NCBI GenBank assembly: GCA_036383395.1
Contig: DASVOI010000014.1
Location: 329-64,328 of the forward strand
Direction of reading: 5' to 3'
DNA: 64,000 nt
Origin: Candidatus Saccharimonadales bacterium
Lineage (GTDB): Bacteria > Patescibacteriota > Saccharimonadia > Saccharimonadales > UBA4665
Shown: positions 1 to 64,000 of the stretch, piece after piece
Layout of the letters: every line of letters starts with the position of its first letter
How positions within the stretch are numbered: position 1 is the first letter of the stretch
Made by a program: the position numbers and the translations under genes
The notes under the pieces: model-generated
Databases searched by the model: none
What the model was told of the DNA's origin: nothing
What the model saw: the letters and a program-made list of their open reading frames with translations, nothing else

Positions 1-86
1 GTGTTTTTTACGGCGGTTCCTACCTGATGGTAATCGCCGATTGGTTTGCCCGGCATTTGTTTGGGCGCAGCGCCCTGCCCGACTAG

Positions 87-659
87 TTATTGATTATTGC
101 TTTGCCAGCGGCCGCTCGCCTCTTGGTATGGCTGGCAGTTTCTCCACAGGCCCTTGTTGGCCGCCTTGGCCTGCTCTTGGTACTGCACAAATTCGGCCGA
201 TTTGGTAAACGGGAATTGCGTGTAGGCAAAGGCGTAGCCGTTTTTGACCAGCTCGGCGTCTAGCAGCCGGCCATCTGGCAGATACACATAGCGCAGCAAG
301 CGGTTATAGCGGTCGCGGTTGGTGCTGTCGGGGTCGGCTTGCAACCGGACCCTGCCCGTGCCGATCAGACTTTTGGTGTAGGCTGCGGCGGCCGGGCCGT
401 AACATTGCACTGGCGTGTTGGGTTTGTGCGTTTCGGGCGTGTCGATACCGATGAAGCGCACGGTTTCGGTTTTGCCGTCCATGTTGACAGCTATGGTGTC
501 GCCGTCAACAAAGTGATTGATGCTATAGAGGCCAGGATTGTTCGTCGCTACGGCCTGTTTGGGCGCATCCAGCCAGCCTTGTTGCTGCGCGGCGTAACCT
601 GCCATCAAGAGCAGTAAGCCAAGTGCAGAACTGATGAGTTTGAGCTTTTTCCGGGTCAC
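87..659 (-). CDS. Thermonuclease (staphylococcal nuclease/SNase family), N-terminally membrane-anchored or secreted
   Basis: Motifs VDGDTI, VRFIGIDTPE, DRYNRLLRYVY and GYA; hydrophobic N-terminus. GTG start at 659 chosen because TATACT lies 6 nt upstream (ORF track starts at 674). Confidence 0.9.
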   Translation of the reverse strand: MTRKKLKLISSALGLLLLMAGYAAQQQGWLDAPKQAVATNNPGLYSINHFVDGDTIAVNMDGKTETVRFIGIDTPETHKPNTPVQCYGPAAAAYTKSLIGTGRVRLQADPDSTNRDRYNRLLRYVYLPDGRLLDAELVKNGYAFAYTQFPFTKSAEFVQYQEQAKAANKGLWRNCQPYQEASGRWQSNNQ

Positions 660-676
660 GCGCCCAGTATACACGC

Positions 677-1201
677 TTATGCTTCGATTGCCGCCAGCGC
701 TTTTTCGACGTCTTCGCGCGTCAGGTTGGTGCCATCCAGTTTTATGGCGTGCTCGCCTGGCTCTGGCTCCTGCAAATTGTCGGCAATACGCTCAAAACGG
801 TCTGGGGGCATGTTGCCCCATATGCGGGTGTCTTGGCCGTGGGCATGTATGGTGGCTCGCTCGCGCGACAGATCCCTAGGCGTCGTTACCCATACCACAA
901 CAGTGCGCGCGCCTTCGGTGGCGGCCAGGTGGCGCAGCCGTTTGCGGTCGCGGTAAAAGTTGAAGTTGGTGTCAAAGATGACGCTTTTGCCGTCTTGCAG
1001 CAATTGCTTGGTGCGCTGATTCAGGCGCTTGTACAGCTCAATGTTTTCTTGATGGTCATGTGTAGGGTTTGCGAACAGTTTGTTGCGTTCATGGTCGGCC
1101 CATAAATGCTCCGCCCCGGTTAGCTCGTGGATGTATTTTGCTATCGTGGTCTTGCCGGAGCCCGGATAGCCGACCATTAAAAACAACGTGCGCTCGTGCA
1201 T
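677..1201 (-). CDS. Small P-loop kinase / AAA_33-type ATP-binding protein
   Basis: N-terminal Walker A GYPGSGKTT; SVIFDTNFN segment typical of nucleotide/gluconate-kinase-like proteins. Confidence 0.8.
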   Translation of the reverse strand: MHERTLFLMVGYPGSGKTTIAKYIHELTGAEHLWADHERNKLFANPTHDHQENIELYKRLNQRTKQLLQDGKSVIFDTNFNFYRDRKRLRHLAATEGARTVVVWVTTPRDLSRERATIHAHGQDTRIWGNMPPDRFERIADNLQEPEPGEHAIKLDGTNLTREDVEKALAAIEA

Positions 1202-1210
1202 GCTTCAAGC

Positions 1211-1600
1211 CTACGCTGAAAGGGCACCGCCGGCAAGACCACCGGGCCGCACCTCGCCTGGCGGCAGGTGTTTGAATTGCGCCGCGGCGTAGCCCATGGC
1301 TTCGGCTACCACGGCGAGCTGAGCGTTATGCAGAATGCCTTCGGCTTCAGCCTGGGTAATGAGGCCCTTGGCGGCAAGCTCCCCAAGTGTCAGCGGCATG
1401 AGTAGCACCTCGCCCATCAACCGCGGGCCGTCGGCCGGCTCGCCAAAAGCTTCGGGTAGCAGGCGCTGGGCCACCGGCGTGAATTCATCCGTCGGATCGC
1501 TCGGTTCGTCGCCAAAGTCGCCAGACGGCATGCACTGGGATAGATCGTCCACCACCCATCGCCGAAACGTGTACGTATCCTGAGATCGCAAACCAAGCAT
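1211..1600 (-). CDS. Hypothetical protein (orphan, acidic N-half)
   Basis: 129-aa ORF fills the gap between genes on the same strand; TACAAT 14 nt upstream; no recognisable motif. Confidence 0.5.
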   Translation of the reverse strand: MLGLRSQDTYTFRRWVVDDLSQCMPSGDFGDEPSDPTDEFTPVAQRLLPEAFGEPADGPRLMGEVLLMPLTLGELAAKGLITQAEAEGILHNAQLAVVAEAMGYAAAQFKHLPPGEVRPGGLAGGALSA

Positions 1601-1641
1601 AGCGTGTTAAGCGTATTGTAGTATTTTTTTGCTTAAAGTAC

Positions 1642-1677
1642 AAAAAACGTCTGCGACGTATTTATCACAGACGTTTT
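1642..1677 (-). terminator. Intrinsic terminator of hsp20
   Basis: Minus-strand stem AAAACGUCUGUGA / UCGCAGACGUUUU with 8-nt loop and a U6 tract, about 20 nt after the hsp20 stop. Confidence 0.8.
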
Positions 1678-1696
1678 GGTGCGTATTTGGTATAAT

Positions 1697-2167
1697 TTAT
1701 TTCTTCTTGGCAGTTTTTTCAGCAACCTTGCCGCCGTCCGAAATCGTCACTCGCTTGGGCGCCGGCAACTCCCTAAACGGTACCGTCACCTTGAGCATGC
1801 CGTTGTCGAAGTGAGCGCTGACGCGATCGCCGTCGGCCACTTTGGGCAGGCGCAGGCTGCGGTAGAAACTCTCGTGGCTTTCGCGCAGCATGTAGCTGCG
1901 TTTGCCCTGCCCGCCGGTTTCTTCTTTGGCTTGCTTTTCGCCCTTAATCTCTAGCACGTCGTCGTGGACGTTCACCTCGATCTCATCCTTGGTGAAGCCG
2001 GGTACTTCGACCTCGGCTACCAGCGACTTGTCGTCCTCGGTGTAGACATTCATCGCCGGGCCGCCCATGTGCGAGCTGGCGCTGCCGCCCCACACGCCGT
2101 TGAAGAGGTCGTCGAACGGAGTATGCATCATGCCCGAAAAGGGATCGTTCCATCTTACCAGTGCCAT
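1697..2167 (-). CDS. Hsp20/alpha-crystallin small heat-shock protein
   Basis: EVEVPGFTKDEIEV, VLEIKGEK, ESFYRSLRLP and AHFDNGMLKVTVP; start MALVRWNDPF at 2167 follows SD TAAGGAGG. Confidence 0.93.
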   Translation of the reverse strand: MALVRWNDPFSGMMHTPFDDLFNGVWGGSASSHMGGPAMNVYTEDDKSLVAEVEVPGFTKDEIEVNVHDDVLEIKGEKQAKEETGGQGKRSYMLRESHESFYRSLRLPKVADGDRVSAHFDNGMLKVTVPFRELPAPKRVTISDGGKVAEKTAKKK

Positions 2168-2198
2168 AAAACCCTCCTTAAAGTGCATTAACAACCCC

Positions 2199-2227
2199 AA
2201 TGTAGTAATGCTTGGGCCGGCCGTCAA
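2199..2227 (-). promoter_or_regulatory. sigma70-type promoter of hsp20
   Basis: TTGACG-17 nt-TACATT on the minus strand. Confidence 0.65.
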
Positions 2228-2241
2228 GCGACTTGCTTACA

Positions 2242-2811
2242 CTAAAAGTCGATCCCTTTGTTGGCCAGATATTTGTCGTCGAAGTGGTGCTTGATTTTGT
2301 GCATGTCGGTGGCAATATCGGCCAAGGGCAAAAATTCGGGCGGGAAATCGCGGCCGGTCAGGCACAGGCTGGTGTTGGGCGCCCGAGCAGTGATGAGCTT
2401 TTTGAGCTGGGCCTTGGTGAGCAAACCGTCGTGCACGGCGTTGTTGATCTCGTCGCAGATAACCAGGCCAAAGCGGCCGCTTTGAGCGCATTTGAGCGCT
2501 TCAGCATAGGTTTCTTTGGCGGCAGCGCGGTGCTGGGCGGGCGTTACAAACTCAGCGCTCAGTTCGCCGGCGTTGTAAAAGCCCTTGCCGCCCTTAAAAA
2601 AGTGCAGCTGGTCTTTGTAGAGCGGCATAATGTCGCGGATAAACACGTGCTCGCCCACGCCCCAATGTTTAATGAACTGGACAAACGCTACCTGCCAGCG
2701 GTTGCCAAGTGCGCGCGTCAAAAGCCCCAGGCCCGCACTGGTTTTGCCCTTGCCTTCGCCGGTATAGACCACCACCAGGCTGTCTTTGGTTTTGTAATCC
2801 TCAAAGGCCAT
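2242..2811 (-). CDS. cobO: Cob(I)alamin/cob(I)yrinic acid a,c-diamide adenosyltransferase (CobO/BtuR family)
   Basis: VVVYTGEGKGKTSAGLG P-loop, VAFVQFIK, LVICDEINNAV, LCLTGR and C-terminal KHHF...KGIDF. Confidence 0.92.
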   Translation of the reverse strand: MAFEDYKTKDSLVVVYTGEGKGKTSAGLGLLTRALGNRWQVAFVQFIKHWGVGEHVFIRDIMPLYKDQLHFFKGGKGFYNAGELSAEFVTPAQHRAAAKETYAEALKCAQSGRFGLVICDEINNAVHDGLLTKAQLKKLITARAPNTSLCLTGRDFPPEFLPLADIATDMHKIKHHFDDKYLANKGIDF

Positions 2812-2822
2812 GGCGTTGCAGC

Positions 2823-3080
2823 TTAGGAGGCGACGAGATTCTTTTCTTTGAGCACCATGTCGATTTTGGGCCGGTCAAAGCCGATAACGATCTCGCCGTC
2901 CATGTCGAGCACCGGAATGCCGGTCTGGCCCGACTTCTGTACTGACGCCTTGGCGTCCTCCACGTTCAAATCAACATTCTTGTAGACGTACTTGACGTTT
3001 TTGCTGTCGAAGTAGCGCATGGCCTCGTGGCAGAATGCGCACCACTCAGCACCGTAAACAATAATTTTTGCCTCATCCAT
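2823..3080 (-). CDS. Glutaredoxin / NrdH-redoxin-like protein
   Basis: WCAFC redox motif, SGQTGIPV cis-Pro loop and IIGFDRPKI. Confidence 0.9.
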   Translation of the reverse strand: MDEAKIIVYGAEWCAFCHEAMRYFDSKNVKYVYKNVDLNVEDAKASVQKSGQTGIPVLDMDGEIVIGFDRPKIDMVLKEKNLVAS

Positions 3081-3111
3081 AGTAGTTCTATTGTAGCACC
3101 TTTAGCGTTGC

Positions 3112-3768
3112 TTAGGGGCGGACTATGAGTGTGGCCTGCTGTAGTATGCGCGTGCCGGCGCCCAAGCCGCCGGCATGGACGTCGAGGCTGAAGCGCAAGA
3201 TATCGCCCTGTTGGAACAGTACGGGTTCCAGTTGGCCGCCAACGGCAACGAGCCCTTGGTTTATGAGGTCGCCGCGGTTTACTCCTCCTCCGTTGACGTC
3301 AGAGCGGCTGACTTCGCCAATGGTGCCGCGCGTCGGCGCGGCACCTACGACGCGAACGTAGCGCACGGACTCCTCCGCATGGTCGTCGGAGTGCCAGGGT
3401 TCGCTGTGTTCGGAGCGGAAGGTGCCGGCGAGCGTGCGGCTGTTGCCCTGGGTCGGCAGCCCGCACTCCCGGGCATCGGCGGCCACGGCCTTCAGAAAGG
3501 CCTCCCGCGAACGCGTCAGGCCGGCGAACTCGGGCAGCTCCGTGTCTATCTGCCCGTAGATAGTGGCGCGCAGCGCGTGGCTGCCAAGCAGCTGCAGCTC
3601 GTCAGACGTCGGCGGCAGGTTGCCAATCACCTGCACCTCGGAACGAATGCTGCCACCCCGCCGCCAAGCCGTATACTTGCCGACAACCGCATCAAAGGTA
3701 AGCGGCGGTGTGTCTATGAGGGTACCGCCCAATGAGTCGAAACCTGTCCGTAACATGTCGCCGCACAT
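3112..3768 (-). CDS. Hypothetical protein, possible Fe(II)/2OG-oxygenase-like (DUF1826-like) fold
   Basis: WHSD (HxD) followed by GDILRF..VH (distal His); the true start may be 3756. Confidence 0.45.
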   Translation of the reverse strand: MCGDMLRTGFDSLGGTLIDTPPLTFDAVVGKYTAWRRGGSIRSEVQVIGNLPPTSDELQLLGSHALRATIYGQIDTELPEFAGLTRSREAFLKAVAADARECGLPTQGNSRTLAGTFRSEHSEPWHSDDHAEESVRYVRVVGAAPTRGTIGEVSRSDVNGGGVNRGDLINQGLVAVGGQLEPVLFQQGDILRFSLDVHAGGLGAGTRILQQATLIVRP

Positions 3769-3788
3769 AATACACCTTTAAACTTCTG

Positions 3789-3818
3789 TTGCATACCCCC
3801 GGTGCCATCTGGTATAGT
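3789..3818 (+). promoter_or_regulatory. Promoter of the atp operon (near-leaderless)
   Basis: TTGCAT-18 nt-TATAGT with an extended TG, 9 nt before the ATG at 3828. Confidence 0.65.
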
Positions 3819-3827
3819 ACATAAGAA

Positions 3828-4100
3828 ATGAAGCATGCCGCCGATTCCCCGACGACAAAACATCGAGGTGCCGACGCCGATTTGGGCGTTGCCGGTGTTC
3901 TCGCACTCACTTTCCTCGACACCACTTGGCGCATTGCAACACCTGTCATCTTGTTTACGGTACTCGGGATCATTGCCGACCGGCGGTTTGGCACCAAACC
4001 CTGGATTACGCTTCTCTGCGTCGTCATTGGTTTTGCCTTCGCCGTGTTGCTGGTAAAGCGCCAGTTGGATGCCGTACAAAAATCGGAGGATAAGAAATAA
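3828..4100 (+). CDS. atpI: AtpZ/AtpI-family small membrane protein
   Basis: Two TM helices, IADRRFGTKPW loop, first gene of the atp operon; stop overlaps atpB start (TAATG). Confidence 0.8.
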   Translation: MKHAADSPTTKHRGADADLGVAGVLALTFLDTTWRIATPVILFTVLGIIADRRFGTKPWITLLCVVIGFAFAVLLVKRQLDAVQKSEDKK

Positions 4101-4888
4101 TGTTCATGTTCGCGTCAGAATCACCAAAAGTAAGCGTCGCGCCCGAGACCCTGTTTCACCTTGGGCCGTTTGCCGTCACCAACTCGCAAATGCTTGGTGT
4201 TGTTGGCGTCACCCTTATTTTGGTGCTGCTGTTCTGGACCAAGCGGGCGCTCTTAAAGGGCTCCCGTTCTCGTTTAATGCACATGGTGATGTGGGCGTTT
4301 GAGAGCCTGTACGACACCACCATCGAAGTCATTGGCGACAAGGCCGTGGCCCGCAAGATTTTGCCCCTGGCCGTTACGCTGCTCTTTTTCTTCCTGGTGA
4401 ACAACTGGCTGGGCATCTTCCCGTTTGTGGGTTCGGTGACGTATAACGGCACGCCGCTGTTCCGCGGTGCCGCCGCCGACATGAACACCACCTTTGCGCT
4501 GGCGATTATTTCTATGGTGACGGCGCAGGCTTGGGCCATCAAGAAGCATGGCTTCTTGGGCAACGTCCGCCGCTATCTCATCAGCCCGTTTAAGGACCCG
4601 CTGCACAGCTTCGAGGGCATCCTCGAAATCGTCGCCGAGTTCTCGCGCCTGCTTGCCCTCTCCCTTCGTATTTTTGGTAACGTGTTCGGCGGCGAAGTGC
4701 TGCTGAGCGTTATCGCCTACCTGAGCAGCTACGCGGCTGCCATCTCGCTGCCCCTTTTCTATGTCCTCGAGCTTTTTGTTGGCGCCGTACAGGCGTATGT
4801 GTTCTTCATGTTGACGGTTGCATTCATTAGTTTGGGTCTGCCGAACGGTGAAGATGCGCATGCAGACGCGGCCGAGGATAGTCATTAA
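4100..4888 (+). CDS. atpB: ATP synthase Fo subunit a
   Basis: LSLRIFGN with the essential Arg, ADMNTTFALA, and AVQAYVFFMLT. Confidence 0.97.
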   Translation: MFMFASESPKVSVAPETLFHLGPFAVTNSQMLGVVGVTLILVLLFWTKRALLKGSRSRLMHMVMWAFESLYDTTIEVIGDKAVARKILPLAVTLLFFFLVNNWLGIFPFVGSVTYNGTPLFRGAAADMNTTFALAIISMVTAQAWAIKKHGFLGNVRRYLISPFKDPLHSFEGILEIVAEFSRLLALSLRIFGNVFGGEVLLSVIAYLSSYAAAISLPLFYVLELFVGAVQAYVFFMLTVAFISLGLPNGEDAHADAAEDSH

Positions 4889-4919
4889 AAATAGTAGTAA
4901 ATAAGGAGTTATAAATAAC

Positions 4920-5141
4920 ATGGACATTACCCCACTCGCATTTGGTCTGACCTACGCGATTGCTGCCGCAGGTTGTGGCATTGGCTTGGGCTTGGTTGGT
5001 CTTGGCGCCGTACAGGCTGCTGGTCGCAACCCGGAAGCTTTGGGCAAAATCCGTACGCTGATGATTTTGGCCATGTCCTTCGTGGACGCCTTGGCTATCA
5101 TCGGTTTGGTGGTTGCCTTGATCGTGAAGTTCTTGAAGTAA
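4920..5141 (+). CDS. atpE: ATP synthase Fo subunit c (H+-type, Asp carboxylate)
   Basis: GxGxG helix, GRNPE loop and FVDALAII; no Q/E/S Na+ signature. Confidence 0.97.
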   Translation: MDITPLAFGLTYAIAAAGCGIGLGLVGLGAVQAAGRNPEALGKIRTLMILAMSFVDALAIIGLVVALIVKFLK

Positions 5142-5163
5142 GGTTTGTAGGAAAGCACATACA

Positions 5164-5700
5164 ATGTTGACTGTTTTAGCAACAACCGAAGGAGCCTCGA
5201 GCCCGAGCCTATTCCAGGCTCTGGGCTTGAACGCGCAGCTCTTTATCGAGCAAGGTGTCGCCTTCCTTATTCTGGTGTTTGTGCTGGGCAAGTTTGTGTA
5301 TCCGGCGCTTGTGAAGGCTATTGACGACCGCCGGGCCGCTATCGAAGCCGGCTTGCAGGAAGCCAAAGACTCGCAAGAGGCGTTGGAAAAGGCCGAAGCC
5401 AAAGTGTCTGAGATGCTTGAAGAAGCTCGCAAGGAAGCCGACGAAATGCTCGCCCGCACCCATCAGGAGGCGGCTAGCGTCGTTGCCGACGCCGAGAGCA
5501 AGGCCAAGCAGCGCGCCGAGCAAATTGTGGCTGACGCCCGCCAACAGCTGGCAGTAGACGTCAGCAAAGCCCGCGAAGCCCTCAAGAAGGATACAGTGGA
5601 GCTGGTGGCGCTGGCCACCGAACGCGTCATTGGCGAGAAGCTTGACGACCGTAAGGATGCCGACCTGGTTAAGAAGGCACTTGCCGAGGAGAAGGCGTAA
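5164..5700 (+). CDS. atpF: ATP synthase Fo subunit b
   Basis: N-terminal TM, KFVYPALVKAIDDRR and a long coiled coil. Confidence 0.96.
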   Translation: MLTVLATTEGASSPSLFQALGLNAQLFIEQGVAFLILVFVLGKFVYPALVKAIDDRRAAIEAGLQEAKDSQEALEKAEAKVSEMLEEARKEADEMLARTHQEAASVVADAESKAKQRAEQIVADARQQLAVDVSKAREALKKDTVELVALATERVIGEKLDDRKDADLVKKALAEEKA

Positions 5701-5701
5701 G

Positions 5702-6097
5702 GTGAACAATAAGGTGTCGCGACGAGTACTAGCCCGTACGGTAGCAGCCAAACTGCTGCAGGAGCCGTCCAATCAGAAACACTGGCTCAAGGCAGCCGCT
5801 GCCTACCTCATGGAACAGAAGATGGTAGATGACCTGGACTTGTTTATCAACGACCTGGCCCACGAACTGTATATGCAGTCCGGCCACCTGTTGGTGGACG
5901 TGACGAGTGCCCGTAAACTGTCCGACTCTGTCCGCGGTGAACTCAAGCACACCCTTGGCGACGCCACGAGCGCTAAGCACGTAGAACTAGTTGAGCATGT
6001 TGATACTTCCCTGTTGGGCGGCCTTATCGCCCGGACCCCGGATGCCCAGCTCGACGCCAGCGTGCGCACCAAACTCAAGCAATTAGCGAGCCTATAA
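5702..6097 (+). CDS. atpH: ATP synthase F1 subunit delta (short form)
   Basis: GTG start 1 nt after atpF; C-terminal VTSA...VDTSLLGGLIAR...DASVRTKL OSCP domain; N-terminal domain reduced. Confidence 0.9.
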   Translation: MNNKVSRRVLARTVAAKLLQEPSNQKHWLKAAAAYLMEQKMVDDLDLFINDLAHELYMQSGHLLVDVTSARKLSDSVRGELKHTLGDATSAKHVELVEHVDTSLLGGLIARTPDAQLDASVRTKLKQLASL

Positions 6098-6118
6098 CCA
6101 GGAGATAAGAGAATAATT

Positions 6119-7675
6119 ATGAGTGAACTTGCAATTCAAGAACTATCGGCTGAGCTGCGCAACGCCATCCAGTCTTTGCGCACCAACAAAGGCCTGGAAG
6201 AAGCCGGCATCGTTACCCGCGTGGGTGACGGCACGGCTTGGATTTACGGCCTGCGTAGCGCCGGTTATAACGAAGTAATCGAGATCGAGACTCGCAAGGG
6301 CGGCAAAGTAACCGCTTTTGCGCTGAACCTTTTGGAAGACGAAATCGGCGCCGTGATTTTGGGCGATGACGCCGAAGTTGTTGCCGGCGCTAAAGTAACG
6401 ATGACTGGGCACGTTTTGGACGTGCCGGTTGGCCCCGAACTGGTTGGCCGGGTGGTGAACCCGCTGGGCGAACCGCTGGACGGCAAAGGTCCGATCAAGG
6501 CCAAGCAGCGCGGCCTGCTGGAGCGCGCCGCCCCTGGTGTTATGGCCCGCAAGAGCGTGCACGAGCCGCTGATGACCGGCCTTGTTGCCATCGACGCCCT
6601 GACGCCGATCGGCCGCGGCCAGCGCGAACTTATTATTGGCGACCGTCAAACCGGCAAGACTGCCATCGCTGTCGATACCATGATTAACCAGGCCAAGCAA
6701 AAGACCGGCGTTATCAACGTGTACGTTGCCGTCGGCCAGAAGTTGTCTAAGGTTGCCGCTTTGGTAGAGCGCCTGAAGCGCGAAGGCGTGATGGACCAGA
6801 CCATTGTGGTGGCCACCAGCCCGTCCGACCCGGCTCCGCTGCTGTACTTGGCGCCGTACGCCGGTACTGCCATGGGCGAATACTTCCGCGACAACGGCGA
6901 GCACGCTCTGATCATCCACGATGACCTGACCAAGCACGCCGTGGCCTACCGCCAAATGTCGCTGCTGCTGCGCCGCCCACCGGGCCGCGAAGCCTACCCT
7001 GGTGATGTTTTCTACCTGCACTCCCGTTTACTGGAGCGCGCCGCCAAACTGAACGACGAACTCGGCGCCGGCAGTCTGACTGCCCTGCCGATCATCGAAA
7101 CGCAGGCCGGCGACATCTCTGCCTACATTCCGACGAACGTTATTTCCATCACCGACGGCCAGATCTTCCTGGAAACCAGCCTGTTCTACCAGGGTATCCG
7201 TCCGGCTATCTCCGTCGGTCTCTCGGTGTCGCGTGTGGGTGGCGCCGCTCAGACCAAGGCCGTCAAGAGCGTGTCCGGCGGCCTCAAGCTGAGCCTTGCC
7301 CAGTTCCGCGAACTAGCCAGCTTTGCTCAGTTTAGTTCCGACCTCGACCCCGAAACCAAGCAGTCCATTGAACGCGGCCAGCGCCTGACCGAATTGCTGA
7401 AACAGAAGCAGTACCAGCCGCTGTCTATCGCCGAGCAGGTCATCAGCCTGATGGCCGCCACGAAGGGCGCCTTCGATGGCGTGCCGGTCGAGAAGATTAA
7501 GGACGCTCAAGCCGAACTCATCTCCTTCATGGAAGACAAGCATGGCGCCGTGGTAAAAACCCTGAACAAGGGCGACAAGCCGACCGAAGACATCGAGAAA
7601 ACCGTGCTGGAGTCAGCCGAAAAGGTAGCCAAGAGCTACGCGGCTGCCGCTAAGCCGAAGAAGGCCAAGGAGTAG
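6119..7675 (+). CDS. atpA: ATP synthase F1 subunit alpha
   Basis: GDRQTGKT Walker [25 protein letters not shown] and [11 protein letters not shown]. Confidence 0.99.
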
Positions 7676-7681
7676 CCGAGC

Positions 7682-8547
7682 ATGGCGTCACGGCAGCAAA
7701 TTAAACGGCGTATCGGCTCTGTGCGCAACACGCGCCAGATTACCAAGGCTATGCAGCTGGTTGCCGCCAGCAAGCTGCGCCACGCCCAAGAAGCGGTGGT
7801 GCGCCCGCGCGACTACGCGCAGCTGGCCCGCGAGATTTTGACTCGTCTGCGTCAACTCGGCGCCGGCGAAAGCGAATTCAAGCTGTTTGCCGAACGGCCG
7901 GTGAAGCGCCGGCTTATTATCGCCATGACGAGTGACCTGGGACTGGCCGGCGCTTATGACGCCAACGTTGTCCGACAGCTGATCACCGAAGCCCAAGCCG
8001 ACCACGGCAAGGGTGTAAAGACCGCTGTAGTAGCCATTGGCCGCAAGGCCGCGCAGGCTGCCAGCCACATCGCCGGCCTCGAAGTGGAAGCCGTCTACAC
8101 CAAGATGCCCGACAAGCCCACTGCCGACGATCTGCGTCCGATTTTGAGCAGCATCGTGGCCAAGTTCGCCGACGGCGACGTCGACCAAGTCGACATCATC
8201 TTCACCAAGTTTGTTTCGAGCATTAGCCAGCAAGTCCAGCTGCAGCGTTTGCTGCCGGCCGGCTTTGAAGAGGCCGAGCTAAACGACGAGCTGGCGCACG
8301 CCGACGTCGAACCCGACGTGGGCAGCCTGCTGCGCGCCGCCGCGTTGCGCCTGCTGGAAGCCCAGATCTACCAGGCCTTTTTAGAGGCCGTGGCCTCTGA
8401 GCAGTCCATGCGTATGCTGGCCATGAAGAACGCCACTGACAACGCCAGCGACCTCATCGAGGACCTGACGCTGGAGTACAACAACGCCCGCCAGGCCGCG
8501 ATTACCCAAGAGCTGGCCGAAATTACCGGTGGTGCGGAGGCGTTGAA

Positions 8548-8551
<4 letters not shown>
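7682..8551 (+). CDS. atpG: ATP synthase F1 subunit gamma
   Basis: ITKAMQLVAASK and MKNATDNA...YNNARQAAITQELAEI. Confidence 0.99.
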
Positions 8552-10245
<1,694 letters not shown>

Positions 10246-10246
<1 letters not shown>

Positions 10247-10488
10247 TGGATCCGCTCGGTAACCCTTATGAAGTGCCTGGTGCCGCCGAAGGTGGTGCCG
10301 TTATGGAGGCTATGCTGGTAACCCGCATTGCCCAAGGCGTAGGCCATGTAGCCCGTGAGGCCTGGCGCCGTCTGACCGCACCGCGTACTCCCGATCAGCG
10401 ATTTAGCGAGGACATGGCCGGTGGTGCCGGCGAGATGGGCGCATTACTGCTCGCCCAATATGGCCGGCGACCTCCGGAGGGACAGTAA
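10246..10488 (+). CDS. Orphan ORF inserted after atpD
   Basis: 80-aa ORF; TAATG overlap with the atpD stop. Confidence 0.65.
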
Positions 10489-10490
10489 CT

Positions 10491-11192
10491 ATGAACGAGG
10501 GCGTACCCGGACCGGCCAACCCCAACCAGCCGCAAGATCCATTGGCGGCACAAATTGAAGGTATCTTTACGCCGGAAGATCACGCCGCGCTCGGTGCGAA
10601 TGACGCAAACGCTCTGCGCAATGAGGTCGAAAGCGCCTTCCCCCCCGACGCTGAGCGGGCGATGGAGTTGAATGACTCGCTGAACGAGCTGCCGAAGCCC
10701 CGCGCCGAGAATGCCGGCATCTTTGCCGACGAAATCATGCGCAGCAAGCCGGACATCTTGAACGACGACATTAATAGCGCCGTGCAGCGCATACTGAACG
10801 GCGAGACGCCTACGCCGCCGGAAGAGCCCGCTGCGCTTACCCAAGAGCAGCTCGATGCCGCCGCAGCCGAAAACCAGCGGGCGGAAAATGAGCGTCGGCT
10901 CGGTGAAGCCGCAGATGAGGCGACCGGCATGTCCGCCTTGGGCGCTGCCGTTGACGAAGCGACCAGCCTCACGCCGGCACCCACCCTCGTGCCCAGCAGA
11001 AGCGCGGCGCGCCGCGACCTGAGCGGCCTGGGCTTTGCGCAGGTACGCGATGAATACCGTCGGCAGTCCGAGCAACGGCGTAACGAGCGCGGTCAGGGCC
11101 TCACCCCCGACCAAGCCGCCGAAGCGTTGAGAGACCAACAGCCGCCCCAAGACGAAGGACCAGACCAAGGACCGCAAGGAGAACAGCAATGA
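10491..11192 (+). CDS. Orphan acidic, Pro/Gln/Ala-rich protein with probable coiled-coil segments, inserted before atpC
   Basis: 233 aa; starts 2 nt after the previous stop; ATGA overlap with atpC; carries the atpC SD (AAGGAG). Confidence 0.75.
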   Translation: MNEGVPGPANPNQPQDPLAAQIEGIFTPEDHAALGANDANALRNEVESAFPPDAERAMELNDSLNELPKPRAENAGIFADEIMRSKPDILNDDINSAVQRILNGETPTPPEEPAALTQEQLDAAAAENQRAENERRLGEAADEATGMSALGAAVDEATSLTPAPTLVPSRSAARRDLSGLGFAQVRDEYRRQSEQRRNERGQGLTPDQAAEALRDQQPPQDEGPDQGPQGEQQ

Positions 11193-11617
11193 ATTTGGAA
11201 CTAGTCACGTTAGATGGTGCGAAGTTTAAGGCTGAGGCCTACTCGGTCATCTTGCCAACGGCTGATGGCGAAATCACCGTATTGCCTGGCCATGAGCCAC
11301 TGCTCGCGCAGCTGGTGCCCGGTGTCATTACTATTCGACGCAGCCGCGGCGAGGCTGACTACCACCTGGAGCATTTTGCTACCTACGGGGGTGTGCTCGA
11401 AATCAGCAGCAAGGGCGTGCGTATTTTGGTAGACGAAGCCACTCACGGTGACGAAATCAACGAAGCCGAAGCCAAGAAAGCCCACGAAGCCGCCGTTGCC
11501 CTGCGCAAAGACGCGAAGACGCAAGTGGAGCTGGACAAGGCCCAGGGTTTGGTGGACCGCCACGCGGTACGCCTGCAAGTCGCCGACCTGCGCCGCCGCC
11601 ACGCCCGCCGCAGCTAG
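11189..11617 (+). CDS. atpC: ATP synthase F1 subunit epsilon
   Basis: LPTADGEITVLPGHEPL, GGVLEI and a C-terminal helical hairpin. Confidence 0.96.
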   Translation: MNLELVTLDGAKFKAEAYSVILPTADGEITVLPGHEPLLAQLVPGVITIRRSRGEADYHLEHFATYGGVLEISSKGVRILVDEATHGDEINEAEAKKAHEAAVALRKDAKTQVELDKAQGLVDRHAVRLQVADLRRRHARRS

Positions 11618-11971
11618 TTAGCTGTCGGAGGCGTGCGGCTCGGGCAGCTCGGCTGCCCCGTTTTGCTGCGGTTTCATTTGCTGGACGGTATCGGCCAGCA
11701 GCTCGGAGGCGCCTTGGGCCGCTAGCAACTCCTGCAAGTGCTCGATATCTTCAAAGTGGGCCACTGCCAGCAGCGCTAAGGTAAAACCGTCGAAGGCCGC
11801 CTCTTGGTCCTGTTCCTCTGGAAAATGCGTTTGCAAGAACGGCCGCGCCGCGCGCGCAATGCCGTGGAATCGCTTGTTAATTGCAATCCATCCTTGCTCA
11901 TGCAGTTGTTCGCGGCTCATATGTTTGAGCCACAAGGCTACCGTTGCTGCTGAGGGGTCTGGTTGTTTCAT
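11618..11971 (-). CDS. Hypothetical protein
   Basis: 117-aa ORF with SD GAGGA; its stop abuts the atpC stop. Confidence 0.6.
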   Translation of the reverse strand: MKQPDPSAATVALWLKHMSREQLHEQGWIAINKRFHGIARAARPFLQTHFPEEQDQEAAFDGFTLALLAVAHFEDIEHLQELLAAQGASELLADTVQQMKPQQNGAAELPEPHASDS

Positions 11972-12020
11972 AACGCGTTTCCTCCTACTTTTAGTTTAAC
12001 AACACCACAGATGGTGTTGA

Positions 12021-12036
12021 TGTGTTTTTTGTCACA
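12021..12036. promoter_or_regulatory. Crp/CAP-type box TGTGT-N6-TCACA
   Basis: 9/10 match to TGTGA-N6-TCACA in an AT-rich divergent intergenic region. Confidence 0.65.
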
Positions 12037-12053
12037 CGATATTTGAACCTTAT

Positions 12054-12082
12054 TTGCGAAAGCACCCCTGCGGGCGTATAGT
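12054..12082 (+). promoter_or_regulatory. sigma70 promoter of the carbonic-anhydrase-like gene
   Basis: TTGCGA-17 nt-TATAGT; SD AGGAGG precedes the ATG at 12125. Confidence 0.6.
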
Positions 12083-12124
12083 CGAAAACACAGAAGTAAT
12101 CTCTTATAAGAGGAGGCTTGGTGT

Positions 12125-13081
12125 ATGCAAAAACACCTTGATGACCAGTCGCAAGCCGATTTGGACGAAGTGGTAACCCGGAGCGGCCTTGTGGCGCACC
12201 GTTTGACCGACGACATGTCGTGGGGCGTGGGCGATATCCGCCCTCAGCCGGACCGCGCCAGCCCGGAGGACCAACGGGAGCTGGTGCACGCCGTGATGGA
12301 GCACCTCAAGCCAGTTACGCAGGGCGAAGCCGCTTACTGTACCTGCACCGACGGCCGTCTGCCGATTCGCCTCGTCAGCGGCGAGAGACCCCCGGTGCGC
12401 GAGCAGTTGGTGGGCGCCGACATTGTGAGCGCCTTTTATGTGGCCGAGGCCCTGGGCAAACGCTTTTATGCTGACGCGACAGCGCCGGCAGCTGTGCGCG
12501 TGCTCGATGTCGCCCATTTTTTGCACGAAAACGGCTGGCTGCCCAGCACGCACATGAACTGCGGTGCGGCCAGCGGCTTTTTGGAGATTGTACAGAACAG
12601 CATTCGCTTTAGCCGCAGCCCTAAATACCGCACCCGCCTCAGGATGTTGCTGCCGGAAGGCGTGTACGATCCCGAACTGCAAGAGGACATCATCGCCGAT
12701 ATTCAGGAGCGACTGGACGGCGGCGCGTACAAGGACCTGACCGCCGACACCTTTGTTAGCGCCGTGCGCCAAGTGAGCGGCGACCACGCCATCGTCGAGA
12801 TAAAAGACGATGGCCGCGGCGTAAATGGCCACGTCGAGGAAATGGTGATGCGCATCTTGGTGGATGGCAAGGCGCTATCCACTGTTGATCTGGCCAAAGC
12901 CACCCACGGCCGCCAGGTGTTTGGTGTGAATGACCTCCGTATGGCGCGGCTCGCCCGCTTGTTCGCCCGCGGCAACGACCAGGACTACCGCACCGCGCGT
13001 ATCGCCCTCGAAGATTTTGCCAGCGCCGGCCACGGCACCTTAGCCAAGAACCTGCCCACATACGTCATCACCAACTCGTAA
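12125..13081 (+). CDS. Carbonic anhydrase-like metalloprotein (beta/zeta, CDCA-like)
   Basis: CTDGR (Cys-x-Asp-x-Arg) and HMNCGA (His-x-x-Cys) metal-ligand motifs. Confidence 0.7.
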   Translation: MQKHLDDQSQADLDEVVTRSGLVAHRLTDDMSWGVGDIRPQPDRASPEDQRELVHAVMEHLKPVTQGEAAYCTCTDGRLPIRLVSGERPPVREQLVGADIVSAFYVAEALGKRFYADATAPAAVRVLDVAHFLHENGWLPSTHMNCGAASGFLEIVQNSIRFSRSPKYRTRLRMLLPEGVYDPELQEDIIADIQERLDGGAYKDLTADTFVSAVRQVSGDHAIVEIKDDGRGVNGHVEEMVMRILVDGKALSTVDLAKATHGRQVFGVNDLRMARLARLFARGNDQDYRTARIALEDFASAGHGTLAKNLPTYVITNS

Positions 13082-13144
13082 TGTTTACAAACCCTCCGCT
13101 TTGGTGTTACGCTTGAGGTAATAAGGTAATCTTACGGAGGGAAC

Positions 13145-13810
13145 ATGCTATCAAGAAATAAAATCGCCATGCTCGTGGCTGAGTTTTTGGGTGCCGGTGT
13201 TTTGACCGCTGTGTTTTTGGCAGTCAGCAAGTCCAACATTGGCATTCCGTACTTTGTGGCATTGGGCGTGGGCCTGACCCTCGCGGCCCTGGTCACCATG
13301 TTGGGGCCAGTCTCTGGCGCGCACCTCAACCCGGCAATTACGCTTGGTCTGTGGAGCGCTCGCCGCATTAAGACGTTGCCGGCGCTGACGTACATCGTGG
13401 CCCAGCTGCTCGGCGCCATCTGCGCTTACCTGCTCTACACCTACTTCGTAAACAGCCACTGGCAAAACAGCGGCAAATTCGAAAGCCGCGTGCTGGTCGC
13501 CGAGGCAACTGGCGCCTTTGTGTTCGCCTTGGGTTGGGCGGCAACTGTCTACCAACGGCTAGAAGGCGCCCGTGCGGCCTTTACGATTGGTGCTGCGCTG
13601 ACAATCGGTGCGCTGGTCGCGTCGGTTGGCTCTGGCGGCATTCTGAACCCGGCGGTCGCCCTGGGCGCTCGCAGCTGGGTCTGGGGAACCTACGTGCTTG
13701 GCCCGGTCCTTGGTGCCATTATCGGTTTCAATCTGTATGCGTTACTGTTTGCGCCGGCTGACGCGCTCGTGTCGCCGCTCGACAAGCCAAAGGCTGCCAA
13801 GAAGAAGTAA
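13145..13810 (+). CDS. Aquaporin / MIP family channel
   Basis: SGAHLNPAITL and ILNPAVAL NPA boxes, AEFLG and AEATG; six TM helices. Confidence 0.95.
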   Translation: MLSRNKIAMLVAEFLGAGVLTAVFLAVSKSNIGIPYFVALGVGLTLAALVTMLGPVSGAHLNPAITLGLWSARRIKTLPALTYIVAQLLGAICAYLLYTYFVNSHWQNSGKFESRVLVAEATGAFVFALGWAATVYQRLEGARAAFTIGAALTIGALVASVGSGGILNPAVALGARSWVWGTYVLGPVLGAIIGFNLYALLFAPADALVSPLDKPKAAKKK

Positions 13811-13832
13811 GGCGTTCCTTACGGCGAATTTG

Positions 13833-13862
13833 CACCGGCTCCACCAGCGAGCCGGTGTTTTT
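13833..13862 (+). terminator. Intrinsic terminator after the aquaporin gene
   Basis: CACCGGCTC-7 nt-GAGCCGGTG followed by T5. Confidence 0.85.
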
Positions 13863-13981
13863 CCACAAGATCAGCTAGAAAGTGATACAAAAAGCGAAAT
13901 TGTTTACGTTTTTTGCTTGCAATCTGTTTGTTAACGCGGTATCTTGCTTCTAGAACTTATTTTTCGTGGGGTGATTCGACC

Positions 13982-15271
13982 GTGTTTCTGTTCCTGTTGT
14001 CAGTTGTATTGCTTGTGATGGTACTCGCGAGGGTTGGGATTTTCATCACGTTTTCGCTATTGCATCATCATCGGCACCGCCGCCATCACCCCAAGGAGCT
14101 CTCGAATAATCCGCTCGTCTCTATTTTGATACCGGCTTACAACGAAGGTCTGACGTTGGAAAACTGCGTGGTCAGCCTGTTCCAGCAGGATTATACAAAC
14201 TACGAGATTATTATCATTAACGACGGCAGCACCGACGATACCGAGAAGATCGCCTGGAAGTTACATGACCGCTACGAGCATTACAAAATCCGGGTGTATT
14301 CCCAGCCTAACGGCGGCAAGGCCTCGGCGCTGAACTTGGGCATCGCGAAGGCCAAAGGGCAGATTATTATCAGTATGGACGCCGACTCCATGTTTTTGCC
14401 GGATGCTATTCGCCAGCTGGTGCTCTCTTTTCATGACCCGGAAGTGGCGGCAGTGGGCGGCAACGTGCGCGTGGCAAACGGCGGCAAGCTGCTGCCGATG
14501 CACCAGGCCATCGAGTACATCACCGGACTGGCTATCCAGCGCTGCGCATTTGCCTACATGGGTTGCATGCAGGTGATTTCTGGCGCTATCGGCGCGTTCC
14601 GCACCGACGCCCTGCGCGAAGTCGGCGGCTACTCCAAAGATACCATCGTAGAAGACATGGATATCACCGTAACCTTGGCTCGCAAGGGCTACCGCGTAAT
14701 CTATAACCGCCACGCTATCGCCTACACCGAAGCGCCGGAGTCGCTGCGGGCATTCATGAAGCAGCGCTACCGTTGGGTATATGGCGGTTTTCAGGTGGCA
14801 GCCAAACACCGCGATCTCTTTATGAAGCGCCATTATCGCCGCATGGGCACGGTTGGCATCCCGTACTTTATGATTTTCCCATGGGTGGATGTGGTGGTCT
14901 CGGCCATTTTGCTGTATGGGTACGGCGCGGTGATTGCCGGCGGCAATCCGCAGGGGCTTATTGAGTTTTACTTGGCGCTCACCACCCTTCAGATCTCGCT
15001 GATGCTCTATGCGCTAGTCATCGACAAGCAGAGCAAGTGGCTGTCGTTGCTAGCCTTTATTTACGGGTTGTTCTACAGCTTTGTGATCAGTTATGTCACG
15101 GTGAAAGCGGGCGTAAATTACCTGCGCGGCCGCGGCCCGAGCTGGAACAAACTGCAGCGCTATGGCAAGAATTCGCTGCCGCAACCTTTCATGCAGCCGA
15201 CCGCTGCCGCCGCTCAACCGGCCGAAGAAGTGCCAGAAGGCGCGCTGCCCGAGGCTGCCAATGCCGAATAA
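13982..15271 (+). CDS. Processive GT2 glycosyltransferase (cellulose synthase/PgaC/IcaA-like)
   Basis: PAYNE, NDGSTD, DADS, VEDMD and KQRYRW (D,D,D,QxxRW) with flanking TM helices. GTG start at 13982 follows GGGGTG and a TTGCAA-17-TATCTT promoter; ORF track starts at 13913. Confidence 0.9.
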   Translation: MFLFLLSVVLLVMVLARVGIFITFSLLHHHRHRRHHPKELSNNPLVSILIPAYNEGLTLENCVVSLFQQDYTNYEIIIINDGSTDDTEKIAWKLHDRYEHYKIRVYSQPNGGKASALNLGIAKAKGQIIISMDADSMFLPDAIRQLVLSFHDPEVAAVGGNVRVANGGKLLPMHQAIEYITGLAIQRCAFAYMGCMQVISGAIGAFRTDALREVGGYSKDTIVEDMDITVTLARKGYRVIYNRHAIAYTEAPESLRAFMKQRYRWVYGGFQVAAKHRDLFMKRHYRRMGTVGIPYFMIFPWVDVVVSAILLYGYGAVIAGGNPQGLIEFYLALTTLQISLMLYALVIDKQSKWLSLLAFIYGLFYSFVISYVTVKAGVNYLRGRGPSWNKLQRYGKNSLPQPFMQPTAAAAQPAEEVPEGALPEAANAE

Positions 15272-16511
15272 CACCCAAGCCCGCAGTCCATTTGGTAAAC
15301 TAATAGATATGATGCAGTATAAAGTGGGGCGCCGGGTTAAACAGCGCAAGTGGCAGCTCGTTCTGACTGGCGTTTCTATTGGACTGGTGTTTACGTTTGG
15401 GGCACTCCTGAGCATACACTTGGTTTTCCAAAGCAAGCCCACACCAACGACTGGCGTCAACGGCGCTAAAACAATTGCCTTGCCCCTCAAGAAACAGCCT
15501 ATGCATGACGGATTAGAACTCAGTGTCGACCCCTCCCTGCGCAAGCTCGCCGAGTACGAAAAAGCGTACGGCGGTGCGGTTGCTTCGCGGGTGATGGTGT
15601 TTGCCAGCCTGCCGGCAAACAGCCAGGACGCCGCCGGCGATGCCATGGATATGTCGACCAAGTTGCAGGAATTCGCCAAGTACCGCATCCAGCCGTTGGT
15701 TATCATGGAGCCAACCGTTAATGGCAGTTCTATTAACGTCAGCGATTTTGCCGCCGGCAAGTACGACGCGTCGCTCACCGAGTACTTTACTGCCCTGAAG
15801 AACCACGGCATCACCGACGCCATGATGGGTGTCTGGGTGCATTTCCCCGAAGACAACATCCCCGAGTGGGGCAACACCGACGCTGGCATGTTCCAGACCA
15901 ACGTGGTCAAAGCGGCGCGCATCCAAAAAAGCGTTTTCCCGAACAGCCAGATTTCTATTCTGCTGAACAGCGAGAGCTTCCGAAGCGACGACGTGGAGCG
16001 CAACTACGGTACGTTCTCTAGCCTGCTGCCGTATGTGCGCGGCTTGCCGAAAGGGCTGTTTAGCAGCTTCGGTCTGCAGGGTTTCCCCTGGATCAGCGCC
16101 GCCGACGACAAAGAGCAGAATAAGCTGCTAAGCCCGGCACAATATCTCAACGCCAACTTGGCGCGCGAGGCGGCCAAGTCGCTTGGCGTAAAGGACATTT
16201 GGCTCAACACGGGTACGTTTTATCAAATGTACACGCAAACGGCGTCGCGCACGGTAACGTTTACTCCGGCGCAGCGCCAGACATTATTAAACGGCGTGCT
16301 GGCGCAGATGAAGGTGGCCCAGGGCGGCGGCTACCACGTATCTATTAACCTCTTTAGCTTTAATGGTTCGGCTACGGGCGAAGAGACCGACTGGTCGTAC
16401 TGGCACACCGGCCAAACGCCGGCCCAGGCGCCGGCTACAGCGGTATTTAAGTCGTTCGCCGAGCAGGTATATGAAAACGGCGGGCAGCTGTGGCTGTTCG
16501 ACTCGGACTAG
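15261..16511 (+). CDS. Membrane-anchored glycoside-hydrolase-like (GH26/clan GH-A TIM barrel) protein
   Basis: N-terminal TM; PLVIMEP, AGKYD, FPEDNIPEW and FGLQGF resemble GH26 segments; overlaps the GT2 stop. Confidence 0.55.
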   Translation: MPNNTQARSPFGKLIDMMQYKVGRRVKQRKWQLVLTGVSIGLVFTFGALLSIHLVFQSKPTPTTGVNGAKTIALPLKKQPMHDGLELSVDPSLRKLAEYEKAYGGAVASRVMVFASLPANSQDAAGDAMDMSTKLQEFAKYRIQPLVIMEPTVNGSSINVSDFAAGKYDASLTEYFTALKNHGITDAMMGVWVHFPEDNIPEWGNTDAGMFQTNVVKAARIQKSVFPNSQISILLNSESFRSDDVERNYGTFSSLLPYVRGLPKGLFSSFGLQGFPWISAADDKEQNKLLSPAQYLNANLAREAAKSLGVKDIWLNTGTFYQMYTQTASRTVTFTPAQRQTLLNGVLAQMKVAQGGGYHVSINLFSFNGSATGEETDWSYWHTGQTPAQAPATAVFKSFAEQVYENGGQLWLFDSD

Positions 16512-16522
16512 GAGGTTCGCCT

Positions 16523-16735
16523 ATGCATCTTTTGCTCTTGTTGCTGCCCTTGCCGGCCCTCGCTTTTTATCTGTGGATGTTTTGGGACATGGCCAATAAT
16601 CCGGACATCCCAGCCGATGCTCGTGGGACCCTGGGCTGGCCGCCGGCTTCACGCATGCATTGGGCGGTGCTGTTTGTGGTGCTGAATATTGTGGCGGCGG
16701 TTATCTACTTCACCACAGTCTACAAAGATGAGTAG
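16523..16735 (+). CDS. Small two-TM membrane protein (PLDc_N-like)
   Basis: SD AGGAGG; FYLWMFWDM...W..LFVVLNIVAAVIYF pattern. Confidence 0.65.
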   Translation: MHLLLLLLPLPALAFYLWMFWDMANNPDIPADARGTLGWPPASRMHWAVLFVVLNIVAAVIYFTTVYKDE

Positions 16736-16753
16736 CCCCAGGAGGTCTACCAC

Positions 16754-16782
16754 TTGATTATTTATTATTCTTGTGTTATAAT
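16754..16782 (+). promoter_or_regulatory. Strong sigma70 promoter of the GT2-GT4/flippase operon
   Basis: TTGATT-17 nt-TATAAT with an extended TG. Confidence 0.75.
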
Positions 16783-16798
16783 TTGATTGAACAAAAGC

Positions 16799-16825
16799 AA
16801 GCGGGGGTTATGCCCTGCTTTTTGT
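16799..16825 (+). terminator. Terminator-like hairpin downstream of the promoter
   Basis: AAGCGGGG-6 nt-CCCTGCTT (one G-U pair) running into a TTTTT tract. Confidence 0.6.
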
Positions 16826-16853
16826 ATAGAGGCGCCGACTGGACGGGGCGGAT

Positions 16854-18734
16854 ATGAAAAAAATCACCGTAGTCATTCCCTGCTATAACGAAGAAAACGG
16901 CATCGCTGCCGTTATTCGGTCTTTCCCGCGCACCAACCTGCGCCGCCACGGCTATACACTCGAAGTTTTAGTAGTAGATAACAATTCAAAAGACCGCACG
17001 GCCGAAGTTGCCCGCAAGGCTGGCGCCCGCGTCATCCACGAACCTCGCCAAGGCAAAGGCAATGCCATCCGCACTGGCTTTTACAGCATTAGCGACGACA
17101 CCGACTATGTGGTGATGTGCGACGGCGACGACACCTACAAGGCGCACGAGATTCTGCGCCTGGTCGAGCCGCTGGATAGCGGCTTCTGCGATGTCGTTAT
17201 TGGCTCGCGTTTGAGCGGCAAGATTGCCAAAGGCTCGATGAAGGGTTTCAACCGCATTGGCAACTGGGGCTTTTCGTTTTTGGTGCGCTATGTATACGGC
17301 GTGAACGTGACCGACACGCTGACCGGCTACTTTGCCTGGAAGCGCGAAGTGGTGCAGCAGCTGCGCCAGCACCTTGAGTCCGGCGGCTTCTCTATCGAAA
17401 TGGAGATGATCACGCGCATGGCACGCATGGGCTTCGAGATGTACTCGGTGCCGATTACGTACGAGCCGCGCCTTGGCGAATCCAGCTTGCGCCCAGTGCA
17501 CGACGGCGTGCGTATCCTGCGCGAATTTGTGCGGCAGCTGCGCTGGCGCCCGCCCATGGAACGCGTGGCGTTTGTGAGCGATGCCGTCTGGCCCTACAAC
17601 AAGGGCGGCAAAGAGAAGCGTCTGCACGAAATCACCCGCCGGCTGGTCAAAGAAGGCCGCCAGGTAGATATTTACACCATGAAATGGTGGGATCAGCCGC
17701 AAAACACCGTAATTACCGAAGATGGCGTCTACCTGCACGCCGTGAGCCACTACCGACCGCTGTATAAGGGCGAGCGCCGCTCGATCACCCAGGCGTTGCT
17801 GTTTAGTGCCGGTTGCCTGCGGCTGGTATTCCGCAACTTCGACGTGATCGACGTCGACAGCATGCCGTTCTTCCCGCTGTTTGCCGTGCGCTTGGCCTGC
17901 TGGTTGCGCTTCAAGAAGATGCACGCTACTTGGCACGAAGTGTGGGGCACCGATTATTGGCGCCACTACCTCGGTGGTTTGGGCGGCCGGATTGGCGCCT
18001 TCACCGAATGGCTGGCCATGAAGACGCCGGACGTGGTTATTTCTAATTCGAACCACACCACCAAACGCCTGCTGCAAGCCGGCATGAAGAAGCAGATTGT
18101 AACCGTGCCGCTGGGCGTGGACGTTGAAACGCTTTTTGCCGTGGCACCGCACGAGCACCAGAGCGACATTATCTTCGCTGGCCGCCTGCTGCCCAACAAG
18201 AACGTTGAGCTGCTGGTGCGCGCCGTAAAGCTGGTCAGGCGCACCAAGCCGGATATCCGCTGCCTGATTGTTGGCAACGGCCCGGAGCGCGAGCGCCTGG
18301 AGGCGCTTACGGCCGAGCTCAAGCTCGAGAACAACATCACGTTTTTCAACTTCCTTGAAGACCACAACGAACTGTATGCGCTAATGAAGTCATCGAAGAT
18401 GTTCGTGCTGCCGTCGGTCCGCGAAGGGTTTAGCCTGGTATCGATCGAGGCCAATGCTTGCGGCCTGCCGGTAATTACTACCAGCCACGAGCACAACGCC
18501 GCGCGCGAGTTGATTATTGAAGGCCGCAACGGCTATTTAACCGACCTCGAAGTGAAGCACTTGGCAGCTCAGATTCGTATGGTCCTGCGCGCGAATGGCT
18601 TAGCCCCGCTTGAGGCGGTGGAACAGGACTTTGGCACCTACCGCTGGAGCCACGCCGCCGCTGCGGTTGAGCAGCTGATGGCCGGCAAGCAGCAGCAGCG
18701 CCCGGCGCATGCTGGCGCTGGCAAGGAGGCCTAA
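16854..18734 (+). CDS. GT2 (DPM1-like polyprenol-phosphate glycosyltransferase) - GT4 fusion
   Basis: VIPCYNEE, VDNNSKDRT and MCDGDDTY, then GGKEKR, FAGRLLPNKN and EGFSLVSIEANACG. Confidence 0.9.
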   Translation: MKKITVVIPCYNEENGIAAVIRSFPRTNLRRHGYTLEVLVVDNNSKDRTAEVARKAGARVIHEPRQGKGNAIRTGFYSISDDTDYVVMCDGDDTYKAHEILRLVEPLDSGFCDVVIGSRLSGKIAKGSMKGFNRIGNWGFSFLVRYVYGVNVTDTLTGYFAWKREVVQQLRQHLESGGFSIEMEMITRMARMGFEMYSVPITYEPRLGESSLRPVHDGVRILREFVRQLRWRPPMERVAFVSDAVWPYNKGGKEKRLHEITRRLVKEGRQVDIYTMKWWDQPQNTVITEDGVYLHAVSHYRPLYKGERRSITQALLFSAGCLRLVFRNFDVIDVDSMPFFPLFAVRLACWLRFKKMHATWHEVWGTDYWRHYLGGLGGRIGAFTEWLAMKTPDVVISNSNHTTKRLLQAGMKKQIVTVPLGVDVETLFAVAPHEHQSDIIFAGRLLPNKNVELLVRAVKLVRRTKPDIRCLIVGNGPERERLEALTAELKLENNITFFNFLEDHNELYALMKSSKMFVLPSVREGFSLVSIEANACGLPVITTSHEHNAARELIIEGRNGYLTDLEVKHLAAQIRMVLRANGLAPLEAVEQDFGTYRWSHAAAAVEQLMAGKQQQRPAHAGAGKEA

Positions 18735-20015
18735 ATGGGCTTGCTGCAGCGGTTGAAGCAGCATGTGCTGCATGACGATTTGCGCCGCAGCTCCACATTG
18801 TTGGTATTGAGCCAAGCGGTGAATGCGGCCGGTGCCTTTCTATTTTGGATGTTATGCGCGCGGCTTTTCCCGGCATCTCAGATCGGGTTAGCCACGGCTT
18901 TCATAAGCTATGGCGCGCTTGTTGCGGCGTTCACCCACCTAGGGCTGCCGGTGACCGTTTTGCGCTTTCTGCCCATGAGCAAGCGCCGCGGCGGATTGTT
19001 CAGTGCTGCTATGCTGCTGGTGACTGTTTGCTCGTTACTGGGCGGCGTGATAGCCTTAGCGGCCATCCGATTGCTGGCGCCCCGCCTTGTATTTGCCCAG
19101 CACGACGCGGGTCTGGCCCTGCTGTTGGTGCTTCTCGTGGCTGTTGGGGCGCTCGCCGGCCTCATGGATAGTGTGCTGACCGCCCTTAAGAAAAGCGGCT
19201 ATGTACTCGGCAAAACAGCGATAGTTACACTGCCGCGTCTGCTGTCAGTATTCACGGTAGCCGGTTTGGGTTTGGGCGGCCTTGTCGGCCTCTATACATT
19301 ATCGTTGCTGGGCGGCGTCGTATTCGCCGCGGTGTTAATTGCGCGCCGGCTGAAGCATTCCGGCTTGCTGTCGCCCGCATTTGGCGAGCTTTATCCTCAC
19401 CGGGCGTTTGCCGCCGCCAACTACTTCGGTAGCATGTTTGGCATTTTGCCCGGAACGCTGGTGCCGCTTATCGTGCTTGCCAAGTTGGGTCCAACACAAG
19501 CAGCGTTTTTTTATATGCCCATGCAGCTGGCGGTATTTTTGGGGATTATCGCAAGTTCCACCTGCCAAGCGCTGCTAGCGGCAGTGGCGCACGACGACAA
19601 TCCGGCCATGTACCGCGCGTATGTGGTGAAGGCGGCCCGGCACTTATACCGTCTGCTGATCCCGGCCGCGCTTTGCATGGTGCTGCTGGGTTGGGTTGTC
19701 TTGCATCTATATGGCGCCGCGTACGCAGCTCATGGCTACGCGCCGCTGCTCATCCTGTGCGCGGCCAGCTTGCTTGTCGGTCTGAACTGGTTGGGCGACG
19801 CCTGGCTGAACATACAGAAGCGCGGCCGCGCGTATTTTCTCATGAATGCTGTCAATGCTTTGGCTGTGGTTGCCGGAGTGTATGCTTTGGCTGGCCGCGG
19901 GCTAGTCGGCGTGGCCGCGGGCTGGCTGTTGGGCCAGACTGTGTCCGCCGCAATATATGTGGCACTCTTTGCGCGTTCTCAGCTGGCGATACTACTGGGC
20001 GTTAAGATTTCCTGA
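18735..20015 (+). CDS. Wzx/MOP-family oligosaccharide flippase
   Basis: About 12 hydrophobic segments; FLFWMLCARLF...IGLA...LG....LRFLP signature; located among GT genes. Confidence 0.85.
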   Translation: MGLLQRLKQHVLHDDLRRSSTLLVLSQAVNAAGAFLFWMLCARLFPASQIGLATAFISYGALVAAFTHLGLPVTVLRFLPMSKRRGGLFSAAMLLVTVCSLLGGVIALAAIRLLAPRLVFAQHDAGLALLLVLLVAVGALAGLMDSVLTALKKSGYVLGKTAIVTLPRLLSVFTVAGLGLGGLVGLYTLSLLGGVVFAAVLIARRLKHSGLLSPAFGELYPHRAFAAANYFGSMFGILPGTLVPLIVLAKLGPTQAAFFYMPMQLAVFLGIIASSTCQALLAAVAHDDNPAMYRAYVVKAARHLYRLLIPAALCMVLLGWVVLHLYGAAYAAHGYAPLLILCAASLLVGLNWLGDAWLNIQKRGRAYFLMNAVNALAVVAGVYALAGRGLVGVAAGWLLGQTVSAAIYVALFARSQLAILLGVKIS

Positions 20016-21067
20016 TAGAGCGCGTACGTTTTGGCGGCGATATCGTCCCATGACAGCGTGTCAGCATAGTGGCGGGCGGTATGGCCCATAGATTTAAGGT
20101 TGCCGGCTAGTGCTTGCTCGAGCGCGTGCTGTAGGGTGTGGCTGTCGGAGCCTGGTTGATAAAATATGCCGGCCCCGGCGGGTATTTCTTTTATGGCGCC
20201 CAATCGCGGCGCGACAAGCGGCTTGCCAAAGGTGGCTGCCAAGATGGCCGATCCGCTGGTAGTGATGGTCTGGAATGGCATGCAAACAATGTCGGCGGCG
20301 GCAAAGTAGTCGGCCACCTCTTCCTCGGGGACTGACTGATGAATAAAGGTGATGTTGCGGTACTCCGTTGCCGCGGCGGTAAGGCTACGGGCAAGGTCGG
20401 GAGGCTGGCATTCACCAGCGATCAGCAAGTGGTCGCCGGACTTGAGTTGCTTGAACGCCTCCAGCAACTTTTCTACGCCTTTGTAGGGGCGTATAAGCCC
20501 GAAAAATAATATAACCCGGGCATTTGGCGCGACGCCGAAGTGCTTGCGTGCCGCCACCCGGCCGAGGCGTGTCGGGTATACCCCGTCGTAGTTCCCATGC
20601 GGAATAACAACAGTGCGGCTGGTATCGGCACCGGCCTCGCTCAGCTGTCGCGTTGTTTGTGGCGAGTGCACAATAATGCGGTCAGCCATCGCTGACAGGG
20701 TGCGGGTTATGCGGATGCCATAACCGTCGCGGCCTTCGTGCCCCACGACGTTATGCGCTGTCCAGACCAGCCGCATGCCCAGCAGATGTATGATGTGCAG
20801 CAATGCTACCGTTTGCAAAAATGACACCCGGCGAAAAAAGCGACCGCGCAGTGGCAGCTCCAGGAAGTACAGCCAATGTATATGGACCAGGCGCGTTCCG
20901 ACCAGTCGGGCGGCTAGCAACCGAGCGACCGTATACGGCCAAGCCAGGGGCGCAAGGTAACGCGTCGGTGGCTGCACATAAGAGACCTCGGCTTTTGTGA
21001 AGGCCGTGTTTGTGTAAAGCAGACGCTGGTAAGGGTTGCTCGCTCGAGGAAGGACTAAAATTTTCAT
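19979..21067 (-). CDS. GT4 glycosyltransferase
   Basis: NPYQRLLY, HIHWL, WTAHN, IPHG, FFGLIRPYKG and TSGSAILA. Confidence 0.9.
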   Translation of the reverse strand: MKILVLPRASNPYQRLLYTNTAFTKAEVSYVQPPTRYLAPLAWPYTVARLLAARLVGTRLVHIHWLYFLELPLRGRFFRRVSFLQTVALLHIIHLLGMRLVWTAHNVVGHEGRDGYGIRITRTLSAMADRIIVHSPQTTRQLSEAGADTSRTVVIPHGNYDGVYPTRLGRVAARKHFGVAPNARVILFFGLIRPYKGVEKLLEAFKQLKSGDHLLIAGECQPPDLARSLTAAATEYRNITFIHQSVPEEEVADYFAAADIVCMPFQTITTSGSAILAATFGKPLVAPRLGAIKEIPAGAGIFYQPGSDSHTLQHALEQALAGNLKSMGHTARHYADTLSWDDIAAKTYALYQEILTPSSIAS

Positions 21068-24000
21068 TATTTATAGATAACAGTACCGCCACCGCTATAG
21101 ATGGTACTCTTGTAATTATCTAGGAAGCCGGCTGGATATGCAAAGCCAGCGGCCGTGTCGTTGTACTTGTTATAGGCGGTGCCAGTTTCGGTGTTAACGC
21201 TGGAACGGAAGGCGTAGCCGCCTGGCGTGACACGGCCAGGCAGTATGCTTGGAATGGCTTTGTCGGTGCTCATTGTGCTGTATGCGTAGGCGTTCAGTCG
21301 GGTATAGCGGTCGTAGTTTACGACAGCGTTCGGGTTTTTATGACTCTGTAGCCAGTTAACGGCCGATATATCGGCGTCGTTCGTGTAATAGCGGTTGTAT
21401 GTCTCGTTGTTGTTGGAAAGATTGATGTCGCCAGCCCCAAAGCCAAGTTGGTTGACCAGTCCGGTCGTCGAGGCACCATATGCCAAGACTAGCGCAACTA
21501 TAGCCGGCCACGCCCACGAGGATTTTTTTCGCAACAGTGCCTGGGTGCCCAGTACAGGAGCGACAGCTAACACGACCAATAACTGTTGGTAGAGGCGGTC
21601 GAGATTATATTTGTCCGAAAGGAATGGCACGGCAGTGAGTGTCAGCAGCATTACCGCTCCTGCTGCGGCTAGCGCACCCAATTCTATAGATAGGTCGCCC
21701 CGCCAGGCCCGCAGCACCAGTACGCCCACGCCGACGAGGAAGACCAGCTTCACTAGCAGCGGTACTGCCAGGCGCGAAGCGGCTAGCAAGCCCTTGCCTG
21801 CCGTGGAGGTGGCAGTCGCACCCCTTTCTTTTACGGGTATGGTCGGGTACTGTTGATAAATATGCTGACTGTAAGCGTCAGGGGCAAGGTTTTGCTGCTG
21901 TAGCGTTGCTATCGAGAAATCGCCGCTGCCCTTGTGCGTGAACGAGAAGGTGTTGGTGACAAATGTGCTGCGCTCGCTGCTGTGCAGCAGTTCGCTGGCC
22001 CGACTAAGGTGATGTAGTGCCGTACTGGCCTTATACGCGAGCACGGTCGGAGCGTTTGTGAGGGGGGCGTACCAGATGACTCCAAAAAGCAGTAGACTGC
22101 CAATGACCGCCGGCCGCAATACAATGCCAAGCGTGCCTTGACCGGCTCGGCCGCGTAGTCGCGGCCACACTTTAGGCGCAGCATAGACGGTAAGTGCGGC
22201 GGCGGCAAGCATGCTCAGCCCGACAATAGAGGTTGAGTAGTGCGACACGACCATGCCCATGCCAAAGGCGACGATGAGCAGTTTGCGCGTACGCACGGGC
22301 AGCGCATCTATTGCCGCGACAGCGAAGATCAGGCAGAAGAATACAAAGGCTATCTCCTGGCGGATAAGCGCCGGGAACTGCAACACGAATTGGAATTGTA
22401 GTGCGAAGAATAGTGCGGCGACAAATGCGGCTTTTGGGGAAGCCGCCTTGAAGCCGCGCGTCACTTTATATACCAACAACGGCACAACCGCCGCAAAGAG
22501 CTGCATCGCCAACTTGAACACGTACTCGGCGGGCACATGCAGCAAATGCGCTAAAACCGTCGGCAATACTGTGATACTCAAGCAGGCGTTGTAGGTGTTG
22601 TGTATGGCGTTGGCCTGCCAAATGCCCTGCTGCAGCGTTGCGGTGAATACCTGGAACTCCTGGTGGATGTCGTAGCCAATGAGGTGGTTGCTGCGCAGGC
22701 TGACACTTAACAGCAGACCGGCGCTGATACCCCATAGGCTAGCGGCGATTTCGCCGCCGGTGGGCCGACGCCGCAACGCCACTAAATAGATCTGCCAAAC
22801 AAGCATGATAATCAGGGTGCCAATCGCTAAAGCGCCACCGGCATGATTGTTAAGGCGCTCAGCGCCAAAAGCGGCGAGCGGCGGGAACGCTAGTGGCACG
22901 GCGATGCGCCAGTGACGGCTCAGCGTGGGGACGATTACTCGCGGCAGTACTGCCCCCCTGGCCCAGGCTCGGGCCAGCAGCACAATTTCTGCGGCATAGA
23001 ATACGACTACCACCGGGCCGGCGCTGAGGGTGTGCCAGCCCGCTATGATGCCAACGGTGTTGAGTGCCCATCCCAGCCCAAGCAATCCTAGTAAACTAAG
23101 GCCGACCGAAAGTCCCAGCCACTCCATGAGCCGGAATCCGCGGCTGCGTTTTAGCTGCGCGGCCACCAGCGTGCCGAATAGCAGGCCAAAGTTAAGCAAG
23201 TGCAGGCCCACGGCTAAAGGCGTACTTTGCAATACAAACTGCGTCAGCAGTGAGCCGCCGAGTAGTGCCAGCACCCAACCCGGTAGGTTTGTGCTGCGCT
23301 TGTGGCTGCGTACGGCCGTAAATTTATCCAGTTGCCCGTTAATGCTGGCCGCTACAGATTGCCAGGTGTGCCCGGCGCGGATGTAGGCCAGCCCGGCTGC
23401 GCCCAACTCGTCGCGGCGCGTTTTGTTGTTTAGCAGAGCGATCAGCTTTTTGGCCAGGTCGGCACTGTTTTCTGGCTTGGCCGCTACCACGACACCTTTG
23501 AAATGATCGCTTAGACCGGCGATGTCGCTGACCACTACCGCCCGACCGCACGCCAAATACTCGTACACCTTAAACGGCGAGTTAAGCCCCGCGCGTTCCT
23601 TCGTGTAGTAGGCCAGGCATACATCGCAGGAGTTGAGGAAGGCCGGCACTTGCGAGTGGTCGATGCTGCCCAGGAACTCTACATTGCGTTCCAGGCCCAG
23701 GCTCGCGGCCATTTTTTGGAGTTCCGGTAATTGCTCGCCGTCACCCGCTATTATCATTTTGGCGTTCGGCAACTGCCGAACGATCTGCTTCATGGCGGTA
23801 ACGGCGTAGGCCATGCCTTCCCAAGATGTCAGGTGGCCCACGAAACCGATGCGTAGTTCATCGGTGGAGCGGTTGATCTGCATCGGCCGTAACGTGCTGG
23901 TGTTTACGCCGTTTTCGACCACCGTAATTTTGTTGCGGGGCAGCCTGTATTTGCGCATGAGGTGCCGCTTCAGGCCATCGGTTACCGTGAAGATATGCTG

Positions 24001-25584
24001 CGCCTGGTTGTACGCCGCGCCCTCAATGATGCGGAAAATACGGACGCGCTTCCATAGCCCACGCAGCGGCAGACGAGCGTCGGCGAGCGTCTCTTCTTCG
24101 ATTACGCCATTTGTTTCAACAAACAGCGGCAGCCGGCGCAGTTTGCTAATAAGAGTGGGGGCGATCATGAATGGTTCTTGGCGAACGTAGAGGATGCCAT
24201 TGCGCCGTGCGCGGCTAAAGGCATAGAGCGCAGCGAACAGTTTTGCCTGATAAATGATCGGAGCGATAGACTTTAGCATAGTTGACATGCGCACGCGGCG
24301 GAACCCGAAGGCGGTGTCCGCCTGCTGAGCAAGCAAGGGTGCGAACAATGTAACGTCCCGGCCTTGGGCCTGGAGATTTTGACAGACTTCATAGACATGA
24401 ATAGAGGGCGCCAAGCTGTTGTCGATGGCAAAATTAGCAGCGTACGCCACTGGCCGCGCCATCGCTTGTGCAAATAGGGCGTCGGTTTTGCGGGCGCTTG
24501 TTTCCCAAGTCAGGGTTTCCTGCACCCGTTCGTAGCCGGCTTCGCCCAGCTTGGACAAGCTGCTGCTTCGTAGCGCCTTGGTTATGGCTTTAGCCAGCGT
24601 GCGGGGTTTGCCCGGTGCCGTTAACAGCCCGTCCACACCGTCGCGTATCAGGGTGCCGAGCGCACCAATGTTGGCGCCCAACACAGGAGTTTTACAGGCC
24701 CACGCCTCTGGGAGTACTGTGGGAAAGGCGTCGTTGGCCGTCGTGGGGTATGCAACCAGAAGCGCGGCTGACTGGATGAGCTTGTATTTCGCCCCGCCCT
24801 CTACGAAGCCATGGAATGTCACGTTTTTCTCGAGTCCCAGCTCCGCGACACGGGCTTCGTAGCGTGTCCGTGCGTTGCCGTCTCCCAAAACGTGGAGTTC
24901 TACTTTTGGTTCGCCCCTTTTGGATAGACGCACCGCTTCCAGCAGCTCATCGAGACCTTTCCAGGAATGGCTACGGTCCAGGCTGCCCACGAAGACAAGC
25001 CGTTTGCTGTGGCGTTTAGGCTTGTCGGCCGGTATGTCTGCCGGATCAATGGCGTTATAAACAACGGCCGCTTTGGCCTGCGCAATTTTGGGCAATTGTT
25101 CCTTCACGTATTCGGAAACGGCAATTACCTTGGTCGCGCGGCGGAATGTGCGCTTTTGTACCGCTTCGGTTGCGCGCGTCAGCAGGCCCATGGCGGTCGA
25201 GCCTTTTTTGCGCAGCGTGGCGGCATGATATGTCACCACCGTAGGGATTTTCCCGGCGGCACGAACAGCAACGTCCGCCAGGCCGGGGACCGGAGCGTGA
25301 GCATTAATAAGGTCGGGTTGTTCGGCGCGGATCAATCGTTTTAGTTGGAAATACCACATGGGGTGGAACGGTGTGTTGGAGATCCGGCCCAGAATTGGCA
25401 GGCGGACGACCCGGAGGCCTTCTACCGTTTCGTGCTTTGTGCCTTTGCTGTCGTGGTTGGTGGTGACGACAACCACATCATCGCCATTAGCCTGAAGCTG
25501 CTTGGCCAGCTGTAGCGCGTAGTTTTCCAGGCCGCCGATTTTCGGGGCGAAGTACGGCGTTACAAACATGACTTTGCGGCTCAT
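21067..25584 (-). CDS. GT4-GT4-DUF2206-like multi-TM fusion protein (1505 aa)
   Basis: Two GT-B units (YFAPKIGGLE...WKGL...AFPTVLPEAW; FVGHL...SPFKVYEYLACG) followed by about 13 TM helices with LIGYDIHQEF, RQEIA and VVSHYST. Confidence 0.8.
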   Translation of the reverse strand: MSRKVMFVTPYFAPKIGGLENYALQLAKQLQANGDDVVVVTTNHDSKGTKHETVEGLRVVRLPILGRISNTPFHPMWYFQLKRLIRAEQPDLINAHAPVPGLADVAVRAAGKIPTVVTYHAATLRKKGSTAMGLLTRATEAVQKRTFRRATKVIAVSEYVKEQLPKIAQAKAAVVYNAIDPADIPADKPKRHSKRLVFVGSLDRSHSWKGLDELLEAVRLSKRGEPKVELHVLGDGNARTRYEARVAELGLEKNVTFHGFVEGGAKYKLIQSAALLVAYPTTANDAFPTVLPEAWACKTPVLGANIGALGTLIRDGVDGLLTAPGKPRTLAKAITKALRSSSLSKLGEAGYERVQETLTWETSARKTDALFAQAMARPVAYAANFAIDNSLAPSIHVYEVCQNLQAQGRDVTLFAPLLAQQADTAFGFRRVRMSTMLKSIAPIIYQAKLFAALYAFSRARRNGILYVRQEPFMIAPTLISKLRRLPLFVETNGVIEEETLADARLPLRGLWKRVRIFRIIEGAAYNQAQHIFTVTDGLKRHLMRKYRLPRNKITVVENGVNTSTLRPMQINRSTDELRIGFVGHLTSWEGMAYAVTAMKQIVRQLPNAKMIIAGDGEQLPELQKMAASLGLERNVEFLGSIDHSQVPAFLNSCDVCLAYYTKERAGLNSPFKVYEYLACGRAVVVSDIAGLSDHFKGVVVAAKPENSADLAKKLIALLNNKTRRDELGAAGLAYIRAGHTWQSVAASINGQLDKFTAVRSHKRSTNLPGWVLALLGGSLLTQFVLQSTPLAVGLHLLNFGLLFGTLVAAQLKRSRGFRLMEWLGLSVGLSLLGLLGLGWALNTVGIIAGWHTLSAGPVVVVFYAAEIVLLARAWARGAVLPRVIVPTLSRHWRIAVPLAFPPLAAFGAERLNNHAGGALAIGTLIIMLVWQIYLVALRRRPTGGEIAASLWGISAGLLLSVSLRSNHLIGYDIHQEFQVFTATLQQGIWQANAIHNTYNACLSITVLPTVLAHLLHVPAEYVFKLAMQLFAAVVPLLVYKVTRGFKAASPKAAFVAALFFALQFQFVLQFPALIRQEIAFVFFCLIFAVAAIDALPVRTRKLLIVAFGMGMVVSHYSTSIVGLSMLAAAALTVYAAPKVWPRLRGRAGQGTLGIVLRPAVIGSLLLFGVIWYAPLTNAPTVLAYKASTALHHLSRASELLHSSERSTFVTNTFSFTHKGSGDFSIATLQQQNLAPDAYSQHIYQQYPTIPVKERGATATSTAGKGLLAASRLAVPLLVKLVFLVGVGVLVLRAWRGDLSIELGALAAAGAVMLLTLTAVPFLSDKYNLDRLYQQLLVVLAVAPVLGTQALLRKKSSWAWPAIVALVLAYGASTTGLVNQLGFGAGDINLSNNNETYNRYYTNDADISAVNWLQSHKNPNAVVNYDRYTRLNAYAYSTMSTDKAIPSILPGRVTPGGYAFRSSVNTETGTAYNKYNDTAAGFAYPAGFLDNYKSTIYSGGGTVIYK

Positions 25585-26072
25585 TCTGCGCTCCGATTAG
25601 CCCAGTAAGATAAGCTCAAATGTTCACCACCAGAGGTGATGCTGAGAGCCATCTTGCTGCGGCTGCCGCCATCTATTGGGTAAAAAGGAATAATCACACT
25701 TTTATGCTCGGCGGCACGTAAGGACACCGTGCCGTCGGCTAGGGTCACTAGCGGACTGTTTTGGACGTCAAACTGTGTCACTGTGTAGCGGTAGGCGGTG
25801 GAGATGCCCTCGTGGTTCTCGAGCGTCACCGTCATGTATTGACGTTTACTGGGCGTGTAGTGCTTGGGCAGGTTTGAGGGCTGTGTAAAGTACGCTGTGC
25901 TGAAGGTCTGCCCTTGGGGCAGCACATGCCAGTGACGCAGCGCACCTGATAGATCAGACGAGCCAACGCTCAAAAAAAAGAGGATCACAATTGTTGCGGC
26001 AAGGACGGCAGCGCGGCTCGGGCGCGATGCACGGCGCAGAATGACTCGGAGTGTGGGGCGGACTTGAGACAT
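25581..26072 (-). CDS. DUF1616-like membrane-anchored Ig-fold protein
   Basis: N-terminal TM then FSTAYF...VTLENHEG...YRYTV pattern; overlaps the start of the DUF2206-like fusion. Confidence 0.55.
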   Translation of the reverse strand: MSQVRPTLRVILRRASRPSRAAVLAATIVILFFLSVGSSDLSGALRHWHVLPQGQTFSTAYFTQPSNLPKHYTPSKRQYMTVTLENHEGISTAYRYTVTQFDVQNSPLVTLADGTVSLRAAEHKSVIIPFYPIDGGSRSKMALSITSGGEHLSLSYWANRSAE

Positions 26073-26159
26073 ACATTTGACCTATCGTTTATTTGATTGC
26101 ATTATCGCATAAATTACAGAGAAAGTCTAGCATTTTTACAATTTTATTATATGGCTGCT

Positions 26160-28457
26160 TTACTGCATTTGAACGAATAGGTTGGTGCCGGCGGTACCAT
26201 TTGCCGCGTTGCCGCCCGTGCCGCAGCCTGCTGCGCCAAGGCCTCCGGCCAGATTTAGCACGCCGCTATTGATTACCGGATTAACGCTGTAAACAAGTAC
26301 GGCACCCCCTCCACCTCCTCCGCCTCCGCCGCAGTTCCCGACAGTTGGTGCAAAGCCGTTGCCGCCCCTGGCGGTTAGTACGCCAGTGTTTATAAAGGTC
26401 CGGGCGAAGATAATGATAAGTGCTCCGCCTGAGCCGCCTGCCCCGCCTTTGTTGGTGCCGTCACCACCTCCGCCCGAGCCGCCCGAGCCGCCGCTGACCA
26501 CAAATGTTGCTGCGGCAAATCCGACCGCACCTGAGAGGCATGCTTGTGCATTGCGCAGCATCCAGTTCACGCTGGATCGCGGCGATTGTTGCGCGCCTCC
26601 GGCCCCTGCCGCGCCGTTGCCGCCAGCACCACCCCGACCTACGCCAAACCCACCGATATTACCTTGGCTGCCTGCCGCCGTATTACCTGCTCCGCCCAAT
26701 TGACCGCCGCCCAGCGCGCTTTGCGTGGTTGCCGGTGTGGCGACTGAGCCGGTAGCATCGTTACCATTAGCGTCGATGGTGCCACTATTGGTGATGGTGC
26801 CTGTAGAATAGAGGCGGAAGCTGCTGCACCGTAGCGTAATACCCGACGATATGGTGAGCGATGTAACGAGTGCGTCACGGGTCATCGTATACGTGGAGCC
26901 TGCTAGCGACGCCCACTGCACTGTAGTGGTGCCGTCCAGGGCGGCTGCGCCGTCGCTGCCGTCGCCGAAGGTGCCAAGGGCGAAGGTGCCATGGGGCGCG
27001 TTAGTGTTTATCCACATGCCACTGCTAGCATTGTAGGCAATCGTCTGCCCGTCACTAAGCGTGCCGAGCTGCATGTCGCTCAGGTTGGCCAGCGTATTAC
27101 CCGGATTGCGCTGGATGCCGTTAGCGTGTATGCCGTTGGCAAGCAGCACGGAGTCCGCCGAAATGTCGCCGAGCATGGTGTACCCTGTTTGGGCAGAAGT
27201 AGTGAAGCGGATATCGTTGCCATCTGATCCTCCGGCTAGGCGCAAGCCGTAACCCTGATTGCCTATCAGATTGCCCGATTGATACCCTTGCAGCGCCGTA
27301 AAGTCTATAACACAGTGCGATGCGTTCCAAAGTTCAACGGCGGCGTATTGTCCGGCAGCATTCCCTTGCCCGTGATTATTGCTGTCGGCCACGCAGCTCT
27401 GCAGGATACTGCCGTTTGTGTTGTGTAGGTAAAACCCCTGGGCAAAGTTATTCTGAGCGGTACAGCTACTAAGTAATGCGTAAGCGAATGAATTCTCAAT
27501 GCGAAAGCCGGCCCCGCGCGAAGCGTCTACTTTCCCGCTGTCCCAGGCCTTGCAGTTGCTGAGCATAATGTCGCCGTTATCAAGGTAAAAACCCTCCAGT
27601 CCGGCATTCTCCGAACTGCAGTTAACTATGAAAGTGTCGTAGGTGGTATTAAAACTGTTGCCCCAGCACCCCGAAACATACACATTTTCGAAGCGCATTT
27701 CGCTGCGGCCGGAAGCATTGATGCCATCGTCATGGCAGTAACGAACGCGGACGTTTTTAACATGCTGATGCGTATCGAACCAGGCATCATTGGCGGCGCC
27801 CGTATTGGTTGGATTGGTGTTAAATTTAATGCCGTGTGAGGTTGCGCTTTGCCCGCTGCGGTTTCCGTCGATAGTCAGGTCCCATACACCCACGAATTCG
27901 CCGTTCGCCCCGATGCCGTCGCTGCTTACATGATTGGTGACGACACTTTTATTGGCGTTGCTATTCATCGTAATGACAGTGGCATACATGCCCGCTCCTT
28001 GCAGCACTACCCCGTCGTAGAGCACCAGGCCGGTTACGCGCGTCAGGCCGCGTGGCACATACACAATACCCCCGCTGCCGCCGGCTACAGCGGTGCTGTT
28101 ATATGCGGCATTAATGGCGGCTTGGATTGCCGTGGTGTCATCGCTGGAGCCGTCGATTTTGGCGCCATAGTCGCGTACATCATACACGATCTGTCGTGTT
28201 GACCACTGTTCCCATTGTGCCGAAACGGCGCCGCCGCTGAAGGCAGAACTGGAAACGTGCGCTGCCTTGCAGCGCCAACTGGCACCATCATATGAGACGA
28301 TGTCGTTGACGCTATAGACAGTATCGACAGACCAAACACCGCGTGCGGTAATGCCAGACCGCAAACTGCCGTCTTCATTGTGTGCTACTCTGAGAAACTC
28401 ATTTAAAATGCTTCCCCAGTTATTGTTGTCGCCGCCAGGCGTCGGAAGACGAGACAT
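26160..28457 (-). CDS. Tailspike-like surface protein: CBM5/12-like module, pectate-lyase-3 cap, right-handed beta-helix and Gly-rich C-terminal domain
   Basis: MSRLPTPGGDNNNWGSILNEFL N-terminus; WSVDTVYSVNDIVSYDGASWRC; YDVRDYGAKIDGSSDDTTAIQAAINAA; beta-helix repeats; GGGGGGGG tail. Start 28457 follows GAGGAGG. Confidence 0.8.
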   Translation of the reverse strand: MSRLPTPGGDNNNWGSILNEFLRVAHNEDGSLRSGITARGVWSVDTVYSVNDIVSYDGASWRCKAAHVSSSAFSGGAVSAQWEQWSTRQIVYDVRDYGAKIDGSSDDTTAIQAAINAAYNSTAVAGGSGGIVYVPRGLTRVTGLVLYDGVVLQGAGMYATVITMNSNANKSVVTNHVSSDGIGANGEFVGVWDLTIDGNRSGQSATSHGIKFNTNPTNTGAANDAWFDTHQHVKNVRVRYCHDDGINASGRSEMRFENVYVSGCWGNSFNTTYDTFIVNCSSENAGLEGFYLDNGDIMLSNCKAWDSGKVDASRGAGFRIENSFAYALLSSCTAQNNFAQGFYLHNTNGSILQSCVADSNNHGQGNAAGQYAAVELWNASHCVIDFTALQGYQSGNLIGNQGYGLRLAGGSDGNDIRFTTSAQTGYTMLGDISADSVLLANGIHANGIQRNPGNTLANLSDMQLGTLSDGQTIAYNASSGMWINTNAPHGTFALGTFGDGSDGAAALDGTTTVQWASLAGSTYTMTRDALVTSLTISSGITLRCSSFRLYSTGTITNSGTIDANGNDATGSVATPATTQSALGGGQLGGAGNTAAGSQGNIGGFGVGRGGAGGNGAAGAGGAQQSPRSSVNWMLRNAQACLSGAVGFAAATFVVSGGSGGSGGGGDGTNKGGAGGSGGALIIIFARTFINTGVLTARGGNGFAPTVGNCGGGGGGGGGAVLVYSVNPVINSGVLNLAGGLGAAGCGTGGNAANGTAGTNLFVQMQ

Positions 28458-28718
28458 ACGTTTAATAGACCCCTCCTCGAGGGTTCGTCTGTTTTTTACC
28501 GGCCCGACAGAGCATACGCGCAAGTCGTTCGAGCTTCAAGGCAAAACAAACAACACCCATCCCTATCAGTGGTTGTAATATTTACTTTGAATCAGTGGAT
28601 TGTATATTTTATATATTTTTGCCGGGACCACCCCAATAACTTGCACGCCGCTAACGTGAGCAATTATTCCCCTTTTCTCTTATGCTTATGACTAAGCATT
28701 ATAGCAATTTTAGGATCA

Positions 28719-28734
28719 TGTGAGAAATATCACA
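28719..28734. promoter_or_regulatory. Perfect Crp/CAP box TGTGA-GAAATA-TCACA
   Basis: 10/10 consensus with ATTT flank, between divergent extended -10 promoters (TGC-TATAAT minus 28698-28706; TGG-TATACT plus 28758-28766). Confidence 0.75.
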
Positions 28735-28773
28735 TTTACAATCGCGCGCCGCCAGGCTGGTATACTGGTGAGT

Positions 28774-29733
28774 ATGAAAATTGTTGTAACCGGCGGCGCC
28801 GGCTATATTGGTAGTGTTGTTACCGCCCATCTTCTCGAAGCCGGGCATGAGGTTGTGGTAATCGACAATTTGTCGCAAGGCCACCGCGATGCCGTGCCTG
28901 AAGGCGCGACGCTTATTGAGGCGGATATTCGCGATTTTGCGCGTGTCATTAAGCCGGAAGACGGCGTAGACGTTATGCATTTTGCTTCGTATATTGCGGC
29001 CGGGGAATCAATGCGCGAGCCGGGCAAGTACTGGCAAAACAACACCGCCGCATCACTGGAACTGTTGGAGGCCGTGCGCGCCTTAGGTGTGCCGCGGTTT
29101 ATTTTTTCATCGACGGCGGCCGTGTATGGCAATCCCAAGGCGGTGCCTATTACTGAGGACGCTTCTGTGCAGCCAACCAGCACCTACGGCATGACCAAGC
29201 TGGCGCTTGATATGGCGATAACCAGCTATTCGCAGGCGCACGGCCTGGCGGCAACCAGCCTCCGCTATTTCAACGTGGCCGGAGCATATGGCAAATATGG
29301 TGAGCGCCATCCCGAGGAAACGCACATCATTCCCTTGGCGCTAGCGGTCGCCGCCGGCAAACGGCCGGCCTTCCTGCTCTATGGTGACGACTACGACACG
29401 CCGGATGGGACTTGCATCCGGGATTATATTCATGTGGCCGACTTGGCGCGGGCCCACCTTTTGGCGTTGGATCATGTAGAATCGGGCAGGCACGATATCT
29501 ACAACTTGGGTAATGGTAGAGGTTTTTCGAACAAGGAGGTCATCGCCGCCGTGGAGCGCGTGACTGGTGCGGGGTTGACGATAGAGATGCGCCCGCGGCG
29601 TGAGGGCGACCCTGCCATGCTCATTGCCTCGAGCCAACGAGCTCAAGACGTGCTTGGCTGGCGGCCGCAGAAGGCGTCACTAGATGATATGGTCGGCGAT
29701 GCCTGGGCATTTTTCCAGGCCCAATCGCGATAA
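28774..29733 (+). CDS. galE: UDP-glucose 4-epimerase
   Basis: GGAGYIGS, FSSTAAVYG, YGMTK, LRYFNVAGA and DGTCIRDYIHV. Confidence 0.96.
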   Translation: MKIVVTGGAGYIGSVVTAHLLEAGHEVVVIDNLSQGHRDAVPEGATLIEADIRDFARVIKPEDGVDVMHFASYIAAGESMREPGKYWQNNTAASLELLEAVRALGVPRFIFSSTAAVYGNPKAVPITEDASVQPTSTYGMTKLALDMAITSYSQAHGLAATSLRYFNVAGAYGKYGERHPEETHIIPLALAVAAGKRPAFLLYGDDYDTPDGTCIRDYIHVADLARAHLLALDHVESGRHDIYNLGNGRGFSNKEVIAAVERVTGAGLTIEMRPRREGDPAMLIASSQRAQDVLGWRPQKASLDDMVGDAWAFFQAQSR

Positions 29734-29734
29734 G

Positions 29735-32700
29735 TTACTCGAGCAAGTCGTTTTCAAACTTTTGGGTGCCGGCCAAGTCTGGCGTGTAACCGGTGACGTC
29801 GGGCAGGTCTAGCTGCATTATCCGCTGCCACACAGCCTCGGCCAGCCGTTTGGTGCGGGCGTACTCGGCCTCATCGAACTCCAGGCGCAGCTCATGGATG
29901 CGGCCCTCGTCGTCCGGCTCAACGAATTCCAAACTGGCGCTCACTACGCGGTAGCCGGCGTAGGTATGCGACCCTTCGACCAGTGCGCGGTACAAGTAGA
30001 GCTGATGGCGGTACTTGTGCAGTTTGATGTCGTGTGCCCAGCGGCTGAAGCTTTTGCCGGTTTTGTAGTCGACAATAGCGATCGTTTTGGCTTCGCGGTC
30101 TAGAATGAGTTTGTCGATCTTACCGCTCAAGTGCGCTTTGCCTATCAGTACGCCTTCGCTGCGGAAGTTGTGCTCAGCCACCGTATTAGGCGTGATGTCT
30201 GCGCCGCGTTGTTGCAAATATGCCGCTAAGGCCGCCGTGCCCCGCTCCAAGAACAGTTTGGTGTCGTGAGCGTTTAAGCGCTGGGCAATCAGGCGTTGTT
30301 CGTAGGCGGCGGCCAGCTCTGGTTCGAGCGGCAATGTGCCGGTTTGTTTTACGGTGTTATGCAACCATTCGAGGGTTTCGTGCATGGCGTTGCCGTATTG
30401 CATTTCGGGCCGCGGGGCCTGCGGGAAGCGCAAGATCGTGCGCAAAAAGAATGATTGCGGGCCGCTGTACGTAAGGTCGATAAAGTCGTTGACATGCGTC
30501 GGGCTGAGCTGGAAGTTGCGCAAGCGGTCGTCGAGCAGCGCACGCATGTCGGGGTGTTGCAGCGCTTCTTGGTGCCGGCTGCTCCAGTACGCGGCGAGCT
30601 CGGTGGTGGGCGCCGGCTGGTCGTCTTCGGCTGGACGCACTGCTTGCTTGCCCGCTGGCAGCAATGGCGAGTGTACTACGCCTTGCTCGTCCACGGTCTC
30701 GTCTAAGAATTTCAGGCGGGTCATGGTTTTGCCCGCAAAGTTACTGGTGTAGTTGATCATATAGAGTTGCGATTTGGCGCGGGTCATGGCCACGTAAAAC
30801 AGGCGCAGCCGTTCGTCGTTGGTGGCGCCAGCGTAGCGAATATGCTGCAAGTTTGGCGGCAGGCTGATGCGCGAGCCGGCGCTGTGGCTTTTGCCGCCCC
30901 AGGCGTCATCGTTTACGGCCAGCACGAACACGGCGCTCCACTCCATGCCTTTGGCCTTGAAGGCGGTCATCAGCTGCACTGCTTCTTCGGCCGAGGCGTA
31001 CGGGCTGGTGTTGAGGATTTTGAGGTCGGCGTCCTGCATGGCAATAATAAATTGAATGAAATCTTTTAGCGACAGCCGGTCGCTGCCCTCCCCGCGGCGG
31101 TACTCGCGCAAACGGGCGCGCAGCACCACTAAATTGGTGAGCAGGTTGTAAAAATCGGCGCTGCTCTCTGGCGTGGCCTCGCCAAAATAATGCTGGTAGT
31201 ACGGCGAGGTGAATGGCGCCTGCTCTGGCTCTTGCAGGTCGAGCGGCTGCGAGCCGATCAGGTAGTCGAACATCGTTTCCAGCGTTTCGGTGCCAGCCAG
31301 ATGGCTCAGGCGTATGAAAAAGAGCGCGATGGGCCGCAGCTGCTCATCGGCTAAAATTTCCTCTGTCCAGCTTTGGTCGTCTTCGCGGCTTTGCCAGCTC
31401 AGTTTCCAGATGCTGCTGGTCGGCAGCTGCCAAAAGTCAAAGCTGAGGACGTGCGCCCACATGGCGTTGGCGACGGCGTGTGCGCCCGCGGCCAGGGCGA
31501 GCACCAGCTCGCTCATGCGCACCAGCTGGGTGATGGCCGGGTCATCCAGGACGTTTTCGCGTTTTTCGTAGCGCACCGGCACGCCCGCCTGCTGCAAGAA
31601 CGGCACCAGCGGCTCAAGATACTTATGCTGCGGCGCGAGCACGGCAATTTCGCTGGCCGGCACGCCGCTGTCCAGAAGCGATTGGATCTGCCGGGCGACC
31701 CAGGCGAACTGCATGACATCGCTTTGGGCTTCACGGCGCTCCACCACGGCACGACTGGGCAGTTTGGTGTTTTTGGCTTCAAGCGTTTTTTCGATTTGCG
31801 GGAAGTGGTGGTGCAGCCGCTCTTCTATTTGTTCGGCGATGCCGCGGGCGGTGTGCAGAATGTCGGCGTGGGAGCGGTAGTTTTCGGTGAGCGGCACGGG
31901 CAGCACACCCTTGTACAGCTCGTTAAAGCGCAGCATGTGCGAGTAGTTGGCGCCTTGGAAGGCGTAGATGGCCTGGTCGTCGTCGCCCACGGCCAGGACG
32001 TTGGGGCGGCCCTCGCTCACCGGATTGTCGGTGAGCAGCTCCACCAAGCGCAGCTGGGCGCCGTTGGTGTCCTGGAACTCGTCGAGCAAGAGGTACTGGT
32101 ATTGTTCTTGCAGGGTGAAGCGCAGGTCGGCGTGTTGCTCCAGGGCGCGAACGGCGCGGAGGATCATGTCGTCGTAGTCGAACAGGCCTTGGTCGGCGAG
32201 CGCCTTGAGATATTGCTCGTATATATCGGTGGCTGCCAGAATTTTTTGGTTGGCGCGCAGGCCGTCGACGATGAACTGGCCATCGGTATTTTTGGCCAGC
32301 CAGGCGTTTTTCCAGGCGGTAAGGGTGTTGGTTTTGCCGGATTCCTCGGCGGCCGCAACGGCTGCTTCGAGTTCTTTTTGGAACTGCGCAGCCAGGTCGC
32401 CGCCCTCGCCCTTCACCTGTTCGAGCAACTGCCGAAAGAGCGGCAGTGCCTTTTTGTCGATGCGGATTACGCCGCCGAGCGTTTTGCTTGCAATGGGGCT
32501 TGTTTTTGCAATGAAACGTAGGTTATTGTTGGCGACGGCCCGCAGGTCGTCCGGGCTCAGCAGCGCGCGCTTGGCGTCGCTGACCAGTGTTTTTATATCC
32601 GGTAAGTAGTTATCGGAGTATTTGAGCGGGTTGCTGTACGGCAGCCCGGCAATGATGCTCCGAAAGACGCGGTCGATGCCAAGGTCGTCGATAGGCTCTT

Positions 32701-33034
32701 GCACGGCATCGGTCGTAAAGTAGTCGGGATAGCGGCGGATAATATCAGAACCAAAAGCGTGATAGGTGCTGATAGTAACGTCGTAGGCGGCCTTGCTGCC
32801 GATCATGTTGGTAAGCCGCTCGCGCATAGTCTGGGCGGCCGAATCGGTAAATGTCAGACACAAAATATTCTGCGGCAATGTATCGGTAGTGGCCAGAATA
32901 TGGGCGATGCGCGTCGTGAGCAGCTGTGTCTTGCCGGTGCCCGGCCCGGCGATGACCAACACTGGTCCGTCGGTGGTGGTGACGGCCAGACGCTGCGCGT
33001 CGTTGAGTTGGGCCAATGCCTGCCTATAGTCCAT
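29735..33034 (-). CDS. UvrD/REP superfamily-1 helicase with C-terminal PD-(D/E)xK nuclease domain
   Basis: AGPGTGKT, LLDEFQD, GDDDQAIYAFQGA, NYRS and RLFYVAMTRAK, then GKIDKL...IVDYKTG. Confidence 0.93.
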   Translation of the reverse strand: MDYRQALAQLNDAQRLAVTTTDGPVLVIAGPGTGKTQLLTTRIAHILATTDTLPQNILCLTFTDSAAQTMRERLTNMIGSKAAYDVTISTYHAFGSDIIRRYPDYFTTDAVQEPIDDLGIDRVFRSIIAGLPYSNPLKYSDNYLPDIKTLVSDAKRALLSPDDLRAVANNNLRFIAKTSPIASKTLGGVIRIDKKALPLFRQLLEQVKGEGGDLAAQFQKELEAAVAAAEESGKTNTLTAWKNAWLAKNTDGQFIVDGLRANQKILAATDIYEQYLKALADQGLFDYDDMILRAVRALEQHADLRFTLQEQYQYLLLDEFQDTNGAQLRLVELLTDNPVSEGRPNVLAVGDDDQAIYAFQGANYSHMLRFNELYKGVLPVPLTENYRSHADILHTARGIAEQIEERLHHHFPQIEKTLEAKNTKLPSRAVVERREAQSDVMQFAWVARQIQSLLDSGVPASEIAVLAPQHKYLEPLVPFLQQAGVPVRYEKRENVLDDPAITQLVRMSELVLALAAGAHAVANAMWAHVLSFDFWQLPTSSIWKLSWQSREDDQSWTEEILADEQLRPIALFFIRLSHLAGTETLETMFDYLIGSQPLDLQEPEQAPFTSPYYQHYFGEATPESSADFYNLLTNLVVLRARLREYRRGEGSDRLSLKDFIQFIIAMQDADLKILNTSPYASAEEAVQLMTAFKAKGMEWSAVFVLAVNDDAWGGKSHSAGSRISLPPNLQHIRYAGATNDERLRLFYVAMTRAKSQLYMINYTSNFAGKTMTRLKFLDETVDEQGVVHSPLLPAGKQAVRPAEDDQPAPTTELAAYWSSRHQEALQHPDMRALLDDRLRNFQLSPTHVNDFIDLTYSGPQSFFLRTILRFPQAPRPEMQYGNAMHETLEWLHNTVKQTGTLPLEPELAAAYEQRLIAQRLNAHDTKLFLERGTAALAAYLQQRGADITPNTVAEHNFRSEGVLIGKAHLSGKIDKLILDREAKTIAIVDYKTGKSFSRWAHDIKLHKYRHQLYLYRALVEGSHTYAGYRVVSASLEFVEPDDEGRIHELRLEFDEAEYARTKRLAEAVWQRIMQLDLPDVTGYTPDLAGTQKFENDLLE

Positions 33035-33578
33035 TGATGGCCTCCGTTCCGTCGGGATAATAGATGACATTTGCCGGGTAGCCAAGCACGGTGCTGTGGA
33101 TAGTTATGTAACCGCCTAACTCAGACAGCCGCGACGGCGATGGGTTGACCGCGCCCATTTGCAGGCTGCCCCACTCCGCCAACGCCTCCGGGTCCTCCAG
33201 CTCGAGCCGAGTCGCCTCCTGGTCGTCTTCGGTGCCAGCGGCGATAATGATGGGGGCGTCCGGGTAGTTTGCCGGTATTTCCGCGACAAACGGCTCGCCG
33301 TGATGCTGTACGCCCGTGAAGTGGTAGCGGGTCATTCCGGGGTCGGATGCCACGACGGGCAACGCCTTGAACAGTAGCGGTTCGCTGCTGTCGGTAGGAT
33401 CGTTCGAGGCGCTGAATGCCGTGATGGTATAGTCGGTGCGCGCCAGGCCAGGCGTGCCTCCAACAATTGCTACGAAAGAATTTGGCGCTCCAGCGTACGC
33501 GATCAGCTGCGTACGCACCGGGTCAAATAGCTCCCGCCGCCGTTGTATAAGCTGTTGCTCAAACCCTAATTTGTCCAT
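33024..33578 (-). CDS. Hypothetical protein
   Basis: ORF overlaps the helicase start by 11 nt; TATAGT 6 nt before the ATG at 33578. Confidence 0.6.
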   Translation of the reverse strand: MDKLGFEQQLIQRRRELFDPVRTQLIAYAGAPNSFVAIVGGTPGLARTDYTITAFSASNDPTDSSEPLLFKALPVVASDPGMTRYHFTGVQHHGEPFVAEIPANYPDAPIIIAAGTEDDQEATRLELEDPEALAEWGSLQMGAVNPSPSRLSELGGYITIHSTVLGYPANVIYYPDGTEAINGL

Positions 33579-33635
33579 GGTCTCACTATAGTGCACGCAT
33601 TTGGCGGCACTTGCAAATACCCTGATCGAGCGGAG

Positions 33636-34832
33636 TTATTTTTTGGCGCAGGTCGGGCAGATTTCGGCGTCGGATTCGCCCTTGCTGCGAATCCACTGGG
33701 CGCCGGCGGCCGGCCAGTTCTGCAGATCGTGGAAGCCAATGAGATCGACAAATACATGGATGAATCCGCCGAGCATGCCAGCGAAGGTTGCCTTGCCCCA
33801 CTCTACTGCGGCCCAGCGCGGCCCGACCGGAATAACGGAAATAGGCTTCTTGGGTGTGTAACTCTTGGGCGTCTTGCCGTCCAGCTTGCGGCAGATGTTT
33901 TGGGCCACGAATTCGGCATCGTACAGTGCAGTTTGGGCCATGCCGCTAAACGGTGTGTTGGCGTTGTCGCCCACGATGAAAATGTCTTGCTCGGTTTGCA
34001 GGTATTCATCGACTTCGACTTTGCCGCGGTCGGTCAGGCGGAAGTTATTCTCTTTAAAAAACGGGTTATTGGTTACGCCGGCCGTCCAGACAACGGTGCG
34101 GGTCTTGAGCGGCTTGTCGCCAGCCATGAGCATGTCGCCGGTTTGGCCGCCAACGGCGGTGCCAGTCATAACTTGGACGCCCAGATGGGTTAAGCGGCGC
34201 ATCACCGCTTGCTGGATGCTTTGCGGCGAGCGCGGCAGTAGCACCGGCGCCGCTTCTACGAGCATGATGTTCAGCTTGGTCTTGGGTACCCCGTGGCGTT
34301 TCATTACGCCGTTCAGATAACCTGGCAGCGCGCCGGCTAGTTCGATGCCGGTCGGGCCGCCGCCCACAATGACGTAGTTGAGATCGGGCGCGCCCTCTTT
34401 GGCGAATTGCTCGTGCACGTGCTTTTTGAAGCGCTCAACTTCCTCGGTCGACTTTATGCCGAAGGAGTACTCGGCCAGGCCCTTGATGCCGAAGTAGTTG
34501 GTGACATTACCCAGCCCCAAAATGAGCGTGTCGTACGGCAAGTGCTTGCCGTCTTCGGTGACAATTTCTTTTTTCTGACGGTCCACTTTGGTGACGGTGG
34601 CCCGTTCAAAGTGCACCTTGCGCCCTTCGAGAATAGTGCTCAACCGGATGCGCGAGCCGGCGCGCCGGCCGCCGGTAGCGGCGTGGTACAGCCCCGGATA
34701 GTACCGGAAATGGCCATGATCGCTCACCAGCGTGACGTCGCAGCTGTCGCAGCGGCTTAGCTCTAGCGCAGCTTTTACGCCGCCAAAGCCACCGCCCACG
34801 ATCAATATTTTTGTTTTTTGGGTTGTGCTCAT
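33636..34832 (-). CDS. ndh: Type II NADH:quinone oxidoreductase (NDH-2)-family flavoprotein
   Basis: VGGGFGG, IVGGGPTGIELAG, VWTAGV, VGD and MAQTA; ends with a CPTC motif. Confidence 0.85.
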   Translation of the reverse strand: MSTTQKTKILIVGGGFGGVKAALELSRCDSCDVTLVSDHGHFRYYPGLYHAATGGRRAGSRIRLSTILEGRKVHFERATVTKVDRQKKEIVTEDGKHLPYDTLILGLGNVTNYFGIKGLAEYSFGIKSTEEVERFKKHVHEQFAKEGAPDLNYVIVGGGPTGIELAGALPGYLNGVMKRHGVPKTKLNIMLVEAAPVLLPRSPQSIQQAVMRRLTHLGVQVMTGTAVGGQTGDMLMAGDKPLKTRTVVWTAGVTNNPFFKENNFRLTDRGKVEVDEYLQTEQDIFIVGDNANTPFSGMAQTALYDAEFVAQNICRKLDGKTPKSYTPKKPISVIPVGPRWAAVEWGKATFAGMLGGFIHVFVDLIGFHDLQNWPAAGAQWIRSKGESDAEICPTCAKK

Positions 34833-34871
34833 GGTTCGCATTATACAGCAAGCTTTCGGTGGAGCTAGTGC

Positions 34872-35822
34872 TTACTTGCTGAAGCGCACGCCGATGTGCT
34901 CTTTCTCTACATATTTTTCGCGCTGGGCGTAGAGTTTGTAGGCCTGGCGGTCGGCCTCGGTGCGCAAATTGCCACTGAAGGTGCGCGGCCATAGATGGAA
35001 ATGCCGCACGGTGTCGATCTCGGCGGCGTACATAATGACCTGCGCCAACAGATACATCCAAAACAGCAGGCCCAGTACCACGGCGAACGTACCGTATACC
35101 GAGTCTAGGTGCTGCAATTGGTGCGATAAAATAACGCTGCCGAAACTCAGCAATAGCTGCATAATGAACGCCGCAATCGCCGCGCCAAGCAGCATGTAGC
35201 GATAGCGGATGCGTCCGCTGGTGGCGATACGGAACGCGTAGCCGAGCATGAAGGTCAAAATGAGGAAACCGAGCACATTGGCCAGCGCCTTTACCCACAC
35301 GGCATGGCCGAGCGCCGCCGTAAAGCCGGACACCGCGCCCGTGGCCGCAAAGCCAGCCAGCCCAGCGCACATAATGGCCAGCGAGTGCAGCATGCTTTTC
35401 GGGAATCCGGCGCGCTTGTCGCGCGGAATCTGCCACATATTGTCGAGTGCATAGCGGAAGGCGTCAGCTGCGCCGCGGGCGCCGTACAGTGTAATAAGCA
35501 GGCCGATAATTAGCCCCAGCCCGGCGTTGCGCAGGCCGTGGATTTCGCGCGACAGCTGCGTACCCAGTAGCGGGAAGAAGTGCCCGACGCTGACACTGAT
35601 TTCATTTCTGAGGGCCGGGTCGTTGTGAAACCACAGCTGCAGCACCGTCACCAGTACCAAAAGCAGCGGAAACAGCGACAAAAAGCCATAGTACGTCAGC
35701 AGCGCGGCCTGGTAGCCGCCGTTGTCTTCGCTGTATTTTTTGATCACCGCATGCACAAAAGCGACGGCCACGTGGCGTTGCTGCCATGAGTCGATGCGCT
35801 TGGTGATCCGGCTAATGTTCAT
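34872..35822 (-). CDS. YihY/virulence factor BrkB family membrane protein
   Basis: AALLTYYGFLSLFPLLL and YGTFAVVLGLLFWMYL. Confidence 0.92.
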   Translation of the reverse strand: MNISRITKRIDSWQQRHVAVAFVHAVIKKYSEDNGGYQAALLTYYGFLSLFPLLLVLVTVLQLWFHNDPALRNEISVSVGHFFPLLGTQLSREIHGLRNAGLGLIIGLLITLYGARGAADAFRYALDNMWQIPRDKRAGFPKSMLHSLAIMCAGLAGFAATGAVSGFTAALGHAVWVKALANVLGFLILTFMLGYAFRIATSGRIRYRYMLLGAAIAAFIMQLLLSFGSVILSHQLQHLDSVYGTFAVVLGLLFWMYLLAQVIMYAAEIDTVRHFHLWPRTFSGNLRTEADRQAYKLYAQREKYVEKEHIGVRFSK

Positions 35823-35887
35823 TACTCCGATTAAACTCCATTCTGCATACGCTCGCAATCCCTACAGCGTATGCTACCATTATCCAT

Positions 35888-36874
35888 ATGAGTGTGCGCG
35901 TCGCCACATATAACCTCTTTGAAGGGGCTGGAGGGTCTTATAACCGCCTCGTCGAGTTCGTGCGGACATCCCAGCTGGATGTGATTTGTTTGCAAGAAAT
36001 TAACGGCTGGGAGGACAACGATTTCGCCCGCCTCAAAGATTTTACCGACAAGGTCTTGTTCGTGGGCTTTGCCTACGGCAACAGCAATACCGAATATAAA
36101 CTGGCGACCGTCAGCAAGCACGCCATTATCGACCGCAAGCTGCACGCCGAGGCCTTTTGGCACGCTGCCCTCGAAATTAAGGTGCGGCTGGGCGATCGCG
36201 ATGTAACCATCGTGAACGCCCATCTCGACCCGTGGAAAGAGGAATCGCGCGACCGCGAGATTGCTCGCCTGCTGTCCGGTTTGCAGCCTGGCCAGCCTAC
36301 GATCATCACCGGCGACTTCAACAGCCTGAGCCGCCAAGATAATTACCCGCCGGAGCTGCTCGCCCAGCTGCAAGCCAAAGGCATCAGCAAATTTGGCACG
36401 CAATCGCTGGAGCTCAGGGTGATCGATCGCCTGCTGGCTGCCGGCTATGTTGACGTGTTTGCGGCCGCCGGCCAATTCCAGCCCACGGTGCCGAGCGCCT
36501 TCAATCAGGACAAGGATCACGAGGTGCCAGTGCGCGTTGACTACATGTTTGTGTCGCCTGATTTGGCGCCGCTGGTGAGCAAGGTTGAACTCGCCAAGAC
36601 CGACTTGACCGACGCCATCTCCGATCATTACCCGCTGATCGTTACGTTTAACTTGGGCGAACCCGAGACCGGCACGAGTCCGACTAGTGCGGCGCCCGCC
36701 CCGGTGATGCCGCCGGCGCCCGTCCCTGCTCCTGTCGCGCCCAGCATTCCGGCCGCGCCCCCTACGCCGTGGGTGCCGCCAGAAGACCCGAAGCCGCAAG
36801 AACGGCCGCCAAAAAATGACGACAAACCCGATGATGGCGAAGTTGTTATGTGGTCTCACGACGACAAAAAATAA
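35888..36874 (+). CDS. Endonuclease/exonuclease/phosphatase (EEP) family protein with Pro-rich tail
   Basis: TYNL, CLQE, AHL, TGDFN, RVDYMF and SDHYP. Confidence 0.9.
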   Translation: MSVRVATYNLFEGAGGSYNRLVEFVRTSQLDVICLQEINGWEDNDFARLKDFTDKVLFVGFAYGNSNTEYKLATVSKHAIIDRKLHAEAFWHAALEIKVRLGDRDVTIVNAHLDPWKEESRDREIARLLSGLQPGQPTIITGDFNSLSRQDNYPPELLAQLQAKGISKFGTQSLELRVIDRLLAAGYVDVFAAAGQFQPTVPSAFNQDKDHEVPVRVDYMFVSPDLAPLVSKVELAKTDLTDAISDHYPLIVTFNLGEPETGTSPTSAAPAPVMPPAPVPAPVAPSIPAAPPTPWVPPEDPKPQERPPKNDDKPDDGEVVMWSHDDKK

Positions 36875-36938
36875 AAATCTTAAAAAATGGTAATGAAATC
36901 TATATTTACTTCGGCCAGGTAGTGGTAGAATATACCGC

Positions 36939-38144
36939 ATGGCTAAAGATCTGACCCAGTTGCAGATTCGTTCTCTGCCTGAGGTCTTTAACTTTACCGA
37001 TGGTCATGTTCATAGGTCTCTTGATGAAAACGAGCGTAAGGTGGCGGAACGACTCAGTGACATCTTCCTCAGTGTAGAGCGTGAACGCCAATCGGAAGTA
37101 GAGCGTGCATACGTGGACGCTTTTTATGGCATGTACCGCCAAACTATCAATGCTGACAAGACCAAGTACTTATTCCTATCGAGCGCTTCGCTCAGCCTCG
37201 AGGTAACCGCCAACTATGTCCGTATGGCTGGCCTGGATCTGGCGCTGATTGAGCCGTGCTTTGACAATCTCGCCAATATGTTTAAGCGCCACAAAGTGCC
37301 GTTGGAATCCTTGCCTGACCACTACCTTGAGGCCGAAAATATCGACGAGCTGTTGCCGACTATCAAGAGCAAGGCCATATGTATTGTGTCGCCCAACAAT
37401 CCTACCGGCATTACTTACACGCCAGAAATTTTTAAAAAGTTGGTTGACTTCTGCAAGCGTGAGCACCGCCTGCTGATCATCGACTCGTCGTTCCGCGCCT
37501 ACAAAGACCCCGACTTCATCTTCGACGAATATGGGCTGTTGCAAGAAAGCGGCATCGATTATATCCTCATCGAAGACACCGGTAAGACCTGGCCGACGAA
37601 AGAGCTAAAAGTATCGTTGCTGGCCGTTTCCAGCAACATTTACAAGGATGTGTTCGACATCTACACCGATTTTTTGTATCACCACTCCACCGTCGTAGTG
37701 CGGTTTTTAACAGAATTTATTAAAGTGTCGGCCGCCGACAACCTGAAGACCGCGAAAGGCGTAGTCGCCACCAACCGGCGTGCGCTGTACCAGGCACTCG
37801 AGGGCAGCTTCCTGACGCCGCGCGAAAAAGGCTTTACGAGTGTTGCCTGGCTCAAGATCACGAACGGCATGAGGGCCGATGCCCTTTGCGCACTTCTAAA
37901 AGCAAACGGTATTTTTGTGCTGCCCGGCCAGCATTTTTACTGGAATGGCGGCACCGACCAAGACGGTAATGGCGGCGATTGTTACATTCGCGTCGCCCTG
38001 GCCCGCGACACCGACAAATTCAACCGCGCTCTGGTGCGGCTTAAAGAGGTCTTTGCCCAGGTGGCCGAGCCCGAGCCGGCCGAGTTAGGGAGTGCGCGCC
38101 AGTTCCCAGTAGTGGGTGAACATTTGGCGGAAGGTCTGAGCTAG
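36939..38144 (+). CDS. Fold-type I PLP enzyme, MppP/RohP/Ind4-like arginine oxidase homolog
   Basis: LTQ..., N.TDGH, PCFDNLA, PNNPTG, DSSFR, IEDTGKTWPTKELK (PLP Lys), LPGQHFYW and IRVALAR align with the remembered MppP sequence. Confidence 0.78.
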   Translation: MAKDLTQLQIRSLPEVFNFTDGHVHRSLDENERKVAERLSDIFLSVERERQSEVERAYVDAFYGMYRQTINADKTKYLFLSSASLSLEVTANYVRMAGLDLALIEPCFDNLANMFKRHKVPLESLPDHYLEAENIDELLPTIKSKAICIVSPNNPTGITYTPEIFKKLVDFCKREHRLLIIDSSFRAYKDPDFIFDEYGLLQESGIDYILIEDTGKTWPTKELKVSLLAVSSNIYKDVFDIYTDFLYHHSTVVVRFLTEFIKVSAADNLKTAKGVVATNRRALYQALEGSFLTPREKGFTSVAWLKITNGMRADALCALLKANGIFVLPGQHFYWNGGTDQDGNGGDCYIRVALARDTDKFNRALVRLKEVFAQVAEPEPAELGSARQFPVVGEHLAEGLS

Positions 38145-38858
38145 CGTTTCGTTCACGATTTCGACGCCGACCTTTTGCTGGTGGCGCCAATGGTAGATGG
38201 CAACGGTATCGTTATAGGTGGTGATCTGATTTTCGAGCAGCAGCTCGTCCGGCGTGAGCACGCGGAACTGATAGTTTGTGGCAAACGTGAAGATTTTGCT
38301 GTCCTCGCCGGGGTTTACCAGTACGCGCACCGATTGGTCGTTGTAGTTGGCTTGCGCCATGCGTTCTTGGTGTTGGCTAATCCAGCGCTGGCTGGTAATG
38401 AGGTCGCGCAAACTGGCGCGGCCAAACATCAGGATTTCGCCGCGAGTTTTTAGCTCGTGCCACAGCATTTGCTTGAACCCTTCTTCGCCTTCGTAGGTAT
38501 GCACAATAAAACTGCTGGCGTCATTGTCTTTTAGTAGATTTAACACCGGCAGCAGGCTTTCAAAGGCCTGGCGCTTTTGTTTGACGTTCTCTTCTTCGGT
38601 CACTAGCTCTACCTCAAGCGTGGCCGGATCGGAGGCGATCAGAAATGTACCGCGGTCGTCAGTGCGAGTACTCACCAGGCTGCGTTTTTCCAGCTGGTCG
38701 GCCAATCGGTACACTTTACTGCGATTAATGCCGGTGGAACGCGCCAGTTTTAGGTGCGTTGCCGGGCCTTTTAGTAGCTCGAGATAGATATGCGCTTCGT
38801 CGGCGCTTAAATTCAAGGCCTTCAGTCGCTGCAAGATCATGTCCTTGTTGTTCGTCAT
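38085..38858 (-). CDS. TrmB-family HTH transcriptional regulator with C-terminal effector-binding (PLD-like) domain
   Basis: EAHIYLELL...LARSTGINRSKVYRLADQLEKRSLV, YEGEEG and ITTYNDTVAI. Confidence 0.85.
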   Translation of the reverse strand: MTNNKDMILQRLKALNLSADEAHIYLELLKGPATHLKLARSTGINRSKVYRLADQLEKRSLVSTRTDDRGTFLIASDPATLEVELVTEEENVKQKRQAFESLLPVLNLLKDNDASSFIVHTYEGEEGFKQMLWHELKTRGEILMFGRASLRDLITSQRWISQHQERMAQANYNDQSVRVLVNPGEDSKIFTFATNYQFRVLTPDELLLENQITTYNDTVAIYHWRHQQKVGVEIVNETLAQTFRQMFTHYWELARTP

Positions 38859-38954
38859 GGTGAACAATTTAGCACATTATGTTCCGTTCATAAATACTGA
38901 ACATGTAAACACATTAAAAGCTAAGTCATTAAATAACGGTCTCGGGAGGCCCTT

Positions 38955-39230
38955 ATGAGGAACGTAGAAGTCATGGAAGTGCGAGCGATGCTCAAGGAAA
39001 TTTTGGCAACTACGGGTGGGACGCCCGAAGATGTGAGCGCCGTTATGACCATCGGGACGCCGGCAATGGGATTGCAGCGTTTGAGCGGCCCGAAGGAGCT
39101 TGCGCCGGTGCTGAAGGCGGTTGAACACGCCTCGCCGGCCAGCGAAGGTACCATTCGTATTGAAGAGGGTACCTGGCGCCAACTGGAGTCGGCCTACAGC
39201 CGCAGCGTGGTGGAGCCGCTGTTCGCCTAA
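38955..39230 (+). CDS. Hypothetical protein
   Basis: 91 aa; SD GGGAGG; followed by a terminator. Confidence 0.55.
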   Translation: MRNVEVMEVRAMLKEILATTGGTPEDVSAVMTIGTPAMGLQRLSGPKELAPVLKAVEHASPASEGTIRIEEGTWRQLESAYSRSVVEPLFA

Positions 39231-39253
39231 AAAGCACGACAAGAGAAAGATAC

Positions 39254-39290
39254 AAATCACGGGCCCATGACTGGCCCGTGATTTTGTTTT
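39254..39290 (+). terminator. Intrinsic terminator
   Basis: AAATCACGGGCC-7 nt-GGCCCGTGATTT followed by TGTTTT. Confidence 0.8.
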
Positions 39291-39320
39291 GATGCTATAT
39301 TTGACTGATAAGGAGCATGC

Positions 39321-40328
39321 ATGAAAGTTTCGTTTTCTGAAGTTGTCCGTAAATACAAAGAAGTACTGGCCACATCCGGTGCGAGCCAGGAAGACATTGA
39401 CGCCGTGGCGACGCTGAATTTAGAGCAAGATCTGCACCACAATTTTTTTTCTGGGCTGGACGAAGTAAATTTGGCACTGGACACGCTGCGCGAATCGAAA
39501 GGCAAGAAACACAAGGTCGAGGTAGACAAGCCGGCTCTGAAACTAGTGAATTGTAACGGCCGCGATGAGGGCCTGGTGAGCTTGGAGCTTATCCCCCTGC
39601 TCTGCGATATGGCGCGCGGGCAAGGTATTGCTATTATTGGCCTCTACAACGGTGGCTATCAGAGTATGCCCGAGGTATTTGCCCGGCTAATTGCCGCCGA
39701 GGACTTGGTTGGACTGGTCTCTGGCACGGGCGGCCCACAAAGCGTGGTGCCCTACGGCGGCAAAAAAGATATTATGGGCACGAACCCATTTGCCTACGGC
39801 ATCCCCACTAACGACATGCCTATTGTCTTCGACGCAGCGACCGCCAAGTACCCCTGGGGCAGTATCCGCATCGCCGGTGAACGCGGTGACACGTTGCCGG
39901 AACGTTCATATCTGGACAAAGAGGGCAACTGGACCACCGACCCGTCCGTGGCTGTGGCGATCGTTCCTTTTGGCGAACATCGTGGCTACGCCATAAATCT
40001 GTTGCTGGAAGTGATGGCCGGCGCGCTCGTGCGTGCTAAGTCCGGTTTGCTGCAAAAAGAAGAGGCCGACATGGGCGGCTTCCTCATTGCGATTGACCCG
40101 GCCGCCTTTGGGCCGCTCGACGACTTTAAAGCGCAAACCACCAAACTGGCCCAAGACATTGAGGCCGTGGAGCCGGCCGAGGGCTTCAGCGAAGTGCGCG
40201 TGCCCGGCTACAAGGGCCAGCGCTACAAGCAGCATGTGCTCGAAACGGACGAAATCGAAATCGAAGACCGCGTCTGGCAAAAGTTTGAAGCGGTATATAA
40301 AGAATTAGTTAAAAAGGATGGTAACTAA
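39321..40328 (+). CDS. Ldh_2 (type 2 malate/L-lactate dehydrogenase; AllD/DpkA/ComC-like) oxidoreductase, divergent
   Basis: PYGG....GTNPFAYGIP, FDAAT, GYAINLLLEVMAG, IAIDP and VRVPG; SD AAGGAG. Confidence 0.85.
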   Translation: MKVSFSEVVRKYKEVLATSGASQEDIDAVATLNLEQDLHHNFFSGLDEVNLALDTLRESKGKKHKVEVDKPALKLVNCNGRDEGLVSLELIPLLCDMARGQGIAIIGLYNGGYQSMPEVFARLIAAEDLVGLVSGTGGPQSVVPYGGKKDIMGTNPFAYGIPTNDMPIVFDAATAKYPWGSIRIAGERGDTLPERSYLDKEGNWTTDPSVAVAIVPFGEHRGYAINLLLEVMAGALVRAKSGLLQKEEADMGGFLIAIDPAAFGPLDDFKAQTTKLAQDIEAVEPAEGFSEVRVPGYKGQRYKQHVLETDEIEIEDRVWQKFEAVYKELVKKDGN

Positions 40329-40801
40329 TGGGCACTTTCGATAAACACCTACTGGCCGACACTATCGCCCGCACCGAATTTGTTATAGACGACGGTCCGT
40401 ACGTGCTGGCTAGCTTGCCGCTCGACGAGTACGCCAAGGCCGCCCGGCTCATAGCCGAAGCGAGCGACCCGTATATGCAAATTATCCGCGACAGTTCTGA
40501 GGTGTCGGTCATCGTGACCCAGGCAACCTGGGAAGCGGTGTTTGTGCCGGCGTTTGGCGAGCGGCCTATGTTGGCCCCTCTTTCTGAGGTTTTTTGCAAG
40601 GTTGACGAAACCTGCACCGGCTACTTGCTGACCATTCTGGACCGGCTGTCGCCGAATAATGTTGGGGTGTATGTGCAGGGCGCCTATGTCACCGACCACA
40701 TATTCATCCACAGCGAGGATACCGAAAAAGCCAAGCAGCTGCTAGCCGATCTTCAGGCCGATATGCGCGATGCTCTTGCACACACACCAGAGAATGCTTA
40801 A
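40328..40801 (+). CDS. Tandem-ACT domain protein (CASTOR/ACT_7-like)
   Basis: QIIRDSSEVSVI and GYLLTILDRL..NNVGVYVQGAYVTDHIFI...D.EKA match the ACT_7 pattern; TAATG coupling to the Ldh_2 gene. Confidence 0.65.
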   Translation: MGTFDKHLLADTIARTEFVIDDGPYVLASLPLDEYAKAARLIAEASDPYMQIIRDSSEVSVIVTQATWEAVFVPAFGERPMLAPLSEVFCKVDETCTGYLLTILDRLSPNNVGVYVQGAYVTDHIFIHSEDTEKAKQLLADLQADMRDALAHTPENA

Positions 40802-40810
40802 GCTTAAAGC

Positions 40811-42475
40811 ATGGATGATTTTAAGCAGCAGTTAGCCGCTGCCGGGTTTAGCGGCGAGATCGATGACAGCGCCGAAACGACCCAGTTTTACAGCCACGAC
40901 GCTTCCCTGTTCGAGGTGGTGCCGCAGCTGGTGGTGATGCCCAAAACCAGCGCCGACGTGCAAAAGCTCATTAAGCTAGTGGCCGACCACAAAAAGCACA
41001 TGCCCGGGTTGTCGGTTACGGCGCGCTCAGCCGGCACCGACATGTCCGGCGGCGCGGTTAACGATAGCGTCATTGTTGATTTCAACAAGCACTTCACCAA
41101 AATTGAAAACGTGACTTCTACCGAAGCCCACGCCCAGCCCGGTGTGTTTTACCGCGACTTTGAAGCAGAAACGCTAAAGCACGACGCGCTGATGCCGAGC
41201 TATCCGGCGTCGCGCGATCTCTGTACCATCGGCGGCATGGTCAACAACAACTCCGGCGGCGAGAAATCGTTAGAATACGGCAAGACCGAAAATTTTGTGA
41301 AGGAACTAAAGGTCGTGTTCGCCGATGGCAACGAATATACCGTTAAGCCCTTAAACCGCCGCGAGCTGGTGGCCAAAATGGGGCAAAAGACGTTTGAGGG
41401 CCAGCTGTACAAGCGACTGTTTGAGCTGTGCGAAAAACATTATGACAAGATTAAGGCCGCCAAGCCGAACGTGTCCAAAAACTCTATGGGCTACAATCTG
41501 TGGGACGTCTGGGACCGCGACAGCGGCGTGTTTAACATGGAGAAATTGATTGTGGGCAGCCAGGGCACGCTGGGCTTTACTACCGACATCAAGTTTAAGC
41601 TGGTGCCGCACCGTCCGCACTCCGGCTTGCTGGTGCTGTTTTTGCGCGATATCGACGCGTTGGGCCAGATTATCCCCAGGGTGCTCGAGTACAAGCCGGC
41701 GACCATGGAATGCTTCGACGACGCTACGCTGTTGCTGACGATCAGGTTTATGCCGTACTTCCTCAAAATGCTTGGGCTCAAAAAGTTCATTCACCTGCTG
41801 TTTAGCTTGATACCTGACGGCTTCCAGCTGCTGCGCGGTATCCCCAAAATGATTCTGATGGTAGAGTTCAACGGCCAAACCGAAGACGAAGTGCGCGAGC
41901 AGATTAAAGCGCTGCACCGCGACCTAAAGCAGTACCACGCCCGCTACGAAATTAACGGATTCGAAGAAGACGCCACTGAAGGTAAAAGCGAGAAGTTTTG
42001 GATTATGCGCCGCCACGCCTTCAACTTGCTGCGCAAAAAAGTCAAAGACAAGCACACCGCGCCGTTCATCGACGATCTGGTGGTGAACCCCGAGTATCTG
42101 ACCGAATTTCTGCCCCGCTTGCGCAAGATCGTGAAGAAGTACAAGCTGCTGGCCACCATTCAGGGCCACATGGGCGACGGCAACTTCCACATCATTCCAC
42201 TCATGAAGATCGAGGAGAAAAAGGAGCGCGCCAAGCTGCTGCCGGCTATGAAAGAGGTGGATACGCTGGTTTTGAAGTACAAAGGTTCGCTGAGCGGCGA
42301 GCACAACGACGGTCTGGTCCGCGGGCCATGGCTAGAGGAGCAGTTCGGCCGCGAAGTGCTTGGCTATTTCAAAGAGGTGAAGCACATTTTTGACCCGGAA
42401 AATATCTTTAACCCGCACAAAAAGTCTGACGCCGACTGGGACTACAGCTTTTCGCACATTCGCGAGCACTTTTAG
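40811..42475 (+). CDS. FAD-linked oxidoreductase (D-lactate dehydrogenase/GlcD, VAO/PCMH family)
   Basis: RSAGTDMSG, TIGGMVNNNSGG, GSQGTLG, GHMGDGNFH, SGEHNDG and DPENIFNP; own promoter TTGCAC-17-TAAGCT (40776-40804). Confidence 0.9.
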   Translation: MDDFKQQLAAAGFSGEIDDSAETTQFYSHDASLFEVVPQLVVMPKTSADVQKLIKLVADHKKHMPGLSVTARSAGTDMSGGAVNDSVIVDFNKHFTKIENVTSTEAHAQPGVFYRDFEAETLKHDALMPSYPASRDLCTIGGMVNNNSGGEKSLEYGKTENFVKELKVVFADGNEYTVKPLNRRELVAKMGQKTFEGQLYKRLFELCEKHYDKIKAAKPNVSKNSMGYNLWDVWDRDSGVFNMEKLIVGSQGTLGFTTDIKFKLVPHRPHSGLLVLFLRDIDALGQIIPRVLEYKPATMECFDDATLLLTIRFMPYFLKMLGLKKFIHLLFSLIPDGFQLLRGIPKMILMVEFNGQTEDEVREQIKALHRDLKQYHARYEINGFEEDATEGKSEKFWIMRRHAFNLLRKKVKDKHTAPFIDDLVVNPEYLTEFLPRLRKIVKKYKLLATIQGHMGDGNFHIIPLMKIEEKKERAKLLPAMKEVDTLVLKYKGSLSGEHNDGLVRGPWLEEQFGREVLGYFKEVKHIFDPENIFNPHKKSDADWDYSFSHIREHF

Positions 42476-42562
42476 CTCGCGGCCAATAGCGGCCAGCCAC
42501 GGCTTGCATCGTCCGGAACTCAGGGCTATGCTTAGCTCATAAGACTAAGTGGGGGATTTCCT

Positions 42563-43120
42563 ATGGGTTCTCTGGACAAACTTGAAGCACAACTCGACGA
42601 GTGGCTGCATAAAAAAGCGCCGGTGCAGCTGCCGGCCGATCTAAAAAAGAGTCTGGCGGGCGCGCTGTGGTGGATTGCGCTGGTTGTGGGCGTGGCGCAG
42701 CTGTGGGCGGTGTGGATACTGTGGCACCTCGGACACTTGGTGGCCACGGTCGACCAAGCCTACAACACCTATCTTTCGAATGTCTACGGAGCTGCGGCGC
42801 CGGCGACGCATCTGGGCTTGTTCTATTGGCTGGCATTCTTGGCTTCGGCTGCCGCGGCCGTGCTGCTGCTGTTGGCCACGCCGAGGCTCAAGCAAATGGA
42901 TAAGAGCGGCTGGAATTTGTTGTACTACGCGGCTCTTATTAACGCGGCGTATGCCATCGTGCGCTTATTGTCTGGCGTGGATGTGCTGAGCGGCTTTATC
43001 GGCGCCGCGATTGGCTCGGTGATCGGCGCTTACTTTTTGTTCCAGGTGCGCCAATTTTTTGCCGCAAAAAAGCCGGCGCATGACGCACCGGCTCATGCCG
43101 CTCATCACGACAAAGACTAG
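42563..43120 (+). CDS. Conserved CPR-type four-TM membrane protein
   Basis: LEAQLDEWLHKKAPVQLP N-terminus, GWNLLYY and YFLFQVR; SD GGGGG. Confidence 0.7.
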   Translation: MGSLDKLEAQLDEWLHKKAPVQLPADLKKSLAGALWWIALVVGVAQLWAVWILWHLGHLVATVDQAYNTYLSNVYGAAAPATHLGLFYWLAFLASAAAAVLLLLATPRLKQMDKSGWNLLYYAALINAAYAIVRLLSGVDVLSGFIGAAIGSVIGAYFLFQVRQFFAAKKPAHDAPAHAAHHDKD

Positions 43121-43617
43121 TTCGTTTGGATCTGGTAGTTCCCGGCGCCGCCGCTGAAACTGGCGGGCATGAGGGTGATGCGCAGCGCGTTGTCTTCGTT
43201 GGCGCTGTCGGGTGTGACTATAGCCGTGGCACCAACGGTGATGTCGGTGTAGGCACCAATCGTGCCGTCCTTCTCAATCTGCGTTGAGCTGGTAATGGCG
43301 TATGTTTTGGTGGTGCCGTCGCGGTCGTTTTTTATTGTTATGCTGGACGCTGAAATGGCCGTGACGCTGCCCAGGCCGCCGCTGCTGCGGAAAGTGCCGC
43401 CCCCGCCGCCGGGGCCGTTGCCAAAGCGGCGCGTCAGCGGGCCGTTGCCGTCGGCGCCCAGTGTATTAGCAGTGCCACTGGCTGTGGCGTGCTGCTTGCC
43501 GTAATGTACACCGTCTAAGAAGCCGCCGATGCCGGCCGCCAGCACCAGGACTACGGCAGCGATGCCCAGGTAAAAACCTTTATTGTTTGACCCTGACTTG
43601 GTGTGGGATGGTTCCAT
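43117..43617 (-). CDS. Membrane-anchored extracytoplasmic protein (DUF5666-like OB domain)
   Basis: TM helix, Gly-rich linker and GSVTAISASSITI..D...TYAIT..T.I pattern; co-transcribed with the ABC genes. Confidence 0.6.
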   Translation of the reverse strand: MEPSHTKSGSNNKGFYLGIAAVVLVLAAGIGGFLDGVHYGKQHATASGTANTLGADGNGPLTRRFGNGPGGGGGTFRSSGGLGSVTAISASSITIKNDRDGTTKTYAITSSTQIEKDGTIGAYTDITVGATAIVTPDSANEDNALRITLMPASFSGGAGNYQIQTN

Positions 43618-43618
43618 G

Positions 43619-44290
43619 CTATACCTCCGTGAGCTTTCCATCGGACAAGCGGAACGTTTTATCAGTTTTGCCCGCGATTGACAGGTCGTGGGTGACCACG
43701 ATGATAGTGGTGTTTTCGGAGCGGCTCAGCTTATGCAGCAGTTCAAAGATCATCTTGCCGGTCTGCTCGTCGAGGTTGCCGGTGGGCTCGTCGGCCAAGA
43801 TGACCTTGGGCTTATTGGCCAGCGCCCGGGCAATAGCCACGCGCTGTTGCTGACCGCCGCTGAGCCGTCCGGGTTTGCGGGCTTGCTGGTTGGCGTCGAT
43901 TTCCACCTGGTTGAGCAGCGATTTGGCCCGCGCCAGACGCTGGGCTTTGGGCACTTTGGCGAATTCCATGGGTAGCATGACGTTTTCGAGCGCGCTCAAG
44001 TTCGGCACCAGATTGTAGCTCTGAAAGATAAAGCCGATTTTTTGGCAGCGGTAAGCGATAAGCTGGTGATCGTGCAGCTTGGTGATGTCTTTTTTGTCGA
44101 CTTCGATGCTGCCGCCGGTGGGCTTGTCGAGTGCGCCCAGCAGGCTGAGCAGCGTGCTCTTGCCGCTACCGCTCTTGCCGATAACTGAGGCGAATTGCCC
44201 CTCGGGTAGGGTGAAGTTGACGTGATCCACGGCGGTCACGATGGCGTCGCCGGATTTAAAGGTGCGGGTCAGATCTTTTACTTGCAACAT
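43619..44290 (-). CDS. ABC transporter ATP-binding protein (LolD/MacB type)
   Basis: GKSGSGKST, LSGGQQQRVAIARAL and LADEPTGNLD. Confidence 0.96.
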   Translation of the reverse strand: MLQVKDLTRTFKSGDAIVTAVDHVNFTLPEGQFASVIGKSGSGKSTLLSLLGALDKPTGGSIEVDKKDITKLHDHQLIAYRCQKIGFIFQSYNLVPNLSALENVMLPMEFAKVPKAQRLARAKSLLNQVEIDANQQARKPGRLSGGQQQRVAIARALANKPKVILADEPTGNLDEQTGKMIFELLHKLSRSENTTIIVVTHDLSIAGKTDKTFRLSDGKLTEV

Positions 44291-44302
44291 ATATGTTCCT
44301 TT

Positions 44303-45652
44303 CTACTCGGCACGCATTACTTCCGACGGGCGGATTTTGGCAATAAAGAACGAGGCCAGCGCGCTGCCCACGACAGCGATAATTATGGCCGCGCCCAGGC
44401 CGTAGAGAATGATATCCCAGCCCACCGTGGCGCTGATGTTATGAATGCCGCCGCCCACGCCCCGAAAGACGGTGCGAACGCCCGGCCCCGGCCCGGCTCC
44501 AAACGACGGGCCGCCATTGTCGGTGCTGTTATTGACCAGCAGCCTAGTTAGCGGATTGCCGGCCACTACGCCCAGGCCGATGCCGATGATTGCGGCCATA
44601 ACGGTGAGTGTAATCGCTTCGACCATAAATTGCGTCATGACGTTGAGGTTAGAGGCGCCGATGGCCTTAATGACGCCGATCTCGCGGCGGCGTTCGCGCA
44701 CAATCATGACCATGGTCAGCAAGATGATGACCGCGCCGGCCGTAACCGCACCGATGAGACTGTAGAGCGAAATAGTCTGGATGTTCTTCAGCGGTGCGAT
44801 TGCCTGCTTGGCCGACTCGGCCTCGTTCACTACGTCGGCTTTGTCGCCCAGCTGCTTTTGCACGGCAGTAGTGACGCTGTCGATGTTAGTCACTGAGTCA
44901 ACTTTGACGCTGGCCGCGGTGATGGCGCCGGCTTGGTCGGACAATTTTTGCACGGTCGCCAGCGGCATGATGACCTGATTGTCGGCAAAGCTATTGCCGG
45001 CGTCAAAAATACCAGACACCGTAATGGTGGCGCCATATGCGGTAAATATGGAGCCGACCTTTAGATTGTTTTTGGCGGCCAGGGTCTTGCCGACCAGTGC
45101 GGTATTGTCGGTGCTGGTGCCGCTAAAGATCTTACCGCCGATGAGCTTAAAGCTGCCACCGCCGCCTTCGCCGATCGACAGGTTCGAGGGGTCAGTGGTG
45201 CCGTTTACGGTAACCGGCGGTGTGAAGCTGACGTTTGGCGCGCCGTCGCCACTGCCAAAGGTGCGTATCTCAAAGCGCTGCCCGTTGTTGGCGGCGAAGC
45301 GTTTGCCTAAGCTACCAGCGTCGATGGCCGACACCAGATTAGTATTGTCGGTAGTTAGCCGGTCATTCAGGCTTTCGGTCACTGACGTGACGTGCGCGAT
45401 GTTCTTCACGTTTTTTAGTTCGTCGGCGGTCAGGGCGTCACCACCGCCTTCAAAGCCGCGCACGCCGGCTGGCGATACGCTTACGGTGTTGCCGACCGAC
45501 CCCTGCACGGAGGTGATCTTTTGGCTCACCGCCTTGTTGGCGATGAGCATGGCTAGCGCCAACCCCACGCTCAGCCCCAGTATAACCACTATAGAAAGAG
45601 TGCGGATGACATTGCGGAAAGCATTCCGGATGCCGCGGGTGAGTACGTTCAT
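44303..45652 (-). CDS. ABC transporter permease (MacB/FtsX family)
   Basis: One TM, large extracellular domain, then ERRREIGVIKAIGAS and three TM helices. Confidence 0.93.
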   Translation of the reverse strand: MNVLTRGIRNAFRNVIRTLSIVVILGLSVGLALAMLIANKAVSQKITSVQGSVGNTVSVSPAGVRGFEGGGDALTADELKNVKNIAHVTSVTESLNDRLTTDNTNLVSAIDAGSLGKRFAANNGQRFEIRTFGSGDGAPNVSFTPPVTVNGTTDPSNLSIGEGGGGSFKLIGGKIFSGTSTDNTALVGKTLAAKNNLKVGSIFTAYGATITVSGIFDAGNSFADNQVIMPLATVQKLSDQAGAITAASVKVDSVTNIDSVTTAVQKQLGDKADVVNEAESAKQAIAPLKNIQTISLYSLIGAVTAGAVIILLTMVMIVRERRREIGVIKAIGASNLNVMTQFMVEAITLTVMAAIIGIGLGVVAGNPLTRLLVNNSTDNGGPSFGAGPGPGVRTVFRGVGGGIHNISATVGWDIILYGLGAAIIIAVVGSALASFFIAKIRPSEVMRAE

Positions 45653-45721
45653 AACGTCCTTTCTCAGTTACTATTTGAGCTGATTGTCGCAACTGATGCT
45701 GGACGTTTGCTGGGCGCAATA

Positions 45722-45751
45722 TAAAAGACGCCCCCCGGAGGGAGCGTCTTT
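45722..45751 (-). terminator. Intrinsic terminator of the RRM gene
   Basis: Minus-strand AAAGACGCUCCC-UCCG-GGGGGCGUCUUUU; UNCG-type tetraloop. Confidence 0.85.
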
Positions 45752-45767
45752 CAGGCAATATGCAGCT

Positions 45768-46076
45768 TTAGTAACGGTTGCCGCCGTTGTCGCCGCGGTC
45801 GCCGCCGAAGGAACGGCGTTCACGCTTTTCCTGCGGGCGAGCTTCGCTCACGGCTACGGCGCGGCCGCCGATTTCCTTGCCGTCCACACCCTTGATAGCG
45901 GCCTGGGCCTCTTCGTCGGTGCTCATTTCTACAAAGCCAAAGCCTTTGCTGCGGCCAGTGTCGCGGTCCATGATGACCTTAGCAGACACAACTGTACCAA
46001 ACGGGGCAAAAGCCTCGGACAGTTGGTCGTCGTTCACGCTGTAGCTCAACGAGCCGACAAATAATTTGTTTGCCAT
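45768..46076 (-). CDS. RRM (RNP-1) RNA-binding protein
   Basis: KLFVGSL (RNP2), RSKGFGFVEM (RNP1) and a Gly/Arg tail. Confidence 0.96.
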   Translation of the reverse strand: MANKLFVGSLSYSVNDDQLSEAFAPFGTVVSAKVIMDRDTGRSKGFGFVEMSTDEEAQAAIKGVDGKEIGGRAVAVSEARPQEKRERRSFGGDRGDNGGNRY

Positions 46077-46206
46077 TAGTGGCTTATCCTCTTTCTTGCT
46101 TAGAGGTAAGCTGGCGGTTGTTGGCGTCCAGTTAGCTGCTCCTCAAGCGACTTCTTTTAATACTGATCTAGAACTGTTAATTCAGCAGCGCGTTTCTAGC
46201 ACCCGT

Positions 46207-46257
46207 ATTATACCACATTGCTTGTCGTACAATAAGCGACCGCCGTCATGGTATACT
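46207..46257. promoter_or_regulatory. Back-to-back divergent extended -10 promoters
   Basis: TGG-TATAAT on minus (46207-46215) and TGG-TATACT on plus (46249-46257). Confidence 0.7.
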
Positions 46258-46281
46258 GCAAGGTGTTAGTAAGAGGGTAAC

Positions 46282-47265
46282 ATGCAGGAGCAAACGGACG
46301 GCCCGAAAGCGCCGCGGCAGGTTGGAGGCGCACTCGCGGTGTGCGTTGTGGCTGGCTTTTGTGCACTGGGCGGCTTTGCGACTGGCTGGCTGTGGCGCCC
46401 GCTGCCGCCGAAACCGGCGGTCGTGTTGGCGCACGCCGCGCACAAACGGTTGCCTCCGCCTCCTCCGCCCTACACTTTTCCGGCTGGCGGCCGGGTGTTG
46501 GCCGGCGCTTACCGGTTTGTAGCGTTGTACGGATCACCGGACGAACCGGCGCTTGGCGCGTTGGGCCAACAAGGCATAGCCGATGCCGTGAGCCGGGCCA
46601 AACAAGTTGCCGATCCCTATCGGCCGCTGTCGTCGCAACCCATCCTGCCGGCATTCGAGATTATTGCCACGGTTGCTTCTGGCACCCCCACCGAAAACGG
46701 CGACTACTCGCGTGAAGTTGACCCGGCCAAAATTATGGACTGGGTGCACGCCGCGCGCGATGCCGGCATGTATGTGGTGATCGATCTCCAGCCCGGCCGC
46801 AGCGACTTTCTGAGTCAGGCCAAGCAGTACGAGACCGTGCTGCGCGAGCCGAATGTCGGCCTGGCGCTCGACCCGGAGTGGCGACTCACCCAGTCGCAGC
46901 GGCCGCTGGAACAGATTGGTTCAGTTGGCATCGACGAAGTCAACGGCGTGGCTAGCTGGCTGTCTAGCCTGGTGGCCACCGAGCATCTGCCGCAAAAACT
47001 GTTCGTGCTGCATCAGTTCCGCCTCGACATGCTGCCCAGCCGCGAACTTTTAAACACCGCGCATCCGGAGCTGGCTTTTGTCATTCAGATGGACGGCCAG
47101 GGCGACCAACCGGCCAAGCAAAACACCTGGCAGGCCATCACCGCCTCTCCGCCGCCAAACGTCGAATTCGGCTGGAAGAATTTCTACATGAAGGATTCGC
47201 CGATGCTCGATCCGGCGGCAACGATGCAGATTGCACCGCAGCCGTGGTATGTTTCGTACCAGTAA
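46282..47265 (+). CDS. Conserved membrane-anchored hypothetical protein (actinobacterial lipoprotein-like, probable TIM barrel)
   Basis: VALYGSP, IDLQPGR, LALDPEW, LPQKLFVLHQF and GWKNFY match a remembered conserved family; N-terminal TM. Confidence 0.7.
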   Translation: MQEQTDGPKAPRQVGGALAVCVVAGFCALGGFATGWLWRPLPPKPAVVLAHAAHKRLPPPPPPYTFPAGGRVLAGAYRFVALYGSPDEPALGALGQQGIADAVSRAKQVADPYRPLSSQPILPAFEIIATVASGTPTENGDYSREVDPAKIMDWVHAARDAGMYVVIDLQPGRSDFLSQAKQYETVLREPNVGLALDPEWRLTQSQRPLEQIGSVGIDEVNGVASWLSSLVATEHLPQKLFVLHQFRLDMLPSRELLNTAHPELAFVIQMDGQGDQPAKQNTWQAITASPPPNVEFGWKNFYMKDSPMLDPAATMQIAPQPWYVSYQ

Positions 47266-47377
47266 CGGCCCGGGAGCGTTTCAGATTCATTTAACATCGC
47301 TGCATTAGGGTAGGATTGTCCGCCGGGACAGTTAAGCGGTGTACAATAAAGAGGGTCACTTTCCTTTTGGTAGCGTT

Positions 47378-48046
47378 ATGCGCGATATTATTACCTACCT
47401 GACACCACATTCGACCAAACGCGTTTTTAAACGACATGCTATTTTGCTATATCAAGGCGAGGTGCCGCGTACGGCGTACGTTGTACTAAAAGGCGTGGTC
47501 AAAGTGTATAGCATCAACGCGGCCGGCGAGGAGCAGATTGCCACTTTCGAAACGCCGGGTGATATATTTCCGGTGCCGTGGATTTTCCATAAAGCCACTC
47601 ATACGCTGTACTACTGCGAGGCGCTCAGCGATTGCGAGGTGCTTGCACTGTCGCGCGAGGAGCTGCTGTTGCAGCTCAATACCACTCCCGAATTGCAGCA
47701 ATCGGTTTTGAATTATTTTGTAAATCGCTACACCGGCCTGCTGATGCGCATCACCGCGCTGGAGCAGTCGCGGGCACGAGAGAAAATCATGTTCACGCTC
47801 TACTATCTGTTGTTCCGCTATGGACGCGAAGTCAAACCCGGCATGTATGTGGTCAGTATTAAGCTCACGCACAGCGTTATTGCCGGCTTGGTGGGGCTAA
47901 CGCGCGAAACCACCACCAACGAGCTCACCAAACTCAAGGCCGAAAAAGTGTTGCGCTACAGCACGCACCAATACGCCATCGACAAGAGCAAACTCGAGCG
48001 GCTGCTGGGCGAAGACAGCTTCGACAATATCGAACTGGCGCGGTAA
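47378..48046 (+). CDS. Crp/Fnr-family transcriptional regulator
   Basis: cNMP-binding beta-roll (LKGVVKVY..NAAGEEQI...PGDIFP) and HTH LTHSVIAGLVGLTRETTT. Confidence 0.93.
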   Translation: MRDIITYLTPHSTKRVFKRHAILLYQGEVPRTAYVVLKGVVKVYSINAAGEEQIATFETPGDIFPVPWIFHKATHTLYYCEALSDCEVLALSREELLLQLNTTPELQQSVLNYFVNRYTGLLMRITALEQSRAREKIMFTLYYLLFRYGREVKPGMYVVSIKLTHSVIAGLVGLTRETTTNELTKLKAEKVLRYSTHQYAIDKSKLERLLGEDSFDNIELAR

Positions 48047-48142
48047 ATCGCGGCCCCGCGCCCAATCGTTAGAATTCACACAGTTTTCACTTTTTGCGAT
48101 GCGCTACTGTTTACATGTGTATGTGAAAAGGAGCAAAAACCT

Positions 48143-48634
48143 ATGATTATAATTAGCGGCCTGGAGCCGAAGCGGTATAGCATTACGCCGCAGGGTGTCA
48201 CTGAGTTGCGGCGGCAGCTTGACGCTCTCAAACGCAAGCGCATGGAGGTGGCAGGCGAAATGCGCGACATTACCTCCCAGAGTACTGACATCGGCGCCCT
48301 GGAAGATTCAACACTGACCATTAATCAAAACCAGGCGGCGGAGCTGGACGGACAGATCGACCTGCTGGAGCGCATCATCGGCATGGCCAGTATTATCCCC
48401 CGGCCGCGGCGCAGCGACGCGGTGTCGCTGGGTTCGCGGGTGCGGCTGCGCCTGGGCAACAGCGAGCAAACCTACACTATTGTAGGCGCAGTAGAGGCTG
48501 ACCCGATGGGCGGCAAAATTTCCGACGAAAGCCCGCTCGGACAATGTTTGATCGGCAAACGCGTCAGCGACCTCTGCGAAATAGTGTCGCCGAGCCGCCA
48601 GCGAATCGCGGCAGTTATTACCCATATTGAATAA
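48143..48634 (+). CDS. GreA/GreB-family elongation factor-like protein (divergent tip)
   Basis: ITPQG..ELRRQL, VSLGSRV, YTIVGAVEADP..GKISDESPLG..LIGK. Confidence 0.85.
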   Translation: MIIISGLEPKRYSITPQGVTELRRQLDALKRKRMEVAGEMRDITSQSTDIGALEDSTLTINQNQAAELDGQIDLLERIIGMASIIPRPRRSDAVSLGSRVRLRLGNSEQTYTIVGAVEADPMGGKISDESPLGQCLIGKRVSDLCEIVSPSRQRIAAVITHIE

Positions 48635-48729
48635 AGGCGTTGCATAACGCGCTATAATGCAGCTATGACCGCTATTGCTGTAATATCTTTGACTGTTTCG
48701 CGGGAATGCTGAGGCCATACTTGTCGCAA

Positions 48730-50946
48730 ATGGGAGACACGCGAGGCACTGCACACAAACGTTCTTTTGTTATTGTATCTAATCGCCTGCCGGTTAACGT
48801 GACCAAGGAGAATGGTAAGCTGAGCTTTAACCCGAGCAGCGGCGGTTTGGCTACGGCTATGTCTTCGGCGGCTATGGGACGTGAGCACATCTGGCTGGGC
48901 TGGCCGGGTATAGCGTCGGATGACCTGACGGCGGCCGACAAGCGGCTCATTACCCGCGAGCTGCGCAAATACGACTGCGCGCCGGTGTTTTTGAGCAAGA
49001 AGCAAATCGCGGGCTACTACGACGGCTACGCCAACGCCACCATTTGGCCGCTGTTCCACTATTTTCAGAATCACGCCGTGTACCAGTCGACCTACTGGGA
49101 GCCGTACAAAGAAGTAAGCCGGGTGTTTGCGCGCGCCGTGCAGCGGCATGCCGCGCCGGACGCCACCATTTGGGTGCACGACTATCACTTTATGCTGTTG
49201 CCGCGCATGCTGCGCAAGGAGCTGCCAGAAAGCAGTATTGGTTTTTTCTTGCATATCCCCTTCCCGTCGTACGAAATTTTCCGGGTGCTGCCGCAGCGCG
49301 CCGAGATTTTGCGCGGCCTGCTGGGCGCCGACCTGGTCGGCTTCCATACCTACGATTACACTCGTCATTTTATGAGCAGCGTGCTGCACGTGCTGGGGTA
49401 CGAGACCAAGTTGGGGCTGGTACAGACCAACACGCGCGAGATTATGGCCGACGCCTTCCCAATAGGCATCGACTACGACAAATTCGTGCGTGCGCTGAGT
49501 GACCCGGCCGTGCAAGAAGAGACCGAACGGCTGCGCGAACACTACGAGGGCAAGAAGCTGATTATATCGGTGGACCGGCTGGATTACTCCAAGGGGATTG
49601 TCGGCCGGCTGGAAGCGTTCGACCAGTTTTTGGAGCGCCGGCCGAAATACCACGGCAAGGTGTCGCTGGTGGTTGTGGCCGTGCCGTCGCGCATCGATGT
49701 CGACGCTTACAAGCAACTGCGCGATACCATCGAACTCACTGTGAGCCGCATTAACGGCAAGTATGCGACCATGGCGTGGTCGCCTATATCGTATCAATTT
49801 AAGAATTTGCCGTTTGAACAGATTGTGGCTTTGTATGTTGCCGCTGATGTGGCGCTGGTAACGCCCTTGCGCGACGGCATGAATCTGGTTTCTAAAGAGT
49901 ATGTTGCCAGCAAGCAGAAACGGCCGGGCGTGCTCATTTTGAGCGAAATGGCAGGCGCGGCCAACGAACTGCCAGAGGCAATCCGGGTGAATCCGTATGA
50001 TGGCGCTGACATCGGGCGGGCACTCGAAACGGCGCTCAAGATGCCGGTTGCGCAGCAGCGGCGGGCCATGCAGGCGATGCAGGCGCGGATCTCACGCTAT
50101 TCGGTGACGCGCTGGGCGCAAGACTTTATCGAGCAACTCGGCCGTGCCAAGGCGGCAACCGCCAGCATGAATGCCCAGCCGCTTAGCGGCGACGCCCAGC
50201 GCGAGCTTATGAACGCATATAAGTCCACCAAAAAACGGCTGTTTTTGCTTGACTACGACGGCACCCTGCGCGACTATGTGTCTCCCGTCTCCAAAGACCA
50301 GGCGCGCCCTGGCCGGCGGTTACTGGGAAAATTGGCGGCGCTGTCGGCCGACCCTAAAAACCATATCTGCATCATTAGCGGCCGCACCCGCAGCACCTTG
50401 CAGAGTTGGTTTGGCTCGTTGCCGGTAACTCTGGTGGCCGAGCACGGCGCCTGGGTACGCAAAAAGGGCGAATGGCACCACGCCCAAGTCGACTTCCAAA
50501 AAGTAAAAGACATCTTGCTGCCAATCCTCACCGGCTACGCCGAGCGCACGCCCGGGACCACGGTAGAAGAAAAAGACTTTGCCCTGGTGTGGCACTACCG
50601 CGGTGTGACGCCCGAGCTGGCCTACGTGCGCAAGGTGGGCTTAAAACACGACATCACCGTGGCATTATCAGGCAAAGATGCCGATGTTGGCGTATTTGAG
50701 GGCAACAAGATTTTGGAAATAAAGCCGCGCTCTATTAGCAAGGGCGGCATCGCTAAGGAATTACTCGACCAGACGGACGCTGATTTTGTGCTATCCGCCG
50801 GCGACGATTATACCGACGAAGATATGTTTACCGCCCTGCCCTCTACGGCGTGGACTCTCAAGGTTGGGCCGGGCAACACAAGCGCACGCAATCATATCGG
50901 CTCGGTAGAGGAGATGATTGCGCTGCTTGGCCGCTTGTATTCGTAG
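48730..50946 (+). CDS. Bifunctional trehalose-6-phosphate synthase/phosphatase (OtsA-OtsB fusion)
   Basis: VSNRLP, WVHDYH, FLHIPFP, DRLDYSKG and LRDGMNLV; HAD motifs DYDGTL and GDDYTDEDMF; exact start uncertain (48706-48730). Confidence 0.95.
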   Translation: MGDTRGTAHKRSFVIVSNRLPVNVTKENGKLSFNPSSGGLATAMSSAAMGREHIWLGWPGIASDDLTAADKRLITRELRKYDCAPVFLSKKQIAGYYDGYANATIWPLFHYFQNHAVYQSTYWEPYKEVSRVFARAVQRHAAPDATIWVHDYHFMLLPRMLRKELPESSIGFFLHIPFPSYEIFRVLPQRAEILRGLLGADLVGFHTYDYTRHFMSSVLHVLGYETKLGLVQTNTREIMADAFPIGIDYDKFVRALSDPAVQEETERLREHYEGKKLIISVDRLDYSKGIVGRLEAFDQFLERRPKYHGKVSLVVVAVPSRIDVDAYKQLRDTIELTVSRINGKYATMAWSPISYQFKNLPFEQIVALYVAADVALVTPLRDGMNLVSKEYVASKQKRPGVLILSEMAGAANELPEAIRVNPYDGADIGRALETALKMPVAQQRRAMQAMQARISRYSVTRWAQDFIEQLGRAKAATASMNAQPLSGDAQRELMNAYKSTKKRLFLLDYDGTLRDYVSPVSKDQARPGRRLLGKLAALSADPKNHICIISGRTRSTLQSWFGSLPVTLVAEHGAWVRKKGEWHHAQVDFQKVKDILLPILTGYAERTPGTTVEEKDFALVWHYRGVTPELAYVRKVGLKHDITVALSGKDADVGVFEGNKILEIKPRSISKGGIAKELLDQTDADFVLSAGDDYTDEDMFTALPSTAWTLKVGPGNTSARNHIGSVEEMIALLGRLYS

Positions 50947-50986
50947 GCGCTATTGGCGTGGGCTGCTGATTGCCAGCGGCGAGCTA

Positions 50987-51370
50987 CTACTGTTCTAAAA
51001 CCGCAAGAATGTTGCCGGCCGGGTCTTTGAACCAGGCAATGTCCGGCCCCATGTCTTTGTCTTTGCCGCGGGCAATACCCTTGTCGTCTTGGCCCATGCC
51101 GTCGTACTTTTCAAAAGTAATGCCTTGCTCGACCAGACTGTCGACGGCTTTCTCGACGTCATCTACCACAAAGTTGAGCATGGTATAGGTTGCTGGCTGA
51201 TGGTCTTTTTTGTCGTACACGAATACCTCGCCGCCGTTCGGCAGGTGCAGTTGTACGCCCATACCGCCCATGTCTTCTACGGTTAGGCCTAGTGTGTCGC
51301 TGTAAAAAGCTTTGGCCTTGGCAAGGTCGTCTACCGAAAATCCGCTGAATGCCGCTTTCATCTGTAACAT
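50987..51370 (-). CDS. VOC/glyoxalase-family protein
   Basis: VDDLAKAKAFYSDTLGL, LNFVVDDVEKAV and AWFKDPAGNIL. Confidence 0.92.
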   Translation of the reverse strand: MLQMKAAFSGFSVDDLAKAKAFYSDTLGLTVEDMGGMGVQLHLPNGGEVFVYDKKDHQPATYTMLNFVVDDVEKAVDSLVEQGITFEKYDGMGQDDKGIARGKDKDMGPDIAWFKDPAGNILAVLEQ

Positions 51371-51466
51371 GCTAATCCCCCGTTTAAGTAATGCTTTTAC
51401 CATAACAGGTGCGGTGCGGTAAGGCTATGAAAAAGCTCGGTATTGCTGCCGTGCTAGAATAGGGGC

Positions 51467-52195
51467 ATGAATGAACCAGCCCTTCCTCCGCTTTTACCAA
51501 AAGTAGTGTTGGGCGTGGCCGCTCATCCCGACGATCTGGACTATTACGCCGGCGGCGCTATGGCCGCATTCGCTCGGCAGGGCGCGGAGGTGTATTATCT
51601 GGTGCTGACCGACGGCGGCAAAGGCAGTGACGACCGCACGATGACCACCGAGAAGTTGCGCGACCTGCGCCGCGATGAACAACGCAAGGCCGCGACCCTG
51701 CTTGGCGTAAAAGAAGTCTTTTTTTGTGATTTCCCCGACGGCGAGCTCGAAAACACGCTGGACGTCAAGCGCGAGGTAGTCAAAGCCATCCGCCGCGTGA
51801 AGCCAGACGTCGTAATTGCGCTGGATCCGGCCGTGCTCTATGACCCGCGTCAGGGCTTTGTGAATCACCCAGACCACCGCGCGGCCGGCCAAGCGGCCGT
51901 AGATGCCGTGTACCCGCTGGCACGCGACCATATGACTTTCCCCGAGCTGCTCGCCGACGGCTATGAGCCGCACAATACGGCGACCCTGCTGCTGATTGGT
52001 ATGGGTGTTACGGAACCGACATATGCGGTGGACATTAGCAACACGCTGGAGTTGAAGTACCAAGCCCTCGCCGCCCACGGCAGCCAGTTCAGCATCCAGA
52101 ATATGAAGGAAGGCATCGACCGCGAGTCCGCAAAGTTTGGAGCGCCGTACGGTTACCGCCACGCCGAGCCGTTCACGCGGATTGATATTGCCTAA
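51467..52195 (+). CDS. PIG-L/LmbE-family deacetylase
   Basis: AAHPDD, LTDGGKG, RRDEQ..A..LLGV and HPDH. Confidence 0.93.
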   Translation: MNEPALPPLLPKVVLGVAAHPDDLDYYAGGAMAAFARQGAEVYYLVLTDGGKGSDDRTMTTEKLRDLRRDEQRKAATLLGVKEVFFCDFPDGELENTLDVKREVVKAIRRVKPDVVIALDPAVLYDPRQGFVNHPDHRAAGQAAVDAVYPLARDHMTFPELLADGYEPHNTATLLLIGMGVTEPTYAVDISNTLELKYQALAAHGSQFSIQNMKEGIDRESAKFGAPYGYRHAEPFTRIDIA

Positions 52196-52198
52196 GTC

Positions 52199-53266
52199 CT
52201 AGCCGTTGACGATTTTGGCGTTGACCGGGTTGTCTGCCTCGTTGCGGGTGAAGCGGTTGTAATACTTCTTGCGCCAGTCATTTTTATCTTCGATGCCGCT
52301 GACGGCGTCGCGCAGGCGCACGCTCGCATCGGCGGCGGCTTTGAGTTCTTGCAGAAACTGCGTGGGTTTAAATTCCATGCCAGCGTACTGTGGTTCGAAG
52401 CCGAGCACCTCAATATCCACACCGGTGCGCAGGTGGATTTCGCGCATGGCGTCAAAATATTGGGCGTAGCGGTAAATGGCGGCCGTGGTAAACAAGATGT
52501 TTTTAGTGGGATTAAAGGCTTCTTGCTCGAGGCGGCGCATAAAGTCGTAGGTGTCGGCGGTATTGGCGCGGCGGCCGCCCAAGAACGGCGGCGAGCTTAG
52601 CAAAATAATCGGTAGACCGTCGCTGCGTTGCAGGCGGGTGATATGCCACTCCGAAGTCACAAACTCGTACTCGCCCTCATCATCTAGCTGTTTGCCAAGC
52701 AGCGATGTAATGGCGCCCTTGCCCAGGTCGAACTCGGTTTGGGCACCGGCGGCGTATTTTTTGACGGCCTCTTTCTCGGCTGACGGCAGTTCGCGCTCCG
52801 AGCCGAGGTAGGCTAGCATATCGTAGGCGATGTCTTGCTCCAGGCCGTACTTCAGACGGTTGTACGGCCCCATGTTGGCGCCGCCCAGCACGGCCATGAT
52901 GCTGTAGTGTTTGAGCGTGGCGCGCGAGCTGGTGCCCATCTCGGCCATAGCTGCGCCCTCGAAGATGCGCTTGCCTTGCTCGCTTCCAGGCTCATCCAGC
53001 TCGTAGGTTTCGGTGATTTCGTAGCGTTCGCGGCCTTTGCGGTAATCCCAGTGTTCGCCAGCTAGTTTTTTCAGATAGTCTAGGCGCTGGTCCGGGTCTT
53101 TGATGTGCTGGAAATGCGAATCGTACTCGGCCGCCACCTTCTCGACGCCGGGATTGAAGGCAAAACGGTGCAAGTAATCTGTGGCGTGGTCGCGGGCGTT
53201 TTGCAGCCACTCAGGAACGGTCTCTTTTTTGTGCCGGAAATTTTTGGGCGCTGGCATAGTATGCAT
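52199..53266 (-). CDS. Hypothetical protein, possibly DUF218/YdcF-like Rossmannoid core
   Basis: VLGG, LGSER, RRANTADT and FTTAAIY..Q; start uncertain (53257 or 53266). Confidence 0.5.
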   Translation of the reverse strand: MHTMPAPKNFRHKKETVPEWLQNARDHATDYLHRFAFNPGVEKVAAEYDSHFQHIKDPDQRLDYLKKLAGEHWDYRKGRERYEITETYELDEPGSEQGKRIFEGAAMAEMGTSSRATLKHYSIMAVLGGANMGPYNRLKYGLEQDIAYDMLAYLGSERELPSAEKEAVKKYAAGAQTEFDLGKGAITSLLGKQLDDEGEYEFVTSEWHITRLQRSDGLPIILLSSPPFLGGRRANTADTYDFMRRLEQEAFNPTKNILFTTAAIYRYAQYFDAMREIHLRTGVDIEVLGFEPQYAGMEFKPTQFLQELKAAADASVRLRDAVSGIEDKNDWRKKYYNRFTRNEADNPVNAKIVNG

Positions 53267-53294
53267 AAACCGTAGCAAGTTTCTGCCGGAATTA

Positions 53295-53948
53295 CTACCT
53301 CGAGTTGAGCGCGGCCGACACGATAACGCGCGCATCGTAGCTGCTCGTGGCCCGGCTGAAACTGCCGCCACAGGTAATGAGGTTAAGTTGGCTCTTGATC
53401 GTCGGATCTTGTGAGAATAGCGCCGCCACAGCGTGGGCGTTATCGGTGGTGGTAACGGTGCGCACGCTGTAACTGAGCAGTGTGCCGTTGCCGAGTGCAA
53501 CGCTGAACGTGTCTTGGGGTTTGAGTTTGTTCAAATGCAGGAAAATGCCGGGGCTGGTGCGCCCATCCAGATGCCCGACAATAATGCTCAATCCTGGCTG
53601 GCCGGGCGGCACGCTGTTGACGTACCAGCCGGCAAAATTGACGTTGGTCGGCGTAGCGATCTCGCCGCGCTGGTCGATGCCCATCTTTTGCACAAAGCCT
53701 TCGGCGCTGATGGTCGGCAGGCTGATGTAGCTCGGTTCAAGCGGACCGGCCGTAGAAACGTAGCTGGCTTTGGTGATGGGCAGTTCGCTCGGCGGCGCCG
53801 ACTCGGTGACGACGTGCTTTATGCGCGGCGGCTGTGTCTGGACGTGCGGGCTATGCCGCAAGAACGCGGCGCCGCCAGCGACCGCCCCGGCCAGCGCTAC
53901 GGCCAGGCAGATGATCCCCGCGCCACGTTTCGATATCCGCATCTTCAT
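53295..53948 (-). CDS. Class F sortase
   Basis: N-terminal TM; AGWY, PGQPG.SIIVGHLD, IFLHLNKL.P.D, LNLITCGG (catalytic Cys) and DARVIV (Arg). Confidence 0.92.
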   Translation of the reverse strand: MKMRISKRGAGIICLAVALAGAVAGGAAFLRHSPHVQTQPPRIKHVVTESAPPSELPITKASYVSTAGPLEPSYISLPTISAEGFVQKMGIDQRGEIATPTNVNFAGWYVNSVPPGQPGLSIIVGHLDGRTSPGIFLHLNKLKPQDTFSVALGNGTLLSYSVRTVTTTDNAHAVAALFSQDPTIKSQLNLITCGGSFSRATSSYDARVIVSAALNSR

Positions 53949-54022
53949 AGTGATAGTCTACAACGTACGCACGAAGCGATAAACCGCAGCGCAAAACCGT
54001 TGCCGCTTGCTACACTGAAAAG

Positions 54023-55750
54023 ATGGAACGATTGAGGGAACTCGCGCACGACCGTGCCCGGCTGTATATGTACGGTTGTTGCTTGGTTTTGTTCGGCTCG
54101 ACAGCGGCCTGGGCCTTGGCCGGCGCACATTTGCAGCAAAACAACGCCGATCAATTTGCTGATGGCTTTTTGTTTGAGGATGGGCGCACCTTCCGCGGTG
54201 CCATCTTTCCGCAGGCCCATGCGCAGTTTCTAAAATGGCCGCTATTTTGGCTGCTGGGCCGGCTGCATAATTCGCCGGGGAGTTATCTGGTTTTGAGCAC
54301 AGCGGTGGCCCTGGCCTGCGTGGCCGTTTTTGCCTGGATGTTGTATCGCATTGAGCGGCGGCCGCTTGTGTTCGGAACGATGTGCCTGGCCCTGGCCAGT
54401 GTGCTTGCTATGGTACCGGCATTCGTGCAAGGGCATACGTCGGCGCCGCTGAATATGTCGCTGCTGACCGGCCGCAACCTGGAGTATGTGGTGTATGTTG
54501 CGGCACTGGCGCTGCTGGTGCGCGCCCGCGGCTGGAAAACGTGGCAGTGGGCGGCTGCTGGCACGTTGCTGTGCATCCTCTTTGCCGGCGACCAATTGTT
54601 TATTGCGCTGGGTCTGGCGAGTGCAGCGTTGCTTTACGCCGCGGACCGCTGGGGCGGGCACATGCCTAGCGCTCGCAATTGTCTACAAGGGGTAGTGGCG
54701 GCAGCGGTGCTCTCTCTGCTGGTGCTGCCTGTGCTGAGAGCTCTCGGCATAGATTTTGCCGGCGGCGGTTCTGGCCCGGAAGGCCTTATGAATAGTTGGC
54801 ACGGCGTTTGGCCGGCGTTGGGATACACCGGCAAGGCCCTGTTGCTGAACGGCGGCATCACCGGCGGCATGGGCGGCTGGTCGTGGTTGGCAGCCGCAGT
54901 GAATGGCCTCGTCATGGTTATTTTGGCGATTGCCGTTGGCGCTTTGCTGCGGCGCGGCAGCGGCGGCCGCGGGCCAGCTGATCGGCCGACGCAGCTGAGC
55001 CTGTTGCTCCTGGGCAGCGCGGCCACGGCAACCGTACTCTATGTTGCTACGCAGCACAACTACCAGGCCGATGCCCGCTACCTTGCCATTTGGCTGTTTG
55101 CCGCGTTTGTGGCGCTCGCGGCGGCCGCGCGGCGCTATCGGGCGCAGCAGAAGGTGGCGGCTATTGCCGCCAGCATCCTCGTGCTTTCTATTCTCGTAGG
55201 CAGCTGGAGTGTGTGGCATTTTACGGACCGCTCCCTGGCAGCTAGTCAGCTTGCCCGCCGTAACGCTGCGGTAGCCGCTGCCCTGCAAGCTCGGCCTGTC
55301 TCGGTGCTGGCCGGCAGTTACTGGCGGGTGTTGCCCATTAAAGCGCTGAGCCCGCGCGCCGCACAGGCTGTAATTCCGTTGCAGGGCTGCCTGCAACCTG
55401 TGGACGTGCTGCGCAGTACTGCTTGGCAGACAGATGTATTTCAGCACAGTTTTGCTTACCTGTTGTCTGTGCGGTCAGACGGCACGCCCTTCCCGCCCTG
55501 CAACTTACGCATCGTCGAATATGTGTACGGCCGGCCAAGCTCCATGCAAGTCATTGCCGGCACGCGGCGTAACCCGGCCGAACTCTTATTATTCTACAAG
55601 GATGGTGCGAGCAACCACCGCGGTAATGCCGCGTTGCTGCTGCCGCCTAGGCCCGTGTTTGGCGCTCCTACGGCCGGTAATGCGGCGCCCACCGGGTCCA
55701 CGATGACGCCGTTAGCCAAGCCGTCTTGGTCGAGCGGTCCGCCGTCCTGA
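54023..55750 (+). CDS. Multi-TM membrane protein, possible GT-C-type glycosyltransferase
   Basis: About 12 TM helices, early acidic NADQ..D loop, ARY motif and a soluble C-terminal domain with GSYW. Confidence 0.5.
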   Translation: MERLRELAHDRARLYMYGCCLVLFGSTAAWALAGAHLQQNNADQFADGFLFEDGRTFRGAIFPQAHAQFLKWPLFWLLGRLHNSPGSYLVLSTAVALACVAVFAWMLYRIERRPLVFGTMCLALASVLAMVPAFVQGHTSAPLNMSLLTGRNLEYVVYVAALALLVRARGWKTWQWAAAGTLLCILFAGDQLFIALGLASAALLYAADRWGGHMPSARNCLQGVVAAAVLSLLVLPVLRALGIDFAGGGSGPEGLMNSWHGVWPALGYTGKALLLNGGITGGMGGWSWLAAAVNGLVMVILAIAVGALLRRGSGGRGPADRPTQLSLLLLGSAATATVLYVATQHNYQADARYLAIWLFAAFVALAAAARRYRAQQKVAAIAASILVLSILVGSWSVWHFTDRSLAASQLARRNAAVAAALQARPVSVLAGSYWRVLPIKALSPRAAQAVIPLQGCLQPVDVLRSTAWQTDVFQHSFAYLLSVRSDGTPFPPCNLRIVEYVYGRPSSMQVIAGTRRNPAELLLFYKDGASNHRGNAALLLPPRPVFGAPTAGNAAPTGSTMTPLAKPSWSSGPPS

Positions 55751-57129
55751 ATTTGGTACGTCACCTTGGTGACGGCCTGTCCGCCAATGGTCGCTGACGA
55801 GAAAACCGCGCCCGACACCGTCTGGTAGCTGTGGTTGCTGCTGTTGTTGTATTTGCGCAGCACCAAGGTGCTTGAGTAGTCCAGCCCATAGTAATACAGC
55901 GTAATGGTGGCCGTGGCGCCATGCGTACAGGTCGCATTAAAGCCGACGATGCCCGCCGGATAGCTGAACGCCGCGTCTTTAAAGCTGGCGGGCGCCGCCG
56001 CAGCCGATACGCCCCAGTTCGAGGCGCAATTGGATTGCAAAACCGTGTACTTGCCGGTCACCGGATTGACATAACCGGTCACGTTGATTTGGTCTTGGTC
56101 GGGCGTACCGTCATTGTTGGCATCGCCGTTGTTTGGCGCGTTGCTCTCTGTAGTGTCGCTGGCGCCATCGCCATCGCTATCGGTGAGTACGGCCGACCAT
56201 GACGGATCGTAGGCGCTGTCGCCGTCAGGAGTTACGCCCGTCTCGCCGCTGCCGTCGGCGTTGATGTAGAAAACGCGTTGCGTACCGCCGGTGCCGCCCT
56301 GGTTGTCGTACGCTAGCTTTGTGCCATCGGGCGACCAGCTCACGTTTTCGTTTTCAGTGTCGCTGGTTGCGATGGTATGCTCGCCAGAGGTGTCGGCATT
56401 CATGATCTTGATTGCTTGGCTGTAGGGGTTGATGTTTTTGGTGAAGGCGATGCGCGTGCCATCCGGCGAGTAGGTCGGACCGTCGTGGTAGTTACTGTCG
56501 CTAGTGATTTGGGTGCGGCCGCTGCCATCGGCGTTGATGGTGCAAAGCTGGTCGCGCGTGCCGTCGTTGCATACAAAAATCAGCTTGGTACCGCTGGGGT
56601 GCCACGAGGGGGACGTGTCGAAATGCGTGTCTTGCACGACAAGGTTCAGGCCGCTGCCATCGGCGTTAATCGTATAGATTGCCGCGGGCTGCGAAAAATC
56701 GCTCGGCGAGCGCATGAGCGCCAGCTTGCTGCCATCGGGCGACCAGGCCAGCTTATCTATAACAAAGTTGTCGTCATTGGTGATTTGCGTGACATTCGTG
56801 CCGTCGGCGTTCATGATGAACAGCTGTGTGCTGCCGTCGCTAAAGATATCGGCGACGTAGGCAATCTTGCGACCATCCGGCGACACGGCCGGGTCGAAGT
56901 TTTCGTGAGTGTCGTGCGTGAGCTGTTGTTTGCCGCTGCCATCTGGGTTGATGACGAAAATTTGGGCGTCGTTATTTGAGTCCCCGGCAAAATAGACGAT
57001 GCGGCCATTCGGCGCCCCCGAGACTTGGGCATGCATGCGGTAGCTCAGCGCGGCCAGCGCCAAGACTGCCACCGCGGCCAGCAGTCCAGTGGTTTTTAGC
57101 GGCCGGCGAATGGCAAATGCAACGCTCAT
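55594..57129 (-). CDS. Secreted TolB-like (PD40/WD40) beta-propeller with choice-of-anchor U domain and APNTG sorting motif
   Basis: Signal peptide; repeated SPDG..IA/INADGSG units; APNNGDANNDG.PD; QDGGPLDQDG.ANGVIVDPVG; GAPNTG. Confidence 0.85.
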   Translation of the reverse strand: MSVAFAIRRPLKTTGLLAAVAVLALAALSYRMHAQVSGAPNGRIVYFAGDSNNDAQIFVINPDGSGKQQLTHDTHENFDPAVSPDGRKIAYVADIFSDGSTQLFIMNADGTNVTQITNDDNFVIDKLAWSPDGSKLALMRSPSDFSQPAAIYTINADGSGLNLVVQDTHFDTSPSWHPSGTKLIFVCNDGTRDQLCTINADGSGRTQITSDSNYHDGPTYSPDGTRIAFTKNINPYSQAIKIMNADTSGEHTIATSDTENENVSWSPDGTKLAYDNQGGTGGTQRVFYINADGSGETGVTPDGDSAYDPSWSAVLTDSDGDGASDTTESNAPNNGDANNDGTPDQDQINVTGYVNPVTGKYTVLQSNCASNWGVSAAAAPASFKDAAFSYPAGIVGFNATCTHGATATITLYYYGLDYSSTLVLRKYNNSSNHSYQTVSGAVFSSATIGGQAVTKVTYQIQDGGPLDQDGLANGVIVDPVGAALPAVGAPNTGLGGSSNAALPRWLLAPSL

Positions 57130-57281
57130 GCTTATGAGTATACACTGGCTGCGGCGAGGAGTGCACGCGTTGTATACGAACGAGCATATTATCTAAAAAT
57201 CAATGGTAATTCTCACAGGCGGGCCACGGCTACATGCGGGAAAATTGCTTTGTCACAAAGGCTTATATATAGGGGGACTAC

Positions 57282-58322
57282 ATGAAAAAGCCATTTACTA
57301 CACTAGCAAGTACATTATTATTTGGAGTAATCCTGGCCACGCCGAGTTTAGCGTCGGGGGTATCTCCAGACTCGCCGCCAATGCCGCATGCTGGCGTTTG
57401 CGTGCCGGTTCATATGCCTGTCGCGCTGGCGCCTAAGGCTGCCAAGACGCAGTACGTTGCCGGAACGTTTTGCAGCCCGTTTAAGTTTGACCGCAGCCGT
57501 TCTATCGATGTGCTAGTGCACGGATTTGGCTACGACCGCACTTACTGGGATTCGGCCTTCAACTATCCGCAATATTCGTATGTCAACCGCACGCTGCAGG
57601 CTGGCCGGGCAGTCTTTTATTATGACCGGCTCGGTGTCGGCAAGAGCGGCCAGCTGCCGAGCACCAGTGTGACGATGAATGCCGATGCCTACGTCGTGCA
57701 CCAGATCATCCAGCGTTACGAGCATGCATTCCATCAGGTAAACCTCGTTGGCCATTCGTACGGATCTCGCATTTCGGCGCTCGAAACGTCGCAATATAAT
57801 GACGCGACCAGGCTTATCCTGACCGACAATTTGCACGCGGTCGGCCCGGCTCTCGTGAGCGGCCAACTGACGAATCATCCGGCCAATCAGGATGCGCTGT
57901 TTGCCGGCCGGCATCTGGACGACGGCTGGATAACTACCGACACGCTGACTGCCCGTGAGGGTTTCTACGACCTTGCGACTGCTGATCCGGCCGAGATCGC
58001 CTACGACTTTGCGCACAAAGCTATCGGCTCTATGACCGAATTTACGCAGGGCCAGACCATCGGTGCCGTGCCGGCCGGTTCTAACGTCACGAACAGTATT
58101 ACCCGCCCGGTCCTGCTCATCGTGGGCGAACAAGACCGCCTGTACTGCGGCCTGGCACTAGACTGCACCAACGCCGCGAACGTCAAGAGCAACGAAGCGC
58201 CCTACTACACTGCCGCCGCTAGCCTAACCGTCAAAACGGTACCAGACACTGGCCACGATTTGACGCTGCACCCAAGCGCTGGCGTGTCGTTCGACGCTAT
58301 TAGCGATTGGATCGAGCAGTAG
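57282..58322 (+). CDS. Secreted alpha/beta hydrolase
   Basis: Signal peptide, LVHG.GYDRTYWD, DRLGVGKS, GHSYG nucleophile, GEQD and GHDL; SD GGGGGA. Confidence 0.88.
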   Translation: MKKPFTTLASTLLFGVILATPSLASGVSPDSPPMPHAGVCVPVHMPVALAPKAAKTQYVAGTFCSPFKFDRSRSIDVLVHGFGYDRTYWDSAFNYPQYSYVNRTLQAGRAVFYYDRLGVGKSGQLPSTSVTMNADAYVVHQIIQRYEHAFHQVNLVGHSYGSRISALETSQYNDATRLILTDNLHAVGPALVSGQLTNHPANQDALFAGRHLDDGWITTDTLTAREGFYDLATADPAEIAYDFAHKAIGSMTEFTQGQTIGAVPAGSNVTNSITRPVLLIVGEQDRLYCGLALDCTNAANVKSNEAPYYTAAASLTVKTVPDTGHDLTLHPSAGVSFDAISDWIEQ

Positions 58323-58342
58323 CGTCCAAGCACGCATCCATT

Positions 58343-58373
58343 AAAATAGGCCGGTGTTGTACCGGCCTATTTT
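58343..58373. terminator. Bidirectional intrinsic terminator
   Basis: Perfect 13-bp inverted repeat AAAATAGGCCGGT-GTTGT-ACCGGCCTATTTT between convergent genes. Confidence 0.9.
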
Positions 58374-58385
58374 TTACGCCAATCG

Positions 58386-59039
58386 TTATTCGGACGCTGG
58401 CTGGCCCCGAAGTTTTAACAGCAGTTCGACGCCGTACCAAGCCATGCCAATCATATAGGCGAGCACGCCAAATGTCCCCGTCGTTGCCCACCACCAGGAC
58501 ATATGGATTCCGCCGCCGCCAGGCAGGCTCAAGAAGCCAAGGATGGCGCTGGCCACAGAAAGCACAATAAAGCCGATGCCAAGTTGCCGCGAGAAAACCT
58601 TGGCACGAATCGTTGCGACTCCGAAGACGACTCCTCCTGCCGAAACGAGTCCGCTGGAAATCGCGAAGAAAAAGTTGAAGATCATAGGGCCAGTATTTAA
58701 CGTATGACTCGTGATGGCGAGATTGGCTAACCAGGGGTATATAAGCAGCAAAATTGCAGGAAAGCCGACAGTTAGGGCCATGCCGAATAGTGAAACCATC
58801 GCAAACCCGACGAATCCCGCGCGCCCGCTTTCTTTTCGCTGATATAAGTAAACGACCGGCCAGGCAGCCATAAGGACGAGGCCGCCGACAAAATTAACGA
58901 GAGCCACGGGGTAATAGCCTGCGCTCGCGACTGCTTCTCTGACGCCGCCTTGAGGCGCTAGTAGGTTGGCAACCGCCACCAAAAAAGCTCCGAGAACGAG
59001 CGATAGTGCTCCGATACGCCATAGTGTGTTTTTGTCCAT
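58386..59039 (-). CDS. Integral membrane protein (about 6 TM), unknown function
   Basis: Hydrophobic ORF; start 59039 preceded by TGT-TACTAT at 7 nt. Confidence 0.7.
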   Translation of the reverse strand: MDKNTLWRIGALSLVLGAFLVAVANLLAPQGGVREAVASAGYYPVALVNFVGGLVLMAAWPVVYLYQRKESGRAGFVGFAMVSLFGMALTVGFPAILLLIYPWLANLAITSHTLNTGPMIFNFFFAISSGLVSAGGVVFGVATIRAKVFSRQLGIGFIVLSVASAILGFLSLPGGGGIHMSWWWATTGTFGVLAYMIGMAWYGVELLLKLRGQPASE

Positions 59040-59100
59040 CACAGTCATAGTAACAGCAAATTTCTATTTAGGACTAGGAAATTATGGATACGAAAATATC

Positions 59101-59175
59101 TGGCTGGGGCTGAGGGATTCGAACCCCCGAATGACGGGACCAAAACCCGTTGCCTTACCACTTGGCCAAGCCCCA
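59101..59175 (-). tRNA. tRNA-Gln (anticodon UUG)
   Basis: TGGGGCT/AGCCCCA acceptor stem, TGGTAAGGC D-loop, ACGGG-TTTTGGT-CCCGT anticodon arm, GGTTCGAATCC T-arm and encoded CCA. Confidence 0.97.
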
Positions 59176-59295
59176 ATGCTTGTTGCGAATACCCCGTTAT
59201 TCTAGCGCAAAAGGGGCATTTCTTCAACGATCGTTTGCATTCCTCGCGAAAAGGTATTGTCGCAACATGCGGCGGTGTCGTACAGTGTTAGGGAC

Positions 59296-60234
59296 ATGGC
59301 AAAACCAACACCGAACGCCAAAGACTATATTCGTCCGTTGAATATGAACGGTTTGCAGGGGCGCATGATGTCCCTGCCGGCCAGCGGCAAAAACAAACGC
59401 GAGATTCTGGTGCTCTATGGCCACCACGCTTTGCTGGAGCGCTGGTGGGGGCTTATCCAAAATTTTAGTACCTACGGCACGGTAACGATGCCTGACCTGC
59501 CCGGTTTTGGCGGCATGGACAGCTTTTACAAAATCGGCCAGAAGCCGACTATCGACAATTTTGCTGATTACGTGGCGTCGTTTATTAAGCTGCGCTATAA
59601 GCGCCGCCGCATAAGTATTGTGGGTATTTCGTTTGGCTTTGTGGTAGCGACGCGCATGTTGCAGCGCTACCCTGACCTGGCCAAGAAGGTTGACCTGGTG
59701 GTGAGCGCCGCTGGCTTTGCGCACTACGACGATTTCACCTTTACCCGCCGGCGGATGTTCCTGTACCGTGGCATTGCCATGGTATTGTCTTGGCGGCTGC
59801 CGGCCTTCTTGTGGCGGCACGTGGCACTGTCGCCCTGGGTGCTTCGCAAGGCCTACGCCCGCACGCACAATGCCAAGCACAAATTTGCCGAAGTTGCCGC
59901 CCTGCCCGAAAAGTTTGAGGCCATGATGAACGTTGAAATCGACCTGTGGCACATGAACGATGTGCGCACGCATTTTGCCACCACCTCGCAGTTTCTGCAC
60001 CTCGATAACTGCAAAATCCAAATTCATGTCCCAGTCTGGCACGTCTACACCAAAAAAGATCAGTATTTCGACAGTTCGGTGGTCGAGCAACACCTGCGCG
60101 TGGTGTACGACAGCTATGAGAGCGCGGTGGCCAATCTGGAAAACCACGTGGTGAGCGTACTGGCCGACAAAAAAGAAACAGCGCCGTTTATCCCGCACAA
60201 GTTGCGGCGGTTTTTGTCGCAAAAGGAGTCGTAA
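59296..60234 (+). CDS. Alpha/beta fold hydrolase
   Basis: LYGHH, PDLPGFG, GISFG nucleophile elbow and late Asp/His (KDQY, ENH). Confidence 0.82.
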   Translation: MAKPTPNAKDYIRPLNMNGLQGRMMSLPASGKNKREILVLYGHHALLERWWGLIQNFSTYGTVTMPDLPGFGGMDSFYKIGQKPTIDNFADYVASFIKLRYKRRRISIVGISFGFVVATRMLQRYPDLAKKVDLVVSAAGFAHYDDFTFTRRRMFLYRGIAMVLSWRLPAFLWRHVALSPWVLRKAYARTHNAKHKFAEVAALPEKFEAMMNVEIDLWHMNDVRTHFATTSQFLHLDNCKIQIHVPVWHVYTKKDQYFDSSVVEQHLRVVYDSYESAVANLENHVVSVLADKKETAPFIPHKLRRFLSQKES

Positions 60235-60261
60235 GGCCCGCATGTTACAATGGGTGCATCT

Positions 60262-61392
60262 ATGAAAATTGGTCTGATTTGCCCCTATAACGTTGCCAAA
60301 GGCGGCGGAGTCCAAGAGATCGTCTATGCCATGCAGTCCGAGTTGATGAGCCGCGGTCACGATTGCTACATCATTACGCCGCGGCCGCAGGATCACGATA
60401 GCGACCCCAGCGACCACACGATTTTCATTGGCGGCGCCGCCGACTTTAATGCGCCCACGCACACCACCATTCAGGTATCGGCCAGTGTCAGTGACACCAT
60501 CGACCGCATGCTAGAAGAAGAGCAATTCGACATCCTGCACTTCCACGAGCCGTGGATCCCGATGCTCAGCTACCAGATTTTGAGTCGCTCCAACACCGTT
60601 AACGTGGCCACGTTCCATGCCAAGTTGCCCGAGACCATGATGGGCCGCACGACCGCCCGCGTCATTACGCCCTACACCAAATCGGTGCTGAAGTACATTG
60701 ACGCTTTCACCGCCGTGTCCGATGCCGCTGCCGAGTACGTTTGCAAGCTCACGAATGCGCCAGTAGCGATTATTCCTAACGCCATCGACCCAGATGTTTA
60801 CGCTCCACCCAAAGTATTTAAAGACAAGCGCAAGCACAAGACCATTCTGTTTGTGGGCCGGCCTGAGGGCCGCAAGGGTGTGAAGTATCTGTTGCATGCC
60901 TTTAAGCTGTTGCAGGCCAAGGATCCGACCCTGTCGCTGGTTATCGCCGGCGACGGCGCCGAGCGCGCCAAAATGGAAGAGCTGGCCATGGATCTGGAAC
61001 TAGACAACGTGCAGTTCTTGGGCTACGTGTCTCAGGCCGAAAAAGTACGCCTGCTGCAAACGAGCGACCTGTTTTGCTCGCCGGCGCTCTACGGCGAGAG
61101 TTTTGGCGTGGTTTTGCTGGAGGCTATGGCGACCGGCCTGGTGACGGTGGCCGGCGCGAACTCCGGCTACGCCTCGGTGATGCAGGGCCTGGGCGCTATT
61201 TCGCTGGTAGATCCCAAGCACACCGTCGAACTTGCCCGCCGCATCGACCTGCTGCTGCACGAAACTGACCTGCGCAAGTTGTGGCGCGAATGGGCCGAGA
61301 GCGAAATGCCCAAGTATACCTACAAGCGCATCGTTGACCAGTACGTGGAAGTCTACGAAACGGCGCTGGCCGCTCACCACGGCAATGCGTAA
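60262..61392 (+). CDS. GT4 glycosyltransferase, PimA-like
   Basis: MKIGLICPY...GGVQ, FDILHFHEP, VATFH, FVGR...RKG and GESFGVVLLEAMA. Confidence 0.9.
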   Translation: MKIGLICPYNVAKGGGVQEIVYAMQSELMSRGHDCYIITPRPQDHDSDPSDHTIFIGGAADFNAPTHTTIQVSASVSDTIDRMLEEEQFDILHFHEPWIPMLSYQILSRSNTVNVATFHAKLPETMMGRTTARVITPYTKSVLKYIDAFTAVSDAAAEYVCKLTNAPVAIIPNAIDPDVYAPPKVFKDKRKHKTILFVGRPEGRKGVKYLLHAFKLLQAKDPTLSLVIAGDGAERAKMEELAMDLELDNVQFLGYVSQAEKVRLLQTSDLFCSPALYGESFGVVLLEAMATGLVTVAGANSGYASVMQGLGAISLVDPKHTVELARRIDLLLHETDLRKLWREWAESEMPKYTYKRIVDQYVEVYETALAAHHGNA

Positions 61393-62524
61393 GCTCAAAA
61401 TCGGCTTCGTTTTTGATGACTCGCTCGACAAACCCGACGGCGTGCAGCAATACGTGCTGACGCTAAGCCGTTGGCTCGCCGGCATGGGCCACGATGTGCA
61501 CTACTTGGTTGGCGAAACCAAGCGTACTGACCTGCCGAACTTATATTCTCTCAGCCGCAATATCAAGGTGCGCTTCAACCAAAACCGGATGGCCATGCCG
61601 TTGCCGGCGCGCATGGGGCCGATTCGCACGGTTTTGCGGCGCGAGCAGTTTGATGTGCTGCATGTGCAGGTGCCATATAGTCCGGCGCTGGCGGCGCGGA
61701 TTATCCAGGCGGCCGACGAACGGACGGCAGTGGTTGGTACTTTCCACGTGGCGCCCCATTCGGCGCTCGTGACGCACGGCAACCGGCTGCTGGCCTTGGC
61801 CGTACGGCGAACGCTGCGGCGCTTTGATGCCATGATCGCCGGTACCGACTCGGCCGCAGCATTTGCCAGAAAAACTTTCCAGGTTGAGAGCGAGGTGGTG
61901 CCGCACCCTATCGAGCTGTCGCAGTTTTTGCATGCCAAGCCGTTTGAGCGTTACGCCAGCAGCACTAACGTCGTATTTTTGGGCCGCCTGGTGGAGCGCA
62001 AGGGCTGCCAACATTTGCTGCGGGCCGTGGCGTACGCCCGCAAACTTGGCGAGTGGCCCGGGCACGCCCGTGTGATTATTTGCGGCGGCGGTCCGCTGGA
62101 GGCGCAGCTCAAAGCATATGCCCGCGAGCACCAGTTGCACGACATTATCGAGTTCACTGGCTACATCACCGAAGAAGACAAGCCGCGCTACCTGGCTGGT
62201 GCCGACGTGGCCGTTTACCCCAGCACTGGCGGCGAGAGTTTTGGCATCGTGCTGCCAGAGGCCATGGCTGCCGCCCGCGGCGAGGTGCTGGCCGGCAATA
62301 ACCCCGGCTACGCCAGTGTTATGGTAAAACGACCGCAGGCGTTGTTTGATCCGAAAGACACCGCCGCTTTTGCCAGCCGCTTGGTGGCGGCTCTAAAAAG
62401 CAAGCAGGTCCGCGCCGATGCCCGTGCCTGGCAACAAGAGTATGTCCGTCGTTTTGATGTGAACGAGGCCGGTAAGCGCGTCCTCCAGATATATACCGAG
62501 GCGTTGCAGAAACGGCCGAGCTGA
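61385..62524 (+). CDS. GT4 glycosyltransferase, PimA-like paralog
   Basis: DGVQQY, FDVLHVQ.P, VGTFH, FLGRLVERKG and GESFGIVLPEAMA; overlaps the previous gene. Confidence 0.9.
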   Translation: MRKLKIGFVFDDSLDKPDGVQQYVLTLSRWLAGMGHDVHYLVGETKRTDLPNLYSLSRNIKVRFNQNRMAMPLPARMGPIRTVLRREQFDVLHVQVPYSPALAARIIQAADERTAVVGTFHVAPHSALVTHGNRLLALAVRRTLRRFDAMIAGTDSAAAFARKTFQVESEVVPHPIELSQFLHAKPFERYASSTNVVFLGRLVERKGCQHLLRAVAYARKLGEWPGHARVIICGGGPLEAQLKAYAREHQLHDIIEFTGYITEEDKPRYLAGADVAVYPSTGGESFGIVLPEAMAAARGEVLAGNNPGYASVMVKRPQALFDPKDTAAFASRLVAALKSKQVRADARAWQQEYVRRFDVNEAGKRVLQIYTEALQKRPS

Positions 62525-62541
62525 GCCATAATGAAGCCGAG

Positions 62542-63693
62542 ATGATGTTTTCCTTGAAGTCCAAAAAACACGAAGAAACGATAAATTTCAACATCACGAA
62601 CCCTACGATTATGCGTGTTTTGGGGCTGGTTATCGTGTCTATTTTGGCGCTGGCCGCGCTGCGGCAAGCCAAGCACGCGCTAGTGCTCATCTTTACCGGA
62701 TTCTTCTTGGCGCTGGCGCTGAACGGCCCGGTGCACTGGCTGGCCAGCCGTTTGCCCGGCAAACGCAAAGGCAGCCGCGCGGCGGCAACGGCGCTCTCGT
62801 TTTTCGTGGTCATCGCCTTTTTGATCGGTTTTTTGGCCCTGATTGTACCGCCGCTGGTGCGCCAAAGCAGCACCTTTATTAGCGCCGCGCCGTCGCTGGT
62901 GCAGGACTTGCAGGCCCAAGACAGCCCGGCTGGCCGGTTTATTCAGAAGTACCATTTGCAAGACCAGGTTGATAAGTTCTCGCATCAGTTGTCAGGGCGG
63001 CTGGGCAACATCGGCGGTACGGCGGTCAGCGGTGTCATGAAGCTGGGCAGCAGCGTCTTCTCGGTGCTGACCATTTTAGTGCTGACTTTCATGATGCTTA
63101 TTGAGGGCCCGCGCTGGCTGCGCTTCTTCCGCGATCTGATCCCTGACGAGCACCACTCCCGGGCCGATCGCCTGGCGCTAGACATGTACAAGGTTATAAA
63201 AGGCTACGTCAACGGCCAGGTCGTGCTGGCGTTTATCGCCTCTTGTATGTTGCTGCCAGCGCTGCTCATTTTGCATGTCAGCTATCCGGCGGCGCTTGTG
63301 GTCGTGGTATTTATTTGCGGCCTTATTCCGCTCATTGGGCACAGCATTGGCGCGGTGATCGTGACGGCGGTGGCGCTGTTCCACTCGCCGGTGACGGCTA
63401 TTATTGTGCTGGCGTACTACATTTTGTATCAGCAAATCGAGAACTACATTATTCAGCCGCGCATCCAGGCCAACTCTACGAATATGTCACCGCTGCTGGT
63501 CTTTTCGGCAGTGATTATTGGCGTGAACTTTGGCGGTCTGTTTGGCGGTCTGGTGGCCATCCCGGTGATGGGTTGCATCCGTATTGCCCTGCTGGACTAC
63601 CTGCGTACTCGCCACATTATTGAAGACGACACGTACAAAGAAATCGCCCAGTCGCGCTCGGTGCGACCGGACGACGCCAAAGCACCTAGCTAG
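62542..63693 (+). CDS. AI-2E (PerM/YhhT) family transporter
   Basis: IPLIG..IG, YQQIENYIIQPRI and GLFGGLVAIP. Confidence 0.92.
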   Translation: MMFSLKSKKHEETINFNITNPTIMRVLGLVIVSILALAALRQAKHALVLIFTGFFLALALNGPVHWLASRLPGKRKGSRAAATALSFFVVIAFLIGFLALIVPPLVRQSSTFISAAPSLVQDLQAQDSPAGRFIQKYHLQDQVDKFSHQLSGRLGNIGGTAVSGVMKLGSSVFSVLTILVLTFMMLIEGPRWLRFFRDLIPDEHHSRADRLALDMYKVIKGYVNGQVVLAFIASCMLLPALLILHVSYPAALVVVVFICGLIPLIGHSIGAVIVTAVALFHSPVTAIIVLAYYILYQQIENYIIQPRIQANSTNMSPLLVFSAVIIGVNFGGLFGGLVAIPVMGCIRIALLDYLRTRHIIEDDTYKEIAQSRSVRPDDAKAPS

Positions 63694-63694
63694 T

Positions 63695-64000
63695 TTAGAT
63701 TCGGTACCACACCGGGCCGCTTGCGGTGTCGCGGACGCCCAGACCGGCTGCCTTGAGCTTGTCGCGCAGCTCGTCGGACTTTGTCCAATCTTTGGTGCTG
63801 CGGGCTTGTTCGCGTTCGGCGATCAGATCTTTTTGGGCGTGAGTAATGTCTGGCCGCTCGGCGAGTTGCAGGCCAAACAAGCGGTCGATAACATTTAACA
63901 GCGGTTGGATTTTCTCCTGGTCGACGCCGTCGGTTTCGGCCTTGTTGGCCAGCTCAACGAGTGCGCGCAGCGCCTTCGGCATATTTAGGTCGTCACCGGC
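63695..64000 (-). CDS. cysS: Cysteine--tRNA ligase, C-terminal part (truncated by the window edge)
   Basis: DDLNMPKAL (DALR domain), IAEREQAR..KDW..SDELRD.L...G..VRD...G..W. Confidence 0.93.
   Translation of the reverse strand, partial: AGDDLNMPKALRALVELANKAETDGVDQEKIQPLLNVIDRLFGLQLAERPDITHAQKDLIAEREQARSTKDWTKSDELRDKLKAAGLGVRDTASGPVWYRI

Follow-up and report, generated by a model that had tools for sequence, protein, structure and literature searches.

CRP, FNR and NtcA contact RNA polymerase from about -41.5 at class II promoters, an example being galP1 of Escherichia coli, a CRP-dependent class II promoter of the extended -10 type in which CRP is centred at -41.5. The distance from the centre of the site to the -10 hexamer is 29.5 bp in E. 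coli class II promoters. The NtcA-activated promoters of cyanobacteria carry GTA-N8-TAC at -41.5 and a -10 box, and have no -35. Class I sites are found upstream of a functional -35 at -61.5, -72.5, -82.5 or -92.5, positions that share one face of the helix; in E. coli lacP1 the CRP class I site lies at -61.5, and its centre is 25.5 bp from the start of the -35. It is also known that one CRP site can serve two divergent promoters in E. coli. Outside the enterobacterial cAMP paradigm, Xanthomonas Clp (c-di-GMP), Mycobacterium Crp, and Corynebacterium GlxR are members of the family that work on CRP-like boxes. To our knowledge, very little is known about the control of transcription in CPR bacteria and in Saccharibacteria in particular; a full-text literature search returned no article that deals with Crp/Fnr regulons of Saccharibacteria, and its "CRP" matches referred to the C-reactive protein.

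We have analyzed a stretch of 64,000 nucleotides (the window) from a Saccharimonadales genome (G000; 1.06 Mb in 51 contigs, 58% G+C, an assembly 93% complete). The intergenic region 11972-12124 of the window is common to a 117-aa ORF on the minus strand and a 318-aa ORF on the plus strand, and contains the 16-bp box TGTGTTTTTTGTCACA (plus strand, 12021-12036, centre 12028.5), made up of TGTGT (12021-12025), the spacer TTTTTG (12026-12031), and TCACA (12032-12036). Read on the strand of the 117-aa gene, the same box is TGTGACAAAAAACACA. It agrees with the TGTGA-N6-TCACA dyad at 9 of 10 positions, the sole mismatch being TGTGT for TGTGA, and the orthologous boxes agree with it at 7-9 of 10 positions. 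A preliminary description of this DNA had reported the box together with a TTGCGA-17-TATAGT promoter 25.5 bp away, and all of its coordinates proved to be exact. It had interpreted the pair as a lac-like class I promoter of the 318-aa, carbonic-anhydrase-like gene, under a Crp-family protein encoded in the window and belonging to a real Crp regulon.

Within the window only, TGTG-N8-CACA has 3 matches against 0.9 expected, and 6 of 100 shuffled sequences reach 3, so that this count is not significant and would agree with a chance palindrome. The genome-wide scan for CRP-type sites that the preliminary description had proposed gave a different answer: perfect TGTGA-N6-TCACA occurs 7 times against 0.1-0.4 expected (0.4 under a first-order Markov model; 0.11 from the half-site frequencies, p = 3e-11). 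This motif ranks first in over-representation among all 5-N(2-10)-5 palindromes of G000, and the reversed-pattern control gave 1 match. Copies with one mismatch are about fivefold in excess in intergenic regions (11 against 2.05 expected) and scarce in coding sequence (5 against 14.5 expected). The eight copies of TGTG[AT]-N6-TCACA are all intergenic or at gene starts, beside -10-like hexamers, whereas the three TGTG-N8-CACA matches without the T/A positions are all inside genes. Five sites in G000 share a spacing of 21-23 nt to a -10, and most of 60 relatives show the same excess of the motif over the reversed control. With such a strong genome-wide enrichment, a chance origin of the box is extremely improbable. 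Because of this enrichment and the placement of the sites, we conclude that this reduced genome has a real regulon of the Crp/Fnr type, with roughly 15-20 operons predicted, and that the box is a predicted Crp/Fnr-type operator (12021-12036, on either strand) conserved in soil Saccharimonadales. The genes adjoining the sites include topA and those encoding a GalE-like epimerase, an ATP-grasp ligase, a ferric-reductase-like protein, a pilin-like protein, RNase HII, a KhpA-like protein, a TauE-like protein, a GreA/Rnk-like protein, and a Crp paralog.

Two further palindromes are enriched in G000. TTAAC-N2-GTTAA is the second most enriched one (8 against 0.28 expected), and TCAAC-N6-GTTGA occurs 7 times against 0.85 expected; both are candidate operators of other regulators. 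A perfect TGTGAGAAATATCACA is located at 28719-28734 of the window, 27 nt upstream of TGgTATACT and of a leaderless GalE-like gene (ATG 28774), and it also overlaps, on the opposite strand, the -35 zone that belongs to a TGcTATAAT promoter. Several box-associated genes look leaderless, with the ATG 6-7 nt past the -10 hexamer (window 28774, C25:7954, and C48 about 3408).

The plus-strand promoter, of the sigma-70 type, occupies 12054-12082, where 17 bp separate TTGCGA (12054-12059) from TATAGT (12077-12082). A consensus scan of 11500-13950 returned it as the only sigma-70-like promoter of that interval; a strong ribosome site, AAGAGGAGG, and the start codon (ATG, 12125) come after it. The 318-aa gene (12125-13081) encodes a protein whose AlphaFold2 model (pLDDT 94) has significant fold matches in the PDB only to the CDCA1 repeats 3uk8 and 3boh (E 4e-5 to 1e-4), i.e., to a zeta-carbonic-anhydrase (CDCA) fold. 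The protein itself has no Pfam match, and a 345-aa homolog has a weak match to Pfam CDCA. Since the residues C74-x-D76-x-R78 and H143-x-x-C146-G are invariant in 41 homologs and the fold matches point to CDCA1, the designation "carbonic-anhydrase-like" holds at the fold level of the predicted structure. Downstream, in the same transcription unit on the plus strand, there is a MIP/aquaporin gene (13145-13810; Pfam MIP, E 1.6e-26). The synteny of the locus is constant, consisting of atpD-atpC, the convergent 117-aa gene, the box, and the divergent carbonic-anhydrase-like/aquaporin unit. Orthologs of the 318-aa gene are found in only 6 of 22 congeners.

As in E. coli lacP1, the box centre in G000 is 25.5 bp from the start of the -35, and it falls at -60.5 if the -10 hexamer spans -12 to -7, in agreement with class I phasing in this genome. 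This geometry, on which the preliminary description relied, is thus present in G000; the orthologs do not keep it. The implied plus-strand centres of nine orthologous pairs are -60.5, -64.5, -70.5, -56.5, -62.5, -73.5, -62.5, -72.5, and -57.5. Some of these positions are near class I ones (-62.5 in G006, -73.5 in G011, -72.5 in the DASPHS genome), and 4-5 of the 9 pairs are within 1 bp of -61.5 or -72.5, where about 2.6 would be expected; by a hand binomial, p is about 0.08-0.25 depending on the -10 chosen in G013, and the phasing is not significant. In loci with a paralog or the aquaporin on the divergent side, the box centre is found between -88 and -145. The box faces the aquaporin in G021 and G007, whose promoter is about 105-145 bp away; in G008 the box, at -88.5, is opposite a gene for a distant C-x-D-G-R paralog, and in G019 the opposite gene, where the aquaporin follows, is a decayed 318-aa remnant (82-aa N-terminal).

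The orthologs of the 318-aa gene are also preceded by near-consensus -35/-10 pairs at a variable distance from the box, and such good hexamers on the plus strand are typical of activator-independent promoters. In addition, one ortholog in an unrelated context, upstream of a sigma-factor gene (L028), has TTTACA-17-TATAAT and no box. Given the drifting distance, the boxless ortholog, and the near-consensus promoters, the lac-like spacing in G000 is most simply read as a coincidence of that drift. The alternative of a class I site of the lac type, centred at about -60.5 or -61.5, which would activate the carbonic-anhydrase-like gene, mainly or alongside a class II role, has in its favor that a box separates the two genes wherever the divergent pair is kept, that the box always lies between the orphan 117-aa gene and the carbonic-anhydrase-like/aquaporin unit, as well as the E. 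coli precedent of a single site serving both sides. We consider it unlikely nevertheless, in view of the scattered positions and of the ortholog that lacks the box outside the locus, and a weak co-activation of the 318-aa gene by the box is conceivable. The box accompanies the 117-aa gene irrespective of the gene on its other side, and the proposed Crp control of the carbonic-anhydrase-like gene was probably assigned to the wrong promoter.

The 117-aa orphan gene (11618-11971, minus strand) belongs to a family of 54 protein clusters, all of them from Saccharimonadales and none of them named. W14, W28, R34, G37, and P44 are invariant in this family. The protein is predicted to be formed by helices (AlphaFold2, pLDDT 75) with an acidic disordered tail. 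Pfam, NCBIfam, and PDB profiles gave no match to it, and neither did Foldseek when queried with its AlphaFold2 model. We collected 18 loci of the family (11 congeners, three further GTDB genomes, and four metagenome contigs from ENA, Logan, and JGI), which are related by descent and are therefore not 18 independent events. The box is present upstream of the 117-aa gene in 18 of 18 family members. Among the 11 congeners, G007, G008, G019, and G021 have no recognisable 318-aa gene and keep the box, and G013 has a tandem second copy of the 117-aa gene with its own box. The box columns are near-invariant over the 18 loci, whereas the 12-nt flank and the spacer are almost information-free, saturated with changes.

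The distance from the box to a -10 hexamer on the strand of the 117-aa gene is also conserved. In G000, an extended -10, TGtTAAACT, is located at 11993-12001 of the minus strand (hexamer TAAACT, 11998-11993), and an AGGAGG ribosome site precedes the ORF; transcription is predicted to start at about 11986, the first base of AGGAGG. The TAnnnT hexamer begins 23 nt after the end of the box in 12 loci, 22 nt in five, and 21 nt in one, which corresponds to 28.5-30.5 bp from centre to hexamer (30.5 bp in G000), and TGn precedes the hexamer (TGnTAnnnT) in 17 of the 18. The order on this strand is TGTGAy-rAAAA-[AG]CACA, a spacer that is not conserved, TGnTAnnnT, and, some 10-20 nt later, GGAGG and the ATG. 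No -35-like hexamer was found among the 18 loci, positions -35 to -30 being ATCAAC in G000 and unconserved, and the consensus scan of 11500-13950 detected no -35/-10 promoter on the minus strand. Placing the hexamer at -12 to -7, which gives an inferred start, the box centre falls at -40.5 to -42.5 in all 18 loci. Because the box and the fixed 21-23 nt spacing to the -10 are found in 18/18 loci, the 117-aa gene is the conserved target of the box, with a class II geometry as judged from these distances. The comparison of orthologous upstream regions, which the preliminary description had suggested as a check, supports its box as a conserved element and assigns it the gene on the opposite strand as conserved partner, the lac spacing being particular to G000.

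The similarity to galP1 is apparent in the distance of about 29.5-30.5 bp by which the dyad precedes a TGn-extended -10, in the lack of a functional -35, and in a box-to-(-10) spacing kept within 1-2 bp. In contrast to galP1, the half nearer the promoter reads [AG]CACA throughout and is accompanied by an A-tract, the regulator is not orthologous to CRP and is unlikely to bind cAMP, and activation is predicted from the sequence. The architecture is also that of the cyanobacterial NtcA promoters, except that the target box is GTG...CAC and not GTA...TAC.

From these data, we propose, with a probability of about 70%, that a Crp/Fnr dimer bound at the box activates the 117-aa gene through a class II, extended -10 promoter, that CrpC (see below) is the likely regulator, and that its effector is probably not cAMP. 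A Crp/Fnr-family dimer would occupy the 16-bp box 12021-12036 and, from about -41.5 or -42.5, would contact RNA polymerase at the extended -10 in the absence of a -35, most likely activating the orphan gene. The divergent carbonic-anhydrase-like and aquaporin operon has its own near-consensus -35/-10 promoter and would benefit from the box secondarily at best, in a lineage-specific way.

The same position could also suit a repressor, since a dimer at about -41.5 might block the access of RNA polymerase to the extended -10 of the 117-aa gene. Extended -10 promoters can fire without a -35 or an activator, and the boxes that precede the crpC genes, variable in position and partly overlapping the promoter, suggest negative autoregulation by a member of this same family. 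Repression, however, needs no spacing fixed within 1 bp over 18 diverged loci, and the combination of a fixed spacing with an absent -35 is a hallmark of class II activation by CRP, FNR, and NtcA, which makes a repressor operator improbable.

Between the box and the minus-strand -10 of G000 there is a perfect 8-bp inverted repeat, CAACACCA-caga-TGGTGTTG (12000-12019). It is kept in no ortholog examined, and it is therefore probably incidental; an Rfam scan of 11500-12600 detected no RNA family. Since a terminator scan lists this hairpin with the tail ATGTGTTTTT, we also considered that hairpin and box T-run might form an intrinsic terminator of the plus strand. We discarded this reading, as improbable as that of a chance palindrome, because the hairpin occurs only in G000, while the box and the T-tract occur in 18 loci, and no plus-strand gene ends there.

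Three loci have a degenerate primary box (TGCGA...CGCA or GCACG), and in these a better second box is found exactly 23 bp further from the 117-aa gene, centre to centre (L006/L042 of G011, L026 of DASRJJ010000025, and L075 of Logan SRR13588989).

G000 encodes four Crp/Fnr paralogs. CrpA is the one encoded in the window (47339-48046, plus strand; the true start is likely the ATG at 47381), and it contains the Pfam domains cNMP_binding and HTH_Crp_2 and the recognition helix RETTTNE. Its best solved relatives are NtcA, which is the closest (5e-13), a Thermus CRP-family protein, and FNR. CrpB (C29:13008-13676; helix RETTTTE) is 63% identical to CrpA, CrpC (C25:7954-8604) has the helix RESVGRE, and CrpD (C48 about 4461-5100, minus strand) has RETVSRL. 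The CRP of E. coli reads TGTGA with R180, E181, and R185 (RETVGR), and the helix RESVGR of CrpC matches this E. coli sequence. The triad R-E-x-x-x-R is complete only in CrpC and CrpD, whereas in CrpA and CrpB an N or a T takes the place of R185. All four paralogs have Glu where NtcA (RVTVTR) has Val. The Crp-family gene with the RET helix that the preliminary description had noticed in the window is thus confirmed (47339/47381-48046).

Of 23 congeners, 22 encode CrpC, with 70-96% identity. In 22 congeners, nearly every crpC gene is preceded by a TG[ACG]GA-N6-TCACA box, 20 to 84 nt from the ATG, in the asymmetric style of the target box, i.e., a weak half, a T-tract, and R-TCACA. Nearly every copy of this promoter also has a GGCAAT-N-TTCGTCACA half-site upstream and a TGAGATAAT leaderless promoter. 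The crpB-type (RETTTT) genes are preceded by TGTrA-N6-kTACA, an NtcA-like GTA-N8-TAC, located about 23 nt before a TACAAT -10 (L015, L017, L019-L023, and G000 C29 about 12900). TGTrA-N6-kTACA may accordingly represent a separate, second class of operators in these genomes. The close paralog type of CrpA has NtcA-like TGTA-N8-TACA boxes before its own gene. A ATTTAACAT-like element also recurs upstream of crpA-type genes. The CrpD-type genes adjoin boxes with a G+C-rich spacer (TGTGAC-SSSS-GTCACA) and a GreA/Rnk-like gene; such boxes are found at C48:3373, C48:4439, and C40:12682 and in the relatives G003, G008, G009, G012, and G021. G006 has the target box and gave no CrpD-type match in a search with CrpA as query.

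Every genome with the locus, and nearly every congener, encodes CrpC-type and CrpA/B-type proteins together, and for this reason presence or absence cannot discriminate between them. A 16-column weight matrix scores the 117-family boxes at 13.0 bits for the CrpC type against 8.3 bits for the CrpA/B type, while a half-site-only matrix, the CrpA/B one being derived from the crpB-type boxes, gives 11.5 bits for CrpA/B and 8.7 bits for CrpC. That the regulator would be the CrpA of the window or CrpB is a tentative possibility, to which the half-site matrix and the conservation of R180 and E181 in both proteins contribute. Against it, the right half shows TAC in 8 of the 9 crpB-type boxes, whereas 17 of the 18 boxes of the 117-aa family show CAC; position 2 of the box is an invariant G in spite of the N or T at the R185 position; RETTTN-type orthologs are found in only 3 of the 11 congeners with the locus that were sampled; and the 16-column matrix favors CrpC. 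CrpC, with an about even chance of being the regulator of the box judging from its helix and its own boxes, would be our first candidate, and a regulator other than CrpC or CrpA/B is unlikely. The attribution of the box to the gene in the window was hence not sustained, this gene being one of four paralogs, lacking the third Arg, and having a close paralog whose boxes are NtcA-like. In the mechanism that we propose, CrpC rather than CrpA would be most likely the protein bound at 12021-12036.

The word "Crp" is used here as a family name. Of the cAMP-contact residues of E. coli CRP (E72, R82, S83), E72 and S83 are replaced in the four paralogs, and R82 is perhaps kept only in CrpC. Adenylate or guanylate cyclase domains (class I, III, IV) were not detected in the 93%-complete assembly of G000 with the profiles PF00211, PF01928, and PF01295, which gave matches in control genomes. 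The four paralogs score at best 30-62 bits against the NCBIfam CRP equivalog, whose cut-off is 266 bits, and none of them reaches any NCBIfam equivalog cut-off. Because the pocket residues are replaced, no cyclase was found, and the scores are below the cut-off, the cAMP sense of the name is doubtful, and the effector is probably not cAMP. The "real Crp regulon" of the preliminary description is therefore maintained as a TGTGA-N6-TCACA regulon and questioned as regards cAMP. The Clp/GlxR-type regulators provide a possible lead, as they combine a CRP-like dyad with signals outside the cAMP paradigm, and G000 encodes a GGDEF protein. Only one GGDEF gene was found in G000 (C4:5640-6014), and it is truncated where its contig stops.

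As a mechanism, the proposed switch is of an ordinary, textbook kind, in a lineage that has been little studied. The locus offers a clean testable promoter, with an operator and an extended -10 at a fixed spacing in 18 loci, in a 1-Mb genome with four candidate regulators and a candidate regulon that includes the topA, GalE-like, pilin-like, and KhpA-like genes. It is a long shot, but conceivable, that a genus-wide CrpC devoid of a cAMP pocket governs a regulon of about 20 operons in response to c-di-GMP, a metabolite, or a host cue, and that the product of the orphan gene, its most rigidly conserved activated target, located between the ATP-synthase operon and the carbonic-anhydrase-like/aquaporin unit, might be a new regulator linking the energy, pH, or CO2 state to that unit.

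Follow-up and report, generated by a model that had tools for sequence, protein, structure and literature searches.

A tailspike-like beta-helix protein encoded beside putative envelope-glycan genes in a Saccharibacterium, and the association of its N-terminal module with TatC

Gene content of the locus

The window analysed here is a stretch of 64,000 nt from the assembled genome of a Candidatus Saccharimonadales bacterium (GCA_036383395.1, contig DASVOI010000014.1), a soil Saccharibacterium. The gene under study encodes a tailspike-like protein and has helicase-nuclease, epimerase and glycosyltransferase genes as neighbours. The genes and upstream signals of this part of the window are the following:

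16854..18734, + strand: GT2 glycosyltransferase fused to GT4, of the AglJ- or DPM1-like polyprenyl-phosphate hexose synthase type (NCBIfam TIGR04182, 1e-55; NF041391)
18735..20015, + strand: 426-aa polytopic protein (ORF list), convergent, at the flippase-like (Polysacc_synt) place of the orthologous loci
19979..21067, - strand: GT4 glycosyltransferase (Pfam), last gene of the co-directional string, kept in the orthologous loci
21067..25584, - strand: GT4-GT4-DUF2206 fusion protein of 1505 aa (Pfam), its start overlapping the stop of the DUF1616-like gene
25581..26072, - strand: DUF1616-like protein (weak Pfam match), next gene downstream of the tailspike-like gene after a gap of 87 nt
26160..28457, - strand: tailspike-like protein of 765 aa (ORF list and translation; stop codon included in the coordinates)
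28472..28476, - strand: Shine-Dalgarno-like GGAGG, 14 nt before the ATG (sequence)
28698..28726, - strand: promoter-like site TTCTCA-17-TATAAT, TG-extended, upstream of the tailspike-like gene (consensus scan only)
28720..29733, + strand: NAD-dependent sugar epimerase/dehydratase (Pfam), divergent from the tailspike-like gene

The tailspike-like gene lies within a single open reading frame of the minus strand (26160-28523 in the ORF list), and the ATG at 28457 was taken as the start because the orthologs and paralogs all begin with M-S/A/P-R-L-P. The promoter-like site at 28698..28726 falls in the divergent region shared with the epimerase gene, which is present in the locus of the closest relative (L005) only and is absent from L006-L008. 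The consensus scan also returned a second promoter-like site at the 3' end of the tailspike-like gene; this site counts against co-transcription with the glycan genes.

The first-pass annotation, made from the sequence alone, had described the gene as stand-alone. This description has to be abandoned, since the gene heads a conserved co-directional glycan-synthesis string. Judging from gene content and order, it appears to stand at the head of a conserved putative envelope-glycan operon that comprises DUF1616-like, GT4-GT4-DUF2206, GT4, flippase and GT2-GT4 genes. Four loci of relatives (44-78% identity), whose contigs measure between 57 kb and 1.3 Mb, show the same gene order. The GT2-GT4 gene is kept in the orthologous loci, and the DUF1616-like gene, whose product reads as one N-terminal transmembrane segment and an outer domain of ~120 aa, occupies the same place in all of them. 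The 426-aa protein has no match in NCBIfam; its ortholog in L006/L007 matches Polysacc_synt weakly.

A second, independent linkage of this kind came from another family of Saccharimonadia, represented by G169 and G328, where GT2/GT4, GT4, DUF2206 and flippase genes are followed by tandem genes that combine the N-terminal motif described below with PF12708. Four such genes are listed for G169 and two for G328; they are arranged stop to start and come directly after the flippase gene. A relative of the DUF1616-like gene opens the G328 operon, and the DUF2206 relative of G169 also matches PMT_2, a GT-C-type transferase family. Between the two lineages in which fibre and glycan genes are linked, the identity of DUF2206 is ~30%. 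Among 150 sampled Saccharimonadia species, no ortholog of the tailspike-like protein was found, so that true orthologs are rare.

Domain structure of the tailspike-like protein

The protein is composed, in this order, of a 35-aa N-terminal module, a CBM5/12 module, a right-handed beta-helix of the AlgE/PF12708 type, a fibre connector and a Gly-rich end domain:

28353..28457, - strand: N-terminal module of 35 aa, MSRLPTPGGDNNNWGSILNEFLRVAHNEDGSLRSG, with four copies in the genome (phmmer search)
28209..28334, - strand: CBM5/12 carbohydrate-binding module, aa 42-83 (PF02839, E 3e-9, 37.2 bits against a cut-off of 26.2)
27108..28181, - strand: right-handed beta-helix with pectate-lyase-3 cap, aa 93 to ~450 (PF12708 and PF13229)
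26988..27095, - strand: fibre-type connector, aa 455-490, NLSDMQLGTLSDGQTIAYNASSGMWINTNAP (read from the sequence; weak match to PHROG 13853)
26163..26975, - strand: Gly-rich C-terminal domain, aa 495-765, kept in all full-length orthologs

The first 80 aa contain no hydrophobic segment (maximum Kyte-Doolittle value over 15 aa, 0.69) and thus no h-region of the Sec or Tat type, in agreement with the earlier statement that a signal peptide is absent. The N-terminal module of the target has no match in Pfam, PHROG or the PDB, and its pLDDT in the monomer model is below 50. The aromatic residues of the CBM5/12 module, including W42 and Y48, are kept in the orthologs. In the beta-helix, PF12708 matches aa 93-307 (E 8e-16, 59 bits against a cut-off of 27) and Beta_helix PF13229 matches aa 230-381 (E 2e-9, 37.8 bits against 25.9). 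Since these two families and PF02839 all exceed the curated Pfam cut-offs, the CBM5/12-like module, the pectate-lyase-3 cap and the beta-helix proposed in the first pass are retained.

In the PDB profile search, the beta-helix matched the A-module of AlgE4 (2PYG, E 1.2e-27), and Foldseek returned AlgE4/6 (E 6e-11), Geobacillus virus E2 ORF18, CBA120 TSP2 and RbmB. Alignment of the orthologs revealed invariant D228, H230, R251, D274, K303, Q335-N337, D358-N360, Q390, Q393 and Q401, together with a nearly invariant E253; the invariant polar residues lie on successive rungs in 12 homologs of 40-79% identity and thus outline a conserved polar groove. The catalytic set of AlgE4, which we take to be Y149, D152 and H154 (YGFDPHE motif) with D178, pairs in the HMM alignment with D244, N247, S249 and T272 of the target, all four of which vary among the orthologs. 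The F-D228-x-H230 motif is invariant and lies one rung before the positions aligned with the AlgE catalytic residues.

The LxxLSDM..GQTIAYN..W.N segment had been read as a fibre linker. In the target itself it has no Pfam match; the reading is partly supported by the weak PHROG match and by DUF5907 or BppL_N, one or the other of which occupies its place in homologs and paralogs. As for the Gly-rich domain, an AF2 model of aa 470-765, which includes part of the connector, reached a pLDDT of 88.6 and a pTM of 0.83. A fold search of this domain against the PDB returned nothing significant (the best match was the tip of phage PP01 gp38, E 3.4), and the C-terminal 339 aa had no Pfam match up to E 10, including PF21722 Gly_rich_2 and RTX R-modules. 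PF21722 does match the partial homologs P0018 and P0046, and BLASTP between the C-terminal domain of the target and the homologs bearing Gly_rich_2 found no similarity. Thus, the domain noted earlier is real, conserved and confidently folded in the model but belongs neither to PF21722 nor to a fold in the PDB; on the strength of this predicted structure, it appears to be novel.

Distribution of the N-terminal module and its association with TatC

An exhaustive search of a library of 1.84 billion proteins with a 38-aa profile of the N-terminal motif yielded 6,471 protein clusters, in which the motif is placed nearly always at residue 1. A word-indexed search with residues 1-42 returned two proteins, the index being too coarse for a query of 42 aa. 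The four copies in the source genome were found with phmmer. The motif that the first-pass annotation had singled out is therefore real and recurrent, and by sequence it defines a huge unannotated family. The stretch shared among its members is only ~35 aa long, while the partner domains differ and include beta-helices, SGNH esterases, GH26/GH43, lectin folds and collagen stalks. The profile and partner-domain listing proposed in the first pass thus revealed many proteins with differing carbohydrate-active or fibre domains. The genomes carry 2-9 varied copies, tandem arrays included. The motif was called CPR-type, and it is indeed enriched in Saccharimonadia, but other phyla have it too, as do tail proteins of phages, and it is no invention of the CPR.

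What kind of element is this motif? In the target it has an unpaired arginine, Arg3, and no twin arginine, so that the S/T-R-R-x-F-L-K pattern with an h-region is absent. A plain cleavable signal peptide was considered and rejected, since the motif has no hydrophobic core, can be repeated in tandem and is found on virion proteins of phages. One protein, P0051, carries it three times in tandem. Because of these repeats, its presence on virion proteins and the absence of both twin arginine and h-region, the motif behaves as a structural or docking module. Searched with the profile of the motif, the PDB yielded no meaningful match.

In the sampled Patescibacteria, motif genes are almost confined to genomes that encode TatC, and often lie beside tatC. 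TatC is encoded in only 15 of 301 sampled Patescibacteria, and all 11 motif genomes of this sample are TatC-positive; among 151 Saccharimonadia, the same is true of 44 of the 45 motif genomes. The corresponding Fisher p values, uncorrected for kinship, are 4e-17 and 2e-34. Moreover, motif and TatC have identical patchy fractions inside at least seven Saccharimonadia families. According to gene coordinates, 25 of the 44 TatC-positive motif genomes of Saccharimonadia have a motif gene no more than 5 kb away from tatC, and the order tatA-tatC-motif gene was seen in named MAGs. Across 78 motif-gene loci, TatC is the only recurrent neighbour (10 loci), apart from divergent small secreted 'YG' proteins. 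The source genome has tatC at G000:C27:92-715, and the target gene does not adjoin it. The idea that Tat is kept solely for fibres was rejected, as the source genome encodes at least one textbook Tat substrate (SRRNFLR). Motif proteins of phage virions need no export, an observation that speaks against a role of the motif as a classical Tat signal.

The motif had been proposed as an export or pilus-attachment tag. The co-occurrence with tatC suggests a connection with export, although a classical signal is excluded by the missing twin arginine and h-region; for pilus attachment there is one weak hint, a single paralog located 5 kb from pilB/pilC/pilin genes.

Phage relationship and chromosomal setting

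The relationship of the N-terminal module to phages is direct: the same 33-35 aa stand at residue 1 of phage genes and are thus shared with phage tail proteins. Streptomyces phage proteins bear the motif at residue 1, and in IMG/VR contigs it heads genes that directly follow tape-measure genes. Because many phage tail proteins carry this module, it merits a family model.

Another important question is whether the target gene itself belongs to a phage. No PHROG structural match was found among its neighbours, as the first-pass annotation had anticipated, and no phage genes were seen near the target or its paralogs. The source genome, 93% complete, contains no homologs of the proteins encoded next to the module in phage tail regions. 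The gene is not part of a phage or prophage structural module, given that the gene order around it is kept on chromosomal contigs as long as 1.3 Mb. The 78 genomic motif loci, in which no phage gene recurs, likewise speak for a gene owned by the cell. Taken together, the module at the head of phage tail proteins, the folds of CBA120 TSP2 and E2 ORF18 and the conserved non-prophage context support the earlier view of a domesticated, tailspike-like protein.

Possible function

The reading that we favour, with a probability of about 0.5, is that the protein is a domesticated phage fibre or tailspike that is folded in the cytoplasm, probably exported by Tat and active on the glycan of the neighbouring operon. 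By analogy with phage spikes, it would fold, and probably trimerise, in the cytoplasm, and Tat would help the folded protein across the membrane, either because the module is recognised in an unconventional way or because the protein hitch-hikes on a partner. The N-terminal module would hold it at the cell surface, where, as in WceF, AlgE and RbmB (see below), it could bind and trim or modify the polysaccharide or glycoconjugate made by the products of the neighbouring genes. A wider proposal, which we put forward more tentatively, is that the module of 35 residues identifies a class of Tat cargo that lacks a signal and has not been described before. Its members would be trimeric fibres and spikes of phage origin that are folded before export and that Patescibacteria display on their surface as an exchangeable kit for binding and cutting glycans; the target would be the one devoted to the envelope glycan of the DUF2206 type. 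The module might then be recognised directly by the unusually long TatC or might hitch-hike on a small, signal-bearing 'YG-repeat' partner.

The first-pass annotation had assigned the protein to the recognition or penetration of host polysaccharide. A surface fibre that recognises and cuts the polysaccharide of a bacterial host, with the glycan operon as a mere neighbour or as the decorator of the fibre, is still a live alternative, albeit one that we regard as unlikely. The partner domains of the motif family are the usual receptor-binding and depolymerase kit of phages, which agrees with this alternative. CBM5/12 modules typically bind GlcNAc polymers, and the module of the target would suit host peptidoglycan or chitin-like glycans equally well, a point against restricting its action to the cell's own glycan. 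The varied copies and tandem arrays are typical of host-range genes, as in the MAT fibres of Bdellovibrio (PMC10769870), and the adhesins of cultured Nanosynbacter bind host peptidoglycan and wall polysaccharide (bioRxiv 10.64898/2026.10.06.756255). However, the target is conserved among its orthologs, distal domain included, and is not diversifying. Moreover, a host-directed enzyme does not predict that the same glycan operon would be linked to fibre genes twice, in lineages so distant in DUF2206; the operon setting favours the cell's own glycan as the substrate at least as much as a host capsule.

The operon could also be connected with the fibre in the opposite sense, the fibre being the acceptor that the polyprenyl-phosphate-sugar synthase, the GT4 enzymes, the flippase and the GT-C-like DUF2206 protein glycosylate, in the manner of archaeal Agl or actinobacterial Ppm/Pmt. 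The matches of the GT2 protein to AglJ and dolichyl-phosphate-hexose transferases, the match of the DUF2206 relative to PMT_2, a protein O-mannosyltransferase family, and the position of the G169 and G328 fibre genes behind the flippase gene are consistent with such a role. GT-C enzymes also polymerise or ligate wall glycans, however, and no Ser/Thr-rich or sequon-rich acceptor region is evident in the sequence of the target, while both the strong similarity to AlgE and the groove, lined by invariant Asp, His, Arg, Lys, Gln and Asn, suggest that the fibre itself has a site for sugar binding or catalysis; we therefore consider this role quite improbable. A stranded prophage remnant, or a tail protein for a phage encoded elsewhere, with no role in the cell, is barely credible: the N-terminal module is common to bona fide phage tail genes and the distribution among genomes is patchy, but the frame is intact, the protein keeps its sequence and its fixed place in the chromosome in relatives of as little as 44% identity, and neither phage genes nearby nor a homolog of phage tail partners was found in the 93%-complete genome.

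Saccharibacteria, whose genomes measure ~1 Mb, spend their lives attached to other bacteria. To our knowledge, little has been reported on the way in which their surface is built and remodelled or signal-less proteins are exported, and we know of no study of the DUF1616/DUF2206 glycan pathway. The target gene joins three elements: a family of phage-derived fibres with thousands of unannotated members, this 'archaeal-style' pathway and the Tat exporter. The co-occurrence of motif and Tat in 44 of 45 genomes provides a clean, testable prediction of how pre-folded phage-like fibres reach the cell surface. If this prediction holds true, it would establish a new class of Tat cargo and open a way to study how members of the candidate phyla radiation recognise their hosts and remodel their envelopes.

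Comparison with known systems

With phage tailspikes and fibres (CBA120 TSP2, Geobacillus virus E2 ORF18) the target has the fold and the module order in common, and the Streptomyces phage proteins BRock gp186 and GiJojo gp34, as well as IMG/VR tail genes, carry the very same N-terminal 33-35 residues. In contrast to these proteins, it is encoded outside any phage or prophage, at a fixed chromosomal glycan-operon site and in a genome without the tail partners.

The best profile and fold matches of the beta-helix are the A-modules of AlgE4 and AlgE6 from Azotobacter vinelandii (2PYG, 2PYH, 5LW3) and the alginate epimerase/lyase 8JA4. AlgE enzymes are secreted without a signal, remodel the polymer of the cell that produces them, exist as several paralogs and have Gly-rich C-terminal parts. 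In the target, however, the catalytic Tyr-Asp-His-Asp set is not recovered in register, RTX R-modules are absent, and there is no sign of type I secretion. RbmB of Vibrio cholerae is a beta-helix polysaccharide lyase that is encoded among the matrix genes and cuts the producer's own VPS; its fold match to the beta-helix of the target is weak (PDB 9OZL and 9OZD, E about 2e-5), and it differs in domain set and has no sequence relation to the target.

The mosaic adhesive trimer (MAT) fibres of Bdellovibrio bacteriovorus begin with a Sec signal peptide followed by a beta-rich domain of ~130 aa (PMC10769870), whereas the target has no signal, a module of 35 aa and a gene family linked to Tat. The likeness, which does not imply homology, consists in a cell-owned multigene family of phage-like fibres with one invariant N-terminal part and varied distal domains, trimeric in the case of MAT and present in a cell that lives on other bacteria.

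Pantoea stewartii WceF, the product of a gene in an EPS cluster, is a tailspike-like trimer that is exported by Tat after folding in the cytoplasm (PMC7949094). Unlike the target, it has a canonical cleavable Tat signal, while the 35-aa phage-fibre module, the CBM5/12 module and the Gly-rich end domain distinguish the target from WceF. The two are likened by architecture and genetic setting: both are tailspike-like right-handed beta-helices encoded within a glycan or EPS synthesis cluster, and WceF acts on the cell's own glycan.

Gene start and domain structure of the tailspike-like protein

A single ORF occupies the coordinates of the tailspike-like gene, and with the ATG at 28457 as the start, its translation comprises 765 aa, beginning MSRLPTPGGDNNNWGSILNEFL. 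GGAGG lies 14 nt upstream of this ATG, and the same start Met is present in all orthologs and paralogs. The source genome is a 1.06-Mb MAG (93% complete, 51 contigs), and the top-scoring homologs carry the label Candidatus Saccharimonadales or Patescibacteria.

26160-28523, minus strand: ORF of the tailspike-like protein
aa 42-83: CBM_5_12 (Pfam, above curated cut-off)
aa 93-307: PF12708 (Pfam, above curated cut-off)
aa 230-381: Beta_helix (Pfam, above curated cut-off)

The three Pfam matches confirm the CBM5/12, pectate-lyase-type and beta-helix domains proposed in the first-pass annotation. Its reading that a Sec signal is absent also stands: no hydrophobic segment was found in residues 1-80, which therefore lack a Sec or Tat h-region. 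Pfam gave no match for the connector NLSDMQLGTLSDGQTIAYNASSGMWINTNAP; in homologs and paralogs, its position is occupied by DUF5907 or BppL_N fibre motifs. The Gly-rich C-terminal 270 aa are conserved, and the predicted model of aa 470-765 is of high confidence (pLDDT 88.6), with no match among solved folds. Comparison of the protein with PHROG families gave no match.

The ortholog profile matched the A-modules of the mannuronan C5-epimerases AlgE4 and AlgE6 (E 1e-27), which were again the top structure matches of the AF2 model (pLDDT 67), followed by Geobacillus virus E2 ORF18, CBA120 tailspikes and the Vibrio VPS lyase RbmB; a viral structure library also yielded numerous matches to tail spikes and fibres. 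The AlgE catalytic residues align with variable positions of the family, so that the protein is not demonstrably a mannuronan C5-epimerase. Invariant polar residues occupy successive rungs (D228, H230, R251, D274, K303, Q335-N337, D358-N360, Q390, Q393 and Q401) and fit a predicted sugar-binding or catalytic groove; E253 is nearly invariant.

A spike gene in a glycan operon

This phage-type spike gene has a fixed place within a glycan operon. It had been described as stand-alone, a description contradicted by three downstream genes on the same strand and by a gene order that is kept in four loci from relatives (44-78% identity; contigs up to 1.3 Mb).

Same strand, downstream: DUF1616-like protein, one TM segment and an outer domain
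Same strand: GT4-GT4-DUF2206 fusion, 1505 aa, start overlapping the preceding stop codon
Same strand, third downstream gene: GT4
Convergent to these genes: polytopic flippase-like gene
Convergent to these genes: GT2-GT4 fusion of the AglJ/DPM1 type
G169:C76:256330-266138 (L121): four tandem motif+PF12708 paralogs, directly after the DUF2206-operon flippase
G328:C8:24500-32400 (L122): two tandem motif+PF12708 paralogs, directly after the DUF2206-operon flippase

The conserved order is AddA-like helicase, (epimerase), beta-helix gene, DUF1616-like, GT4-DUF2206, GT4, flippase and GT2-GT4. True orthologs are rare, with none among 150 evenly sampled Saccharimonadia species. The link between motif/beta-helix genes and the DUF2206 glycan operon recurs independently in G169 and G328, two Saccharimonadia genomes of a different family (DUF2206 identity ~30%). 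Here the genes, packed stop-to-start, run GT2/GT4, GT4, DUF2206, flippase and then the tandem genes, each encoding ~670 aa with the motif at the start and PF12708. The DUF2206 protein of G169 also matches PMT_2, a GT-C transferase family.

Within the source operon, a promoter-like site (TTCAAA-16-TATAAT, 26146-26173, minus strand) overlaps the stop codon of the spike gene; since it does, the DUF1616-like and GT genes may possess a promoter of their own besides that of the spike gene. No terminator-like site was found on the same strand between them.

The N-terminal module in phage tails and in cells

The ~35-aa N-terminal module is common to phage tail proteins and a large cellular family. Its recurrence, already noted in the first-pass annotation, was evident in the source genome itself, in which three further proteins (97, 270 and 284 aa) open with the same residues and continue with tail-fibre motifs. 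A 38-aa profile of the motif, A2, searched against 1.84 billion representatives, matched 6,471 clusters with an E cut-off of 1e-3, of which 4,461 also passed a cut-off of 1e-10; among the 150 best matches, the motif started at residue 1-4 in 147. The partner domains are varied fibre and carbohydrate-active types: DUF5907, BppL_N, PF12708, Beta_helix, GDSL esterases, Gly_rich_2, NosD, CBM5/12, K1-lyase_C, GH26, GH43, GHL15, a lectin fold and collagen. No entry in Pfam, PHROG, NCBIfam or PDB covers the module.

The metagenome protein P0051 (523 aa) carries three tandem modules, ~40 aa apart, ahead of a GHL15-like domain, and P0053 carries two copies. Because of these tandem copies, the module can be viewed as a putative repeatable structural unit, and the three in P0051 led us to reject a mere targeting peptide.

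The module also heads proteins of the Streptomyces phages BRock, GiJojo, Alone3, LuckySocke and pSt2308 and of 26 IMG/VR loci (contig G+C 34% to 70%). In four loci (L011, L017, L025 and L027), the motif gene directly follows the tape-measure gene, and the L011 protein matches a PHROG tail-spike family. These occurrences identify the module as an N-terminal element of phage fibres or spikes, most simply the part that would dock onto a carrier structure. In these BE-type Streptomyces phages, motif genes lie within the tRNA array, outside the main tail module. The annotated start of the 'collagen triple helix repeat' gene of BRock (gp186, L010:6791-7738) overlaps a tRNA-Lys gene; the true start is probably the Met at 7001, where the conserved module begins.

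The cellular homologs are not tied to prophages. No homologs of the phage motif-gene neighbours were found in the source genome, and among 78 named genomic motif loci (mostly Saccharibacteria, with a few Chloroflexota, Acidimicrobiia and Myxococcales MAGs), the only recurrent neighbour gene was TatC, in 10 loci, commonly in the order tatA-tatC-motif gene. Also recurrent nearby are divergent small secreted 'YG' proteins. The genes beside the source-genome paralogs are ordinary (L,D-transpeptidase, DMFA2_C/DUF4082 protein and type IV pilus genes; VirD4/TrwB-like ATPase; SBP_bac_5 protein).

At G000:C6:6222-16074, the 284-aa paralog has an L,D-transpeptidase gene upstream and is followed by the 1157-aa DMFA2_C/DUF4082 protein, with pilB-like, pilC-like and prepilin genes ~5 kb beyond. 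At G000:C44:46718-48294 (minus strand), the 97-aa protein consists of the module and a GQVLT...W collar; its gene shares 22 nt with the start of a 434-aa ORF that matches no family, and the pair, which adjoins the TrwB/VirD4-like ATPase gene, may represent either a two-part fibre or one fibre gene that has been split or frameshifted.

Association with the Tat pathway

The cellular motif family depends on Tat, both statistically and by position. Motif and TatC presence were compared over identical samples with one genome per species, related genomes not being independent.

Table. Co-occurrence of the motif and TatC (Fisher p ignores kinship)
301 Patescibacteria: motif 11; TatC 15; both 11; motif only 0; TatC only 4; neither 286; p 4e-17
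151 Saccharimonadia: motif 45; TatC 46; both 44; motif only 1; TatC only 2; neither 104; p 2e-34

Within Saccharimonadia families, the two fractions were equal in f1 (2/5), f2 (5/24), f10 (3/8), f138 (7/10), f141 (2/7), f144 (2/6) and f135 (0/25, with only two TatC matches, both sub-cut-off), and in f9 they were 9/21 for the motif versus 10/21 for TatC. Such agreement in one family after another speaks for numerous events of joint gain or loss. A motif gene lies within 5 kb of tatC in 25 of the 44 double-positive genomes, from at least 11 families, and within 2 kb in 17.

The only tatC of the source genome (G000:C27:92-715, minus strand) is located outside the window at the very edge of its contig; as the motif gene directly follows tatC in many relatives, the assembly gap may hide a fifth motif gene. 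Retention of Tat for fibres alone was rejected, given that this genome encodes one or more proteins with a canonical SRRNFLR signal. A 207-aa ORF with no assigned function (G000:C15, minus strand, start at base 5416 of the reverse-complemented contig) bears the textbook Tat signal MSRRNFLRMAVAVPVGAAAAMV, so classical Tat cargo exists here too.

The 'YG' proteins, in which the motif A/S-x-YG-x-G-x-YG(-x-C) comes right after the signal, adjoin tatA/tatC and motif genes in seven named MAG loci (L042, L048, L062, L066, L080, L082 and L091). In the Anaerolineae-labelled L077 (4571-4948), one with a canonical TRRAFLK Tat motif lies directly upstream of the motif gene. A hitch-hiker partner or anchor is a possible role. 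Saccharibacteria TatC in L042, L048, L066, L074, L080 and L100 is long (~300-400 aa versus the usual ~250), with Pro/Ala-rich C-terminal tails ending in a repeated S-[IL]-D-G-[FI] motif.

Proposed function and comparison with known systems

We propose that the spike would fold in the cytoplasm and be exported with the assistance of Tat, without a classical signal; the module would keep it at the surface, where it would act on the glycan of the neighbouring pathway. A host-directed adhesin or depolymerase, with its substrate on another cell, is a less likely but live alternative; that the spike is itself a glycosylated cargo of the operon seems less probable still.

For the proposed action on the cell's own glycan, Pantoea WceF offers the closest precedent: this trimeric tailspike-like protein, whose gene lies in the stewartan cluster, is Tat-exported and affects chain length (PMC7949094). 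Two other beta-helix enzymes, AlgE and RbmB, also remodel a polymer that their own cell produces, and the tandem paralogs of G169 and G328 recall the several AlgE paralogs found in Azotobacter. Among cell-owned fibre multigene families, the MAT fibres of Bdellovibrio come closest, but they rely on a Sec signal and have an N-domain of 130 aa (PMC10769870).

Follow-up and report, generated by a model that had tools for sequence, protein, structure and literature searches.

A Gln-bearing MppP/RohP/Plu4-family arginine oxidase homolog from a soil Saccharimonadales lineage, encoded in a variable slot

Introduction

The O2- and PLP-dependent arginine oxidases that have been characterised biochemically in the literature we searched all come from antibiotic or other natural-product pathways, and no link between this family and CPR organisms was found in the searchable literature. 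A family member on a 64-kb stretch of Saccharimonadales DNA (64,000 nucleotides, analysed as a whole and called the window here) raises the question of what such an enzyme makes in a CPR bacterium, and which gene, if any, takes up its product. The gene (36939..38144, forward strand, ATG start) encodes a 401-aa protein that sequence and fold identify as an MppP/RohP/Plu4-family PLP-dependent arginine oxidase homolog. Judged from its sequence, it is an intact, selected new member of this known family.

Family assignment and active site

In a phmmer search against PDB sequences, the window protein matched RohP (6c3a, E = 1.1e-67), Plu4 (7n79, 2e-50) and MppP (5dj1, 2e-43) over the full length, with query residues 3-371 aligning to MppP residues 9-372. 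Identity to the three references is 27-35%, and the references are 30-34% identical among themselves. The best NCBIfam match is TIGR04462 endura_MppP (2.6e-41, 142 bits), below the equivalog cutoff of 450 bits, and the protein is accordingly no MppP equivalog; Pfam returns Aminotran_1_2 alone (1.2e-14), the fold-type I PLP, class I/II aminotransferase-like family. The AF2 model is of high quality (pLDDT 91.5, pTM 0.89) except for a C-terminal tail (residues 382-401) of low model confidence that is not conserved. Searched with Foldseek against the PDB, it retrieves RohP, Plu4 or MppP as all of its top 23 matches (TM 0.90-0.93), the next fold following at E 6e-18. The MppP/RohP/Ind4-type assignment of the original prediction is therefore borne out by phmmer, Foldseek and NCBIfam, in comparisons with MppP, RohP and Plu4. 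The family is rare, with 655 matches at E <= 1e-3 among 1.84 billion representative proteins. In a neighbour-joining tree (midpoint-rooted, no bootstrap or outgroup, Ind4 and MilM absent), the clade of the window protein contains no characterised enzyme.

Eight of the nine motifs that had been predicted lie at the expected places, namely LTQ (residue 5), DGH (21), SSASLSLE (81), PCFDNLA (106), PNNPTG (152), DSSFR (182), IEDTGKTWPTKELK (211) and RVALAR (351). The ninth is one residue off, as the protein reads LPGQHFYW, that is LP...FYW and not LP..FYW.

Of 12 residues mapped from MppP and MilM, 11 are kept (Thr6, His23, Ser84, Phe108, Asn110, Asn154, Asp182, Asp213, Lys216, Lys224 and Arg351), and the exception is MppP Glu15, which is Gln9 in the window protein. 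By alignment, Lys216 (codon 37584..37586, forward strand) is the Schiff-base and catalytic lysine, equivalent to MppP Lys221, RohP Lys235 and MilM Lys232; this position is invariant in 120/120 close homologs and 134/134 diverse representatives. Lys224, the second lysine (MppP K229), is likewise invariant among homologs. The PLP ligands Ser91, Phe115, Asn160 and Asp188 of MppP correspond to Ser84, Phe108, Asn154 and Asp182. Asp244 is unchanged and Phe185 (MppP Phe191) is also kept. Arg351 (codon 37989..37991, forward strand) aligns with the alpha-carboxylate-binding MppP Arg352 and MilM Arg364, and MilM R364A is inactive (MilM preprint). His23 of the DGH motif (codon 37005..37007, forward strand) aligns with MppP His29 and MilM His31; the latter has been proposed to activate the water molecule for its attack on C4, and this His is strictly conserved among arginine oxidases (MilM preprint).

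The N-terminal lid helix, assigned by DSSP on the AF2 model (residues 5-12, LTQLQIRS; 36951..36974, forward strand), carries both Thr6, which aligns with MppP Thr12, and Gln9 (codon CAG, 36963..36965, forward strand), which aligns with MppP Glu15, RohP Glu40 and MilM Glu17. Alignment and codon agree with the Gln that had been read at this position from LTQLQ versus LTQWE. What makes Gln9 notable is its site, where changing Glu to Ala abolishes hydroxylation. MilM E17A still uses L-arginine and turns over 1.9-fold faster, but has lost C4 hydroxylation and yields the 2-oxo product only (MilM preprint). MppP E15A, whose structure is PDB 5bk7, likewise gives only the 2-oxo product, as summarised in the MilM preprint. 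The Glu required in the hydroxylase subgroup is thus replaced by Gln9 in the window protein.

Host genome and the slot that holds the gene

The host of the oxidase gene is a soil Saccharimonadales bacterium (CPR). The best named matches of its AtpD are Saccharimonadales or Patescibacteria (84-90% identity), and synteny extends over more than 15 kb with Saccharimonadales MAGs and with contigs of 1.2-1.3 Mb, so that the CPR-like genome of the original prediction stands. Within Saccharimonadales, the oxidase gene belongs to the accessory genes of one soil lineage, where it occupies a variable slot. Core genes border this slot, an NDH-2-like Pyr_redox_2 flavoprotein (33636..34841, reverse strand; Pfam) on one side and an FAD-linked oxidase (40811..42475, forward strand) on the other. 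At the same locus, the sister genomes L086, L087 and L088 (1.0-1.1 Mb) have neither the oxidase gene nor a remnant of one. Orthologs in relatives hold the identical syntenic slot and diverge in the same order as the neighbouring genes, and the gene has been passed down vertically within the Saccharimonadales lineage.

The lower GC content that had been remarked on is real but modest, at 0.525 for the oxidase gene versus a mean of 0.576 over 32 window genes (z = -2.1; for GC3, z = -1.4). The dip recurs in the orthologs of relatives when each is compared with its own locus, which makes it a clade-wide property of the gene and no sign of recent transfer. Recent horizontal transfer, at which the low GC had hinted, is ruled out by the common slot, the matching divergence order and the clade-wide GC dip. 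As for oxygen, the source is soil, the NDH-2-like gene adjoins, and one relative carries a COX1-4 operon, which together make oxygen use plausible.

Gene start, selection and neighbouring genes

An extended -10 promoter-like element, TGgTAGAAT (36923..36931, forward strand), was recognised from the sequence. It ends 7 nt before the ATG of the oxidase gene, with no Shine-Dalgarno sequence in between, and TGnTA(G/A)AAT is kept 6-7 nt from the ATG in six Saccharimonadales loci, in which the remaining spacer is not kept. A generic promoter scan missed this element because the candidate -35 hexamer stands at a 15-nt spacer. The short distance and the missing Shine-Dalgarno imply a predicted promoter of the gene's own, from which a probably leaderless, monocistronic mRNA would be transcribed. 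Compared with its orthologs, the gene has a dN/dS of ~0.13 (purifying selection), and the three variants seen in contigs from four other metagenomes, which cover the gene only in fragments, are all synonymous. On the signs of low dN/dS, synonymous variants and a conserved promoter element, the gene is taken to be live.

Upstream, at a distance of 65 nt, lies a gene for an Exo_endo_phos-family protein with a Pro-rich tail (35888..36874, forward strand; Pfam). It is present in L001, L002, L004 and L006 and was not found in L009, L086, L087 and L088 (the L007 contig ends too near to tell). Downstream, a gene for a 260-aa TrmB-family HTH regulator (38085..38867, reverse strand; Pfam TrmB 3e-9) is convergent with the oxidase gene, the 3' ends overlapping by 60 nt. 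It adjoins the oxidase in all seven CPR-clade loci, and an ortholog of 56% identity also occurs in the oxidase-free L086. Operator-like TGAACA/GTTCA repeats (38861..38903), with a block of ~48 nt near-invariant in six loci, are confined to the spacer between trmB and a 91-aa ORF, where the first repeat overlaps the trmB start codon; none stands upstream of the oxidase gene. The evidence does not support a dedicated role of TrmB in regulating the oxidase, given the convergent orientation, the position of the repeats on the far side of trmB and the ortholog in L086.

The conserved 91-aa ORF (38955..39230, forward strand; dN/dS ~0.1) has a GGGAGG ribosome-binding site and no match in Pfam or NCBIfam. 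Its sequence resembles the N- and C-terminal ends of Ldh_2, as a relic with an internal deletion would on which selection still acts, and this Ldh_2-derived ORF is kept at every CPR-clade locus. A bidirectional terminator-like hairpin with a 12-bp stem (39254..39284, from the sequence) separates it from a full-length gene for a 335-aa Ldh_2-family NAD(P)-dependent 2-hydroxyacid/2-oxoacid oxidoreductase (39321..40328, forward strand; Pfam Ldh_2 1.3e-62), all NCBIfam matches of which fall below cutoff. Within the CPR clade, full-length Ldh_2 is a variable gene found in the window and in L006 only, and it is missing in the closest relatives L001, L002, L004 and L007. The Ldh_2 protein is a possible reductase partner of the oxidase. 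Start-stop coupled to Ldh_2 is a gene for a small protein of 157 aa (40328..40801, forward strand; ACT_7 at 26 bits versus a cutoff of 27), which is followed by the FAD-linked oxidase of the slot border. This 554-aa protein resembles GlcD and the N-terminal half of YdiJ (D-2-hydroxyacid dehydrogenase type; Pfam/NCBIfam) and is 75-93% identical among the 120 matches listed. As a functional partner it was rejected, since its gene belongs to the Saccharimonadales core and the oxidase-free L086-L088 carry it at this locus too.

Partner genes and the distribution of Gln9

The orphan context and the absence of mppQ/mppR, roh and ind genes had both been claimed, and Pfam scans agree. Across nearly all window ORFs of at least 200 aa there is no second aminotransferase, DHDPS aldolase or DUF6190 protein, and the 64-kb window holds no MppQ-, MppR-, RohQ/R/S- or Ind-like gene and no cyclase or aldolase. 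The orphan context also holds at six other CPR-clade loci, where no enzyme that uses 4-hydroxy-2-ketoarginine (MppQ/MppR, or DUF6190 with a DHDPS aldolase) was found. No 2-Hacid_dh gene adjoins the oxidase; the nearest reductase is the non-conserved Ldh_2, 1.2 kb off beyond the terminator.

In most other sampled lineages, the oxidase gene adjoins an aldolase, hydratase or reductase gene, none of which is conserved in the Saccharimonadales clade. Four Gln-bearing loci (L016, L018, L019 and L025) have an HMGL-like gene directly downstream, three of them together with an FAA-hydrolase gene, and the two encoded proteins could process a 4-hydroxy-2-oxo acid. Among independent Gln-bearing homologs, that of L089 is followed after 12 nt by an Ldh_2 gene, and that of L090 has an OCD/mu-crystallin gene close by. 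Paenibacillus-type loci carry a 2-Hacid_dh gene directly 3' of the oxidase, which we take to be of the Pel5 type.

Gln9, Arg11 and Phe19 are all of the sub-clade-specific changes, and they lie in the lid helix or adjoin it; Gln9 is the only one at an otherwise invariant site. Every one of the other 110 close homologs has Glu at this position, as do 121 of 134 diverse representatives. About 5% of diverse family members have Gln there, which shows that the family can tolerate it, and it arose repeatedly, with only ~5 independent origins. A RohQ/RohR-like DHDPS aldolase adjoins 44 of 75 Glu-bearing loci versus none of 10 Gln-bearing loci (Fisher p = 3.6e-4, uncorrected and with phylogeny ignored, over those few origins). 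Within the CPR clade, 25 of 33 sequences keep Glu and are equally orphan, and the lack of a partner is therefore not explained by Gln. A rule by which Gln means no partner is too simple, since four Gln-bearing loci have the HMGL-like gene and most orphan CPR sequences have Glu.

Proposed activity and competing explanations

From these data we infer the substrate, O2 dependence, product and role of the oxidase as follows. We lean towards an O2-dependent L-arginine oxidase whose product is probably 2-keto (or imino/dehydro) arginine and not 4-hydroxy-2-ketoarginine. By analogy with characterised enzymes, L-arginine would bind as an external aldimine on Lys216, which would then deprotonate C-alpha to form a quinonoid, and reaction of the quinonoid with O2 would release H2O2. 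The main product would be 2-ketoarginine, with NH3 and H2O2, or possibly a 4-electron imino/dehydro product; 2-ketoarginine is expected over (S)-4-hydroxy-2-ketoarginine because the lid-helix Glu needed by MppP and MilM is Gln9. No dedicated aldolase, cyclase or aminotransferase would act as a partner. The keto acid and the co-produced H2O2 could give 4-guanidinobutyrate by non-enzymatic decarboxylation; in MilM, keto acids are decarboxylated non-enzymatically by H2O2 (MilM preprint). Alternatively, the keto acid may be reduced by the nearby, non-conserved Ldh_2-family enzyme. Characterised family members turn over ~4-6 times per minute, and such slow turnover speaks against a role in bulk arginine catabolism or in O2 scavenging, barring a much higher rate in this clade.

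There are other possible explanations for the gene. Gln is not Ala and still hydrogen-bonds, so hydroxylation might survive, and the protein could be a full hydroxylase that makes (S)-4-hydroxy-2-ketoarginine, with Gln9 replacing Glu functionally and with genes at other genomic sites, or the host bacterium, making use of the product. We regard this as unlikely, though there are points in its favour: His23, Thr6 and Asn110, which besides the Glu are needed for hydroxylation in MilM, are all kept, Glu is found in most of the CPR clade and in the sampled non-CPR relatives of the larger clade, bar L016/L018/L019/L025, and these four Gln-bearing relatives have the HMGL-like gene (three also the FAA-hydrolase gene) whose products could handle a 4-hydroxy-2-oxo acid. 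It is weakened by the loss of hydroxylation upon Glu-to-Ala mutation in two family members (MilM, and MppP as reported), by a window free of aldolase and cyclase genes, and by a RohQ/RohR-like cassette that never occurs at Gln-bearing loci. The oxidase might instead free a 2-imino/2-oxo or 4,5-dehydro product that the Ldh_2 enzyme (39321..40328) reduces with NAD(P)H to D-arginine, a dehydro-arginine or 2-hydroxy-5-guanidinovalerate, much as the imine reductase Ind5 partners Ind4 (PMC8246080). The 2-Hacid_dh genes directly 3' of the oxidase in Paenibacillus-type loci, the Ldh_2 (L089) and OCD/mu-crystallin (L090) genes close to independent Gln homologs, the 1.2-kb distance of Ldh_2 in the window and L006, and the Ldh_2-derived 91-aa ORF at every CPR-clade locus all speak for such a pair. 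Its probability is nonetheless low, as L001, L002, L004 and L007 lack full-length Ldh_2, an opposite-strand gene and a strong terminator separate the two genes, and Ldh_2 adjoins the FAD oxidase in the oxidase-free L086 and could thus be part of a distinct 2-hydroxyacid module.

A change of substrate, by which Gln9 and Arg11 would retune the pocket to a neutral or different side chain (citrulline, canavanine or homoarginine), is very improbable. The only sub-clade-specific changes do cluster at the lid helix, but Asp213, Asp244, Thr6, Asn110 and Arg351 are kept, and MilM, which is strictly specific for L-arginine (MilM preprint), still turns it over as E17A. That the gene encodes an ordinary aminotransferase, or is decaying and merely resembles MppP, is scarcely credible. 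Database annotation as an aspartate/methionine/tyrosine aminotransferase and the lone Pfam Aminotran_1_2 match would suggest the former, but the best ordinary aminotransferase in the phmmer search reached only E 5e-9 versus 1e-67 for RohP, a gap of ~59 orders of magnitude by sequence E-value and ~14 by structure, and residues specific to the family are kept, namely Thr6 on the lid helix, His23 beside it, and Phe185. The clustering with class I/II aminotransferases that the original prediction had named as its refutation is clearly not seen, and decay is contradicted by the intact ORF, the dN/dS of ~0.13 and the exclusively synonymous variants.

A broader form of the preferred reading, the non-hydroxylating L-arginine oxidase, is that Gln-bearing enzymes as a class are natural non-hydroxylating oxidases, stand-alone and leaderless in soil Saccharimonadales, with a product that is reduced by Ldh_2 or decarboxylated by H2O2. 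In all its parts together, this is doubtful. If true, the Ind4/Ind5-like pairing would have been reinvented with another fold where Ldh_2 reduces the product, and an ultrasmall epibiont would modify arginine, or free ammonia and peroxide, at the host interface in an O2-dependent way.

Significance

With this gene, an intact family member under selection is placed in a CPR bacterium of reduced genome, and no natural-product pathway adjoins it. The natural Glu-to-Gln change, and the absence of the RohQ/RohR-like cassette from Gln-bearing loci across the family, offer enzymologists a ready natural experiment on product control. For CPR biology, the gene suggests a candidate oxygen-dependent route of arginine use in environmental Saccharibacteria. 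In mammal-associated Saccharibacteria, the arginine deiminase system is reportedly common and has been read as gained in the move from environment to mammal (PMC8764695).

Comparison with known systems

Among characterised enzymes, the best match is RohP from the azomycin pathway of Streptomyces cattleya (PDB 6C3A-6C3D; 35% identity, TM 0.92). RohP and the window protein have a common fold, lid helix, catalytic Lys and His, and PLP and carboxylate ligands, but RohP has Glu40 in place of Gln9 and the window protein belongs to another clade. RohP-type genes are clustered with DUF6190 and DHDPS-family aldolase genes, a cassette that is absent in the window. MilM (mildiomycin) is a close RohP homolog. 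MppP from the enduracididine pathway of Streptomyces wadayamensis (PDB 5DJ1) aligns at full length (27% identity, TM ~0.92), and its mapped active-site residues are identical bar Glu15; its setting differs, as the MppQ/MppR neighbours are absent from the window.

Plu4 (PDB 7N79) is 30% identical to the window protein, with a TM of 0.91. Plu4 and Ind4 are indolmycin-type O2- and PLP-dependent arginine desaturases and have been proposed to share early mechanistic steps. They release didehydroarginine, which is trapped by the imine reductase Ind5/Pel5, whereas no reductase adjoins the oxidase in the window.

In the tree, the closest clade outside the CPR consists of uncharacterised relatives at 40-45% identity from Dehalococcoidia, Vicinamibacterales, Chthonomonadaceae, Gemmatimonadaceae, Pandoraea, Nocardia and some Streptomyces. 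The neighbouring genes in most of these relatives are HMGL-like, FAA-hydrolase, PF10014 2OG-dioxygenase or TauD/GBBH-like genes, partners of which none occurs in the Saccharimonadales clade loci. At one locus (L013), a PF10014 domain is apparently fused in frame to the oxidase. A subgroup of Pandoraea, Streptomyces, Nocardia and Yinghuangia sequences has Gln at the Gln9 position, as the window protein does.

Identification of the arginine oxidase homolog

The open reading frame at 36939..38144 (+) encodes 401 amino acids from an ATG start, and its original prediction as an MppP/RohP-type arginine oxidase homolog is supported by full-length matches to RohP, Plu4 and MppP. Clustering with ordinary aminotransferases was checked with phmmer against all PDB sequences, where the family entries matched at 1.1e-67 (6c3a, RohP), 2e-50 (7n79, Plu4) and 2e-43 (5dj1, MppP) and the best ordinary aminotransferase at 5e-9. 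Pfam sees no more than a generic Aminotran_1_2 domain, and the finer comparisons leave no ambiguity. Among NCBIfam models endura_MppP fits best (2.6e-41), at 142 bits, far below the equivalog cutoff of 450. The AlphaFold model (pLDDT 91.5, pTM 0.89) superposes on the three enzymes, which Foldseek names as the O2-, PLP-dependent L-arginine hydroxylase RohP, desaturase Plu4 and hydroxylase MppP, with TM 0.90-0.93 and an rmsd of about 2 Å, and the next fold class follows at E 6e-18. When 1.84 billion representative proteins were scanned exhaustively, 655 matched at E <= 1e-3 and 266 of them at E <= 1e-30; by these counts, the family is small and sharply bounded.

Eight of the nine predicted motifs lie exactly at their claimed places, while LP..FYW is in fact LPGQHFYW, one residue longer. 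The lower GC content also held (0.525 versus a mean of 0.576 over 32 window genes, z = -2.1). Orthologs in relatives share the dip, so it belongs to the gene itself and does not point to a recent arrival.

Active site and the Gln9 substitution

Active-site residue sets were taken from the MilM preprint (10.64898/2026.02.25.707955; MilM is the mildiomycin-pathway homolog) and its MppP/RohP equivalents. From MppP to the window protein, Thr12 corresponds to Thr6, His29 to His23, Ser91 to Ser84, Phe115 to Phe108, Asn117 to Asn110, Asn160 to Asn154, Asp188 to Asp182, Asp218 to Asp213, Lys221 to Lys216, Lys229 to Lys224 and Arg352 to Arg351. The sole changed residue is Glu15, replaced by Gln9. As predicted, the LTQLQ stretch lies in the lid helix, and HMMER alignments place Gln9 opposite MppP Glu15, RohP Glu40 and the equivalent Plu4 Glu. 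All eight of the nearest homologs (56-69% identity) have Gln here; Glu occupies the site in the remaining 110 close homologs and in each of the three references. No other column that is otherwise invariant shows a change specific to this sub-clade; Arg11 and Leu19→Phe accompany Gln9 on or beside the same helix. Among 134 diverse representatives, 121 have Glu, six Gln (the window protein counted) and one Ala, so Gln recurs as a natural state.

Host, genomic slot and selection

AtpD of the window shares 84-90% identity with proteins assigned by name to Saccharimonadales or Patescibacteria, and the oxidase locus is syntenic with Saccharimonadales MAGs and contigs of 1.2-1.3 Mb. The source of the sequence is a soil metagenome, and other runs, from soil and from groundwater, match it in part. 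Carriers share the order helicase, NDH-2-like gene (33636..34841, -), BrkB, Exo_endo_phos-family gene (35888..36874, +), oxidase, TrmB (minus strand), 91-aa ORF, variable genes and FAD oxidase (40811..42475, +). The NDH-2-like and FAD oxidase genes are core genes, and in three relatives (1.0-1.1 Mb) that keep both, no oxidase gene or remnant was found between them; the oxidase is therefore an accessory gene in a variable slot. Its divergence order within the carrier clade is that of its neighbors, although it evolves faster (50-68% identity versus 72-88% for the FAD oxidase). With dN/dS of about 0.13 against the two closest orthologs (dS being saturated), and all three variants in other metagenomes synonymous at third positions, the gene is, on sequence grounds, functional.

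In one close Saccharimonadales relative (L086, a contig of 1.12 Mb), a haem-copper oxidase operon, COX1-4 (15597..19535), lies about 5 kb from the syntenic FAD-oxidase gene, pointing to a predicted capacity for aerobic respiration in this soil lineage. Elsewhere, the window holds a large glycosyltransferase island (13913..25584). Its products include a 626-aa GT2-GT4 fusion and a protein of 1505 aa in which a DUF2206 membrane domain is joined to two GT4 modules. After the island comes a beta-helix protein of 787 aa that bears a CBM_5_12 domain (26160..28523). A Crp-family regulator (47339..48046) lies just upstream of a fused trehalose-6-phosphate synthase and phosphatase (Glyco_transf_20 + Trehalose_PPase, 746 aa, 48706..50946), found here in a reduced genome.

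Transcription unit and downstream genes

An extended -10 element, TGnTA(G/A)AAT, stands 6-7 nt upstream of the oxidase ATG and is kept in six loci within a spacer that is not otherwise conserved. This element near the ATG, with no ribosome-binding site in between, suggests that the gene has its own predicted promoter and a leaderless mRNA. The TrmB gene is convergent with the oxidase, overlapping it by 60 nt. TrmB and the 91-aa ORF diverge from a spacer in which a block of some 48 nt, carrying TGAACA/GTTCA repeats (38861..38903), is almost unchanged between loci. This block is probably the TrmB operator; its conserved repeats face the 91-aa ORF, and TGAACA repeats are absent upstream of the oxidase.

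The 91-aa ORF (38955..39230, +) has a GGGAGG ribosome-binding site, and its unit is closed by a strong hairpin (39254..39284). It is kept at 91-97 aa in all seven loci of the CPR clade, with dN/dS of about 0.1, and has no match in Pfam or NCBIfam. It aligns to both ends of the full-length Ldh_2 next to it, namely residues 3-32 (47% identity) at the N-terminus and 266-330 at the C-terminus, and looks like an internally deleted Ldh_2 retained as a small protein. The variable insert at 39321..40801 comprises this Ldh_2 gene and a start-stop-coupled 157-aa protein (weak ACT_7 match). Only two other loci have Ldh_2 in this slot, L006 (on the opposite strand) and L086; a Methyltransf_3 gene takes its place in L002, and L001, L004 and L007 have nothing there.

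Gene neighborhoods across the family

Scanning one genome per species, we found 193 genomes encoding a relative. In an NJ tree, the Saccharimonadales oxidases form their own clade (one MAG labelled Parcubacteria included), nested in a mostly environmental group apart from RohP, MppP and Plu4. Neighbors vary by clade. RohP-type actinomycete, cyanobacterial and other CPR loci have a DHDPS-family aldolase, usually with DUF6190. Paenibacillus-type loci have a 2-Hacid_dh gene directly downstream, which fits a candidate imine reductase of the described Ind5/Pel5 type (PMC8246080). Environmental relatives have HMGL-like, FAA-hydrolase, PF10014 or TauD/GBBH-like genes. None of these neighbors was found at the Saccharimonadales-clade loci.

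Across 85 loci, the DHDPS aldolase adjoins 44 of 75 Glu-bearing homologs and 0 of 10 Gln-bearing ones (uncorrected Fisher p = 3.6e-4; Gln has only some five independent origins). Next to Gln-bearing genes there are instead HMGL-like genes, often with FAA-hydrolase and TauD genes, an Ldh_2 gene 12 nt downstream (L089), the two L090 genes described below, or nothing recognisable. For example, in Pandoraea nosoerga, Streptomyces, Nocardia and Yinghuangia (L016, L018, L019, L025) the Gln-bearing oxidase is translationally coupled to an HMGL-like gene that could be of the 4-hydroxy-2-oxovalerate-aldolase or homocitrate-synthase type; this is a conserved cluster, with a GBBH/TauD-like dioxygenase in all four and an FAA-hydrolase gene in the latter three. 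At L090 (346..5834), an OCD/mu-crystallin-family gene and an extra arginyl-tRNA synthetase flank a Gln-bearing homolog, an arrangement that resembles a self-resistance gene in an arginine-analogue antibiotic cluster. In a Gemmatimonadaceae MAG (L013, 9302..11851), the oxidase is in frame with an apparent PF10014 (2OG-Fe_Oxy_2) dioxygenase in an 849-aa ORF, the C-terminal domain being assigned from BLAST clustering. The two genes overlap side by side in Vicinamibacterales and Chthonomonadaceae (L011, L015), with an FAA-hydrolase gene next. The fusion looks like a Rosetta-stone pointer to an uncharacterised arginine-derived pathway.

Next to the RohP clade lies an unrelated second CPR lineage of the family (Peribacteria, Andersenbacteria and other Patescibacteria; L021, L026, L037, L038, L067). 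Like cyanobacterial L022, L023, L049 and L078, it has the DHDPS-family aldolase directly downstream, with DUF6190 also present in L021, L026 and L038. About 36 loci in actinomycetes have this three-gene cassette as well, among them that of the azomycin producer S. eurocidicus; the shared cassette suggests a putative 2-aminoimidazole-type pathway in some CPR bacteria and cyanobacteria.

Proposed reaction and comparison with known enzymes

Following the family's chemistry, the oxidase would most likely form an external aldimine with L-arginine; Lys216 would deprotonate C-alpha to give a quinonoid, which would react with O2 and release H2O2. Given Gln9, the expected product would be two-electron 2-ketoarginine, or an imino/dehydro product, rather than 4-hydroxy-2-ketoarginine. 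MilM E17A is reported to form the 2-oxo product alone while turning over 1.9-fold faster, and is said to parallel MppP E15A (10.64898/2026.02.25.707955), whose structure is PDB 5bk7. Hydroxylation versus desaturation in the family is thought to depend on dynamics, so the product assignment is offered as a hypothesis. H2O2 decarboxylates the 2-keto acids of these enzymes non-enzymatically, and the product here could meet that fate. The nearby Ldh_2-family reductase could alternatively reduce it, but within the clade Ldh_2 is confined to the window and L006, and it also occurs in L086, which has no oxidase. Bulk arginine catabolism and O2 scavenging had also been proposed as roles; the turnover of known family members, only about 4-6 per minute, argues against both.

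The searchable literature yielded no paper that connects this family with CPR organisms; in Saccharibacteria associated with mammals, the known route for arginine is the arginine deiminase system (PMC8764695). The window oxidase adds a new and phylogenetically distinct member to a known enzyme family, in an unusual host and an orphan context, and it carries a natural substitution at a product-determining residue. Its identity to RohP (35%), Plu4 (30%) and MppP (27%) is in the range of their mutual identity (30-34%), and it is therefore a peer-level member of the family.
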